Source: Phoronis australis (lineage: Eukaryota; Animalia; Phoronida). Taken from it: 64,000 nucleotides of DNA. Of the stretch, positions 1-64,000 are shown piece after piece. The DNA lies in NCBI GenBank assembly GCA_002633005.1, contig NMRA01000279.1, forward strand, positions 466,882 through 530,881. The letters run 5' to 3'. The position numbers and the translations under genes are program-made. The notes under the pieces are model-generated. The model searched no databases. It saw only the letters and a list, made by a program, of their open reading frames with translations, and was not told the DNA's origin. Numbering within the stretch: position 1 is the stretch's first letter; each line of letters opens with the position of its first letter.

Positions 1-1783
1 ATAGTGCAATCTTCCCTTAAAAACTTTTTTGTTGATGATGCTTTTGATATGCATTTGTATTTATAGACGTAGTCTGGGTCAAGTTAAACAAAAACGTCCT
101 CACAAAATGTAGATGCCTGTACCTTGCAGATGTGAAGAAAAACGGCATTTGCCACTATACGAATTCAATAGCCAACGCTGTCCTCTTCGTTTCTCGATAG
201 ATCGATCTACTGAAATAATAATAAATGTTGAAATAACGAGCTGGGTCAAGGCATGTATAGCTTGAAATGACCAAAAACAAATCTCCACCGAAAAATTAAG
301 CAAAAAGCGTCATATTTCAAGACTCGCTACGTTTCCGCTCTTTCTCGGCTTCTGCAAATCGACTTTTATCTGAACTTAGGAACACGATTTTTCGAAAACG
401 GCTCGGTTGATTTCACTGAAACTTTCCAATTTTAATATATATTTATCAATCAACAATTCTGTTAGGATTTCCCTTTAAGGTCCTCCTTACTGCCGTAGAC
501 AAACACCACCGCTGTTTTTTTTTACAAAAATGTCTTACGTTTTTAGAGTTAATTTGACTTGCCTACATGCAAAACATATGTCTACAAGCAGACCGATTGT
601 TCTGCAGTCTTTTAAGCACACATTTTTTCAATATTCCACAGAATGGGCCTGTTAAGTAACTGAGAAGGAAGGACGTTAAGGTTGCCAGCAAGTACAAGTT
701 CCTACGTGGTTTAGGGATGAAGACTATCTTGATGTTTGTCTATGTTTTGAGGATGCAACCCAGTCGATGGTACCAGTGTGAAGTTAATATTGTCTTAACC
801 TTCATAATAATCTCACAGCAACTGACCAAGAAGAAAAGCCACCTACATAAATCACGTCACGGAAAAATACCAGCACAATGGTTCACATTTGTACAGTCTC
901 CGTGGTCACTTGGTAAGAAATTCGTGAATTGCTAGAGGATGTTATCATGTACACGTTGCATGTCATCCGAAATACCCCGGGCTACGAAAGTATTCGAGGG
1001 ATTCAATGGTATTCTACCTTTTTATTAATATATACCTGCTCTGAATGAGCAGCAAACAGGGTCAAGCCACACGCTACACTAGTTTGCGTGAATTTCCTGT
1101 TACCCTTCCCCCTCTTCTTTTGTCATTCTTTGCAGTAATTCACACCTGCCGTGTGCCACTGTGTATGTTTCCAGCATTTGCTGTTTGGTGGCATTACTGC
1201 GTCGTTTTATTTCTACTTGAGAATGAAACAAATATCGTGTATCTCTTAATCACGTCTCTTGGTAAGTTGCTTTACCAATGTTCTGTTGAGTGTCAAACTT
1301 TGTTCCAAGGATGCGAATTGAATGGAATTAAGATTGCTAATAACGACAAGTGTCGTGTATTCAAACAATTTTGTAAATATACATATGCATATTAATTCAA
1401 AACAGCACGGGAATTCTCGCACGTATCTTCACACTTCTCAAAAATGCTTCTTGCTTATGCGTGTCCAAACTTTAGTTATTTCAAAATGGAAAAGAATCTG
1501 TCATATCTGAAAGCTGGCCAGGCTGCCTGTTGAGTACACTCAAAGACAGAAAACATGAAATTTTGCGAGGGCTTGGTGGCGATGCTGAAGCCTTAGCCAA
1601 TACAGTCAAATTCTTCATTCTAAAGACACGTGGCTGGTGATCACACGTGACTGGTGATCACACGTGCGCAAGATAAACTTATGATGCATTTCTTACGCCT
1701 GTGCAATTAGTCCCAGTTGAATGCCTGTTATGGACGGATGTTGCACAAATATTCACAGACAATGGAATGTAAAATTAGCGAAG

Positions 1784-1789
1784 TTTATT
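1784..1789 (-). promoter_or_regulatory. Candidate polyadenylation signal (AATAAA) for the large gene
   Basis: About 950 nt downstream of the stop codon and followed by a T/GT-rich tract. Other AATAAA hexamers exist (overlapping the stop codon, and at 1021), so this one is uncertain. Confidence 0.3.
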
Positions 1790-2734
1790 AAGTTCACTGA
1801 GTCAATATAATTAGGACGGGAATATTTTTCAAAACTAAAAATACTAACTACGACAATTGCAAGATGTACTTTTCCTGATTAACATTACAAGTTCAAACAT
1901 AACTTCAATGGCACAAAACCATGGTGAGAATATAACATATTGCATAGAACGACCTTTAATAAAAATATGGTCACCTGGATAAACCCCACGCTATAACATT
2001 ACAATAATACATTTCATCACCATAAGCCGGTTAAATGCCCACGTCGGAAGTGAGCAGAGGACATGTCGCCGTTGTCCAACAAGCAGAACAAGTCAATGAA
2101 GTGGCGACAATAGCTCTAATCAACAGGTATACTTCGCTGTAACTAGAGGAACCAAATTTGACATAAACTATCGATTTCCTACAGTTAGCGAGACTCCGTT
2201 TTAGGCGGCGCGAATAACTACACAGCATAAATATAAATCAGTGTTCGACGCTTAGCTTGACGCCAAGTCGCATTTGGCGACTTGGCGAAAATCCCAGGTC
2301 GCCAAATCGAGCATTGTAAAATATACACTAGTTTTTACAAAAATACAAACATCTTCGAATAAAAAATCGGCAAAATGTAAGAGTAAAAGTGTTCGGATAT
2401 GTCGTCATTGATTTATAGTTAATGTTTCCTCGAACTTTCTTCACGCACTTCACCATAATGCGTCTTTAACTAGATTTCGTCAAAAATATCACAAAAATTC
2501 ATTCTGTAAAACAAGATACCCTATGTAAAGCAATACATCGCTATAAAAATCTTTGCTGGAATTTAAGATGGAGTGAAAACAAAATAATGACATACACGTT
2601 ATCTACATGTAGGGTAATATTGCAAAACGGGAATGTTTCATGTAAATGGCATAAAATAATTCTATAGTTGATCACTGTTCTCGCATTAAACTCCCAGACA
2701 ATGCCTGTTCCCTGGATTGGTCTTGTCAGAAGCT

Positions 2735-5700
2735 TTATTTATTGTCATAAAAAGGCGCTGGGTTGTCGTACCTGCAAATACACGTAGACATGCGTTGGAT
2801 GTGTGTCATTAATGTGCTCGTAGACAATTTCTCTCATACTTGTGAAAAATGTCAGCAATCGCAAGCTTCTAGGGGTGATTATTAGTATACGAAAAAGGCT
2901 ATTTAGATGACGCATATGTCAAGCGTTACTGTCTTCCGAATAGAAAATTTTTGTTACATTTAATGAACCTACATCAAGGAACTCCTTAGACAGAGGCAAA
3001 TGTGAAAAAAATGCCATTCGAAGGGAAATCCCTAGTCGGATTAGTACATCCATTATCAATTTAACAGGAAGACATTTGCCAATCTCCAAAGAACTTTGCA
3101 ATGTTTGAGGATTAGAGCTACCGATGCAGAAAAATGCCACTAGAGGACAACAGAATAGTTGGACCATTTCAAAATCTTCGTCACTCAGTAACACATCTAC
3201 CAATTTTCATGATGACCCCCTTAGCGTTTGGGCGGATGCAAGAACTGATTACAAAAAATCGAAAATAATAACAAGAGCAACGCAGAGCGTTAAAAGGCGC
3301 CCAAGAATGCATCGCAAATGGAGTGCTTTTAGGGTTATTTATTTGTATCATAAAAATGGCCACTAGATGGCACAAAAACGTACAATCCATCAAAAAACTA
3401 GAACATGCCATATTCCATAAAAATGTGTCAAGAAACTTCAGAAAAACAAGGAAAAACAGAATAAAATGAAACTGCCACTTAAGTGGGGCACAGTATGAAC
3501 GTACATGCCAATTTTCATAACCATTCTGCGAGCGATTTGGTTGATAGAGGGGTGGACGCAAAAACAGCAAACATGGCCTCTAGGTGGCGCAAACTACGTC
3601 GCATCCATCCGAAAACGGGAGAACAACGTCATCTCAGTAATACGTGCCTACATATCGAATTTTATGAAATTCCGTTGAAGACTTTTGAAGAAACAGAGGT
3701 AAACGTAAAAAACTAAAAATTGCCAATAGGGGGCACACCGGTAGTCGGATCCGTCCGAAAATCATCGTCATCTGTTGTCAACGTCATATAAATACACTTC
3801 TTAAATTTCGTAATGATCCCTTAAACGGTTTAGGAGATACGGCCATAAGCGCAAACAAAAAAACTGCCACTATGAGGCGCCACAGTAGTTCAAATCGTCG
3901 GAAAATCACCGTCAGCCGTCCACTTCATAGTAAAAAGATACATGCCAATTTTCACGATCATCCTTTAAGCGGTTTGGTTGATAGAGGGTGGACGCAAAAA
4001 CAGACTTGAAAACAGTAAAAATGACCGCTAGGTGGCGCAAACTACGTTGAACCCATCCGAAAACGGCAGGACAGCGTCATTTCACTAATAGGTGCCTATA
4101 TATCAAATTTTATGAAAATCCGTTAAGGACTTTTGAAGATACAGAGGTAAACGTAAAAAACCTTAAAATTGCCACAAGGGCGCACACCGGTAGTCGGATC
4201 CGTTCGAGAGCTCGCTCATGCCGTCCCATCCACAAAAGGAACACATGTGCAAAATTTCATTGATGAACATACGTCAAGGCGTTTTGGAGATAGAGCAGCG
4301 GACACCGGACGGACGGACGGACGGACGGACAGAGATGAAGGCATAATGCGTCCACATATAAATATGTGGGCGCATAAAAATGGTCAGTACGTGGTGTAGA
4401 ATATATGGAATCCACCCAATATTGTTGTCTTCTTGATAAAACAAACTTGTTTGCCAAATTTCATGAACTGTCGAAGAACTCGGAAGATCTCCCCTTTTAG
4501 CTACTTCCTTTGATTAACACAAGGCTTAGAAGGTTTGTTTGAATCAACCCAGCCTTATAAATTACAGGTCTTAAAATTTCCCGGATGCTAAATATGTAGT
4601 GCAAGTTCCGGAAAGATGCCGAAACATAAGCACTTGATTAAATGCATCTATTAGATATAGACAGGACCTTTCTTGGATAGGTAAAAAGTTCATCTTCATG
4701 ATTATACTGTACGTGAAGAGTGGAGGTCTGTAACTACTAAAGTAGTGCGCAAATGCCTCAGTGTATCACTCTAGAGCAGGAATGCGTTAAAGTGATAGCT
4801 TACCTGAAAAACGCATCCCGATCGTGATGTCCTTTTTGGCGAGGAAAGGAGTGGTCCTGCAAAGTAGCATATTTTATTGTTACACAACCGCATCACAGCT
4901 ACAGGAAAAGTTAACGCGAAAACGAAGACTGGGTGCAACCCGTTTCGGTTGGCAAAAATCCTAAGAGAGCTAATTTTCAAACAATTATTTGGAAATCTAG
5001 AAATTTGATGCATACAGCGAAACATTAACGAGGACTCGTCGTACAGTATTACAGGCAACTGACACACAATGTCTAAGCCCGAGCTAACAGAGAAATCATC
5101 TTGGTAAGAAACATGTGGAACCGGGCGACCAGAAGAAACAGGAAATATCGGATTTTCCAAACGCATTAATCTGAAGAGTTGTCACTCATCAGTAAGAATT
5201 TATTGCAAAGTATTTACTTGACCGTTCGGTAATTGTTCATTCTCGCCATCCCACTCGATTGGCATTTCCCACGCTTCATCGCCAGTGGCCCCAATGGTAA
5301 TTCCTCTGGGGAAAGACTCCGCTCCGTGGTAGCCGCCTGACAAAGGGTCTTGAACCAAGCGTGGGAGTGATGGTATATTTGCTGTAGCAGAGAGAAGATG
5401 AACTTAATTTTTGCGGGAGCAATCAACATTTTAGCTGCTCTACACAACCCAGGAGCTTTGCTATGTACAGTGGCACACGGTAATGAATTCAACAGTTGGT
5501 ATACGGATCTAAGCCATCAAAGCCTACTCATATGGTTCAGATCTAAGCACATGCAAGAAAATGTTTTACCTTGCGCAATACAAGAAATAAATAGTTTTTG
5601 TGTTGAACATAGTATACCTATCAGTTTTCCCACCTCTATTCGTCCAACAGCATTCTACGGCGGCAACTTTGTGCGTTAGTAGAGGTCGAGAAAGCAGTCA

Positions 5701-6010
5701 CTACACCCTAACGAGATCTTTGGTTAAACTACTGTGAGATGTTGCGTGACCTCGCCAAACTCACAAGACATTGCCTTTACTTAACGCAAGGCAGAAAGAA
5801 AAAATTGATCACAACGTGTGATTGAACTGATGTAAACAAGCAAATATTCCGCAAGAAGACAACTAACTGGTTCTGTGAACGGTTATGTCGCTGGCTCTGT
5901 CCCATTTGTCGCCTACGTAGGAGAATCCCGTCGGGTCGCCTTTATTGCCGATGAGTTGTTGGTTAAAGAACCCTTTCCTTCCCGTCGAGTAGGCGTCCTG
6001 ATAGGCTAGT
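2735..6010 (-). CDS. Four cytoplasmic-tail exons: 5868-6010, 5218-5381, 4804-4856, 2735-2771 (stop)
   Basis: Phases chain 2-1, 1-0, 0-2, 2-stop. Translation: [132 protein letters not shown]. The ORF track misses these frames. Confidence 0.75.
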
Positions 6011-9000
6011 CTGCGACCATAAAAACATGGGATGATGACAAACGAGGTTTGAAGAAAAAAGTATGACTAAAATAGCTTCTGCTTTGGCAAAGCAAACATG
6101 GGATCACCTGTTCAACGTTTAGCGACACCTATATTCAGTAGCAGTAGTTCGGCAATTAATGATAATCCACTCGCTTGCAATCACTCCACTATCCATATTA
6201 GGATATTTCAAAAGCTGATCATTTTAGACATCAAACGTCTAAAACCGACAACAAACGTTAGAGTCACAGTTTTGCATTATTCTACTTCAAACCTCAATTT
6301 CAATTGACAAATAAATGGTGTCAACATATCAGTTTGAGTCCCTGCATTGCAATTCTAAAAAACTCTTTGGTCAATTTTGTGATTTCATTTTGTTGAACAG
6401 AGTGTATAAACATCACTTACTTGTTTCTTGTTCTCCTCTCCGACCGACGACGATACAAGAAGCAGATGCACAGACTAACAACGATGATGATGAAAATAAT
6501 ACCCCCTATTGTCGAGCCCACAATAACTGCCACATCCACCTTCGTTGGTTGACTTCCGACTTCTTTACAAGTGGCACCGAAATACCCAGACGGGCAGCTG
6601 TAAAAAAAGTTCAAAATGCAGCCAAGCTTGCACATAAAGTGAGTGAGGTCCTGTTTACATCGCGTGAATGTCAGACTGCACATGCTAAACACAGCCGTCA
6701 GGCGCAACTCGTACGTCAAGAGCTCATTATGCACGAGGATTGTTTAATAATCCTTCTGTCTAACTGTTTTGCCTTCCATGCATTTTATATCGCACTTTCA
6801 GAGTTAACGTGACTTCAACGCATTTGTCAGTCATTCTTCAGCTAAATGCAAAATGTTATCGGACAGTCTTGCCGCAACGTCTTTCACTAATAGCAAGTCA
6901 CCCTCTCGAAATATAATCGAAAATAAATGATACGCCTACAATGACTCAGCAACTTCCTTAAAAATGCCATGTCCCTATTCCTAACAAGAAGAGGTGCATG
7001 TACTACTGCCGAAATAAAAACTTGACGTTTTGGAGCTTATGGAAATCAGTGCATTGCCAAACATTTTGTAGCAAAATGATATTGGATATCTACACTTTAC
7101 GAATAAACTTCATACAATTGGGGTGTAATGACGCATTGGGACAGGGTTACACTGTACCTGCAGTTAACAGTGCCAGCGTTATCCACACAAGTTCCCCCGT
7201 TCTCGCAGTAGCCTTCCAGTGTTGCGCAAGTTACTGAAATGAAATCAGAGGTTACCAGCTAGTGATTTTCATCCGGCAGAAATATAAACTGAAAAGCGTA
7301 TGGTGAAATTCTGCACGTGTCGACAAGAAAAAATGCTTGCTATAAACCAATATTGGGAATAACTATTTTGAGTCTTAGAATTGTTAGTATGTGACGTACC
7401 CAAAATCCTTTGATTTAACACCATGGTTACAAAACATTTACCCAGTCGTTAACTGCAGGTTTATGCCTATATGAGACAGTCGCAGACATTGACAGATTAT
7501 CAGAGCAGAAAGCGCGAAAAAAATCAAGCGAAGAAAAAATGATAAACAATCAGATGAACTATCGCAAAAACAAAGATCCTAATCTACAAAGCTGCTAGTG
7601 TAACACATCGACTTCTAGCAGATCATAGAGTATAGTATGGTCTATAATCTACGAGCAGACTAAATGTGTAATTGAATCATCAATTTGCCTATATCTTAAG
7701 ACAACTATTGAAGACAACATTAGATAAAACGTCAATATGAATTGAACTGCTTTTCTCAGAGTCATAAATCAAAACTATGAGCTCCGTGACGTTGAGGTAG
7801 TTGAGAATATTGCGGATGTTTCGAGGGCATGTTAGAGAACAGTTCATTGGGGCATTTCAAACTGAAGCAAGCCAAGTTACAAGGAGAGCGATATCTGTAG
7901 ATGTTTATTGTGTACTTAAAAGATGCTAACTTTATCAACGACAATACTATCTTCCAATCTTCTCACACCAATGAAAACTTCGAAATAAAACGTTATTCTG
8001 ACTGCACCATCAACAACATCATTTACCTAATAACATAAAATGTTCCATTCAATATGTAGGACAAACTCAACATAATCTACTGTACAAACTCGATTTCGCA
8101 ATCATAGATTTGGCATATTACATAAAAACATTTCTGATACTATAGGTAATCATTTCAGTTCCAAAAACCATAATCTACAACACCTTGTGTACAAATAGTA
8201 GAAAAACTCCAAAACCCCAGTACCCCTCGCAGACTCAAAAGAGAACAATTTTGAATAGATAAGCTTAACACACTTGAACCAAATGGATTGAACATTAAGA
8301 CTTCTTAAATTTTACCCTAAAAGTTTACTTTTTCCGCAACAATTTATCATGCTCATTACGCCAAATATCACATGTCATTTGTTATATCCTGTTTAATTTT
8401 ACTTTATTTCTATTTGTGTTGACAAAGGATGATATTACATCCAAAAATTTCAGTTGATCCATTATTGTTGTTTTAATTCCCTATATATATATTATATTGA
8501 GCAGGTCCGTGTGTAACTGATCTTAAATGAATAATTTATTTTTCTTAGGACAAGACTGTGAATTTTGCTGTAGGTGAACCAATGAAATTGGAAAGTAAAT
8601 ACTCTTTATACTTAATTTATGAAATGATAAAGACTGGTCAGTTTTAAAATTGGGTGACATAGAATACGCGGAAATTTGTGGAATGAGTGAGGGAGAAAAT
8701 CAAATTTTTTACATTTGCTGGATATTGTCAATGCAGCTTAATACTGGAGTAACTGTGAAACATCGGTAGCCAGCCGCCTAGCTGTATACAACTTTGTACC
8801 AAGGCTAAAACATCGGATACGTTCTGTTAGCACTTTTAAGGACAATGTCAGCAAATTGAAGTGTAACAAAATAAAAGAGTTGTAGAGGACATCAAGGCGA
8901 TGTTTTGATAATATTGGACAAAACCTTAAATAGATTTAAAATGTTTACACTTAAGCACTCGATGCAATGGTATTGAAAGGCAATTGGTTATGGAGAGTGT

Positions 9001-12000
9001 CTTCACGGTGTTTGTCAAACTGTTTAACAAGGAACAACGAACCATATTGAGACAACCTTGGTAACTAGGCCACTGCACCATCAGAAACAGTTGCTTCATG
9101 TTGCTAAACATTTTGATGACAAACCAATGACACTGAGGCTAGGATAGAGTTAGTAACGGGCAGATCCATGACAAAATCTGTATCATAAAGTACATGACGT
9201 GAGAAATAGCAAGACAGAATGTAGAGCTTTAAAACCTACACAATTATCCCTCTATCACTTTCTACTCATTGAAAGTCATTCGATTGCATTAAAGAGCACC
9301 AGCTTATCGTGTAGAGCTGTTGAGGTCAGGATTGAGTAGGCCCATGAGGTCAGGACTCAAGAACGTGACGTCACATCGTGGTGTATTTACACTCACCATC
9401 AGTCGGCTGCACTCCAACTTCCTTTCCTCCGATACTGAGTTTGCTAGTTTCCGCCATCACCTGTGTGACATTCCGTAGCAGTTCTTGGTCACCGCCAGAC
9501 GATGGCGGAGAGTTCAGAACGACTTGGTATTCCGCAACAACGCTACCCCTCCTACAATATCAATAACACTTTAAGTACATCCACGGAATAGAGCAGGTAG
9601 CAAACGGAGACTAAGAGTAGGAAATGATTTTGAGGGTAAAATCCACGGTTTTCAATCCACAAGCTATTCCCGAGGGTCTTTCTTTAGGGAATAATGCCCT
9701 CATTGAGGACCTATTTCACTAGTCCGTGAGTCTCCCAGCCAACGTTTCACTGGCATGATAACACGTTTATTTCACGAATGTGTCATCACGCAAAAACTGT
9801 GATTTTTATTAAGCCACCGCTTCAAATCTGTCCCCAATCACGTGAGATCTTCATAAGAGAGTCTTTGGATAAGAGGTCAGTATCGGGCGATATTAGTTTA
9901 CCTGAGTGCAGTGATGACCACTTCCTTGAAGTTCGATAGCGATTTCTTTAACAAGTCTGTCAACTGGAAATAAGAAAAGAAACTAACGGCATGCACTTAC
10001 CCAGTCGGCTCTTGCAGACAGCAGACATTGAACACTTAACGACGGTAACACACTCAAGGTATATTGAAGCAGACTACATTATCATGACCATTCAATGAAA
10101 ACTTAACGAAGACACACTAGTCTTCTCCAAGAAGACGAGTGTAGCACACGGAGAGACTTTGCCCAATTGGCTCTAGCAAAAGGGAAATCAATACTTACAG
10201 CATTCTTAATATCTTCCACGAGTTTCTTCGTGTCCGGGTGTGTAAAGTTCTTGAACTTGTCCTCAAATGTCAGTTCAAGTTTAATAGAAGCATTTACCAC
10301 AGTCGTCACTGCAAAATACAAGTGGTATGTACAGTAATCTCATTCTGTTCAGCGTACATCAATCTTCAGTCAAGGATGAAACCGAAGGTCGCATGTTGAC
10401 TTTCTATTGATTGACAGATGTCGTGTACTAAGAGATTGCTCTGTTCCCGAGCACAAGGGTTTTGGGGAAAACTCAGTGGGTGTTTAACAATATTATTACA
10501 GCCAGCGGGATGGCTAAAGCCCCAACAAGCACGGAGGGTGTCAATTTTAATGCGTCTCAATATTGAAAATGTCAAACATTCAGTGGGTCCTGAGCTGTGT
10601 GAGCTTGTGACCAAATAAATGATGGACTTATGAAATGAAACGGATGGTAATATTTTGTTTACAAGACCTCTTTATTACTTTTGTCGTTTGTTTTCAGAGA
10701 TGCTCACCCGATATCACAACCAGGAGACTCCACAGGGCCACAAAAAGAAAAGAAGGTGATTCCACACACAAATTCAACCTCGTCAAAATCTGTCCCTCTC
10801 ACCGACAGTAATTACCTCTCCTGACTTCCTACTGACCTTCACCACATTGAAGTAAAAAGTCACAGTAACACGTTTGAAACAACGTGGGTGAACACCGTGC
10901 TGAAGAGCCCATGCAAGAGGTCAAAATTGAGTATTGATCAACTTTTTTCTGATTATTGGTGTTTTAATTTGTGCCCCTAAAAGGCTCATTTGTGGTCAAT
11001 TGTAGCGGTACAACGTTTCAGTTTACATGTAATGAAAATTGGGTGATTTTATGTAAAGTTAATGGAATGTTTATTTGTAGAAGTGATGTTATTCATGGCA
11101 AAATTGGTTGCGAAGAAGTTCTTTGACAACGAAATACGATTTTAGAATTGCCCTGGAAAACGTACAGTAAACGTTTGTGTCATAACTATAGTACCCGCTC
11201 TAGATGTGTGACCAAACAACCAAAATTTATCAAGCTGGCCAAAATTCTGAAATAAATTACCAATTACGTGTATTGAAATGGTTGGAAATACGCAAGAAAT
11301 GCCAAACGAGGAATCGTCCTTCCCGTTGTGTCAATCCATCCAGTATTTTGACATTATTCTCAAGTGTTGTTTTTTTATTAAAATAAGTCATACCACGTTG
11401 TCTCGCGTAGAAACCCAACCGGAACGAGCTAAATATTCCATGAACTTCATTTTCGTTAGAATCTGCACAAAATGAAACTCAGCGCAAACCAGCTTTCATA
11501 AAAAACATTCTCACATGATGCCCGTTCATCGTGACATCAGTTTTTTCAAAATAAACAGAACAGAACATACACGCAACTAATTAATTTCTTAGCAACTTCG
11601 TTAAGTTTCCAGACCTCTGGAAACGCTTTGGAATATACTCTGACGAATGATCAGATTTAAATGTGATAATTTCAGTAACTTAGGGCAAGCCGTTGAAAAT
11701 GTACCATTTGTCTATCAGCCAATAATTTGTTACCCCGGAGTAGACGCACAGCTTTCACCTACGGCGAATACCAGAAATGCGATTCTCAGTTCGATAATAT
11801 TGCTAAGGTTGTTGTTACAGTGCGCTCTGCTGCTCAACACATGTGGCAATTTGATCTAAACAAATTTCTTCTCTTACGTTTTAGGGCCCATTGACTAAAG
11901 AAAGGTCTGCACCAGTTCCCGTGCAAAACATACAAAGGTGAACCGCGTAGGCAACTGATAACCTGTAGTAGGATTGCTAGGGAGATATAAACCGACACCA

Positions 12001-15000
12001 CCGACCACGTCAAATAACGGTGTCATTGATGTAACACATTGTGAGGGTCTAGTTCTTTAAGGGGAAGCCACAGAGTACCAAGAATGGCATTGATCCCCGG
12101 AATAAATATGGGTCTCGTCAGGCTTACGCCACATAGCTGAGGATGACTATAGAGCTGGGCAACAGGGGTGCCGTTAACAACTTACACGCCACCTTCAAGT
12201 CTTATAGTTGTGAACGTTGAAAAGAAATTTTATGAGTTTGGATGTAACGCGCAAAACAATAAGTCAACAGCATCTCAATAGCATGTCAAGAGTATTTGCC
12301 TGAGCTGTGCTTTAACAATAGACCATGAATAGAAGCGAACGCGTCACCAAACATCCAGTAATATTGCAGAATACATCTTCGTGCATGATCTAGATTTTGC
12401 CCAAAATTATTTAAACTATTGAGTAGAGCACAGATGGAGTAAACAACATTAACTTACGCGCAGTTTCGGTTGTTACTTGTGTAGATGATTGCGGAGACGA
12501 TGGCGGTTCTTGAGTAGGTGGGGGTTGTTCCGATGTAGCGGTCTCCTGAGTCGTCACCGGTTGTTCAGATGTAGCGGTCTCCTGAGTCGTTGCCGGTTGT
12601 TCAAATGTAGTGGTATCTTGAGTTGTTGCCAGTTGTTCAGACGTAACGGTCTCTTGAGTCGTTACCAGTTGTTTAGACGTAACATTCTCTTGAGTCGTTG
12701 CCGGTTGTCCAGACGTAACGGTCTTTTGAGTCGTTGCCAGTTGTTCAGACGTAACGGTCACTTGAGTCGTCACCGGTTGTTCAGACGTAACATTCTCTTG
12801 AGTCGTTGCCGGTTGTCCAGACGTAACGGTCTTTTGAGTCGTTGCCACCTGTTCAGGCGTAACGGTCTCTTGAGTCGTTACCAGTTGTTCAGACGTAACG
12901 GTCACTTGAGTCGTCACCGGTTGTCCAGACGTAACGGTCTCTTGAGTCGTTGTCAGCTGTTCAGACGTAGAGGTCTCTTGAGTAGTTACCAGTTGTTCAG
13001 ACGTAACGGTCTCTTGAGTCGTTACCAGTTGCTTAGACGTAACAGTCTCTTGAGTCGTTGCCGGTTGTTCAGACGTAACGGTCTCTTGAGTCGTTACCAG
13101 TTGTTCAGACGTAACGGTCACTTGAGTCGTCACCGGTTGTTCAGACGTAACATTCTCTTGAGTCGTTGCCGGTTGTCCAGACGTAACGGTCTTTTGAGTC
13201 GTTGCCACCTGTTCAGGCGTAACGGTCTCTTGAGTCGTTACCAGTTGTTCAGACGTAACGGTCACTTGAGTCGTCACCGGTTGTCCAGACGTAACGGTCT
13301 CTTGAGTCGTTGTCAGCTGTTCAGACGTAGCGGTCTCTTGAGTCGTTGCTAGTTGTTCAGATGTAACGGTCTCTTGAGTCGTTGCCAGTTGTTCAGCTGT
13401 AGCAGTCAGCTGAGTTGTTGCCGGTTGTTCAGATGTAGCGGTATCGTGAGTTGTTGCCGGTTTTTCAGACGTAACGGTCTCCACAGTTGTTGCCAGTTGT
13501 TCAGACGTAGCGGAATCCAGAGTCGTTGCCAGTTGTTCAGACGTAACGGTCTCCTGAGTGGTTGCTGGCTGTTCAGATGTAGCGGTCTCTTGAGTCGTTG
13601 CCGGTTGTTCAGATGTAACATTCGGTTGAACAGTTGCCGGTTGTTCAGATGCATTTGGTTGTTGGGATGTAGCGAGATAATCAATTGTACAGTTTACACC
13701 GTCGCCTTGGTAACCAACATTGCAAGTGCACGAGAAGCCACCTTGCTTGTTCTCACATGATGCGTTTGTGTGACAATTGTCAGCGTTTATAGCGCATTCG
13801 TCAACATCAGTACAATTTACACCGTCTCCACTGAAGCCTACGTTGCATGAACACAAAAATCCACCACCTGTGTTCATGCACGATGCATTTGCGTGACAGT
13901 TGTTCATGCCGTTAGCACATTCGTCAACATCAGTACAATTTACGCCATCTCCACTGAAACCACCGCTGCATTTACACGAAAATCCACCATCGGTATTCGT
14001 GCAAGTTGCATTTGCGTGACAATTGTTAATGCCGTTAGCACATTCGTCAACATCAGTACAATTTACCCCGTCGCCACTGAAACCACCGCTGCAAGTACAC
14101 GAAAATCCACCATCGGCATTAACGCAAGTCGCGTTAGCGTGACAGTTGTCGATGCCGTTGGCACATTCGTCGACATCAGTACAATTTACGCCATCTCCAC
14201 TGAAACCACCGCTGCATGTACACGAAAATCCACCATCGGTATTTGCGCAAGTGGCGTTAGCGTGACAATTGTCAGTGTCGTCAGCACATTCGTCAACATC
14301 AGTACAATTTACGCCATCTCCACTGAAACCGCCGCTGCATGTACATGAAAATCCGCCAGCGGTATTCGTGCAAGTGGCATTTGCGTGACAGTTGTCGGCA
14401 CCAGTATCACATTCATCAATATCAGTACAGTTGATACCATCTCCTTTGAAGCCGCCATTACATGTGCACGAAAAGCTCCCATCGGTATTCTTACACGTGC
14501 TGTTCGCGTGACAGTTGTGGCTGCCGTTATCGCACTCGTCAATGTCATTGCAGGTAGTTCCGTCGCCGGCGTAACCATCTTTACAAGCGCATGAGAAGAG
14601 AACAGGCAAATCCGTGCATATGGCGTTCGAACTGCAGTTGTCAATTTTAAATGAGCATTCCTGTAATATTAGACAAAGTTTTACTAAAGAAGTTTGTGTT
14701 GTTTTGTTTTTGGCGAAAATTATGAAACACATTAGATTTCTTGTCGACCTTCTATTAGTATTTTTGTCCTTGGGCGCCTTTCTCAGCGCCAGCAGTGGGA
14801 TCGCCATTGCTGATACATGAAATTATATACTGTTCATTTCATAGAAAGTATCACCGTAACTAAACATCACACAAGACCATAGAAATTTATTTGAGATCTG
14901 TGCGACTTCATTTAGAATTTCTTTCTTGTCTAGATCTCTCATCGGCCGAAATAAGGATTATAATATGGCGTTTCGCAAAGTTGGAACAAGCGAGTCGAGT

Positions 15001-18000
15001 TGTGAAATTTGCCACGAGCCTTCATAATGCACAATTCCCAGTGGGACTTCAGTATGGATGTGACGAGGTCAGTTTTTGTTGACTATAGTGACTAGTTTGA
15101 TGTAAGTGAAAACTTTGTTGATTTCATAACAAATCAACAGACAAATATCCGAGCCTTGTTGGCATTGAGAGAAGTTGTACACTTGTTGTGCCTCTTAAAG
15201 ATGCATAGTCTCATTAAATTGTGAATATGCAAACGAAGTACTAATTTATAAACAACCCCAGGTCTTCCAGTGTGCTGGAAACCATCCGTGAACCAGTTAC
15301 TGTTACAATCTCGCGAACGTCTCGTTTTGCCAGACTATTAGTATGGTAAAATTTCACAATAGCCCTAATGAAATGAGGCACACTTTTTAATATTTGTTTA
15401 TTTCACTATCAAATAACGATTGGGTAATATTTGGAATTACTAGGTTTCTTATATTTTTTCACTTGTTATGTTGGTGGTGCTTTCTTTAAAACTGCAATTT
15501 ATTTACAAATTGTTTCTTTCTGATAAAATTTGTACACAGTTCTCCAGAAAATCACTAGGTGGCGCTTGCCACAAGTTTAAGTAATTCACAGTTTTAATGA
15601 GACGTAGCATTTTTAAGGCAAAGCAAAAAAAAGTGGAAGATCAACCCAAAGAACAAATACTTCGTGAAGAGGATAATACTGACAATGTCTGCCCTGGTAA
15701 ATCAGAATTTACTTACATCAATCCCAAAACAATCATTGACACCGTCACCAGAAAGCCCAGCATTGCATTGGCACTTGAAACTTCCTTCAGTGTTCGCGCA
15801 CGTAGCATTTGCGTGACATGGGGAGCTTGTTTCACATTCGTTGACGTCCGAGCAGTTAAAACCGTTTCCTTGATATCCTTGATTGCACGTGCAGTTGAAG
15901 TTACCCGGGGTGTTGGTACACTCAGCGTTCAAGTCGCACGTGTCGTCACCGCTTGCGCACTCGTTCAGATCTAAATACATGTTTATCAAGTGGTCTTTAA
16001 TAAGAGCAAGATAATGACGTGTTCCCAAAGTGTGCAGGGGCGGATCCAGGATTTTTAGTTAGGGAGGCCAAGGCACCCTTGCCCCCTCTAAATCCGCCAC
16101 TAGTATGCATCGCATACAGAAATGATGCAATTAATGACGGCATTAGTTTAAATACTCCCCTACAGGAGGAAGCAATGCAAGTAGTCTTAAACTAGTCTCT
16201 TGAGGGCTCAAATCAAGCCCAAAGACTGGCCGAGGAAACCGTCCCAATAATGAAAAATGTATCTGCTGAACTCCACGAACATCGGTAAAAATCATGGTTA
16301 CCACTACAGGGAGGCGGGAGTGGCGTCTCTTTTGTAATACAAAGCCCAACGCTACATATTAGAAATTCACTCAAAGGTTTGACAGAGACAGGTGGACACA
16401 AAAAAGCTGAAATTACCAATAGGAGACACAGCATTATGCAAATTTGTTCAAATATCTACATTGGCGAAACATTGCACACTAGCGATAAAGAGGCGGAGCA
16501 AGGAGACACATCATTCACGTGACATGTCCTACATTAAACAAATGCGGTATAATCTTTGCTGTAAAAATGAACATATTTGCCAAATGTTATGAACATCCAG
16601 CAGAGAACCCGGCAGATAGTGAAGTAGATGCTAAGACAATTTACAACAGTGCTACAAGAGGACACTGCTATAGTCAGACCATACGAAATCAACGCCCGCC
16701 GCACCTCTCCCCCAACACGTATACGTCATTTACGAAACTTTATGAAGACCTGTCAAGGATTTTGGAATGACACTGGCAAAACTGGCAAAGCAGGAATGCA
16801 ACGACAAGACGTGGGTGACTCGTTATAGCTACTAATTTATTTACAAATGTCTCCAGTCGTGTCTAGTATGACTTACCTACGCACGTGCCATTTCCTCTGC
16901 TAAATCCGACTTTACACAAACAGGAGTAAGAACCATTCGTGTTCACGCAGTACTCGTCTTGTTTACAGACGCTGGGCGTATTTTGGCATTCGTCTATGTC
17001 ATCATTGCACCCCTCTCCCGTCCATCCAGTCACGCAATTAGTACAACCAATGGTGGCGTTACATGTTAGAGCTCTTGTGCCGCATTCACAGGTGTTGTTG
17101 CAATTGGGACCCCAGTGAATTGCATCGCAGGCTGTCGAAATGTAATACAACATGTATTAACTGGAGCGCAACACGGCAAGCAAGTCACTTGCTTTGACAA
17201 GTCCTGGATTATAGAACGGAAGCAATGGATTTTTACATATTATTCAAATCTCTACGGTCGCTGAAAGATAACCTCAATGCCGCCATTTTGCAAGTCTGCT
17301 CTGGAGAGGCGGCAAGCTTTCTCGCGAAACACGTCATTTTCCAGCAGCACTGATATGCTTGAAGATAAAATATAGCACATCAAGGGAACATGCAAAAGAA
17401 ATAAAATCTATACGTATATAACGGACACTAACAGCGTTCAATAAAAATGTCAAGTGACATAATCGGCGACAATAAATCACGAAGAAAATTTGGAAAGTTT
17501 TGTAAAATTTCACGAATTTGCACTTCAGCAGTTGTTCGAAGATTTTTCATCAAAACTTGGATTTTTTAATACACATTAGTCTTGCTTCCATTTTCACAAA
17601 AATGTGCGGAGCCTATGTATGACCTTCGACTTCCATGGGCACCGTCTTACACGCGAGCTCACGTGATTTCTAAATGTTTAAGCATGAAATCCAGCAGTTC
17701 AGTACCATACTTCCGAAAAACTGCACAGCTTAGCTCTCATAACTTTTTGCTTTAGTATAGAGGAATATTTCAAGGCGGGTTTTGTATAATGCCGCCGATC
17801 ATTCGAAAATCTGAGAGAAACAGAGGGATTGAATCAGTCAAGTTCAAATAGCTTACCCATTTTGGGTGTTTATCGGTCGTAAAACTGACTGTGTCCTTTT
17901 AAAGACAACTACCGATAGTGCATGGTAATCTGCTATACTGAAAACGACGTTTCAGGTTTCAACTAGAGAGTTTGGAAAAATCTTGTGACGTAATTCAATA

Positions 18001-21000
18001 ATCTTTCCTGACACTGGAACTGTAGAGAGCAATGCTTCAGAAATTGGGACCCACCTAAAATTCGTAAATATTATTTTCTTTATAAGAACCTAGCTTGACT
18101 CTCATCAATCGAAAGATACAACTGATACTTCAAGCACTTGAAACATGGTAGCATCCAATGTGCTACTTTTTACCATCACTGAGTTTTTCTTCAATGCATT
18201 CATCCGAGGTAGACAAGGATACATATACCCAAAGGAAATTGAAAAAGGTAGGAATTTCTATACCAAACTCAGTTATGTTTAAAAAGACTTGAAATGTAGA
18301 CGACATTTGAAAGGAAAGCAGTAAAGATTTTTTAGCAAATCACATCGTGTCAAAATTGGTTTGGATAGCTTTTTGAAGGGACACTAAACCAAGCGCTGAT
18401 TTCATCCAAAACTGAGTCTGTCACATGATTTTACAAATTAGAATCTCTTCTTTGTGATAAATTTGTATTATTCAGCTAAAACCATCCTCAAGTTGGGTCC
18501 TTTCGTTAGATGTCTATCTCTACAGATATTGGTGAAATCTTGCCACTGACTAAAATGGTTTTTATTATCCTTTTACGTATAAGCAAGCGAGAAAGTAGTA
18601 AAATGACGAATAACATCAACATAAACACCAACGACGACGAAGACGACAACAAAAACAGCATTAAAATTTTCGTTTGAGAAACTACTCACGTGTACATGAA
18701 CGTTCATCAGAGGCCAGAGAGTAGCCATCATCACAGCCACACTTGTATCCGCCGTCTGTATTTTTACAGTGGTGAGGTTGAGCACAAAAGGCTCCAGCAT
18801 TAGAACACTCGTTGACATCTACGAGACAAGCAAGAATAAAATGAAGATGAAGAATAAGGAATTCAAACAGATTGCTTTTTGTACGTCCAAGCTCATAGAA
18901 TTTTCTTACAAGCGTTTAACCACCACGCTCCCGCATTCACTTAGAGTATGCTACACTGTCTCTCTGTTCATTTTCCTCAGAATCCAACACACGAGCCTTT
19001 AATACTCCCCAAACATCCTGAGAGGTTTGTTGCATTTAGTATCATTAAACAGCACATTTTAAAGTCTTGGTTTTGTTGACTTGTTCAGTCAGCAATATGA
19101 CGGAATTAAAGTATTGGTACATCAGGTTACACACGGCACGTTTCAAACAAGTATTTGGTGACCTATTACTTAAAGACGCTATGTCCCATTAAAACCGTGA
19201 ATATTAAAATTTGTAGCAAGCGCCACCTTGTGACTTCCTGGAGAACTGTGTGTACAATTATAATCATGAAAAGAAAAAAATGCAAGTAAAATGCGATTTT
19301 AAAGAAAGTTCTACAACTGATACACTTGAAAACACGTTTGAGCAAATAGAAAACCCTAGCAATATTAAGTAGTACGCCATCGCTGTTTGATAGTGAAATG
19401 AACAAATAATAAAAACAGTGCCTTGTTTCATTAGAGTAACAATGCCATACTCATTTACATAAAAATAGTCTTGCAAAACGAGACTTTCCTGAGATTGTAA
19501 TGTCAATTGTTTTTTTATGCATTCGGGCACACCGGAAGATCCGGGGTTGTTTGTAAAATAGTACTTCATTCGCAAATTCACAATTTAATGAGACATAGCG
19601 TCTTTAAAGCCAAAATCTATTATGTGAAATAAATTAAGATCATTATATACCAAGGAACAATACCTTAATGCGCTTCAACAACCACAATGAAAACTTACCA
19701 GAGCAATTCACTGAGTTTGTCAGGTTATAACCCGCGGGACACCCGCAAGCATAATACCTGGATGTTGCGTTGAACTTGCAGAAGTGGGAACATGTGAGGT
19801 TGTTGGCTTCGCACAAATTTGTCGCTGGAAGTGTATAATTTTCCATAAAACACTGTTTAATATTACATGTACCTTGCTTAATGTCTATTTCAAACTGATT
19901 GTAATGAACAACAGAGTAAGGCAACAATAAAACCCCTTACCTATGAGACAACAATGAAGAACACAGTGAGATTTACTATGCCCCCAGTCCATAATAGGAT
20001 GCGCAAAAAATCAGAAATTTTAGACAAGATAAATTTATTACATACATCAGAAGTTGCAAGGCTCACAATTCGTAATTTCCAAAGTACATAGCGGAATTTA
20101 ACTTACTGTTTTGTAAAGAGCACGTGGTATTATCACTGCCAAGATCGTATCCAGGGTAACAATCGCACCGGTAGGAACCTGCACTGTTGACGCATATCTG
20201 ACTACATATGTCGCCTCGCTGGCATTCATCGACGTCTGAAAATCAAGACACAATTTCCAGTTGATATAACGACAACAACAGTTGAAATGTTAGAGCAGGG
20301 GCATTTCTAATGTTTGCAAATCCATGATAGTAAAAACTGTATTTCCGTGACGAAATAACGAATTGAAACATACAGGTACTTACGTAGCATTGAAAAAATA
20401 ATGACAGAAAAAATCCATTGCATATTAATGATATCATAAGTCTTGAAATTATCATATCTGATCCTGTTATTTCCAAATTGTACCGGAGTTGGACCTCCAG
20501 TCGAGTCCCGCAGTTGGCTTTTGCCCGCTTCAATCGTTCATTTTTCGCCGGTTGAGCATCCCCAAAGCAACTCATATAATGAGCCCAAAATATGCCCTGC
20601 ACTAAAATACTGAAGTGACGTCTGGTGGTAACTTCGTGCTTTTAAACCGAAAATGTCTAGTGGTCGAAAATGCCAGCAACACATGCAAATGGAAAATGGG
20701 GTCGTAATCTGTACTGCTTGTTGTACTTTGCAGATAATTAGTTTTAAACCTAAACATTTTTAGTACTTAACGATTCCTCTAACAAATTTATCACCCATAG
20801 TGTCACTGACGCCAGGCTGCGTGAAATAAAATGGCTTGGTGAAATTTCAAAAACGTCCAAGGCTCGCCGGTAATCGGAATACCAAAGCACACTTGTTCAA
20901 GGAGACCCACATGCGGCTAAACGCGCAGATTAGGCACCATCGATGATAGGAAATACTGGAGTAGACAAATCCTGGCGCACATAGGCGCATGTGCGTCTTT

Positions 21001-24000
21001 GAAGGATTCATGGTATAGACACATACCCACCTGTGCAATTGTACGACCCATTAAGTGTGTAACCACTCTTACACGCGCACTCATATCCTTGCCCGTTGTC
21101 TTTATTCAAACACGTCTGTTCGCATTGGTTTAGAGTGCTGTTATCACATTCGTTCAAATCTGCAAAAAATAATTTAACCCGGGGTAGAACAAAGCAAAAG
21201 ACTTCAATTGAATACGTTGAAGTCGTTCTTTCAACCCCATGGAATTGTTACAGATGCCACACGCTGCCAGAACAACCATTGTTCAGGCCCACCATACTGA
21301 GAAATTTACTTCTATTGATGAGACAAGGGGCCTCAGTGTTCGCAAGAAAATTGTCATCGGTAGCTCTTATATAATCAACAACATTTGCATACTTCAAACA
21401 TATTATCACACTGGTAAGACCCACATATACTGTTTTACGTATTTCCAATGTGGAATATACTATAACAGAAAATTACCAATATTTGTGATTTAAATTCAGC
21501 AGTAATTCTGACCTGCAAGTGACGTGGCAAAGGGCTCAAAATTGTGACATACATTCGGTGACACTCACCAACGGGCATATTTGATTATTCGCCCGAAGAA
21601 CGCTTGTCAATTTTATCAGGGATCGCTGGTGTGATTACCTCGTCGGGTGATCTCGGGCGATTTCGACGATTACTCACTGGCATAAGCTCCCTCCCGTGGA
21701 AAGGCAAAAATTTCCACAGCGTGATTGAAAGTCTTGTTATTGCACCCACCACAAACACAGCGCCTCACAACAGCGAAACGTTTGTTAAAATAACGCAAAA
21801 ACGTGGAGAAAAGGCAACACAATGAAGAAACAAAGAGCACGCAGTTTGCTGCTACGTCATACAAGATNATCACACTGGTAAGACCCACATATACTGTTTT
21901 ACGTATTTCCAATGTGGAATATACTATAACAGAAAATTACCGATATTTGTGATTAAAATTCAGCAGTAATTCTGACCTGCAAGTGACGTGGCAAAGGGCT
22001 CAACATTCGGTGACACTCACCAACGGGCATATTTGATTATTAGCCCGAAGAACGCTTGTCAATTTTATCAGGGATCGCTGGTGCGATTACCTGGTCGGGT
22101 GATCTCGGGCGATTTCGACGATTACTCACTGGCATAAGCTCCCTCCCGTGGAAAGGCAAAAATTTCCACAGCGTGATTGAAAGTCTTGTTATTGCACCCA
22201 CCACAAACACAGCGCCTCACAACAGCGAAACGTTTGTTAAAATAACGCAAAAACGTGGAGAAAAGGCAACACAATGAAGAAACAAAGAGCACGCAGTTTG
22301 CTGCTACGTCATACAAGATACCCAATAACAAGCCAGTGGCTAATGAGATCATGAGCATCATCTTACAGAATTTCACTAAGCTGTAAAACGACATACGACG
22401 ACGATTTTTTGTTTTGGGAGCGTGGCTATGGGAATGAAAAGTATTGAACCCACAGGACATTAAACTTCACTGGCAAATCTTAGGATGCAGTAAGGGGGAA
22501 CCATGTTTTTCGCGGGATAAATGTCATTGGAATCTTTTAAAACGTCATGCATTGTGAAAGGCTGTTAACTGAAAGTTCAACAGCGTCTTCGTATAACCAT
22601 TTAAAAATGGTAGCACTGATTATCCAGATTAGAAGAGCACTTAAGGCTCGCTTGATCTACGTTTTAGCAGTCTAGGTCCGTATTCTTTCCCATCTGAGCC
22701 TATTAAAGTTGAACGCTTGCGAGATTCAACCTCCATCTTCACCAAAATCTAACTCCCAGAAAAAAAGTATTCGCCAGAAGAGGGCGCAACCAGCTTCCAC
22801 CTAAACTGAACTCACCCACGCATTCTCCTTCAGCCTTTTCGAATCCACTAGGACACGCTCCACACTCAAAAGTTTTATTGAGCGCTTGTTCTTCGGCAGG
22901 CGTCATGTCCGTGCAGTTGGTTCCAGACTCTTCACAGGGCGAGTCAGCGCAGCCGTCTATATTTGTACTGCAGTTGTCGCCTGGTAAATGCAGGGTATCG
23001 TATAAAACTAAGACCTCACTTTACTGCATTTAAACAATAATGCTTATTGCATATCATGTGTACCGTGTGCATATTTATAACTGTCCTTGTGCACCTGTGT
23101 TCATGGGCGGCGCAGCACCGAAATAAAGTGTTGGGGCTATAGACCGCCAGACCCCTTACAGTGCGCCGCCCATGGTACCGCCCAGACGAACATTACGAAG
23201 CATCCGTTCGACATTCAAATATTAAGCATTGTGACAGCATAAAAGTACCTTTCGCTAGGATGCCGTAAGAAAACGAAGCAATTACTTTCATCTACGGACA
23301 TTGTGTGGCGTTGCATTTACGTGAGTTGCTAATCTGTTGGTGGCGCTGGACATTTGTACAAACTATATGTTTAGTTGTTCATCGCCAGTAGCGACGGAAC
23401 TTAATCTAAATTTAAGAACAAGGCATATTACCTTCCCATCCAGTTGAACACAGGCACGTGGTTAAGATGACGGACTGACTGCTGGACACATGCAACTGGT
23501 CTTTTGGTTTGAAATCCGCGGTAGCATTATTTTGGCAAGATGGCGATAGACTCACTGCTATTGTATAAGTATTGGAAGTCCGGTTTGTGCTATCTCTGGC
23601 GACGAAACTATAAATGCAGAACAAAAACTGTGTACACTATGGCGTTAGATTTATTGAGGTACATAACATGAATAAGCAACAGACAGTTAACAACATGGTA
23701 TGCGTCTAAGACAAGTTCTGGTCAATCACTCACCTAAATGCCGAACTTTTCAAAACCGACGGTGTCCATTGGACAGTGACGTTAACTTGCTTGGAGTCCG
23801 TCATCGGGCTGAAGTTCAGGTCACTAGGTACACCGATAGCTTGCAAGGTAATGTTATCCCCATTTGCATCAGAAGCTGATAAGTTAAATGATACTGTCTC
23901 GCCAATGGTAGCAGTGAGGTATGACGTTCCCGTAAGAACAGGAGGGACTTGGGCTGAAAGTAGTGACGTAAGCAGATATACATGGAATCCGTATCAGGAG

Positions 24001-27000
24001 ATTTCAAATATGCACGTAATTCTAAATTTGGAAGTGGCTTGATTCAGATATTTTAGACCAACTTGAAAACACAGGACAACAGTTGTCATCCCCTTAGACT
24101 ATTTAAGTACCAAAATATGAACATAACTTAAGTGTTTTCTCAAGAAGCAATGAACACAATACATGTATGTAATTGACAAAGAAATTTATCCTACCAGATT
24201 CCTGTTCTAGACGTTCATCTTCTTCGGCTGTTTCTTTAGTCGCTAGCGAAAGACTTTTGTCACCCGTGGCAGCATAATCGAAGAGACATTCCTGGTTGGA
24301 GCCACATGCGGCTCTCATTTCCTCAGTTATGTTCAGCTCGTCAAAGAACAGCGGCACAAAACTAACGTTGTTGAACGATTGAGGAGTTTCTCCAGCCTTG
24401 TACAAGAAGGCACCAGCACCGTCGACCATCCCTGTGGGGAAAGTGAAACATTTACACGGTCGACTCTCATTTCAGTTTTGCGATTGATCACCATATTCAT
24501 TAAAAAAGTGCCCTCAGGTCGCCACTCACACCCTGGTCGCCAACATTTTGACGTTACCTCTCATGTGCTGACAACACAATATACATGCACTAGCTACCTG
24601 GGCGCTTTGCATTATGGTGTGTACAAAGCTTTGTTTGATTTTTCGTATCCGACTCTATAACCTACTAAGCGGGTTATTGACAGGCGTTTAGTCCAACTAT
24701 TGTTTTCGAGATACGTCGTACGTATCACAAGACTTGTCGATTGAAACAGACTACCGGTACAGTGTATGTCCGATTTCGTTTCGGGAAAGTGACATATGGC
24801 AATTAGAACACCCCTCTACACTTTGATCGTCGTATCCGAGGCCGATACAAAGTCATATATCAGATGGTGTAGACAGACGTAAAATTGCAAGGCATGTTAT
24901 GACTGTTACCTACTTCGAGTGATAATTACTTCCCTTGTCGCTGCTGTCATAAACTCTCGCCTTGCAAGCTGACTATCTCAACGGTTCCTTAGTGTAACAT
25001 TCTAACAACGGTTTTAGTATTTGCATTCTACCACAAAATAAACCGGTTGAAACGCCGGGGCCTCAACTACCCACGACTGGACCGCAACAACCTGTTGAGG
25101 ATGTCTTCTAACTGGTCAGATCTCCCGGCACAATTAAGTATACATTTATGAGACTTAGCAATTAGCACTCTTTTATTCACCAGATTTGAAGAAACTTACA
25201 AGACTGCCCCATGTAAAACTTCTCTCGTTCTGTCGAGTTGGGGCTGATGAGTGTTCCATTGCGATAGGCGAAGTCATCGCTGGTATCACTGTTGATATTA
25301 CCCATTAAGCCACTTGTACGATTGGTGACAGACGGTGGTGTTGTAACAGAGAAACTCAAGATGCCAGCCAAGGCTTGGACAGTGACGACAAATCCTTAAA
25401 TTGAAAGAGACAGGATATAGTAAGTAGGCTTATCCACGGGATGCGAGCAGCTCGCAAGATTACGAAGGTCTTCGTGATATATCGACACGCATTCCTAGCC
25501 ACGCGCGTGACAACATTAACTTTTCCTCAACGATTGCCTTGGGTCTATGGAATACAAGTTCTTTTCATTTCCTCTAAACAGTAACTACACCAAATCCCGC
25601 GGTATGAAATTTTGCTTCATACACGATTTAATGCTAAAAGGACACGATATAAGTGATATCGCCCAAAACTGGCACTATCACCTGAATATAATACAGAATT
25701 AGTATGTACTATGATGACGAAATCATTGGGAGGTCAAAGGTCCTGTATCACGTGACGAGGTGAATCCTGGTGTTGTTTTAATAAATGCTCAAAATATGCA
25801 ACATTTGAAGTAGCCTCCTGTATTCGAGTCCCCTGCCACAAGCGCTTTGGTTGAAAATCCAGACCTTACCTTTAGAATACCACACAGTATTCTTAAAGAC
25901 GCAATCATTGAGGAATAATTTAAAGTAAGAACGATTTAAGTTTATATTTAGAAAACTCTAGAAATCTCAAATAGATAGTTGCACCTCATCGTTCGCAGTG
26001 GTCGAGGTTGACTTCAAATCTTACGCCATGTTTTATTTGATCGAAATCGTCTTAGTCTTGCTATCACGTTCCATATGTTTGATTAATTTCATATCATTGA
26101 CTTATCAGCCATGCCATTTATATTACGTGAATATGTGTATTTTAAAGTCAAGGCGAATTTTCAGACATAATCCGTAGGTATTTGTCGCTTCATTCCGACT
26201 GACCACACTCTAGAAAATGTTTTGTAATTTTATTTTATTATCGTGATGCCTATTTTGTGCGCATATTTTAAACTTTCCATTTTCATAATTCCACAAAAGA
26301 GGGCTTAGCACCCTTGGTCTAGCTAGTTCCGCTGTCCGTGTGTGAACTATAAAATTTCACGCAGTATAAACGATTGGTTGTGTAGTCGATGGCCCTGAAG
26401 TCAATATGGTTGACTTAAAATGCAAAAAAGCAGTGATGACTAATAGTAAAAGGGACTTTGTTGATTACATAAAGTAATGGTTGAATTCGCAAGAAAGTTG
26501 ATAAAACGAAACGTGATCATCTTCATTAACATAAGCAGATTGTGAATCGGACTCAGCTGGACACGGCTGTTTTGTAACGATGTTCCTTCAGCTTACGTCT
26601 TCACCCATACCTGACGAAAACGCTGCTATGGCCGACGTGTTTGTCCTTGTAACTGATGAACCCTCGAAGTCCCTGTCCTCGAAAAATCCGGACTGTTGTG
26701 CATTGTTAACGTATACATCTACACCTGTAATAACACATTTATTAGAGTAGCTATACATGTAGGACACATCGTCGATTGCGTGAGCAGTCTATTGCTTCAA
26801 CCGCCATTACTGCACAGGTATGCCCAATCTGCACCAGTGGCATTGACGGTACCTCGCAAAACTATCGTATATATCGTAAACAGTTTTATAGGTCCTGAAC
26901 TCTGCCTCTACCGTGCGGGTCCGCCAACCTGCTACCATGCAGTGGCGATGAAGGCACAAACCTCATGCCAATAGGTGGTGACCTCGAAGAATGTCCCACA

Positions 27001-30000
27001 AATCTGCTCCAATGAGCATACATTCGTCAACCGTAAAAAAATTTAAAAATGCCGTTATTCCGCCCTACAACATGAGCATGCTATTGAGACATTTCGTACG
27101 CAGAACAACGAAAAGTAGCATCAAGTATGGGACAGTTATCGGTTATGGAACATGTAATTAGTCTATCGTTGATTTTGCTGCATTCCTCAGTGGCTCCAAG
27201 ACATCGCTACATTACTCTTTCCATTTTAAAGAGCGTTTTTCAGACATGCGTTTTCAGTCAATATGCACTGTGACAAATTTCAACATTACATCTGCATTCT
27301 AACGTTACTTACACTCTTCAACGATAAAAAATAGTATTTCAACAAAGGCGCGACTTCCAACTTCACTTGCTAATAACCAGCAAGGATTATTTCACACCTA
27401 CGGCACCCTAAATTTTTCTCAACCTAAGAGTCATGTACAAAGTCATGAAACGTAGATACAGTATAACTTCTAAAGTATACGAGCGCCACATTACGGCGGA
27501 GATGACGGCGGTTTAGTTATAGTAAAAGTCGTCTTAAAACCACTCTGTAGTGTTGCTACCTTTGGTATCCGAAGTTAGCTCAACATGGATGGCGTCAGAA
27601 TCAGTTTCTCTGGCCGCAAATGCCACAAACGCCGTGGCTCTGGTGTCACCAACTCTTCCTGTACGGCCTTGCAGTTGAAAGTTACTTCCGCCCTTCTCAA
27701 GGATTAGGTCGTACTGGCCAAGTCCGTTAAACGTGTAGCACTGTTTGTCCAGTGTGCATACATGAGGTTCACCGCGACCGAAACCTGGCAAACGGGTGAT
27801 ACAATGGTGCTCAGTAATTATTGCTTCCAACAACGATTGCACAATACACATCTCATTAAGAATAACATTAATGCCAAGTCTTTCCAGAATGCCCTTGCAC
27901 TAAGGAAACAACCCAACGAGCTGGAACGACATTGGCGGCGTTTTTACAGTTAGAGAGTTGAGGGACACCGCCCAATCATCCAGAATGAAACCGAGCTATC
28001 AAATCAGAGAACGTAATCCTAAATTTTCCAAAACAAAAAATCACAATATGAGGAGGGGGGGGGGGGCGGTGTCTCTCCGCCAATACACATAGTAAACCGA
28101 AGGTGTTTTTTATTTTCAGTCATGCAGGTGAAATGCAACGGGGAATAACTTGGGAAATATAGCTGTGACAAGCTCGAAAATACGCAATCAGCAGATAGCA
28201 CGCCCGCGTGAATGTGTAAACATCGTCGCACATGTCAAAAGCGGGACATCTTAATGTTTGTGGAAGCAGGACGAAGCTTCAAAAAGCAGGACTGTCACGA
28301 CAAAAACGGAACAGTTGGCAACGTTGTTGATGGGGAGGATCATGTATATCCCATAGTGTTCCAACCGTAACAAGTTCAAGCTGCCGCTGCTGCTAAATCC
28401 ACCTTTGCGCTTCACAAAACAACGTTGGATTCAGATCACTTCCCGCTACAAAATGGTGGCAGCTTCTTCAATATGCACACTCGGCTGAAGAATGATTTCT
28501 GAGTTATGGAAGATTTGAAAATTCAATGCTACTTGAGACCGCTCTATCGGTGCATAACATGACTCGACTTTATCGATCCGGCAATAGGAACTATCAGTTC
28601 TTTCCTAGATTGCGAATCGTCTGAGACCAGCGCCCGCAGTCTTAATCTTAGTACTCGACATCGGATTCGAAACAAATTTTTACACTTTGCGTGATACTCT
28701 ATTAAGAATTCAAATAAGTGCCTATTATTTCGTGCTCACATGGATGACTATCTAATGCTAATTTGCATTTATGACTCCAGCATTATAGCTTGGGTATGTG
28801 TCTGTTAAATCAGGAAGCAAAATGTACAAACTAATTTTGAGTTCAATTTTTTGTTATGGAAGCTCTGTTTCTTGCTACAGGATTCAACACGATTGCAACA
28901 CAAGTTGGAAGGTTTGCTTGACATGAACATATGTGTTCAGCCATGTCATGGACCGAAGGTCCCGTACCCAAACCTTTCTACTCTTCATTACAAATGCATT
29001 CTTTCTCTTGGCGCAATTATGGTGCAGATTCCTAGGACTTTATACAATTTTTTCACTCTAGACACTTATTGAAAATCATTTGATCGCTCCGTGCTTAGGC
29101 AAATTACAAAATGAAGTCGGGTCAGCAACACGACGGCCGAAAAACATAGCATTATCTGTAGTTACCAAATATCGGCAGCAGGAACCTAGAACCATCCATA
29201 ATGGGTCGCCTCTCATGGAACAGCTCACACGTATCTACATCTTTGTTTCCGCAGCACCATTTGAACGGTTGTAAGTCATCCTGTTTGTATTTCTTCTTAG
29301 TCCTCCCCTTGTACTTATGATATCTTGATGCGAAACCGGCATTGGGAGAGCTCGTCACTAAGGCACCGAACTCGTCATAGCAACACGACTGGAAAAAAGG
29401 CAGACGAGATGCTTCCTCTAAGAACGGTTAAATACCAATATTACTATACGAAGATCAAAATGCCGAACATTCATTAGGCTAAAACGAAATAACCTACGAT
29501 TTAAAGTGTTCCCTTCAGACATTCGTTTTTTACACCAGGCCGTGTTGAAGATAAAATTATCACTGTCATATACTCACATATCCTAATGCAGACCCAGCCC
29601 TCAAACGGAACTTGTAGTAGTAACAGAAACTTGTTCTCACGTCTTCATCGGAAATTGAACGAAATTGTCTAGAGCTGATGAATCGTTCATCAGGCGGACA
29701 ATCTTGAAACGAAGGGAGTTGAATCGTCTCGGCCGTTGCAGCCCAAGTCAGACACTTGCTCCGATCATTGTTGGAGTCTTCTGATGTATCGTCTAGGCGA
29801 TGGACCCACTTACCATCAAGAACTAAGAAGAAATGGACAAACCGTAAATACTTGACCGCTAAATACTCGGGTCACAGGAGAAACACTTACCCTCATGACA
29901 GACTAATCTGTATGTAACCAACCACAATGCAATGTAAGTAAAACCAAAAGTTCTTACGATTTTTAAAGAAAACATAAAATGGTGCGTTATGAAATCCATC

Positions 30001-33000
30001 ACAAACTGATCTCCGATCCATTGCACTGAACTCTAAGGAGTTCAATAACTGAAAACACAGAACAGTTTTTCTAATACAATGCGACACTAGTTTCACTTAG
30101 AATATATTAGAGACACTTCTTAAGCGGTTACACGTCATTACACCAAAGGCTCACTATTACGAGGCGGAGGGTTCACTGCTCCTAAAGTTCACTTCTCCTG
30201 AAGTTCACTACTCTGAATGTTTACTAGTCCAAATGTCCACTACTGCGCAGGTTTACTTCTCTGAATGTCTACCAATGAGACTGCACTGATATACATAATA
30301 GCATTTGAGTTCATTTAATTATGAGTGGCAGAGACATGGTTACGAATTGCCAAACGGTTCATAATAAACAAGAATCTTTATGCATGTTGCAATGTGCTTA
30401 ATAAACGCGTAGTTTTACTTAATCAACGCGTATTTTTGGTTATCAACGCGTTGAATTTCTTCTCAAACGATCATCGTTATGCTCTTATTCAACGCGCACT
30501 TTTGCTTAATCAACTCGTACTTTTTTATCAGTTCATACGTGTAACCCAATCACGCCCTTACTCTTAAGTCTCAAAATAGCAAAAGACTTTCTACGTGGGT
30601 GCAAGGCAACCTTTGAAAAATGTTGTAGATTCTTATGTAGTGACCACGGAAAGGATGGCGCCGTTATATACTGACAGTATTACTAAACTTGTCTTTGATT
30701 GGACATAACGAATAACTAATTCAGCGCGTTGATTAAGTAAAACTAGGCGTTGATATGCATGAATTAAGCAAAACTACGCTTTGATTAAGCACATTTAAAT
30801 GCGCAGAAATATACTCGTTTAGAGCCATTTGGCGCTTCATACAAGTCAGTCTATCACGCGGAGTTTCGATTCAGCCATGGGTTTGGTTCCGGTTCGGTGG
30901 GTGAGATTAGTGCACAGCGGATGAATTTCTCGGTCGTGCTGTGAAATGATGCGTTCAGGATATGGATTTGTTGAATGTACCGTGATTTATTAATCATTAA
31001 TATTCCTAATTCACAGGCCTTAACTTTCATAAAAATGCAAGCACGAATTCATTTTTCTACATCAAAAATAACACCTTGAAGCACTATTTCGCATGCGCAG
31101 GAGGTCCAAACAAAGTGATTTAGTTAGTACACGGCTGTTACTTCGGTAGGTACTCCACTGTGTATAATAACCAAAATATCATGAAGTAATTGCACCCGAT
31201 ACCGAAATGTTATATTTTTTCTCTGCAGTATACCCCCGATGTAATTAATCCTTGGAGCTCCGGTCTGTTCACGTTAAAGCTACGTGTTGCGTTTACACAA
31301 AAAAACATTCACTAGTACATGTTTTGGACTAGTTGATCCGGTTCTATAACTGGGCAATAGACACGGTGGTCCAAAAGTATACGTAGCATATACATGTATT
31401 TCATCCTAAACATTTCTCGCGAAAATGCACTATTTCTCACAAACATTTTTAAGTCTGGTCTTCACGACACCTGCTGACCACATCACTGTGACCTATACTT
31501 CTACGCCGGTTCAAGATTTAAATATTCACATGTATCACTGTTAGTACATGTAAATATGAGAACGTTAACACATTTTCTCACCTGCACCGCTGCTGGTCTT
31601 AAAGTTGCCTGGTATTTCGTTGATGAAGTACATGAAGTACGTGCCAGAATACGAGGGTGCTTCAACCGTTTCTCCTGACCGGAAGTCCTTGTATCCGGCA
31701 TACACACTTCCCCGTCCAAAGTAACGAATTATTTCGTCATAGTTGTATAGTACGAACGACATGAGACCGTTCGTCACCAAAACAGCCTGGTAAGTGTATC
31801 TCTGAAAAAATCAACACGCACATGAATCGCGGGTACCAAAGCGCCTAAAATTAATTTGATGGCGAAGAAAAAAGTCCTTATGAGAAGCTTATTTATGCGG
31901 TACCAATCAGCTATTGCAAACAACGTCAACATTTCGCACTTGCACCATTGTTCTACTGCAAAACATCATTCATTGAGTCGACTTAATGATCGTGATTAGA
32001 CAGGGGCGACTGCCAAATAGCCGCTAAAATCAAAAGCGAATGAATGTAAAATATGTAATGCAGACGGTGGAATTATAAATAATAAAATGATTTATTTACA
32101 GCACCAGCATTACCTTTAATGTAAAGTAGTCAGAAAGCACTTTTTATCGAGTTTCAGCGTGAGTTATCAACACTTTCACAAATACAATTGACCTTATTCC
32201 AATTGTAAAACAGTTCAGATAAATCTAATGCAATGATTTAAAAACACGGAAAGAGGGAAGAAAAATGGTGCGTAAAATCGCAGCTGAATTTCATATGATT
32301 CTGTTCGGACCATTATACTAGACGTTACATTTTGACAGCTGAAGCCGACCCCTCGAAACGTTTGAAGATTGTTTAAATGATATGCTGCAAATGAAAATAG
32401 GCACAGCAAAATGGCTGAACAACATTACAGAGTCTGAGGCCTTCTCTGAAAATGTACGTAGTCTACACGGTGAGCAACAGCGAAATTCTAACTTTAGCAC
32501 TGCAATTCTAAAATGTTTTTGTTAGCACTTTTGGGACACCTACAGGCGTGGTCGCGTAAAACCATAGATGAAAAGCAGTTAACCGAGTGCAGTGTTCAAG
32601 TTCTAAAAGTTGTTACCTGGCATAATATTCTGCATGGACGTTCCTTCATGTTCCTCCAGGTTACAATCAAGACCCAGTTGGCATTGAAATCTGTCAAGTC
32701 GAAGTTACTTCTCACGTCCCTAGTAGCGTTGGCCAAAATGTCTTTGTCGTATTCCGAGTTTCTCGAAGATCGGACAATTTCCAGGTAGGACATGGAGGCT
32801 AATTGATCAACTCTTTGCCTACGCCAGAATGGAGCCAAAAACGTTTTACGCAAACTTTTAAAAGATCTCGGAAATCCACCACTGATGCGGTTGCTCATAC
32901 CGATCACGCCGTCCCGTTTCACCTATTAAGAAAGTCAAAAGAAAACCTCTGAGAGATTCAGCATAGGCCTTACGAACAAAAATCGCAACAGGAGTTCATA

Positions 33001-36000
33001 AAAATCTACATTTCTGTTCTTTGAAGACTACTCCTCTCACTAGGATTGCTACACTATCTGTACACTGTACAGTCAGTTATCTAGGATTATAGACACCAAC
33101 CGTATATGTCACCACATCCTCCCCTCACCATGCCCAATGCCCAAGAGCACGAAAAGAACTTCACGCAAACAATTTAGCCCCTGGCAGTACAAAAAAGACA
33201 TCGAAGTCCAATAAGCACGCCAGGAAAGCTCACGAGTGAGCAGTCACGCTCGTATGCAAATTTTGTTTATGTAGCATCAGTGTTGTCCATTTACATTATG
33301 AATCGACGGAAATTTGATGACGGCGGCTCACTCTTATTGATTATGTTAAACTTCGTCCTATTAGTCAAGGGATGTGCAGTTCACCCCATTACGCAACAGA
33401 TTTTCAAGAGTATCGCTAAAACTGCATTTCGCCATGTTTAGAAGCTTAAAGCGAACATCGAATCAAGTATCTTACTCTAATGGTATTGTACTTATGATCT
33501 CCCTTACTTCGATACGATTATATTTCTCTAACGAACACAAGTCACGGAAAAAAACGCACATCATGGGGGGCGCACCATAGGGGGCTTGCTATAGCCCCCA
33601 CTTTTTTCAATGCTGCGCCGCCCATGGTCTATGAGCACTGCACCACAGGGGGCTGGGGGGCTCTAGCCCCACCTTTTTCAGTGCTGCGCCGCCAATGCAC
33701 ATACACCATTTTCTTGGCCAACTTTGCAAACACTGGCATTTTCTTGAGTCGTAGATGATTCACATGTTCTCGTTGATGGCGGAAATACAATCCTGTCATG
33801 GTAACAAACATCATGATACTGGCGTGCGTTCAGTAGACGCTAGGACCTACGCTACTACCTATGCTAGGACCTAGCTAAAACCTAGTCAAAGTCACGTGTT
33901 CTCACAAAAATATACTGCAATATCTCACGTAATCTCGCGAAGTCTTGCTTTTTAGCGAGGTCCTAGCGTTAGTGAACGGGAGGCTGGTTTTATAGGAGTA
34001 AAACGCCAAATTCAGTTTTCGTGGTGACTTCAATGGAAATAAACGGATGTAATTTCATCTTAGTAGTTCGCTAACATAACTCGGGGAAATTTTAGGGGTG
34101 CACTCTGCCCCTTGGCCACCCTATATCCGCCACTGGAACCAATGGGAATTTCTTTAACAATGGAATGGAACTTGCGTGACCACTGTCAGACACTTCATGA
34201 GTTGTTTAATCATTACCTGAATGTCAAAGTGAGACGTGCCAAACATATTGAAACCTCCGACGTACGACAAGTCGGGAAGAGTAAGCCATTTCGAGCGACT
34301 GAAGATGTTTTCCTCCCTGGTGTCCACACCATAGAGGTTTCCTCGCGGACCAACAACTGAAACGAAAAAGTCTCATTTACGGAATGACCTAGCACTTGGG
34401 GGTGTATTCGGAACCTAAACGACTACTCTTTTCAGACAAAATGCTAGACTTAGTCAATAAATCACAGCTACATTTCTGAACAAAAAGAACGTAAATGTAA
34501 AGTTATCTATAATACTAAAATGTTTTACTGCAGTCCGACTATTACCCTACTGGTTACATATTTGCTATATGTGCGTACATTGTTCACAGTTTTTTCCCGC
34601 AAATCCTCGAAGGCAGTCACATTTGTAGGATGGCACGAGATCAACACATTCGCCGCCGTTCAGGCAAAGTGGAGTTTCCGATACACAATCGTCTATGTCT
34701 GCAAACAGAAAAAATAAAATGTAGCTCAGCAGATTCTTTCAATTTAAAGACATGGCAACGATTTATTTTGGCAAACTGGATCCAAGAAGTAGACTGAAGT
34801 TCTAAGGATTTCATATTGCTTTACAGTCAACATCCGCGCAGCCATGATCTGTACGAACGACCACGGTGCTTAACTGAGTACTCTGATAACAGCACGCGTC
34901 GAGTGCAGTTTACAATTTTGGGCGATACGATCCAACATTTCGATTCACCACTAAACATAAGCTATATTAGGCCTTGATGTAAGCCGTACTGTAGCGCAAA
35001 AAATATTGTGTCGTTTACAGGGAGATAAATTGCGCTGGTGTGTTCTAGTATCTACAGATAGAAAGCAACTGTTACAACATAGCGCCCATGAATGTTACAT
35101 CTGTCCTGCGCAGCTGCCGAGATCTTAGCACCACCTAGTACAAGATTTTGGACCTGCGAATGTTCCAAACAATACTACAATATTACATGATTGACGGATA
35201 TTTAAAATTAAACAGGGTCAAATTTTAAGCTTATCAATTCATACTTGAACACGTTAAGGGAATTCCAGTCCAATTTCCATCAGGGCCACAGGTACGAGTA
35301 ATATTACCACCAGACTGTTCATATCCAAGGATACAAGAGTACGTTGCAGTATCTTCGTACAGAGAACCCGTGAAGTTGACGTATGAAAATACGTTAAAAT
35401 AAGGTGAGCCGCAGCTGATTCCTGCAAAAAAAAAATGAGCACATGTCTATGAACGAATGTCGTTGCTTACAAGTCAGGGTTTACTCTCTTGAAGAAGCAA
35501 ACTTGGTTGAAGGCACGAATGTACCGTTTGTTAGGCAGCTTAATATATACTCGCTCGACGTTTCTATCTTCAGGGGTGCAGTTATGAAGTAAAACACCAA
35601 GAGACATATCAGACAAACAAGTTGAAGCGTTTTGAAGAACTGTGTTTGAAGCATAGTGACTGAAAGTATCATGTGAATCCGAGCAGCCATTCTGAGATAC
35701 GGTGTTCCAAATCTGGTCAAAATTGGAATTTTTCTAGGGTCTTACATAAGTTTAAAACTTACTTGAGCACTCCAAAGGTCTTCCACTCCACTGTTTGTCG
35801 GCCTCACATATGCGTGTGGAGTTACCACCGGAAGGTTTGAATCCGGCGTTGCACGAGTAGCTGGCAATGTCTTCAAACAGATTAGTGGACGACGCAACTG
35901 TTGAATCAGCATTGGAACTGGGGGGTGGGCACTGCACTCCTGTGGACAATTTGCATAGTTTACATAAGTGGGCACGAAGCATTGGATACATCTTAATTAC

Positions 36001-39000
36001 GAGAACGCTTCAGACGCTCGAAAATACGTGTGTTATTTATCACGACCCTTTCTGTCCGCTCGCACGTTGGGCAAGCAGTCATTATTCTGTAGTTATCATG
36101 TTCGACTACAGAACTTATGGATTCAAGCAATGGTGACAGTACACAGCCCACATATCTGTTTGTTTGCATAAGATTTGTGTGTTCAACGAATTTGATGTGA
36201 AACCAAAAGAACTTATATACCAAAAGCAAGCCTTACTTCCGCATTCCAAAGCAGTCCCAGTCCATACCCCGTTTACGCCGCACACTCGCTCACTACTGCC
36301 GCCCGATCGCTCATACCCTGAACTACACACGTAGTTGACAGTGTCCTCGAACAGGTTTGTACTTGACGTGACCGTTGAGTTAGGTTTGACATCAGGGTTA
36401 CCACAACTCACACCTGGAAAATAGGGAAACGGAGCCTGTAAAATTAAAATCTTTTTTGTTAGTTCTGGAAACTTTCGTCACGTGCGAGTTACGTCAAGGG
36501 GATGACATCTGTGGAAAAAAATTACTCACCATCGGCGTTGAATTTCTCAAATGCATTACGGGACTGTTATCGGATCGTCGGGCTATCTTCGTAGATGGAT
36601 AGAATTAGCCAGTAAAGCTGATGTGATTGCTAGCTTAGCTTGTGATGCAAAGTCATAAGTACTGTTGCGTTTTCACGCATTCCTTTGGTCTGCGGCACGC
36701 AGGTCCGGCGTTTCATCTCCACTGAGTGTGATTGGAGGGCGAGTGTTTCAAGAGTCTTTCGTACAAGAGATTTGATTTGATTAATTTGTCATTCAGTTCA
36801 TATTTTCATGTGGTTGTTATTTAGTAATACTCGCACTAAAAAGCATGTTGCAGCTGCTCACACCCAGCCTTTAGTATGGGAGGGGGGGTTCGAATTTCTG
36901 ACGGTGTGGACCTTTTGCTGACAAAAGAAGCGGGAGGACGAAAAAAACGAAGCACCTCCTTTAGAACTGGGAACGTTGCGTCGGCGCCTTTTTAGTGGAC
37001 TTTTGACTCGTTTTCTGGGACTTTTTGTTTCTCTGTGGCGAACCTGTTTGCCCATTTCGCCAAATGGGGGGCTCGTTCGAGCAACCCTAGGTGCGAGCAT
37101 GTGCAGTAGATTCTTACATGCTTTCAGATTTCTCTGATATCATCGGAAGTTTCGAGGCGACAACCGCCCTATAATACATTCCAAAATGACTGCAGTGTCC
37201 TAGATGAAATCCTTCGAATTGTTCACCATGACAAGCCACTTACGTTTGCACTTGATAGCGCTACCCGTCCACATTCCTTTAGCGTCACAGACACGTGTTG
37301 CGTTGCCACCTGACATAGTGAATCCGGCCACACATTGGTACCTGGCAGTGTCATTGAATAAGTTGTTGGAGGATGAATAGGTGGAATTAGGTAGCACACT
37401 CGGCTCGCCGCAGCTGATACCTAGTAAGAAAAAAAGACATAATTAAAAGAGAACTTACAAACCGGATGAAAACATCATATTTCTTGACATGTAGATTGAA
37501 TTTTTTATTATAATCTAATGTTATGCAGTAAGTTAACCAGTTACTCGTACAAAAGTGTTTGTGGAAACCTCCTTTAATTGTCTCAGGTGATAACTGTAAC
37601 ACTCATTCTAAGCGTTACGACGAGCGAGAACGCAAGTCCAGCATTGCAAATTTGAAACTCAGAGGATTTGGCTACAAAATTTCCGTACGTGAGCACTGTA
37701 GCGCAGTCCCCGTCCACAACTTGTCAGCGCCGCACGAGCGCTTGTAGTTACCGCCTGACCGCACGTATCCAAGGTCACACGTGTAATTAGCAACGCCCTC
37801 GAATAAATTTGTGCTCGTTTTGTAGGTTGTATTCGCATAGACCTCAGGGTCCTCGCAGCTTACTCCTGAAACATTGGTATACAACGACTGAATTATCACT
37901 CAAACTTGCACAGGGGATGACGTACTGTGGGGCACTCGACGGAATCGAGTCACTAACCCGCCCGAACGTTTTAAGAGTTTAGTCAACTGTCAGGACATGA
38001 GTTTAAAACTTGATAATGGAGTTGGTGTATGATGCGCAGGAAGTGTTTAATTTTGTTTTATTTCCAATATAACTATGCTTTTACCTCGAGAGGAAATTTC
38101 AAGTAATTGTTTGACAAAACTCTTTCCACTGATTGTTGTTGAGTACCATACTGTGTTTGACACAAGGCAACCAACACGCTGTTTCGTCCTAGCTAGGCGC
38201 AGGGACATTTAAACTCTTGTACAGTGAGTACAGCTCTCCAAATATGTGCATATATGAATCTCCACTGACTACCGGAAGTAAAATACAACATGGCCGATAG
38301 ACCTACACAAAAGTTAAGCTGACATGTTTGCACCTCATTAGTATACGTATGTAAGAGAGCAGCAGCCATAAGCGAGAAATTCCGCACAGAACCGAATTTT
38401 GGCGTTTTTAAAATGTTTATCACGCAATGTACAAAAATGGAGTTACTAGGCCAAGAAAACTCTAGGACTGAAGCATTACATTTGGGCAAAGAAAGCACCA
38501 TATCTGGTCGTGGACAAAAAATACATTCTCTGTACTGAGCATGTCAAAAAGTGTAGTCATCTGCAAGGACTCACAATGCAACATTTTGTTAAAACTAGTT
38601 GGGAAAACCAATCGCTCTCACCCGAGAATTTTACGCTTGACAGGGCGGCACGAGGACACCACGGATGGCAACTAGATAATTATCTTCTTAGATTTGAAAT
38701 ATCAAATAGAATAATCAGCACTTTTTCACGTACTTGCGCATACAATCGCCATTCCTGACCAGTCTCCCTTCTCGTCACAGATGCGCGTTACGTTACCACC
38801 TGACTGCTCAAAGCCAGGATCACACGAGTAACTTGCAGTGTCATTAGTATTGCCATACGTGAACTTTGAATTGGGACCAATGTCGGGTATTCCACACTTT
38901 ATCTTTATACCTGAAAGAAGGAATCGTATTGTCATAATAAGAATCTGCAAGTGCTAGAATGTATTGGTGATCCGTTTTCACATCTAGTCTACCTCTTCAA

Positions 39001-42000
39001 ACCTCTTTTGAACTTAGCACACACCTTGGCAGGTAAGTGGCGTCCCGGTCCACAAACCATCAGCACCACAGACACGAGTCACGTTACCATCAGTCCGTTG
39101 GTATCCTGAGACGCAATCATAGCTGGCGATGTCCTCATACAAGTTCGTGCTTGATGTCACAGTGGTATTGGCATTTGTAGCAGGTACGCCGCAACTAACC
39201 CCTGAAATCATACACGTACGTTGAACTCTGAACATGTTGTCTATAAATGTCAAACATACGTACACTTGTACCATGCCGTAATATTCGATACGTATACGGA
39301 ACGCGCATAGACTACGGAAGCGATTCGGATGTTTAGTGATGAAGTGTCATGGCAGCAGATGACGCAATTGACCTATCGCCAGGATTTTGAGTGACGGCTT
39401 AAATGACCATTTAGAACTCCTCATTCTTAAGAATAGCGGCTTGGAAACGAAGGTGTGTCAATTGACACACCTTCGTTTCCAAGCCGCTATTTTACCTGAC
39501 GAACAACAGGTTGCCGGGTAAAACTTATTGTTTGTTAGTCGACATTACGCAAGGGGGCAGCGCTAGCGATAGGTCAACTGGCATCCGGAAATAAGAATAG
39601 ACATGGCGTCTCACTGCGTCCAAAACGTCATAATGACGTTATGATAAACATTCCTATATAAATTTGGCTTACTTTTGCACTCCAGTGCAGTTCCAGTCCA
39701 CTCTGCTTGCGCACCACAAGTACGTGTGTGGTTTCCACCTGAACGCTTGTATCCGAGATCACAAGCGTAATTGGCCCTATCCTCAAACAAGCTCAAGCCG
39801 TATGTGACTGTTGAATTTGCGTTGACATCTGGCTTAACGCAGCTTACTCCTTTAAAACAACATGGACAAATTTTTATTACACTGTACATGTAACAAACGT
39901 GAGCTTCCATAACGAGAAGCTAAAACTGTGTTGTCGTCTATTCATTGTAACGGATTTAAACATAGCTAGCATGCATGACAAAATCAACTGTTCTTCTTGA
40001 TGTCTGAAAATTTTGAAATCTGATATATTTTTGCATTTCCATTACAATTGTGTTTGGTAACTGCGTAACTAGAATCCGATGCAACACTTGCTGTGCACAA
40101 AATCTTTCCTGAAGGCAAAAACACATCAGCAAGAAATGTTAACTTGACGAAGTAATGAGAATCAACAAAATGACGACGTTCTCGAAGAAACAAAAATCTG
40201 TTCCACGAACAAAGCGGTTAATACTTACTAGCACAAAACAAGGCCGTTCCGTTCCAAGCACCATCGGCACCACAAGTGCGCACGAAGTCACCGCCCCAAT
40301 GTTCATAACCAATATCGCACGAATAGCTGGCCTTGTCTCCGAATTGTGTGCTAACTGAAGTTACTGTAGTGTTAGCGTTGACGTCGGGATTTCCACAGCT
40401 AACCTCTAAAACCGATGGCATTTACAACGATTGTGAAGTATGTTGAGTGTAAACGTAGGGACTTGGGCTTACTGACTCAGCTAACTGACAGCCCGTTACG
40501 GCTACGACAAAATGCAAGACACGAAGTTCCAGTGTATATTTTAACACTGAATTCAGAAATTGTTGGCTTAGACCCCCACGGCTGTTATTACAAACATTGG
40601 AAAAATGATATTTTCCAACTTCCTCCCTTACTTGTTGGCAGTACTAGCTGCAGGAAGAGTTCATGCTCAACTGATGCTCATTTCAGCAACGTGTATTCAA
40701 GACGCAAAACCGACATCTGCTAATTTTTTGAGTCACACCGAAGGGAAATCCGTATCCAGTAGTTGCCACAACATCGGATTTCAATGAACTGACTTCAAGA
40801 CAGAAATAGAGGAGATTGTTTTCACGGAAAAGGAATCAGCAACGCTTACGTATACATACTTGCTTTTACACAATAAGGTGTACAAAAGTTAGCTTAATAT
40901 TAAGGCTTAGTATCCCTTTTCGCAAAAACTTGATACCAGTTTTTGGGAAGGAAATAGAGCAATTCCATTACCAAAAATTGAAGTCACAATAGTGTAATTA
41001 TTTTCGTTTTTCTTGTGTGCCTGTTATCCAAGGTTGCCTGTTGATTCTATTCAGTGGCAGTGATATGGTCAAATTCGTGCTACACATAGACGACTTCTCG
41101 AATGCTTATGTGGGAATCTGATCAGAAGGACGAACTTGTTGCCATAAACCTGATCTCGTGTTTATATTTTACAAAACCTTGTAGGCGTGTTTTCCGTATT
41201 CAGTGATTGTCTCGTGCGCACAATCTAAACCAAATTTGACAATATCAGCGTCAACGAAATACCCAATATACTATGTCTCAACGGACTTACTGTACTCGTT
41301 TCGTACAAATACAATTCTAAAAGCAAGCCATAAAGTATGTAGTTCCGCACAATAAGTCATCCATAAATACCGCTCTGTCAAGAACCGCAAATGCATATAA
41401 CATTTCCACCAGTCAACACGGCCGTCCCGGAATACACGGCAATGGAAATCTCCTTTGTCCTGGAGATGAGAAAGCAGGTGACCTTGTTTTGGAAACCAGG
41501 CCCATTTTTGGAGCCTTTAATTGATATCGAGAAAGCGAAGAAATTCACATCACGCATCCGCGGGTATTTGTCCAGTTTATTAAACTTTCTCACGTTGGAG
41601 TTGCTGCCCACAGCATAGCAGTAATGTTTTATCAGCACAAGAAGGATGAATGGAGTAATTCAACCAAGAAAACAACTTGTATATGTAATTAGACAATAAC
41701 AAATAACACGTGAAACTCCAATGACATGAAAACGAGGCACCAAATGTGCCTGACAGACGGCATTGTAGGTAAATACAGCGAGATTCAAGTGTCGCTGTGT
41801 AATCCGGGACGGTCATATTCCTATTCATAGCCACAGGAACAAGTTGCCAATGACTCAACGGGAAGTGCCTACATGTATATATTAGCGTGTTTTGCTGTCA
41901 GAAATGTAAAGCCGCATTTTGTCCAAAATTGAAATTCACACTCTACATGAAGTAAGGACCAACGTACTTGTGCATGACAAAGCAGTTCCAGTCCAAGCTC

Positions 42001-45000
42001 CGTCAGACCCACATAGGCGTGTAGCGTCACCACCTGTCGATTCATAGCCGTCGTCACAGGAATAAGTAGCTGTTCCTTGGTAAGTGGTGGTTGTAGTCGT
42101 GAAGTTTGAATTGGAGTTAGCGTTTGGTTGGCCACAATTCTTTGCTGAAGTTAATTAGAAGAGAAAGACGAATTACCATGTAATCTCAAACTTCTTTAGA
42201 AACTTGCTGAGGTATCAAGTGTCGCTCGAGATGACTTGAAAATCTAATATCCCTGGAGTGGGATTTTAAACAAATGCTTGATATTAAATTGGAAGCCGGC
42301 AAGAAGGTTGGTGACACGACATTTCTTCCGGATCCTTGTAGATTCATCTTTGTGAATTCAGTGTCCATAATGTCTGGACCCGCGTGAACAACACCGAAAA
42401 AGAAGAACGAAATGAACAAGAACAGTCGAAAGGTTTTCACCAGCAAAAACAAAAATTAAATAATTATTCAGAATCAGAGGCTGCACTTGGTTGACTTCAT
42501 CGCTTGTGCACAGTCAACCGGTTAAGACATGTGGTTGGTTCTCGATGGCGAATTTTGTTTTACATATCAATCAGGTGCAAGCCGTAAGTCAAAATGGGGA
42601 ACCAATCAGATGTCTTAAACCGGTAGAATCGGCTGGAACGGCGAACTCGATCACGTGGAGTGAATGTCCATCAAGAAGCATCAGTGATCCGCATCCGCGT
42701 TTCGATTAACAGACTTTCGAGTCCACCATTATGTAATACCTTATTTCTCCAGTACGTATCCCAAACCCGATTGACAAGAAGTTACTCTACGTACTTGTGC
42801 ATGACAAAGCAGTTCCAGTCCACGTTCCGTCCGACCCACATAGGCGGGTAACGTTACCAGCTGTCGGCTCATAGCCGTCGTCACAGGAATAAGTAGCTGT
42901 TCCTTGGTAAGTGGTGGTTGTAGTCGTGAAGTTTGAATTTGCGTTGGTGTTTGGCTGGCCACAACTCTTAACTGAAAATTAATAAAACAATAAAACAGGT
43001 ACATTAACGTGTGCTCTCGTACATGTAGGTCTCTTTTGGTAATGTGCTTACGTTTCTTGTTATTCAAGTTCATTTAAAATTCTATCGTTTTTGGAATAGA
43101 TTATTAACCCCATTGCAGAAAGAGATGGAAATGAAATGTGATCTAGATTCTTATGTTCACTTGAAAATTCAATCGTTATTGGAATGCTTAGTGATGATAT
43201 TTGAAATGATGCCTTAGGAAATTGGAGTCCGACACGTTAACAAGTGTCACGATAGTTCTTCCAAATTACTCTCCCTTCATGTTTGTGAAGAGAATTTCGA
43301 CAATTTTTCTACGTTTTCGTCCACAACACCGTAACAGATTAACAAGTCGATGGTTCAGCACACTAACTACTTTCATCATCGAAACGTAAATGAAATTATC
43401 CTTAATGAGAAATCTAACAAGTACAACTTTTGAGGGTTGAAAAGGGTTACAGAGCATGATTTTGTTTCCAAGAACAGGATGGGAAAGTTGTCTTAAAAAT
43501 CTGTTAATAGGCCAAAGTCGGGTTCAGTATCCTTTTAAGTAGCACTTTTGTCGGAAGTTTGTCGGAGTTTAATTCTTTGATGAAGTAACATTTGTCGAAA
43601 CGTTTCCGATAGTTGGACAGAAAGAAATCAGATTAGGTCGGAGATAAAATGAGTGGCTTTTTGTGTCCAAGATTTTCCGAACTTCGACACTGCAAACTTT
43701 AAATTAAACAAGACCAACGGAGAATGCATTGCAAATGGTGTGCTTTTATAGTTATTTATTTGTATCATAAAAATGGCCACTAAATGGCGCAAAAACATAC
43801 AATCCATCCAAAAACAGGAACATGCCGTATTTCATAAAAATCTGTCAAGGAACTTCAGAGAAACAAAGAAAAACAGAATAAAATGAAATTGCCACTAGTG
43901 GCCACAGTGTCCGTTGGATCCGCCTGAAAGTTGTCGTCGTATGTTATTATCTTCATATTAATACAATTGCTAAATTTAATAAAGATCCTGCATTGGGTTT
44001 ATGAGATACAACTACGGGCGCAAAACATAACTGCCTCTAGGAGGTGCCACAGTAGTCAGTCACCATCATCAAAGGTCGTCTTCACACTGAGAACATAATA
44101 TATGAAAATTTTGAAATGATTTGGTTGATACAGGGGTAGATGCCTAAAACAAGATTTGAAAACAGCAAAAATGGCCACTAGGTCGTGCAAAATAAATCGA
44201 TTCTATCCAAAAACAGAAAAATAGCGTCATCACACCAATAGAAGCCTACATTACAAATTTTATGAAAATCTGTTGTGGACGTTTGAAGATACAGAGTTAA
44301 AGGTAAAAAAATAAATTGCCACTAGGGGGCACACCGGTAGTCAGATCCGTTCGAAAGTTCGCTCATGTCGTCCCATTCATGAAAGAAACATATGTGCCAA
44401 ATTTCGTGAACGTATGTCAAAGGGTTTTGGAAATAGAGCAGCGGACGCCGGACACCAGACAGTCGGTCGCCGCACAGACGGACGGACGGACGGACGGACG
44501 GACGGAGATGACGGCATAAGGCGTCCACATATAAATATGTGGGCGCATAAAAAGCACTCTATAACGATTAACTCTCCAATTTGGCGTCACTCAACACCAA
44601 AAAATAAGAGCAATAACAGTACTGAACAGGGTAATTTCTATTTAAATCATGGAAGGAGCTTCAACACGCCAAAAGAAATCAATAAAAAGATCCGATGATT
44701 CAGACGAAGGCCAACATTTGGAGTCACTCTTACCATCGAAAAAGTGACCTTCACCGTTTTCACGCCTACAAATGTACTGGAATAACTCACTTGTGCACTC
44801 TAGTGCGGTACCACTCCATGATTTATTAGCCTGGCAAGTCCGTGAGACGTTGCCACCAGATTGTTCATAGCCAGAGTCACAGGCATAGTTGGCGATGTCC
44901 TCAAATGTGTCCGTATCAGATGTAACAGTTGAATTGGAATTGACGTTTGGGGAACCACATCCAACTCCTAAAAGGGCGTTATTGAAACATGACCAATCTT

Positions 45001-48000
45001 TTGCTTACAGTGACGATGGAAATGAGTATTGGGAAAGATAATAATCTGGCCACTATAGGAATATTAACACTTTAATGCCATGTTTGTTGACTAAGGAAAA
45101 GTAAACGCATTGATAATATTGATATATTGGCAGTATCAAATATCATTCAATCAGTTGTCGAAGCAAACCCTCAAAACGAGTTAGTGACGCATTTAACCAA
45201 GGTTCCGTACAACAGTTTATCGGATCAAAAAGTTGATCACGGGCTGGCCGCCTTATGTTAATTTTTATTATAGCACGTACGTATGACGACTTAGGAACAA
45301 TAGGAAATTGAATTATTATCGATCAACCCTAGTTTGAAGTTTTTTTTATAACAGCTCAATAAATAGTACAGCAACTCACTCATGCAGGTAAGAGCGGCAC
45401 CACTCCATGATTTATCAGCCAGGCAAGTTCGTGAGAGGTTTCCGCCAGATTGTTCATATCCAGTATCGCAAGCGTAGGTGGCGGTGTCACCAAAGAAATC
45501 AGTATCCGATGTAACAGTTGAGTTGGAGTTGATGTCTGGGGAGCCACAACTTACTCCTGAAAGCACGTTGAAGTGAAATGTTCAATGCAGTTTGTTCAGT
45601 GTGGCTATAAATATCCAATGTCAAATGCAAAATTTAAGTACAGTTTCCTTAAAAATGAACTATACAGTCTTTAACAGAACGCCAACAGATTTTACCAAAT
45701 TTGCATAAAATAATCGGCAGTAAAATTGGAGTATAGTCAAATATTTGTCGCTTCTTAAAGATAGTAAACCTTGTTTATATCATTTCAACCAATCCTCAAT
45801 CCGTCACCTGGAAAAATCAAATTCGGCACGTTTATTTTTAAAACTACTATGCATAACGTAACACAGCACAGGTTCGTGCAGTAGCATCGCTAACACATTT
45901 CTGCGAAAAACCTTCTCTAACAGGTACACGCTCGGTTTTAAGCCTAAAAAGCATTTGGGGAATATTACTTGACGAGGTCTAATTCTTCCAGTTGTTAGCT
46001 TTGACCAGCGCTATAAAACAACAAAACCTAAAATGCTTTTATGATTTAAATAGAAATTTCCAATTCTCACCTTTGCATGCCACACAGTAGGTGAAACCAT
46101 GGTCGTGTATTTACCAGTTAAATATTATTGAACTAATCAGCAAATTAATGCGTGTGGTTTACCTGCGCCAACAGAGAGATAGACTTTGACCGGGGAGGAT
46201 TGCAGGTTTGCATTCTCGCTGAAGCTGAACTCATCAAATCAATTTTGTCAAGGATAATTTGCATTTTTTTCTTAAATTCTGTAAAGAAACGTTGTTTGTG
46301 CATTGAGTTCTGCCCTCGAAACTGTTTCTTTTGACAGTCCGTCGATGCTGCGATGACAACTAGGATTGAAACTCAAAAGTAAGAGACATCATTCCACAAA
46401 TCAACAGACAGGCTCCACAGACAACCGAGATTGATGCTTATACCTTTTTATCAAATCAACCGATAACTTTCATAAAGACCCCCCAACACATATACATAGA
46501 CATATACATACTTTGACACTGTAGTGGCGTTGAATCCCAGGATGCGTTTGACAAACATGTCAACAAAGCTTCTCCAGACAACTTCTCGTAGCCAGGTTTG
46601 CACTTGTACGTCACAACAAAGCCATAAATAAAAACTGACCCAGTCCTGACAGCATTTTCATCCTCCGTTATAGGCTCTGAACAATTGATACCTGAATGTG
46701 CAGAGGTGTAATCATGCTGTTAGACAACGCAGTGCGATAGAATACTCAAACCAAACTTACATTTCTCCCAGTTGAGATCTCACTTAAAGCATAGCTTAAG
46801 TTCTTAAGCACATACATGGAGTTGTGGAGTTTGAAACCATTTTTGTGTCTAAGCAACGATGAGTATTGTCGAATGAGTAGTAAGTTATGTTTTAAACTGG
46901 GCACAGGAGCCAGCTCAATAGTATTGGATCTACTCGGCGGCATCTTCCTAAAATACCTACTTAAGTTTGTAGCGTGAAACAAACGTTTTAACTCTGCAAT
47001 TAAGTAAGTTGAAGTAACCAGATTCGTATAATAGTGGACATGATCATTGTTGTGTGATGTAGCCATCATAACCAAGACATATTTCGAGACCCCACTGTGT
47101 ACGAGTAAACAGACTGAGCCAATCTTCGTTTTTAGCCTGCTAACAGGGTGACATTCAGTTTTAAACCAAACCAAAAACAAAAAAAAAAACGCTTATATGC
47201 ACACTCGCATGATGAATTTTACTTAATTATACCTGCAGTGAAGGAGTTTCTAACATCAACCACCACCGCGTTCTCACTTCCGACAATCAATGACCTATTT
47301 GCGGCAATGATGGCATCTACTGCTTGAATGCTGGCTTTAAGCTTTTCAGCGTCAGACAAGTTGCCAACTAATAACAGCTGTTGATCAACAAGCACTGAAC
47401 CAGCCCTGAAAGGTGAATCGGTATTTCAGCAATTAAAACATCATAAAGTTAGTGAGTATGACAGAAAATATCTTCATAAAAACTACACTGCACCCAAGGT
47501 CTTCTTCTGTTCTGAGTACAGTGGATATGGCCAAACCAACTATCCCTATGATTTCCAAAAACCCAGGGACGCAGATCAAGCAGTTTATCAAGACATTGAG
47601 TCCAAATTCAATGTATTCTAATGTTATTGATTTGTGCAAGCTGTTCCGTGTACTTAGAGTTCAAATTCTATATATTGATACAATTTTTACCGATTATAAA
47701 TTTGGGTAATATACTTTACAGGATTAGAACGAGGCTGCGGAACTTTAAAACATACATAACAATCCAAATATAAGATTATAATGTTTATAGATGGATCAGT
47801 ATAGGGTAGAGTAAACACCAGATCCAGAAGTTTTCTTCTCCAAACAGTTGTTCAATAAATTATCGTTTCAAACTTAAATTGACTCACCGTAGCTGTTTAA
47901 TCTTGAGGCTGTTGTAATGTCCAACTCCTTGTCTGTATATTGGGTCGAGCTACAAAATAATCATGAGCATAAACACGACAATATATCGAAAGGAGTGAGT

Positions 48001-51000
48001 CAAAAAAACTATCTTACCTTGATCAATTGAAATAAGTTTCTGCTGCTAACAGAGCGCGCGTTATTTACTAACAAACTCAGCTTAAGCACATGTTCATGAA
48101 CTTATAAATGCTTACACTGAAATGTCCCAGTGACTACAAGCAGCCGACACAGTCTTGAATTATCTAAGTCCGGACGGATTTTAGTTAGTAGTGTGATTGG
48201 AAAACACCATAAATAATTCATACATAAGAAATCAAATAAAAATACTCACTGTGGTATTCAATTCCTTCAAAAACAGCTCCGTGGTTGGGTCTGACAGATT
48301 CTCGTAGTTCGATTTATACGACAACGATAGCTTCATTAGAATGCCGATGTAGGTTGTTGTTCCTGAAGGCGCATGTGTAGCCATGAAATAATGTAAGGAA
48401 CTTCCGGTACAACTTTAGAATGTGCTATTTGTACAATTTACAATAAAATAAACAGGGAAATGAGTCGGTATCACACGTAACAATTGAATTGTATTTGACT
48501 TCTGGGGAACTATACACTAATTCAAAAAGGACAGTGCAGTGAAATAGTCAACCTTCCCATACAGTGGCGATCGAGATATGTAATGTGAAATTGTATACTA
48601 TGGTCTATAAACGCTTTTTAGCACTTTAATTCCCCGGTTGGTGACTAAAAACTAACCACATTTACCATACATTTAGCCAGATCAATTATGATTGAATTAT
48701 TCGTCGAGGAAAAATTTCCGAGCGATTGCTAGGGCATTTCAGTCAGGATATGTTCAACCATGTATTTCTAAAAAAATTAAGACTAAAAATGATAATAGAG
48801 TATTTCTGGGCAAGGCCAATTTCATCTATTTTGCAGGTCTATAAATATTGAAGCAACTCACTCCTGCACATCAGAGCAGACCCACTCCATGTTTGATCGG
48901 CCTGACATGTCCGTGAGAGGTCGCCACCAGATTGTTCATATCCAGCATCACAAGCATAGTTGGCAGTGTCCCCAAAGTCATTTGTATCAGATGTAACGGT
49001 AGAATTTGGGTTAACGTCGGGGGGACCACAACTTACTCCTGAAATAATATTGACATATAGTGGTCAATATTGTGCGAGTGGTGTCGCTGTATATGGAGCC
49101 TCTAAGTTGATCTAATTGAGATTGTGGTCTCAGTCGTGTTTGCGCTCATGCGTTTGCCTAATCAGCTGTTCCCTGTCAGCCGCTTCGTGTCCATTGTGCC
49201 TGGTCTATATGCAGGTTCATATTTTTAGAGTAAGTTGTTGGAATTTCGAGAATGAATATGAAGCAACACTCATCGAAATTAATTGTTTTGATAGTTTTCC
49301 ACATTGAAAACAGTATATAGTGGAAAAGAAATCCGTGTTCTTGCTTAATTTATGTCTAATATTAAGAATGTCAAATTCATTTTGGAACCCAATTATAACA
49401 ATTAAACATTTAATGAGCATATATTTGACACCAAAACGAGCATTAATGAACGAAAAGAATCACACAAACTCCAATTCAATCTGAAAAAGAGCCACATTTT
49501 CAGATCAATTTATCAATGCTCACCCATGGCATTTGATTTCAAGACTTAGTAGACTCACCAATTCGCAGTAGATTGACACCTGTTTGACATTTCGACTGCC
49601 AGTGTTTCTTAAGGACTGTTATGTAATATTTTAGGTTTGCACGAAACCAAAAGCAAATACAAAATAGTACGTACTTGTGCATGACAAAGCAGTTCCAGTC
49701 CAAGCTCCGTCAGACCCACATAGGCGTGTAGTGTTACCACCTGTCGATTCATAGCCGTCGTCACAGGAATAAGTAGCTGCTCCTTGGTAAGTGGTGGATG
49801 TAGTCGTGACGTTGGAATTTGCGTTGGCGGTTGGATGGCCACAATCTTTTACTGGAAATTATGAAAAGAGAAAGAGGCCCATTAACATGTAAGTTCACAC
49901 GTCTCCTTTACAAATGTATTCACGTTCTTATATTGGTCGAATTTCATTACAACTCTCTCGTTATTAATATAGATCATGATGAAGCAAATGGCAGAGCTTA
50001 ATTATGATGCTTTAAGCCATTGCACGCCAACACGCACATGGCAGTTAGTGTCACAATATTGTATGCAAAATCTTAAGCATTGATGTTCATGAAGACTGTC
50101 GATAACTTTAAGGCCCTCGATGGCAGAGGAAAAGAGATATTAGAAATATAACACAAGTTAGGCACAATACAACATTTCAGGAGCAAGATAGAAAAAAAAT
50201 ATAAAAAATGAGAGACCGCTATTGTTTGATTTACCCTGAAATGGGCCTGGTCAATACTTTGTTTCCGTTGTTTGTGCTAGATAATCACTTCCTTCTGAGA
50301 TATCAATCAGTTCTCAGGAAGAAATCGTCATCTAGAACAACGAGATGTCTAAAGCAGTTATTTAACAATGCTGCCGCGGAAAAATCTATCAATTGCAAGC
50401 AGTGTATCAAGAATAAATATCAGTCATTGAGATCCCTCGTTTCGACTGCCAGTTTTTCTTAAGGACTGTTATGTAAAGTTTTAGGTTTGCAAGAAACCAA
50501 AAGCAAATACAAAATAGTACGTACTTGTGCATGACAAAGCAGTTCCAGTCCAAGCTCCGTCAGACCCACATAGGCGTGTAGTGTTACCACCTGTCGATTC
50601 ATAGCCGTTGTCACAGGAATATGTAGCTGTTCCTTGGTAAGTGGTGGATGTAGTCGTGACGTTGGAATTTGCGTTGGCGGTTGGTTGGCCACAATCTTTT
50701 ACTAGAAATTATGAAAAGAGAAAGAGGCACATTAACATGTAAGTTCACACGTCTCCTTTACAAATGTACTCACGTTGTTATATTGGTCGAATTTCATTAC
50801 AACTCTCTCGTTTTTGATATAGATCATGATGAAGCAAATGGTAGAGCTTAATTATGATGCTTTAAATCATTGGAGGCCAACACGCACATGGCAGTTAGTG
50901 TCACAACAGTGTATGCAAAATCTTAAGCATTGATGTTCATGAAGACTGTCGATAACATTAAGGCTCTTGTTGGCACAGGAAAAGAGATATTATGAAAACA

Positions 51001-54000
51001 ACAAATGTTATGCACAATACAACATTTCGGGAGCAAGAAAGAAAAGAAATATCAAAATGAGAGACCGCCATTGTTTGATTTAGGTATAAATGGGCCTTGT
51101 CAATACTTTTTTCCGTTGTGTGTGCTCGATAATCACTTCCTCCTGAGAGATCCATCAGTTGTAAGGCAGAAGTCGTCATCGAGAACAACGAGATGTCTAA
51201 AGCAATTATTCAACAATGCTGTGGCTGAAAAATCTATCAATTCAAAGCAGTGTCTCAAGAAGAAATATCGGTCACTGATATCCCCCGTTTCGACTGCCAG
51301 TTTTCTTAAGGACTGTTATGTAATATTTTAGGTTTGCACGAAACCAAAAGCAAATACAAAATAGTACGTACTTGTGCATGACAAAGCAGTTCCAGTCCAA
51401 GCTCCGTCAGACCCACATAGACGTGTAGTGTTACCACCTGTCGATTCATAGCCGTCGTCACAGGAATAAGTAGCTGTTCCTTGGTAAGTGGTGGATGTAG
51501 TCGTGACGTTGGAATTTGCGTTGGCGGTTGGTTGGCCACAATCTTTTACTGGAAATTATGAAAAGAGAAAGAGGCCCATTAACATGTAAGTTCACACGTC
51601 TCCTTTACAAATGTACTCACGTTCTTATATTAGTCGAATTTCATTACAACTCTCTCGTTATTAATATAGATCATGATGAAGCAAGTGGTAGAGCTTAATT
51701 ATGATGCTTTAAATCATCGGAGGCCAACACGCACATGGCAGTTAGTGTCACAATAGTGTATGCAAAATCTTAAGCATTGATGTTCATGAAGTCTGTCGAT
51801 AACTTTTAAGCTCTCGTTGGCACAGGAAAAGAGATATTATCAATATAACAAAAGTTAGGCACAATACAACATTTCAGGAGGATGAAAGAAAAGAAATAAA
51901 AAAATGAAAGACCGCCATTTTTGACTTACCCAGAAATGGGCCTGGTCAATACTTTGTTTCCGTTGTTTGTGCTCGGTAATCAATTCTTTCTGAGAGATCA
52001 ATCAGTTGTAAGGCAGAAGTCGTCATCGAGAACAACGAGATGTCTAAAGCAATTATTCAACAATGCTGCGGCGGAAAAATCTATCAATTGCAAGCAGTGT
52101 CTAAAGACGAAATATCGGTCATTGAGATCCCCCGATTCGACTGTCAGTTTTTCTTAAGGACTGTTTTGTAATATTTTAGGTTTCCACGAAACCAAAAGCA
52201 AATACAAAATAGTACGTACTTGTACATGACAAAGCAGTTCCAGTCCAAGCTCCGTCAGACCCACATAGGCGTGTAGTGTTACCACCTGTCGATTCATAGC
52301 CGTCGTCACAGGAATAAGTAGCTGTTCCTTGGTAAGTGGTGGATGTAGTCGTGACGTTGGAATTTGCGTTGGCGGTTGGTTGGCCACAATTTTTTACTGG
52401 AAATTATGAAAAGAGAAAGAGGCACATTAACATGTAAGTTCACACGTCTCCTTTACAAATATACTCACTTTCTTATATTTTTCGAATTTCATTACAACTC
52501 TCTCGTTATTAATGTAGATCATGATGAAGCAAATGGTAGAGCTTAATTATGATGCTTTAAGTCATTGGAGGCCAACACGCACATGGCAGTTAGTGTCACA
52601 ATAGTGTATGCAAAATCTTATGCATTGATGTTCATGAAGACTGTCGATAAGTTTAAGGCTCTCGTTGGCACAGGAAAAGAGATATTATAATTATAACAAA
52701 AGTTAGGTACAATACAACATTTAAGGAGCAAGAAACAAAAGAAATATAAAAAATGAGAGACTGACATTGTTTGATCTAGCCAGAAATGGGCCTGGTCAAT
52801 ATTTGTTTCCGTTGTTTGTGCTCGATAACCACTTCCATCTGAGAGATCAATCAGTTGTAAGGCAGAAGTCGTCATCGAGAACAACGAGATGTCTAAAGCA
52901 ATTATTCAACATTGCTGCGGCGGAAAATTCTATCAATTGCAAGCAGTGTTTAAAGAAGAAATATCGGTCATTGAGATCCCCCGTTTCGACTGCCAGTTTT
53001 TCTCAATGACTGTTATGTAATATTTTAGGTTTGCACAAAAGCAAAGCAAATACTAAATAGTACGTACTTGTGCATGACAAAGCAGTTCCAGTCCAAGCTC
53101 CGTCAGACCCACATAGGCGTGTAGTGTTACCACCTGTCGATTCATAGCCGTCGTCACAGGAATAAGTAGCTGTTCCTTGGTAAGTGGTGGATGTAGTCGT
53201 GACGTTGGAATTTGCGTTGGCGGTTGGTTGGCCACAATCTTTTACTGAAAATTATGAAAAGAGAAAGAGGCACATTAACATAAAAGTTCACACGTCTCCT
53301 TTACAAATGTACTCACGTTCTTATATTAGTCGAATTTCGTTACAACTCCCTCGTTATGAATATAGATCATGATGAAGCAACTGGTAGAGCTTAATTACGA
53401 TGGTTTAAGTCATTGGAGGCCAACACGCCCATGGCAGTTAGTGTCACGATTGAGTATGCAAAATCTAAAGCATTGATGTTCATGAACACTTTCGATAACT
53501 TTAAGGCTCTCGTTGGCACAGGAAAAGAGATATTATAAATATAACAAATATTAGGCACAATACAACATTTCAGGAGCAAGAAAGAAAAGAACTATAAAAA
53601 ATGAGAGACTGCCACTGTTTGATTTAGCCAGAAATGGGCCTGATCAATACTTTGTTTCCGTTGCTTGTGTTCGATAACCACTTCGTTCTGAGAGATCAAA
53701 CAGTTGTAAGGCAGAAGTCGTCATCGAGAACAACGAGATGTCTAAAGCAATTATTCAACAATGCTGCGGCCGAAAAATGTATCAATTGCGAGCAGTGTCT
53801 CAAGAAGAAATATCGGTCATTGAGATCCCCCGTATCGACTGCCAGTTTTTCTTAAGGACTGTTATGTAATATTTTAGGTTTGCACGAAACCAAAAGCAAA
53901 TACAAAATAGTACGTACATGTGCATGACAAAGCAGTTCCAGTCCAAGCTCCGTCAGACCCACATAGGCGTGTAGTGTTACCACCTGTCGATTCATAGCCG

Positions 54001-57000
54001 TCGTCACAGGAATAAGTAGCTGTTCCTTGGTAAGTGATGGATGTAGTCGTGACGCTGGAATTTGCGTTGGCGGTTGGTTGGCCACAATCTTTTACTGGAA
54101 ATTATGAAAAGAGAAAGAGGCACATTAACATGTAAGTTCACACGTTTCCTTTACAAATGTACTCACTTTCTTATATTGGTCGAATTTCATTACAACTCTC
54201 TCGTTATTAATGTAGATCATGATGAAGCAAATGGTAGAGCTTAATTATGATGCTTTAAGTCATTGGAGGCCAACACGCACATGGCAGTTAGTGTCACAAT
54301 AGTGTATGCAAAATCTTATGCATTGATGTTCATGAAGACTGTCGATAAGTTTAAGGCTCTCGTAGCCACAGGAAAAGAGATATGATAGTTATAACAAAAG
54401 TTAGGTACAATACAACATTTAAGGAGCAAGAAAGAAAAGAAATATAAAAAGTGAGAGACTGACATTGTTTGATTTAGCCAGAAATGGGCCTGGTCAATAC
54501 TTTGTTTCCGTTGTTTGTGCTCGATAACCACTTCCATCTGAGAGATCAATCAGTGGAAGGCAGAAGTCGTCATCGAGAACAACGAGATGTCTAAAGCAAT
54601 TATTCAGCAATGTTGCGGCGGAAACTTCTATCAATTGCAAGCAGTGTCTAAAGAAGAAATATCGGTCATTGAGATCCCCCGTTTCGACTGCCAGTTTTTC
54701 TCAATGACTGTTATGTAATATTTTAGGTTTGCACAAAAGCAAAGCAAATACTAAATAGTACGTACTTGTGCATGACAAAGCAGTTCCAGTCCAAGCTCCG
54801 TCAGACCCACATAGGCGTGTAGTGTTACCACCTGTCGATTCATAGCCGTCGTCACAGGAATAAGTAGCTGTTCCTTGGTAAGTGGTGGATGTAGTCGTGA
54901 CGTTGGAATTTGCGTTGGCGGTTGGTTGGCCACAATCTTTTACTGGAAATTATGAAAAGAGAAAGAGGCACATTAACATGTAAGTTCACACGTCTCCTTT
55001 ACAAATGTACTCACGTTCTTATATTGGTCGAATTTCATTACAACTCTCTCGCTATTAATATAGATCATGATGAAGCAAATGGTAGAGCTTAATTATGATG
55101 TTGTAAGTCATTGGAGGCCAACACGCACATGGCAGTTAGTGTCAAAATAGTGTATGCAAAATCTTATGCATTGATGTCCATGAAGACTGTCGATAACTTT
55201 AAGGCTCTCGTTGGCACAGGAAAAGAGATATTATAAATATAACAAAAGTTAGGCACAATACAACATCTCAGGATCAAGAAAGGATAGAAATATAAAAAAT
55301 GAGAGACTGACATTGTTTGATTTAGCCAGAAATGGGCCTGGTCAATACCTTGTTTCCGCTGTTTGTGCTCGATAATCACTTGATTCTGAGAGATTAATCA
55401 GTTGTAAGGCAGAAGTCGTCATCGAGAACAACGAGATGTCTCAAGCAATTATTCAACAATGCTTCGGCGGAAAAATCTTTCAATTGCAAGCAGTGTCTAA
55501 AGAAGAAATATCGGTCATTGAGATCCCCCGTTTCGACTGCCAGGTTTTCTTAAGGCGTGGTATGTAATATTTTAGGTTTGCACGAAACAAAAGCAAATAC
55601 AAAAGAGTACGTACTTGTGCATGACAAAGCAGTTCCAGTCCAAGCTCCGTCAGACCCACATAGGCGTGTAGTGTTACCACCTGTCGATTTATAGCCGACG
55701 TCACAGGAATAAGTAGCTGTTCCTTGGTAAGTGGTGGATGTAGTCGTGACGTTGGAATTTGCGTTGGCGGTTGGTTGGCCACAATCTTTTACTGAAAATT
55801 ATGAAAACAGAAAGAGGCACATTAACATAAAAGTTCACACGTCTCCTTTACAAATGTACTCACGTTCTTATATTAGTCGAATTTCATTACAACTCTCTCG
55901 TTATGAATATAGATCATGATGAAGCAACTGGTAGAGCTTAATTATGATGGTTTAAGTCATTGGAGGCCAACACCCCATGGCAGTTAGTGTCACGATTGAG
56001 TATGCAAAATCTAAAGCATTGATGTTCATGAACACTTTCGATAACTTTAAGGCTCTCGTTGGCACAGGAAAAGAGATATTATAAATATAACAAATATTAG
56101 GCACAATACAACATTTCAGGAGCAAGAAAGAAAAGAAATATAAAAAATGAGAGACTGACATTGTTTGATCTAGCCAGAAATGGGCCTGGTCAATACTTTG
56201 TTTCCGTTGTTTGTACTCGATAACCACTTCCATCTGAGAGATCAAACAGTTGTAAGGCAGAAGTCGTCATCGAGAACAACGAGATGTCTAAAGCAATTAT
56301 TCAACAATGCTGCGGCGGAAAATTCTATCAATTGCAAGCAGTGTCTAAAGAAGAAATATCGGTCATTGAGATCCCCGTTTCGACTGCCAGTTTTTCTCAA
56401 TGACTGTTATGTAATATTTTAGGTTTGCACAAAAGCAAAGCAAATACTAAATAGTACGTACGTGTGCATGACAAAGCAGTTCCAGTCCAAGCTCCGTCAG
56501 ACCCACATAGGCGTGTAGTGTTACCACCTGTCGATTCATAGCCGTCGTCACAGGAATAAGTAGCTGTTCCTTGGTAAGTGGTGGATGTAGTCGTGACGTT
56601 GGAATTTGAGTTGGCGGTTGGTTGGCCACAATCTTTTACTGGGAATTATGAAAAGAGAAAGAGGCACATTAACATGTAAGTTCACACGTCTCGTTTACAA
56701 ATGTACTCACTTTCTTATATTCGTCGAATTTCATTACAACTCTCTCGTTATTAATGTAGATCATGATGAAGCAAATGGTAGAGCTTAATTATGCTGCTTT
56801 AAGTCATTGGAGGCCAACACGCACATGGCAGTTAGTGTCACAATAGTGTATGCAAAATCTTATGCATTGATGTTCATGAAGACTGTAGATAAGTTTAAGG
56901 CTCTCGTTGGCACAGGAAAAGGGATATTATAATTATAACAAAAGTTAGGTACAATAAAACATTTAAGGAGCAAGAAAGAAAAGAAATGTAAAAAATGAGA

Positions 57001-60000
57001 GACTGACATTGTTTGATTTAGCCAGAAATGGGCCTGGTCAATACTTTGTTTCCGTTGTTTGTGTTCGATAACCTCTTCCTTCTGAGAGATCAATCAGTTT
57101 TAAGGCAGAAGTCGTCATCGAGAACAACGAGATGTCTAAAGCAATTATTCAACAATGCTGCGGCGGAAAACTATCAATTGGAAGCAGTGTCTCAAGACGA
57201 AATATCGGTCATTGAGATCCCCCGTTTCGACTGCCAGTTTTTCTCAATGACTACATGTAGGTTTGCACGAAACCAAAGGAAAATACAAAATAATACGTAC
57301 TTGTGCATGACAAAGCAGTTCCAGTCCAAGCTCCGTCAGATTCACATAGGCGTGTAGTGTTACCACCTGTCGATTCATAGCCGTCGTCACATGAATAAGT
57401 AGCTGTTCCTTGGTAAGTGGTGGATGTAGTCGTGACGTTGGAATTTGCGTTGGCGGTTGGTTGGCCACAATTTATTACTGGAAATTATGAAAAGAGAAAG
57501 AGGCACATTAACATATAAGTTCACAAGTCTCCTTTACAAATGTACTCACTTTCTTATATTGGTCGAATTTCATTACAACTCTCTCGTTATTAATCTAGAT
57601 CATGATGAAGCAAATGGTAGATCTTAATTATGATCCTTTAAGTCATTGGAGACCAACACGCACATGGCAGTTAGTGTCACAATAGTGTATGCAAAATCTT
57701 ATGCATTGATGTCATGAAGACTTTCGATAAGTTTAAGGCTCTCGTTGGAACAGGAAAAGAGATATTATAAATATAACAAAAGTTAGGTACAATACAACAT
57801 TAAAGGAGCCAGAAAGAAAAGAAATATAAAAAATGAGAGACTGACATTGTTTGATTTAGCCAGAAATGGGCCTGGTCAATACTTTGTTTCCGTTGTTTGT
57901 GCTCGATAACCACATCCTTCTGAGAGATCTATCAGCTGTAAGGCAGGAGTCGTCATCGAGAACAACGAGATGTCTAAAGCAATTATTCAACAATGCTGCT
58001 ACGGAAAAATCTATCAATTGCAAGCAGCGTCTAAAGAAGAAATATCGGTCATTGAGATCAACCGTTTCGACTGCCAGTTTTTCTTAAGGACTGTTATGTA
58101 ATATTTTAGGTTTGCACGAAACTAAAAGCAAATACAAAATAGTACGTACTTGTGCATGACAAAGCAGTTCCAGTCCAAGCTCCGTCAGACGCACATAGGC
58201 GTGTAGTGTTACCACCTGTCGATTCATAGCCGTCGTCACATGAATAAGTAGCTGTTCCTTGGTAAGTGGTGGATGTAGTCGTGACGTTGGAATTTGCGTT
58301 GACGGTTGGTTGGCCACAATCTTTTACTGGAAATTATGAAAAGAGAAAGAGGCACATTAACATGTATGTTCACACGTCTCCTTTACAAATGTACTCACGT
58401 TCTTATATTGGTCGAATTTCATTACAACTCTCTCGTTATTAATATAGATCATGATGAAGCAACTGGTAAAGCTTAATTATGATGGTTTAAGTCATTGGAG
58501 GCCAACACGCACATGGCAGTTAGTGTCACATTAGAGTATGCAAAATCTTAAGCATTGATGTTCATGAAGACTGTGGATAACTTCAAGGCTCTTGTTGGCA
58601 CAGGAAAAGAGATATTATAAATATAACAAATGTTAGGCACAATACAACATTTCAGGAAGAAGAAAGAAAAGAAATACAAGAGCAACGCAGAGCGTTGAAA
58701 TGCGCCCACCATTGCACCGCATACGGTATCCTTCTAGGGTTGGTTATTAGTACCATAAAGTGGCCAGTAGAGGGCATATATGTAGTATGTTGAACTTTGC
58801 AAAATGGAAAGGCATGGTCCATGTCTCCTCAATAGGCTAGGGGCAAAATGTGAGTAATCTTGACAATACAAGCACATCCTATACACCCGCTGCTTAAAGC
58901 ACCACAGAAACATAGAATTAAAAACAAATTTACCAACATACGAGATTAGCACAGCATTAGAATGCCAGAAACAAATTTCTACTTGGAACTTTCCCTTCAT
59001 AGTCATGAAGTAACACAAAGTACACACCTGAAGAAAATACAGAGGTTAATGTAAAATACTAAAATTGCCACTAGAGGAATACCGGTAGTCAGAATCATCC
59101 TAAAGTCGTCATCGTCCGTTGTCAACATCACATAAATACACTTGCTAAATTTAGTAATAATGCGTCCACATATAAATATGTGGGCGCACAATAAAGATCC
59201 TGCAAACAGTTTGGGAGATACAGCCATGGACGCAAAAAAACAAAACTACCACTAGGAGGCGCCACAGTAGTCCAAATCATCTGAAAATCATTGTCAGCTC
59301 TCTTCCTTATAGTAAGCACATACACGCCAATTTTCACAATCATCTTTTGAGCGGTTTGGTTGATAGAGGGATGGACGCAAAAATACAGACTCGAAAACAC
59401 TAAAAATGGCCACTAGGTGGCGCAAACTATGTTAAATCCATCTGAAAACAGGAGGATAGCGTCATCTTACTAATAGGTGCCTACATACCAAATTTCATGA
59501 AAATCCGTTAAGGACTTTTGAAGATACAAAGGTAAGCGTAAAAAACTAAAATTGCCACCAGCGGGCACACCGGTAGTCGAATCCGTCCAAAAGTCGTCAT
59601 CTTCCGTTGTTAACATCATATATATATACTTACACAATTTCGTAAAGATCCTGCGAACGGTTTAGGAGATACAGCCATAGGCGCAAAAAATAAAACTGCC
59701 ACTAGGAGGTTCCACAGTAGTCGAAATCGTCGGAAAATCATCGTCAACCGTCCTCTACATAGTAAGCATATACATGCCAATTTTCACAATCATCTTTTGA
59801 GCGGTTTGGTTGATAGAGGGGTGGACGCACAAAAACAGACTCGAAAACACTAAAATTGGCCACTAGGTGGCGCAAACTATGTCGAATCCATCTGAAAATG
59901 GGAGGATAGCGTTATCTCACTAACAGGTGCCTACATACCAAATTTCATGAAAATCCAATAAGGACTTGTAAAGATACAAAGGTAAGCGTAAAAAAACTAA

Positions 60001-63000
60001 AATTGCGACTAGGGGGCACACCGGTAGTCGAATCCGTCCAAAAGTCGTGATCTTCCGTTGTTAACATCATATAAATATACTTACAAAATTTCGTAAAGAT
60101 CCTGCGAACGGTTTAGGAGATACAGCCATAGGCGCTAAAAAAACAAAACTGCCACTAGGAGGTTCCACAGTAGTCGAAATCGTCGGAAAATCATCGTCAA
60201 CCGTCCTCTACATAGTAAGCATATACATGCCAATTTTCACAATCATCCTTTGAGCGGTTTGGTTGATAGAGGGGTGGACGCAAAAATACAGACTCGAAAA
60301 CAGTAAAAATGGCCACTAGGTGGCGCAAACTATGTCGAATCCATCTGAAAACGGGAGGATAGCGTCATCTCACTAATAGGTGCCTACATACCAAATTTCA
60401 TGAAAATCCATTCAGGACTTTTGAAGATACAAAGGTAAGCGTAAAAAACTAAAATTGCCACTAGGGGGCACACCGGTAGTCGGATCCGTCCAAAAGTCGT
60501 CATCTTCCGTTGTTAACATCATATAAATATACTTACACAATTTCGTAAAGATCCTGCGAACGGTTTAGGAGATACAGCCATAGGCGCAAAAAAAAAAAAA
60601 CTGCCACTAGGAGGCGCCACAGTAGTCGAAATCGTCGGAAAATCATCGTCAACCGTCCTCTACATAGTAAGCATATACATGCCAATTTTCACAATCATCC
60701 TTTGAGCGGTTTGGTTGATAGAGGGGTGGACGCACAAAAACAGACTCGAAAACACTAAAAATGGCCACTAGGTGGCGCAAACTATGTCGAATCCATCTGA
60801 AAACGGGAGGATAGCGTCATCTCACTAATAGGTGCCTACATACCAAATTTCATGAAAATCCGGACTTTTGAAGATACAAAGGTAAGCGTAAAAAAATAAA
60901 ATTGCCACTAGGGGGCACACCGGTAGACAGATCCGTCCGAAAGTTCGCACATGCCGTCCCATTCATGATTGGAACATATGCCAAATTTCCTGAACGTATG
61001 TCAAAGGGTTTGGAGATAGAGCAGCGGACGCCGGACGCCGGACGCCGGACGCTGCCCGGACGGACGGACGGACGGACGGACGGACGGACGGACGGACGGA
61101 CGGACAGAGATGACGGCATAATGCGTCCACATATAAATATGTGGACGCATAATAAAAAATGAGAGACCGCCATTGTTTGACTTACCCAGAAATGGGCCTG
61201 GTCAATACTTTGTTTCCGTTGTTTGTGCTCGATAATCACTTCTTTCCGAGAGATCAATCAGTTGTAAGGCAGAAGTCGTCATCGAGAACAACGAGATGTC
61301 TAAAGCAATTATTCAACAATGCTGCGACGGAAAAATCTATCAATTGCAAGCAGTGTCTAAAGAAGAAATATCGGTCATTGAGATCCCCCGTTTCGACTGC
61401 CAGTTTTTCTTAAGGACTGTTATGTAATATTTTAGATTTGCACGAAACCAAAACCAAATACAAAATAGTACGTACTTGTGCATGACAAAGCAGTTCCAGT
61501 CCAAGCTCCGTCAGACCCACATAGGCGTGTAGTGTTACCACCTGTCGATTCATAGCCGTCGTCACAGGAATAAGTAGCTGTTCCTTGGTAAGTGGTGGAT
61601 GTAGTGGTGACGTTGGAATTTGCGTTGGCGGTTGGTTGGCCACAATCTTTTACTGGAAATTATAAAAAGAGAAAGAGGCACATTAACATGTAAGTTCACA
61701 AGTCTCCTTTACAAATGTACTCACTTTCTTATATTGGTCGAATTTCATTACAACTCTCTCGTTATTAATGTAGATCATGATGAAGCAAATGGTAGAGCTT
61801 AATTATGATTCTTTAAGTCATTGGAGACCAACACGCACATGGCAGTTAGTGTCACAGTAGTGTATGCAAAATCTTATGCATTGATGTTCATGAAGACTGT
61901 CGATAAGTTTAAGGCTCTCGTTGGCACAGAAAAAGAGATATTATAAATATAACAAAAGTTAGGCACAATACAACATTAAAGGAGCCGGAAAGAAAAGAAA
62001 TATAAAAAATGAGAGACGGACATTGTTTGATTTAGCCAGAAATGGGATGGTCAATTCTTTGTTTCCGTTGTTTGTGTTCAATCACCACTTCCTTTTGAGA
62101 GATCAATCAGTTGTAAGGCAGAAGTCGTCATTGAGAACAACGAGATGTCTAAAGGAATTATTCAACAATACTGCGGTGGAAAAAATCGACTGCCAGTTTT
62201 TCTTAAGGACTGTTATGTAATATTTTAGGTTTGCACGAAACCAAAAGCAAATACAAAATAGTACGTACTTGTGCATGACAAAGCAGTTCCAGTCCAAGCT
62301 CCGTCAGACCCACATAGGCGTGTAGTGTTACCACCTGTCGATTCATAGCCGTCGTCACAGGAATAAGTAGCTGTTCCTTGGTAAGTGGTGGATGTAGTCG
62401 TGACGTTGGAATTTGCGTTGGCGGTTGGTTGGCCACAATCTTGTACTGGAAATTATGAAAAGAGAAAGAGGCACAGTAACATGAACATGCAAGTTCACAC
62501 GTTTCCTTTACAAATGTACTAACGTTCTTATATTGGTCGAATTCCATTACAACTGTCTCGTTATTAATATAGATCATGATGAAGCAAATGGTAGAGCTTA
62601 ATTATGATGCTTTAAATCATCGGAGGCCAACACGCACATGGCACTTAGTGTCACAATAGTGTATGAAAAATCTTAAGCATTGATGTTCATGAAGTCTGTC
62701 GATAACTTTAAGGCTCTCGTTGGCACAGGAAAAGAGGTATTATAAATATAAGAAAAGTTAGGCACAATACAACATTTCAGGAGGTAGAAAGAAAAGAAAT
62801 ATAAAAAATGAGAGACCGCCATTGTTTGACTTACCCAGAAATGGGCCTGGTCAATACTTTGTTTCCGTTGTTTGTGCTCGATAATCACTTCTTTCCGAGA
62901 GATCAATCAGTTGTATGGCAGAAGTCGTCATCGAGAACAACGAGATGTCTAAAGCAATTAGTCAACAATGCTGCGCCGTAAAACTCTATCAATTGGAAGC

Positions 63001-64000
63001 AGTGTCTCAAGACGAAATATCGGTCATTGAGATCCCCCGTTTCGACTGCCAGTTTTTTTCAATGACTGTTATGTAATATTTTAGGTTTGCACGAAAGCAA
63101 AGCAAATACTAAATAGTACGTACTTGTACATGATAAAGCAGTTCCAGTCCAAGCTCCGTCAGACCCACATAGGCGTGTAGTGTTACCACCTGTCGATTTA
63201 TAGCCGTCGTCACAGGAATAAGTAGCTGTTCCTTGGTAAGTGGTGGATGTAGTGGTGACGTTGGAATTTGCGTTGGCGGTTGGTTGGCCACAATCTTTTA
63301 CTGGAAATTATGAAAAGAGAAAGAGGCACATTAACATGTAAATTCACACGTCTCCTTTAGAAATGTACTCACGTTCTTATATTAGTCGAATTTCATTAGA
63401 ACTCTCTCGTTATTAATATAGATCATGATGAAGCAAATGGTAGAGCTTAATTATGATGCTTTAAGTCATTGGAGGCCAACACGCACATGGCAGTTAAAAT
63501 GACAATTGAATATGCAAAATCTTAAGCATTGATGTTCATGAAGACTGTCGATAACTTTAAGGCTCTCGTTGGCACAGGAAAAGAGATATTATAAATATAA
63601 CAAATGTTAGGCACAATACAACATTTCAGGAGCAAGAAAGAAAAGAAATATAAAAAATGAGAGACTGCCATTGTTTGATTTAGCCAGAAATGGGCTTGGT
63701 CAATACTTAGTTTCCGTTGTTTGTGTTCAATCACCACTTCCTTTTGAGAGATCAATCAGTTGTAAGGCAGAAGTCGTCATTGAGAACAACGAGATGTCTA
63801 AAGGAATTATTCAACAATGCTGGGGTGGAAAAATCTATCAATTGCAAGCAGTTTCTCAAGAAGAATTATCGGGCATTGAGATCCCCCGTTACGACTGCAA
63901 GTTTTTCTTAAGGACTGTTATGTGATATTTTAGGTTTGCACGAAACCAAAAGCAAATACAAAATAGTACGTACTTGTGCATGACAAAGCAGTTCCAGTCC
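2735..64000 (-). CDS. Giant multi-exon type I transmembrane mucin-like protein (Sushi/CCP repeats, 2 SEA, NIDO-AMOP-VWD, many EGF/cbEGF, Thr-rich repeat, TM); MUC4/SUSD2/Mesh-like; 5'-partial
   Basis: 62 exons found by hand, each with GT donor and AG acceptor on the minus strand, compatible intron phases and an open spliced frame ending in TAA at 2735-2737. Summed CDS about 12,300 nt. Domains recognised from Cys spacing and motifs. Start codon and signal peptide lie outside the window. Confidence 0.92.
3271..4380 (-). mobile_element. Non-autonomous Helentron (HINE; DINE-1/pearl-like), copy 1, about 2 internal ~450-bp repeats
   Basis: Read on the minus strand: T-rich start, hairpin ATGCGCCCACATA-TTTA-TATGTGGACGCAT, (GTCC)n microsatellite, tandem repeats, 3' subterminal IR, stem-loop AACGCTCTGCGTT, end CTTGT. 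Homologous to 43708-44553 and 58676-61151. Confidence 0.82.
6421..6597 (-). CDS. Exon: end of juxtamembrane EGF, transmembrane helix and basic stop-transfer segment
   Basis: Acceptor ttttttacag, donor gtaagt. Translation [12 protein letters not shown]...[38 protein letters not shown]. Confidence 0.92.
7158..7233 (-). CDS. Exon: first half of juxtamembrane EGF domain
   Basis: [25 protein letters not shown]; phase 1-2, splices in frame to the TM exon. Confidence 0.9.
9397..10308 (-). CDS. Membrane-proximal SEA domain, three exons: 10199-10308, 9902-9963, 9397-9551
   Basis: [36 protein letters not shown]|[21 protein letters not shown]|[14 protein letters not shown]...; contains the SEA GSVV motif; phases 1-0, 0-2, 2-1. 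Confidence 0.88.
12458..14660 (-). CDS. 2,203-nt exon: 8 tandem EGF/calcium-binding EGF domains followed by the Thr/Ser/Glu/Gln-rich mucin repeat
   Basis: Lies inside ORF 12411..14807. Acceptor ttacag at 14661-14663, donor gtaagt at 12452-12457. Repeated D(I/V)DEC...[24 protein letters not shown] motif. Confidence 0.95.
12519..13670 (-). repeat. Coding minisatellite, 32 x 36 bp (12-aa unit, consensus [10 protein letters not shown](P/L)A), mucin-type O-glycosylation stalk
   Basis: Units counted in the translation. The sequence at 12781-12960 is identical to 13141-13320 (360-bp offset). Confidence 0.95.
15199..15612. mobile_element. TTAA-flanked MITE (Kolobok-like), copy A
   Basis: TTAA on both sides, imperfect TIRs containing GTCTCATTAAA. 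It is the reverse-complement homologue of 19174-19603. Confidence 0.7.
15717..22980 (-). CDS. EGF/cbEGF exons: 22816-22980, 21031-21159, 20107-20235, 19699-19824, 18690-18818, 16877-17131, 15717-15970
   Basis: Examples: [97 protein letters not shown]. Canonical splice sites, mostly phase 1-1. Confidence 0.92.
16035..16103. mobile_element. Tiny MITE remnant (CAGGGGCGGATC...ATCCGCCACT ends)
   Basis: GC-rich 69-bp island with imperfect inverted ends. A similar right end (ATCCGCCACTG) occurs near 34125-34135. Confidence 0.45.
19174..19603. mobile_element. TTAA-flanked MITE (Kolobok-like), copy B
   Basis: TTAA-AGACGCTATGTCCCATTAAA ... TTTAATGAGACATAGCGTCT-TTAA: 19/20-bp TIR with a TTAA target duplication and AG...CT ends. 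Confidence 0.8.
21405..22319. other. Direct duplication (463 bp and 451 bp) on either side of a single N at 21868; probable uncollapsed haplotype overlap
   Basis: 21405-21867 repeats as 21869-22319 with a few SNPs and a 12-bp indel. The junction is exactly the N. Confidence 0.85.
23102..23174. mobile_element. Tiny GC-rich MITE with 13-bp TIR
   Basis: CATGGGCGGCGCA ... TGCGCCGCCCATG, a perfect inverted pair. Related copies in the opposite orientation at 33562-33697. Confidence 0.6.
23432..23953 (-). CDS. Ig/cadherin-like beta-sandwich plus degenerate EGF, exons 23734-23953 and 23432-23607
   Basis: [37 protein letters not shown]...VQWTPS...[10 protein letters not shown]...CLCSTGWEG; phases 1-2, 2-1. 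The fold assignment is by resemblance only. Confidence 0.75.
24195..27784 (-). CDS. VWD domain and following Cys-containing segment, exons 27560-27784, 26611-26724, 25200-25394, 24195-24431
   Basis: [27 protein letters not shown]...FQLQGRT..., [17 protein letters not shown]...[21 protein letters not shown]. These match MUC4/SUSD2-type VWD hallmarks. Confidence 0.92.
29166..29822 (-). CDS. AMOP domain, exons 29578-29822 and 29166-29388
   Basis: GKWVHRLD...KCLTWA...DCPP...|[11 protein letters not shown]...[10 protein letters not shown]...CELFHERRP. The CCYD, P..WCC and F..RRP motifs are typical of AMOP. Confidence 0.88.
30171..30270. repeat. Degenerate 16-bp minisatellite (about 6 copies, GTTCACT.CTCCT.AA-like)
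   Basis: gttcactgctcctaaa gttcacttctcctgaa gttcactactctgaat gtttactagtccaaat gtccactactgcgcag gtttacttctctgaat. Confidence 0.6.
30341..30841. mobile_element. Degraded foldback/MITE with long imperfect TIRs built from ~21-bp subrepeats
   Basis: The left arm (AATGTGCTTAATAAACGCGTAGTTTTACTTAATCAACGCG) is mirrored on the right (CGCGTTGATTAAGTAAAACTAG...GATTAAGCACATT). Confidence 0.55.
31582..34356 (-). CDS. NIDO domain, exons 34217-34356, 32617-32922, 31582-31801
   Basis: [16 protein letters not shown] and [19 protein letters not shown] motifs typical of NIDO; phases 1-0, 0-0, 0-1. Confidence 0.9.
33562..33697. mobile_element. Two adjacent copies of the same tiny GC-rich MITE family as 23102-23174
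   Basis: Both contain TAGCCCC(C)AC.TTTTTCA.TGCTGCGCCGCC.ATG. Confidence 0.55.
34579..34698 (-). CDS. cbEGF exon between the Sushi block and NIDO
   Basis: [40 protein letters not shown]; 120 nt, phase 1-1. Confidence 0.92.
35245..46691 (-). CDS. Fourteen diverged Sushi/CCP exons: 35245-35421, 35763-35939, 36237-36413, 37244-37420, 37689-37865, 38734-38910, 39025-39201, 39673-39849, 40229-40405, 41968-42144, 42795-42971, 44791-44967, 45380-45556, 46512-46691
   Basis: Each is 177 nt (one is 180 nt), phase 1-1, with the CCP pattern C..P....N...........A.Y.C..GY...GG...R.C...G.W.G....C. Confidence 0.92.
36855..37099. mobile_element. Probable MITE
   Basis: TGCTCACACCCAG / CTAGGTGCGAGCA (11/13 inverted match), with G-runs near both ends. 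Confidence 0.4.
39365..39580. mobile_element. Small TIR element with a central perfect 60-bp palindrome
   Basis: TIR CAATTGACCTATCGC / GCGATAGGTCAACTG (14/15). Palindrome at 39432-39491. Confidence 0.6.
43708..44553 (-). mobile_element. HINE copy 2 (more degraded; 3' stem-loop region deleted)
   Basis: Same terminal hairpin (about 44521-44548), (GGAC)n tract and internal repeat unit as copy 1. Confidence 0.8.
47233..48362 (-). CDS. Second (N-terminal) SEA domain embedded among the Sushi exons, exons 48250-48362, 47888-47949, 47233-47405
   Basis: [37 protein letters not shown]|[21 protein letters not shown]|[12 protein letters not shown]...; GSVL motif. Same three-exon, phase 1-0/0-2/2-1 layout as the SEA at 9397-10308. 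Confidence 0.85.
48862..49038 (-). CDS. Sushi/CCP exon, paralogous to 44791-44967 and 45380-45556
   Basis: [59 protein letters not shown]; 177 nt, phase 1-1. Confidence 0.92.
49675..64000 (-). CDS. Fifteen near-identical Sushi exons: 49675-49851, 50525-50701, 51372-51548, 52220-52396, 53068-53244, 53918-54094, 54766-54942, 55615-55791, 56462-56638, 57301-57477, 58150-58326, 61476-61652, 62269-62445, 63124-63300, 63974->64000 (partial)
   Basis: Consensus [59 protein letters not shown]. All complete copies are 177 nt, phase 1-1, with AG acceptor and GTACGT donor retained. Confidence 0.9.
58676..61151 (-). mobile_element. HINE copy 3, 2,476 bp, about 4 full tandem ~450-bp repeats, inserted into one intron of the Sushi array
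   Basis: Neighbouring array units give the empty site (gaaat^ataaaaaatgagagac); no target-site duplication. Subterminal IR ATGCGCCCAC near 58700, stem-loop CAACGCAGAGCGTTG, long (GGAC)n near 61057-61106, terminal hairpin about 61121-61150. Confidence 0.88.

What the first reader, a model, noticed from the sequence alone, without database searches (positions are those of the whole stretch)
49590..64000. Exon-bearing satellite: >=15 near-identical 850-bp units, each adding one Sushi domain
Seen: the whole exon+intron unit is tandemly amplified. All 14 complete exons are 177 nt, phase 1-1 and open, and differ by only a few codons. The introns carry more substitutions and all the indels (unit lengths 793-855). 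Inference: the ectodomain length works like an accordion through unequal crossing-over, a VNTR whose unit is a spliced folded domain rather than an intra-exonic peptide repeat. The absence of indels or stops in the exons suggests purifying selection on every copy.
Basis: partly seen in the sequence, partly recalled or inferred. Interest (0 to 1): 0.8.

Follow-up and report, generated by a model that had tools for sequence, protein, structure and literature searches.

The report
Sushi-exon array spliced on both strands
A mucin-4-like surface-protein gene of an invertebrate holds a tandem array of near-identical exon-plus-intron units, each adding one Sushi domain to the spliced message (a design known from human LPA and DMBT1), and the same units are also read and spliced one by one on the opposite strand into an abundant non-coding RNA that is likely a by-product of the amplification but could tune the protein's length.

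Summary
The array is real: 14 complete 177-nt phase 1-1 Sushi exons plus a cut 15th, in a MUC4-like gene on the minus strand. RNA from two samples joins Sushi exon to Sushi exon 12-25 times as often as single-copy exons, and DNA word depth points to about 30-45 units, so it is no assembly expansion. Exons differ 2.2%, introns 7.4%; synonymous sites are depleted too and introns are mosaics, so homogenisation by recombination or conversion acts together with purifying selection on the fold. Absence of indels and stops alone proves little. This design is known (LPA KIV-2, DMBT1, CR1, SmPoMuc), and near-identical Sushi runs occur in 22 of 150 related proteins. Unexpected: an antisense RNA at about 60% of sense depth is spliced unit to unit at canonical sites (152- or 254-nt non-coding exons over each Sushi exon). 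Its splice sites are as strong as chance sites, so function is unproven. Copy-number variation was not tested. The scan's index held no look-alike.

The parts
49590..64000 (-). Tandem array of ~850-bp exon+intron units, at least 15, running off the window
49675..49851 (-). Sushi exon E01 (177 nt, phase 1-1), the array's last exon in gene order; spliced to exon 48250-48362 in RNA
50525..50701 (-). Sushi exon E02
51372..51548 (-). Sushi exon E03
52220..52396 (-). Sushi exon E04
53068..53244 (-). Sushi exon E05 (identical to E07, the majority type)
53918..54094 (-). Sushi exon E06 (N13S moves the glycosylation sequon from 13 to 11)
54766..54942 (-). Sushi exon E07 (reference for read laying)
55615..55791 (-). 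Sushi exon E08
56462..56638 (-). Sushi exon E09
57301..57477 (-). Sushi exon E10 (most divergent)
58150..58326 (-). Sushi exon E11
58677..61152 (-). HINE-like non-autonomous element inserted in intron 11: terminal hairpin, GTCC microsatellite, 3.9 copies of a 452-bp repeat, palindrome at the other end, no clear target-site duplication
   Evidence: features as in PMC7492417
61476..61652 (-). Sushi exon E12
62269..62445 (-). Sushi exon E13
63124..63300 (-). Sushi exon E14
63974..64000 (-). 3' end of Sushi exon E15, cut by the window
49635..49786 (+). Antisense exon, short form (152 nt; AG before it, GT donor inside the Sushi exon); the same exon is present in every unit; stops in all three frames
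49635..49888 (+). Antisense exon, long form (254 nt), covering the whole Sushi exon and both of its splice sites; donor GT kept in 10 of 14 units
42795..42971 (-). Older copy of the array exon (158 of 177 nt identical), flanked by a strongly diverged but homologous intron
41968..42144 (-). Older copy, mosaic: 10 differences from the array in the first 54 nt, 2 in the last 123 nt
35245..49038 (-). 13 further, diverged Sushi exons (12 of 177 nt, one of 180 nt, phase 1-1) and three exons of an SEA-like domain (47234-48362; SEA by eye only)
   Evidence: no Pfam hit for the SEA-like exons
6420..34698 (-). Rest of the host gene: EGF, NIDO, AMOP (weak), VWD, C8-3_MUC4, calcium-binding EGF array, 36-bp Thr-rich mucin repeat, SEA-like (by eye), EGF-like, hydrophobic transmembrane stretch

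Best explanation
The array is the repeated outer part of a mucin-4-like membrane protein gene: each 850-bp unit adds one Sushi domain to the spliced mRNA, the units were likely multiplied by unequal crossing-over and are likely kept alike by exon-centred gene conversion plus selection on the fold, and an antisense RNA is spliced from unit to unit, likely because chance splice sites of the founder unit were amplified with it. Shown: exon anatomy, tandem splicing on the sense strand, canonical unit-to-unit splicing on the antisense strand, mosaic introns, low exon diversity that includes synonymous sites, sparing of core residues. Inferred: symmetrical phase 1-1 exons let any number of units be gained or lost in frame, giving a long glycosylated rod (two N-glycosylation sequons in 14 of 14 repeats) that would hold the N-terminus far from the membrane; new private changes are nearly neutral because one domain in about 40 matters little, while changes that spread between copies are filtered; conversion tracts succeed where identity is highest, the exon, and reach copies 7 kb away. 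The antisense RNA is taken as co-transcribed and without a shown function.
For: Sense joints Sushi-to-Sushi 76 (X5) and 86 (X6) against 3-10 for single-copy joints: ratio 19 and 12-25; depth ratio 20 and 15. DNA word depth 1725 on the majority exon against a median of 52 on eight single-copy contigs: 33 copies raw, 39-44 corrected. Synonymous variants 7 against 18.2 expected at intron rates (p=0.003); shared amino-acid variants 2 against 14.2 (p=8e-5) while shared synonymous are 3 against 4.5; core hits 0 of 14 (p=0.006); 9 of the 17 best-supported exon variants in RNA are synonymous (expected share 0.24, p=0.01). Incompatibility rises with distance; diversity rises with distance from the exon (rho 0.11, p=0.006). 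Copy 41968 is a mosaic (max-chi p=0.001) while its introns are near the aligner's noise. Antisense joints 28 (X5) and 30 (X6), all on the opposite mate strand, at GT..AG; acceptors that strong occur 0.7 per kb and donors 0.1-1.3 per kb in non-array plus-strand DNA, and the long-form donor is lost or changed in 4 of 14 units.
Against: Overall N/S is 0.73 (p=0.32), private variants are neutral (4 synonymous, 14 not), so selection per copy is weak. Conversion is inferred from one haplotype; a lower mutation rate in exons or splicing-enhancer constraint could also deplete synonymous variants. The antisense RNA is abundant (about 60% of sense depth over the exon in 2 of 3 RNA runs), keeps its acceptor AG in 15 of 15 units and its inner donor in 14 of 14, and is absent where the sense RNA is absent (X7), which fits a function as well. 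No copy-number alleles were seen; the DNA run may be the assembly's own sample, and the tool warns that contig depth is no copy number. No orthologue of the whole gene was found.
Confidence: 0.68

Rival explanations
1. Same array, but the antisense RNA is a working part: a chain of exons complementary to every Sushi exon and its splice sites pairs with the pre-mRNA (or acts through chromatin or small RNAs) and sets how many units are spliced in, tuning ectodomain length within one genotype.
For: High level, sharp exon borders, two alternative donors used in different shares in X5 and X6, many units used (14 of 17 exon variants are seen on both strands, rho 0.64); the 254-nt form covers both sense splice sites; RNA suggests 12-25 included exons against 33-44 units in DNA, though in other samples; the neighbouring exon 48862-49038 is skipped. 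Precedent: TTN-AS1 changes titin exon use (PMC12054628, abstract).
Against: Splice sites no stronger than chance sites, long-form donor lost or changed in 4 of 14 units, 3 of 15 acceptors weak; skipping inside the array cannot be seen with short reads; no strand-specific A-to-G change among the 40 rows shown (48 not shown); in titin the effect did not depend on exon overlap.
Confidence: 0.17
2. One reading: plain recent tandem expansion; exons are more alike than introns only because protein-level purifying selection acts on each copy.
For: Core residues spared, shared variants mostly synonymous, no indel in exons (p=0.012 at the raw intron rate).
Against: Synonymous sites are depleted 2.6-fold and private variants show no N/S deficit; the copy at 41968 shares 121 of its last 123 nt with the array while its introns have decayed.
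Confidence: 0.08
3. Exon identity is kept by RNA-templated repair: cDNA of the mRNA, or the antisense RNA, converts exons but not introns.
For: Identity of the 41968 copy ends at the exon's donor; both strands give abundant exon-only RNA.
Against: Diversity rises gradually into the intron (0.25, 0.35, 0.34, 0.47 variants per column by distance); no intron loss in 14 of 14 introns, which cDNA recombination would be expected to cause (general knowledge); DNA conversion with selection explains the same pattern in KRTAP1 (10.1101/282418).
Confidence: 0.04
4. The exons are alternatives (Dscam-type, one or few chosen), or the joints are single-exon circles, or the array is an assembly expansion.
For: A short-read joint from exon end to exon start looks the same for a circle and for neighbouring copies.
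Against: Depth and joint ratios of 12-25; at least one antisense junction read carries private letters from both ends of intron 3, which fits linear splicing between neighbours and not a circle; window-private variants G45E and N13S occur in RNA of other samples; DNA depth exceeds the assembled count.
Confidence: 0.03

Closest known systems
Human LPA KIV-2 VNTR (PMC11201333, passages)
   Same: Intragenic tandem unit of exon(s) plus intron(s) coding one disulphide-bonded folded domain; up to 40 near-identical units per allele.
   Different: KIV-2 is 5.6 kb with two exons per kringle in a secreted protein and proven copy-number alleles; here 0.85 kb, one exon, Sushi domain, membrane mucin, alleles untested, and an antisense exon per unit.
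Intragenic exon arrays DMBT1, NBPF, CR1, DAZ (PMC2588610, Table 2B passages)
   Same: Repeat wholly inside a gene, each unit one or more domain exons; CR1 is a Sushi-domain protein and matches the repeat by sequence (PDB 2q7z, E 3.6e-12).
   Different: CR1's unit is 18.6 kb with 3 copies; DMBT1 2.9 kb, 13 copies, over 79% alike. No unit-wise antisense splicing in the passages read.
Schistosoma mansoni SmPoMuc genes (PMC2576457, passages)
   Same: Invertebrate mucin whose 5' part is up to 20 tandem ~1-kb exon+intron units, over 93% alike, under concerted evolution.
   Different: Exon is 27 bp (a peptide, not a fold); there the introns are more homogenised than the exons, the reverse of this array; 'antisense' occurs 0 times in that text.
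Mammalian KRTAP1 repeats (10.1101/282418, abstract and results part 2)
   Same: Coding sequence homogenised, flanks diverging; explained by short-tract conversion plus selection.
   Different: Separate single-exon genes, not exons of one gene.
MUC4 and coral mucin4-like proteins (PMC4890752, passages)
   Same: NIDO, AMOP, VWD, EGF core; corals add repeated TSP1 domains at the N-terminus.
   Different: Here at least 30 Sushi domains take that place, and the Thr-rich repeat lies near the membrane.
TTN-AS1 (PMC12054628, abstract) and protocadherin-alpha antisense lncRNAs (10.1101/360206, abstract and passages)
   Same: Antisense non-coding RNA across an array of related domain exons.
   Different: Both have shown functions (exon skipping via RBM20; promoter choice) and neither is described, in what I read, as one repeated antisense exon per genomic unit.

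Membership tests
Intragenic domain-coding tandem array (LPA/DMBT1/NBPF type) | Head-to-tail units of exon plus intron inside one gene | tested here: met
Intragenic domain-coding tandem array (LPA/DMBT1/NBPF type) | Each unit codes a whole folded domain in frame | tested here: met
   177 nt, phase 1-1, PF00084 above cut-off
Intragenic domain-coding tandem array (LPA/DMBT1/NBPF type) | Units are spliced in series into mRNA | tested here: met
   76 and 86 exon-to-exon joints; ratios 12-25 to single-copy joints; short reads only
Intragenic domain-coding tandem array (LPA/DMBT1/NBPF type) | Unit number varies between alleles (VNTR) | not testable with these tools
   all four DNA runs are one sample; RNA ratios are not comparable with DNA depth
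Concerted evolution by conversion or unequal exchange | Mosaic units; homogenised synonymous sites | tested here: met
   one haplotype only
MUC4-like NIDO-AMOP-VWD proteins | NIDO, VWD, C8-3 and EGF domains in order | tested here: met
   PF06119 E 8e-11, PF00094 E 3e-5, PF23263 E 8e-12, EGF families
MUC4-like NIDO-AMOP-VWD proteins | AMOP domain | tested here: inconclusive
   PF03782 E 0.03, 14.9 bits, under the cut-off of 25, on one exon; none on the other
MUC4-like NIDO-AMOP-VWD proteins | All exons on one transcript ending in a transmembrane segment | not tested
SEA domain | Profile match | tested here: inconclusive
   no Pfam hit on 4 of 4 single exons, no relevant PDB hit; name rests on a recalled motif
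cis natural antisense lncRNA | Opposite strand, overlapping, spliced, non-coding | tested here: met
   stops in 3 of 3 frames; no Rfam match beyond one at E 0.75
cis natural antisense lncRNA | Same locus and a regulatory effect on the sense gene | not testable with these tools
   shared variants point to the same copies; start site, end and effect unknown
HINE (non-autonomous Helentron) | Terminal inverted repeat, microsatellite, central tandem repeats, 3' palindrome, no target-site duplication | tested here: met
   against PMC7492417; subterminal repeat match judged by eye; no autonomous partner sought
Dscam-type mutually exclusive exon cluster | One exon of the cluster per mRNA | tested here: not met
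   exon-to-exon joints outnumber exit joints 76 to 5 and 86 to 4

The most novel reading that the evidence does not exclude
An 850-bp unit that is an exon cassette on both strands: amplifying it lengthens a surface protein by one Sushi domain and, at the same stroke, lengthens a mirror non-coding RNA by one complementary exon. The mirror RNA masks the splice sites of the array and so sets the rod's length per tissue, or guides the homogenisation that keeps the exons alike: a self-scaling sense-antisense repeat.
Probability: 0.18. Interest if true: 0.8.

Novelty: new variant of a known kind. Interest (0 to 1): 0.47.

Why it matters
The array itself adds a compact, fully expressed invertebrate case to a known class, with a clean record of how such genes grow: fresh units, a two-unit relic with decayed introns but converted exons, and 13 old diverged exons of the same size and phase. 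It lets conversion and selection be told apart within one gene. The antisense RNA is the part a specialist would not expect: every unit yields a spliced exon on each strand, at similar levels. Even as a by-product it shows how tandem amplification makes a long, multi-exon antisense RNA from chance splice sites; if it controls exon inclusion it would be a way to tune the length of a surface protein that I did not find described.

Tried and rejected
No whole genome is held, so the far end of the array was not seen. Word-based protein searches with the Sushi exon and the C8-3 exon found no relative (weak evidence by the tool's own note). The profile-free search gave only poly-Sushi proteins of 29-49% identity, none of the 12 scanned with NIDO or VWD. 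No RNA holder was listed by the index; the RNA runs came by species label. X7 gave no reads on the array and 2 joint reads on single-copy exons: too few to claim a short isoform. An acceptor-like site 42 nt beside the older copy 42795 was considered as an old antisense acceptor and dropped: such sites occur 1 per kb, and a letter shared by the two older copies is absent from antisense reads (0 of 86 against 16 of 250 sense, p=0.015). A-to-I editing: no strand-specific change inside the exon among the 40 rows shown. Sequencing error as the source of private variants: rejected, since they are three times rarer in exons and two recur in RNA. A clean higher-order repeat: not found; nearest partners change along the intron. 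Rfam: nothing. Two junction changes (I to L) were left out of the core-residue test, which used 14 of 16 amino-acid changes. The RNA variant test used the 17 exon rows with counts shown, of a table that hid 48 rows and is biased to common variants; without the 4 rows that older copies could explain it is 7 of 13 (p=0.02). No structure or complex was predicted. No supplements were read.

Full report
Observation. BLAST of the first exon finds 14 complete copies at 96-100% between 49.7 and 63.3 kb, a cut 15th, and two more at 42-43 kb. All 14 are 177 nt on the minus strand, AG..GT, phase 1-1 and open; 2 of 2 tested score as Sushi. Mean pairwise difference is 2.2% in exons and 7.4% in introns; the introns hold 230 variants in 595 gap-free columns and 17 distinct gap runs, the exons 23 variants and no gap. 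One intron carries a 2,476-bp insertion, 58677-61152, with a terminal hairpin, a GTCC microsatellite, 3.9 copies of 452 bp and a palindrome at the far end, with relatives at 3.3-4.4 and 43.7-44.6 kb; this is the anatomy of a HINE (PMC7492417, passages).

Host gene. Downstream on the minus strand lie 15 more Sushi exons (14 of 177 nt, one of 180 nt, phase 1-1), an SEA-like trio of exons (by eye; no profile hit), then EGF, NIDO, a weak AMOP, VWD, C8-3_MUC4, calcium-binding EGF repeats, a 36-bp Thr-rich repeat and a hydrophobic stretch followed by basic residues. That is the MUC4-like core (PMC4890752, passages) with at least 30 Sushi domains in front. That all these exons form one transcript is inferred; reads were laid only on 44.6-50.4 kb and on one unit. 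Each array repeat keeps two N-glycosylation sequons (14 of 14; the one N13S change creates a new sequon at 11).

Is it real and expressed? In two of three stranded RNA runs the exon-end to exon-start joint has 76 and 86 reads, all on the sense-reading mate strand, against 3-10 for single-copy joints: ratios 19 and 12-25, depth ratios 20 and 15. So mRNAs carry many units in series; the exons are not alternatives. In short-read DNA contigs the majority exon has word depth 1725 against a median of 52 on eight single-copy contigs, that is 33 copies, or 39-44 after allowing for words broken by private variants. The tool warns that such depth is no copy number and that this run may be the assembly's own sample; still, it points to more units than the window shows, not fewer. 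Copy-number alleles could not be tested: the four DNA runs are one sample.

What keeps the exons alike. Of 23 exon variants 7 are synonymous and 16 not. At the introns' base-specific rates 18.2 and 56.6 are expected, so both classes are short (p=0.003, 2e-10) and their ratio is 0.73 (p=0.32). Private variants are neutral in ratio (4 and 14 against 13.7 and 42.4); shared ones are filtered (3 against 4.5 synonymous, 2 against 14.2 amino-acid, p=8e-5). None of 14 amino-acid changes tested hits the 17 columns conserved in 11 older Sushi exons (31% of the opportunity, p=0.006). Absence of stops (P=0.38) and of indels (P=0.18 scaled, 0.012 unscaled) adds little (all). In RNA, 9 of the 17 best-supported exon variants are synonymous (p=0.01). 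Introns are mosaics: among 48 informative sites incompatibility climbs from 0.07 under 50 bp to 0.53 over 300 bp (0 of 1000 permutations), and diversity rises away from the exon. The two copies at 42-43 kb are a relic of the same unit: the 650-bp intron between them is homologous to the array intron (z=13.5) but only about 63% alike in aligned columns, close to the aligner's noise of 59-65%, while the exons are 89% and 93% identical; copy 41968 has 10 differences in its first 54 nt and 2 in the last 123 (max-chi p=0.001). The simplest reading is DNA conversion that succeeds in exons, with selection on the fold, as argued for KRTAP1 (10.1101/282418, abstract and results part 2).

The antisense RNA. 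The same two runs have reads of the opposite strand over the unit: depth 71 and 79 against 111 and 129 sense at 54800-54810, rising at the acceptor 39-40 nt left of the Sushi exon and falling at two points. Joints number 28 and 30, all on the opposite mate strand, and fall on plus-strand GT..AG: one donor inside the Sushi exon (152-nt exon; 16 and 19 reads), one 37 nt into the next intron (254-nt exon; 12 and 11 reads). All three frames are closed and Rfam has nothing. 14 of 17 exon variants occur on both strands with correlated shares (rho 0.64, p=0.006), so many units are used. One loose-end consensus (6 reads, median 10 letters, so perhaps a single read spans it) joins private letters found together only at the two ends of intron 3, which fits linear splicing between neighbours in the window's order, not a circle. 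A matrix from 24 real sites of this gene ranks the used acceptor first and the used donors first and third among plus-strand sites of a unit, but sites as strong occur 0.7 per kb (acceptor) and 0.1-1.3 per kb (donors) outside the array; the acceptor AG is kept in 15 of 15 units, the inner donor in 14 of 14, the outer GT in 10 of 14. So no selection is needed to explain the sites. Start, end and effect of the RNA are unknown; no single-copy antisense exon was clear left of the array.

Comparison. Arrays inside genes whose unit is a domain exon are a listed class: NBPF, CR1, LPA, DMBT1, DAZ (PMC2588610, passages); LPA KIV-2 reaches 40 units (PMC11201333, passages); SmPoMuc has up to 20 one-kb exon+intron units, with introns the more homogenised part (PMC2576457, passages). 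Runs of near-identical Sushi domains are common: 22 of the 150 best hits have 5 or more repeats at 90% identity and 7 have 10 or more, among them coral, shark and bivalve proteins; their gene structure was not examined. Antisense RNAs over domain-exon arrays are known for titin (PMC12054628, abstract) and protocadherin alpha (10.1101/360206, abstract and passages). I found no paper on an antisense RNA spliced once per unit of an exon-intron array (searches; the library lacks most subscription journals). The scan's index had no note near this place and no look-alike sequence; one note on a fungal spliced non-coding exon-intron repeat is a related idea (unchecked).

Verdict. The antisense splicing makes it a new variant. 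Interest 0.47; the functional two-strand reading has probability about 0.18 and would deserve 0.8.

Noticed in passing
window 45380-45556 and 44791-44967: DNA contigs of depth 1455 (7 differences shown) and a bin depth of 613 lie on these single Sushi exons against about 52 for single-copy DNA: a second amplified Sushi-exon family of roughly 28 copies probably lies outside the window; RNA depth there is only 2-3, so it is not included at high copy in these samples. RNA reads share 4 of the 7 differences.
   Followed up: partly
window 48862-49038: Intact Sushi exon that is skipped in 5 and 4 joint reads (array exon E01 joined straight to 48250-48362) and has low depth of its own.
   Followed up: no
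window 46512 to an array-type exon: 4 reads in X6 (2 starts) join the donor of exon 46512-46691 to an array-type exon with 9 extra letters of its acceptor side; not canonical, unexplained.
   Followed up: no
window 12414-14822: One long exon holds both a 123-bp calcium-binding EGF repeat (about 6 copies, 83% alike) and a 36-bp Thr-rich repeat (31 copies): the same gene also grows by repeats inside an exon.
   Followed up: no
window 3272-4380 and 43720-44553: Relatives (72-84% alike) of the HINE-like element of intron 11; a second copy of its terminal hairpin sits inside the insertion at 59154-59191.
   Followed up: partly
window 21404-22320: Direct duplication of about 452 bp (95% alike) around the window's single N at 21868: probably an unmerged scaffold overlap, unrelated to the 452-bp repeat of the insertion.
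   Followed up: no
array introns, alignment columns 480-520 (about 160-200 nt left of each exon): A 40-nt intron patch with low diversity (0.035 against 0.085-0.13 beside it), also recognisable beside the older copy 42795; upstream of the antisense acceptor, a candidate regulatory element.
   Followed up: no
window 45990-46026: Short element with very high DNA depth and unstranded RNA reads with many different flanks: a high-copy dispersed repeat.
   Followed up: no
protein P0001: Best hit: 42 Sushi stretches behind a VERL_C (egg-envelope lysin receptor) domain.
   Followed up: no

What the first reader, a model, noticed from the sequence alone, without database searches (positions are those of the whole stretch)
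58761..60920. Transposon-borne array of CTCF-consensus motifs phased every ~150 bp
Seen: each ~450-bp internal repeat of the HINE has three diverged subunits, and the best-conserved part of each is a co-oriented motif: TGCCACTAGGGGGCAC, TGCCACTAGGAGGCGC or TGGCCACTAGGTGGCGC. Motif cores start at 59068, 59249, 59410, 59555, 59699, 59860, 60006, 60152, 60313, 60458, 60604, 60765 and 60905; from 59249 onward the spacing cycles 161/145/145 bp. A further TGGCCAGTAGAGGGCA lies at 58761. Established: the bilaterian CTCF core consensus is CCASYAGRKGGCRS, and 59410, 59860, 60313, 60458, 60765 and 60905 match it exactly. Inference: this rolling-circle element may spread expandable cassettes of insulator/CTCF sites at roughly nucleosome-core spacing, here inside a copy-number-unstable exon array where they could affect looping, Pol II pausing or splicing.
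Basis: partly seen in the sequence, partly recalled or inferred. Interest (0 to 1): 0.85.

Follow-up and report, generated by a model that had tools for sequence, protein, structure and literature searches.

The report
Rolling-circle transposon carrying CTCF-site arrays
A high-copy, protein-free rolling-circle transposon of a marine animal is built from ~150-base units whose best-preserved part matches the binding site of the genome-organising protein CTCF, which the element likely keeps for its own benefit; binding is untested and no role for this particular copy was found.

Summary
Observation confirmed. 58676-61152 is a minus-strand HINE (non-autonomous Helentron) with mixed flanks at both ends and roughly 10^4 copies (read depth, rough). 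Its 452-bp repeat has three subunits, 53-67% identical. The CTCF-consensus 14-mer is their best-kept block (12 of 14 columns against 50 of 131) and varies only at degenerate consensus positions; 6 of 14 sites match exactly, and 0 of 3,000 permuted consensuses fit as well. The same backbone and register occur in an unrelated repeat (L005), while oyster HINEs mostly lack the core, so the motif fills a swappable slot. Best reading: the element lineage likely keeps CTCF sites to stay open or unsilenced. Side result: HINE RNA is 29-72:1 element-sense in three stranded runs, with mixed flanks, so transcribed copies appear co-oriented with host transcripts. The scan earlier noted a motif slot in oyster-like HINE repeats on other DNA (e1-9925826).

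The parts
58676..61152 (-). HINE (non-autonomous Helentron) copy E3, 2,477 bp, no target-site duplication, inserted at a single T (element strand) in a T-rich intron site
   Evidence: Loose ends with mixed flanks before 58676 (247 contigs of X1, 1,135 reads of X13) and behind 61152 (87 and 556); comparison with empty sites in neighbouring array units
61118..61153 (-). 5' palindrome: 5' subTIR (61141-61150) plus inner inverted repeat (61121-61130)
   Evidence: 17-nt arms, 94% complementary; predicted 13-bp stem, -14.1 kcal/mol
61025..61105 (-). Microsatellite, (GTCC)12 plus four 7-mers, behind the 5' palindrome
   Evidence: Tandem Repeats Finder; GTCC is among the microsatellites of oyster Cg_HINEs
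59192..60944 (.). Central higher-order repeat, 452 bp x 3.9, each of three subunits A (161), B (145-146), C (144-146)
   Evidence: subunit consensuses 53-67% identical; three full copies 92-96% identical
59410..60778 (+). B-type CTCF-consensus sites, exact, at 59410, 59860, 60313, 60765
59068..60918 (+). C-type sites: exact at 60458, 60905; 1 mismatch at 59555, 60006; 4 mismatches at 59068
59249..60617 (+). A-type sites (weakest): 1 mismatch at 59249, 60604; 3 mismatches at 59699, 60152
59326..60865 (+). Second conserved box of the backbone (CAAATTTC..AAATC type), 77 bp behind the motif start in 11 of 11 units
   Evidence: 78-80 bp in 5 of 5 units of L005
58764..58777 (+). Terminal B-like site (1 mismatch), 88 bp from the element's 3' end; matched by 3360 and 43777 in the other copies
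59155..59191 (-). 37-bp insert of the family's own 5' palindrome inside the first C-type subunit; rare in the family
   Evidence: Joint 59154-59192 in 729+17 reads of X13 and in contigs of X1, X7, X8
58700..58709 (-). 3' subTIR (9 of 10 bases match the 5' subTIR of this copy, 10 of 10 that of E1 and E2)
   Evidence: termini of three copies
58683..58697 (-). 3' hairpin, 6-bp stem, 3-nt loop
61480..61647 (-). Sushi/CCP exon upstream of the insertion (host mucin-4/mesh-like gene, ~850-bp exon array)
58154..58321 (-). Sushi/CCP exon downstream of the insertion
3270..4382 (-). Older copy E1 of the same family (about 80-84% identical), behind the last coding exon, in minus-strand transcribed DNA
43708..44553 (-). 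Older copy E2 (about 72-75% identical), intronic, 3' hairpin partly deleted

Best explanation
This is a high-copy non-autonomous Helentron (HINE) whose ~150-bp central subunits carry, in a fixed slot of a shared backbone, a sequence matching the CTCF consensus that is likely a true site for host CTCF, likely kept by selection on the transposon lineage rather than on the host locus. Shown: HINE anatomy, dispersal, the three-subunit repeat, the conservation and specificity of the motif, its fixed register to a second box. Inferred: CTCF binds the B and C sites; binding would keep the repeat block nucleosome-poor or shield it from spreading silencing, so copies with intact sites would be mobilised more often by the partner Rep/helicase; once inserted, a copy's sites decay nearly neutrally. 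The strong B and C sites (145 bp apart) and the weak A site leave a 306-bp gap per repeat that could take one nucleosome (speculative). Any effect on the host gene would be a by-product.
For: Motif columns invariant across the A/B/C consensuses: 12 of 14 against 50 of 131 flank columns (Fisher p=0.001; best-window permutation p=0.04); G/C columns 9 of 10 inside against 14 of 52 outside. With L005 the three variable columns are positions 5, 9 and 13, all degenerate in the consensus (Y, K, R) (consensus as printed in PMC6746451). Summed mismatches of A, B, C to the consensus = 1; 0 of 3,000 letter-permuted consensuses reach fewer than 4; 0 of 3,000 shuffles of unit B give an exact match. Backbone shared with an unrelated 146-bp repeat (42-47% identical) with the same motif-to-box register. 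Oyster HINE arrays show a similar backbone with other slot sequences in the rows seen, and only 142 CCACYAG-type 7-mers in a table of 7,151 arrays (cells cut at 400 letters), so the motif is not a general Helentron transposition signal. A second, unrelated TTAA-ended repeat in the window also carries one CTCF-like site in both of its copies. Family ends fixed, flanks mixed, depth ratio about 6,000-12,000 at the 3' end (the tool warns this is no true copy number).
Against: No binding data. Host CTCF and even bilaterian status are not shown: no genome is held and the only gene in the window has relatives at about 20-50% identity (most exons) in vertebrates, a sea anemone, a brachiopod, an echinoderm and snails alike. 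A/B/C share one ancestor, so the conservation is one event, and the window-corrected p is only 0.04. L001-L005 were fetched with a pattern that demanded the motif, so their motifs match by construction (5 loci, about 3 families, in 241 million records). The benefit to the element is inferred, not shown. In individual copies the motif is not significantly better kept than flanks: E1 4/56 vs 68/533 (p=0.29), E2 6/42 vs 96/382 (p=0.13), E3 7/112 vs 48/1087 (p=0.35); this fits lineage-level selection but also fits no function at all today. Invertebrate CTCF may have shifted binding preferences (passages).
Confidence: 0.5

Rival explanations
1. The 14-mer is bound by another protein, a host zinc-finger factor with CTCF-like specificity or the Helentron's own Rep/helicase, possibly as a single-strand hairpin.
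For: The B site is a short palindrome and is predicted to fold (-4.3 kcal/mol). Host CTCF is unverified.
Against: A and C sites break the palindrome at the variable position and fold weakly (-1.8, -2.5) yet keep the CTCF-defining letters. Oyster HINEs, moved by the same kind of enzyme, mostly lack the core. The conserved transposition signals of Helentrons are described at the termini (PMC4067079, passages).
Confidence: 0.18
2. The unit is selected for DNA mechanics (A-tracts alternating with a GC block, nucleosome positioning or bending), and the GC block resembles CTCF's site by inheritance or chance.
For: The second-best conserved block is the A/T box (10 of 14 columns). Unit length is the generic HINE size. 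Helitron minisatellites insulate mechanically in C. elegans, which lacks CTCF, and oyster Helitron satellites are said to share such signatures (10.64898/2026.08.08.743475, passages).
Against: Composition does not explain the match: 0 of 3,000 permuted consensuses fit. No single 10-10.6 bp AA/TT peak stood out in the array (5.2 times the mean, below neighbouring bands). Variation falls on the degenerate positions of the consensus.
Confidence: 0.17
3. One reading: the host uses these cassettes as insulators or Pol II/splicing modulators, here inside the sushi-exon array.
For: Motif match is real. All 3 copies in the window share the host gene's orientation, and family RNA is strongly one-stranded, which some form of host selection could cause.
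Against: 1 of 14 array units carries it; older copies decay; spacing leaves no room for a nucleosome per site; no evidence of CTCF loops in protostomes is reported (passages).
Confidence: 0.15

Closest known systems
Cg_HINE elements of the Pacific oyster (PMC7492417; sections 5 and 7, passages and rows of supplement 2 seen)
   Same: 5' subTIR + IR, GTCC microsatellite, short arrays of 140-180 bp central repeats, 3' subTIR and hairpin, dispersed in thousands of copies; similar A/T-box backbone by eye.
   Different: The paper never mentions CTCF (0 occurrences) and the arrays rarely hold the CCACYAG core; here the unit is a three-subunit 452-bp higher-order repeat with the CTCF consensus in each subunit.
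DINE-1/HINE, non-autonomous Helentrons (PMC4067079; passages seen)
   Same: All structural features, T-rich target, no coding capacity.
   Different: Target of this copy is a single T, not TT; autonomous partner not found here; no motif array described in the passages seen.
Transposon-borne CTCF sites: mammalian B2-type SINEs (Schmidt 2012, seen only as a reference title; content recalled) and zebrafish SINE3-1a and HATN9_DR (PMC9341505, passages)
   Same: A mobile element spreads CTCF motifs through a genome.
   Different: Those carry the site in SINEs or hAT elements of vertebrates with binding evidence; this is a rolling-circle element of an invertebrate with an expandable co-oriented array, binding untested.
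C. elegans Helitrons carrying arrays of HSF-1, LSY-2 and LSL-1 sites (PMC8896005, passages) and Helitron-derived PATC insulators (10.64898/2026.08.08.743475, passages)
   Same: Rolling-circle elements whose internal repeats supply factor sites or barrier activity.
   Different: Canonical Helitrons, short minisatellite units, a host without CTCF.
Helitron-marked sperm loops of Xenopus tropicalis (Shi et al. 2023)
   Same: Links Helitrons to chromatin architecture, by its title.
   Different: Only the title was seen in reference lists; the paper is not held, so whether it reports CTCF motifs in the Helitrons is unknown to me.

Membership tests
HINE / non-autonomous Helentron | 5' subTIR with inner inverted repeat forming a palindrome | tested here: met
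HINE / non-autonomous Helentron | 3' subTIR (11-15 bp) followed by a short hairpin near the 3' end | tested here: met
   10-bp match (9 of 10 in this copy, 10 of 10 in E1), slightly shorter than described; 6-bp hairpin
HINE / non-autonomous Helentron | Microsatellite behind the 5' end and central tandem repeats | tested here: met
HINE / non-autonomous Helentron | No target-site duplication; preference for TT or T-rich targets | tested here: met
   No duplication; T-rich site; the junction itself is a single T rather than TT in this copy
HINE / non-autonomous Helentron | Dispersed, non-coding, fixed ends | tested here: met
   Mixed flanks at both ends in DNA and RNA runs; no credible ORF
HINE / non-autonomous Helentron | Autonomous Rep/helicase/endonuclease partner with the same subTIRs in the genome | not testable with these tools
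   No genome held
CTCF binding site | Match to the core consensus CCASYAGRKGGCRS beyond chance | tested here: met
   6 of 14 sites exact, 11 of 14 within 1 mismatch; shuffle and permutation controls; consensus in PMC6746451
CTCF binding site | Score against a position weight matrix (JASPAR MA0139) | not testable with these tools
   No matrix on hand; only the IUPAC consensus was used
CTCF binding site | Host encodes CTCF (bilaterian that kept it) | tested here: inconclusive
   Host is an animal, phylum unresolved; earlier unchecked notes call it a likely lophotrochozoan
CTCF binding site | Binding in vitro or in vivo | not testable with these tools
   No ChIP, CUT&RUN or ATAC run among the 15 listed
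Host-selected insulator | Motif conserved at the locus relative to flanks | tested here: not met
   No significant difference in three comparisons; low power, and two of three trend towards conservation

The most novel reading that the evidence does not exclude
Helentron-derived HINEs of several animal lineages have loaded the slot of their central repeat with CTCF sites as a selfish chromatin shield. In this genome that would mean on the order of 10^5 motif-bearing subunits in about 10^4 expandable cassettes, nearly all transcribed ones pointing the same way relative to host transcription: a transposon-built, orientation-polarised CTCF landscape in an invertebrate that could titrate CTCF and shape its domains.
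Probability: 0.25. Interest if true: 0.85.

Novelty: new variant of a known kind. Interest (0 to 1): 0.57.

Why it matters
Why HINEs across animals carry ~150-bp central repeats is unexplained. A repeat whose best-kept block is a CTCF consensus makes one answer testable: the repeats recruit host chromatin factors for the element's own gain. It would also supply a large, mobile source of CTCF sites in an invertebrate, where CTCF's role is open. The 29-72:1 strand bias of family RNA is a separate, cheap-to-test lead on how Helentrons choose a target strand or how hosts purge one orientation.

Tried and rejected
Host identification failed: no genome; vWD and sushi exon searches found nothing at E<=0.001; the EGF exon gave generic hits; the Atlas gave no answer; the vWD-adjacent exon gave pan-animal mucin-4/mesh relatives (10 of 22 long hits looked up); Rfam gave 0 matches. 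Viral contigs: 0 matches to the paired-motif pattern. One search listed no indexed RNA holder; that blank is not evidence, and organisms B, C and the marine metagenomes (shares 0.05-0.26) were not used for any taxon or habitat claim. Rejected: spacing as evidence for nucleosome phasing (generic HINE unit size); an element-encoded transcript (no shared start or end, reads run into mixed flanks on both sides); oligo-dT capture as cause of the strand bias (it would favour the A-rich strand, the opposite of what is seen; inference); a 10-bp AA/TT period (no clear peak); the empty-site contig in X1 as proof of polymorphism (it may come from other array units). Literature: 'Helentron'+'CTCF' gave 2 papers, 1 listed, which does not link them; related searches (listings seen) showed no title or abstract on CTCF arrays in HINE repeats. 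The library lacks most subscription papers, two wanted papers were not held, preprint supplements were not seen, and the oyster table was seen only as counts and 22 rows cut at 400 letters.
Full report
Observation. The consensus CCASYAGRKGGCRS, printed as the human genome-wide consensus in PMC6746451 (passage seen), has 19 matches within one mismatch in the window against 0.25 expected; 11 lie in this element, 4 in copy E1, 2 in copy E2 and 2 elsewhere. Six of the 14 sites are exact, five have one mismatch, two have three and one has four. Spacings cycle 161/145-146/144-146, with a last step of 140.

What the element is. It reads as a HINE on the minus strand: a 5' palindrome at 61118-61153, a GTCC microsatellite and a 452-bp repeat in 3.9 copies, a 10-bp 3' subTIR and a 6-bp hairpin. 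These are the features listed for HINEs in PMC4067079 (passages) and PMC7492417 (section 7). Laid contigs and reads break off into mixed flanks before 58676 and behind 61152 (247 and 87 contigs in X1; agreement about 0.4), which fixes the ends and shows dispersal. Neighbouring array units give the empty site: no duplication, a single T as target. Summed depth is 40-50 on unique DNA and 257,000-536,000 over the 3' end; the ratio suggests 6,000-12,000 copies, about 25 Mb and about 10^5 subunits. The tool warns that such depth is no copy number, so these are orders of magnitude only.

Surroundings. The window holds one minus-strand gene of the mucin-4/mesh type (sushi array, NIDO-AMOP-vWD-like exons, EGF repeats, membrane helix; domain names from the translations and relatives, no Pfam scan was run). 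The element sits in an intron of an array of ~850-bp sushi-exon units, 14 in the window and 92-99% identical; only one carries it. Two older copies, E1 and E2, lie in the same orientation.

Is the motif special? The A, B and C consensuses are 53-67% identical. The motif is the best-kept 14-column window: 12 of 14 invariant against 50 of 131 (Fisher p=0.001; corrected for choosing the best window p=0.04); G/C columns 9 of 10 inside against 14 of 52 outside. Permuting the letters of the consensus never came close (summed mismatches 1 observed, at least 4 in 3,000 permutations), and 0 of 3,000 shuffles of unit B gave an exact match. A second box lies 77 bp behind the motif in 11 of 11 units. These subunits share one ancestor, so this is one conserved event, not fourteen.

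Other animals. One scan of metagenome contigs for two motifs 140-170 bp apart gave 5 loci. L005 is a 146-bp repeat, 42-47% identical to A/B/C, with the motif in 5 units (3 exact) and the second box at 78-80 bp. L003/L004 hold a 38-bp array (13 exact sites in L004) next to a microsatellite and a short palindrome, a HINE-like end with the motif on the same strand relative to it as here. L001/L002 are one long AT/GC-phased repeat with two sites. The pattern demanded the motif, so these show existence, not frequency, and their hosts are unknown. With L005 the variable columns are 5, 9 and 13, all degenerate in the consensus. The oyster HINE table (7,151 arrays, cells cut at 400 letters) holds only 142 CCACYAG-type 7-mers, and the 22 rows shown carried other GC-rich words on a similar-looking backbone. 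The motif is therefore a slot filling, not a general transposition signal. A second repeat in this window, with TTAA-flanked inverted ends (15195-15617 and 19169-19607), carries one CTCF-like site in both copies.

Against a role at this locus. Relative to the youngest E3 units, the motif in other units differs 4/56 against 68/533 in flanks (E1, p=0.29), 6/42 against 96/382 (E2, p=0.13) and 7/112 against 48/1087 (E3, p=0.35): no significant protection in single copies, with low power. Units of 140-180 bp are the rule for HINEs, and a 147-bp nucleosome plus bound CTCF does not fit in 145-161 bp (established knowledge). [quoted passage not shown]

Host. It is an animal; the phylum could not be fixed. 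CTCF is described as ancestral to bilaterians and lost in some nematodes and flatworms (PMC10658182, passages). Unchecked earlier notes on this genome call it a likely lophotrochozoan. This is the main open condition.

RNA. In runs X13-X15 the exons of the minus-strand host gene are read almost only with the first mate on + (13-17 against 0 in X13), so that direction marks minus-strand RNA. HINE reads show the same direction at 31:1, 29:1 and 72:1 over E1 and 36:1 over E3 in X13, while four other repeats in the same lay range from 0.3 to 3.3. Reads run into mixed flanks at both ends and no shared start or end lies in the element. The simplest reading is that transcribed copies at many loci are co-oriented with host transcripts. 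Strand-specific insertion or purging of the A-rich orientation (AATAAA 1, 4, 3 on + against 1, 1, 0 on the element strand) could each explain it; the three runs come from one study, and a limited set of highly expressed loci cannot be excluded.

Mechanism. Shown: anatomy, dispersal, motif conservation between subunits, specificity of the match, fixed register, strand bias. Inferred: host CTCF binds B and C sites; this keeps the block open or unsilenced and favours mobilisation by a partner Rep/helicase; selection acts on the active lineage, and inserted copies drift. I give this 0.5, another binding protein 0.18, DNA mechanics 0.17 and host use as insulator or splicing modulator 0.15.

Novelty. 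HINEs with central repeats, transposon-borne CTCF sites and Helitron arrays of factor sites are each known. I found no paper joining CTCF to HINE central repeats in ten searches of the held library (mostly listings seen), but a paper on Helitron-marked loops in Xenopus sperm was not held. The scan had already noted a swappable motif slot in oyster-like HINE repeats and a CTCF minisatellite in an annelid. Verdict: new variant of a known kind, interest 0.57.

Noticed in passing
window 3270-4382 and 58676-61152; runs X13-X15: Family RNA is 29-72:1 in the element's sense direction, with mixed flanks on both sides and no discrete start or end, whereas four other repeats show no such bias: an apparent genome-wide co-orientation with host transcription.
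   Followed up: partly
window 59155-59191: A 37-bp copy of the family's own 5' palindrome is inserted inside a subunit and is absent from most family reads; it may be an aborted rolling-circle insertion that stopped at the first hairpin.
   Followed up: partly
window 61145: This copy's outer 5' arm has become identical to its inner arm (757 of 833 X13 reads carry the other base), making a perfect palindrome at the cost of one subTIR match.
   Followed up: no
window 15195-15617 and 19169-19607: Two inverted copies (74% identical) of a repeat with TTAA-flanked terminal inverted repeats (Kolobok-like by recall), each with one CTCF-like site.
   Followed up: partly
window 49700-64000: Array of at least 14 near-identical (92-99%) ~850-bp exon-intron units, each one sushi exon, running off the window end; two similar units at 42000-43000.
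   Followed up: partly
window 12411-14822: One large exon joins about eight calcium-binding EGF repeats to a 12-residue Thr/Gln-rich mucin repeat (36 bp x 31).
   Followed up: no
window 21390-22319: A 452-bp direct duplication split by a single N; likely an assembly artefact (two haplotypes), unrelated to the HINE despite the equal period.
   Followed up: no
window 3100-3265: A lone diverged HINE-type subunit with a degenerate motif (3137) lies just outside the 3' end of E1.
   Followed up: no
L004 418-1736; L003: 38-bp tandem repeat, nearly every unit a palindromic CTCF-consensus site (13 exact in L004), beside a HINE-like end; shows motif arrays without nucleosome-sized spacing.
   Followed up: partly
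L001, L002: Long repeat with regularly alternating A/T runs and G/C runs and two CTCF-like sites 143 bp apart.
   Followed up: no
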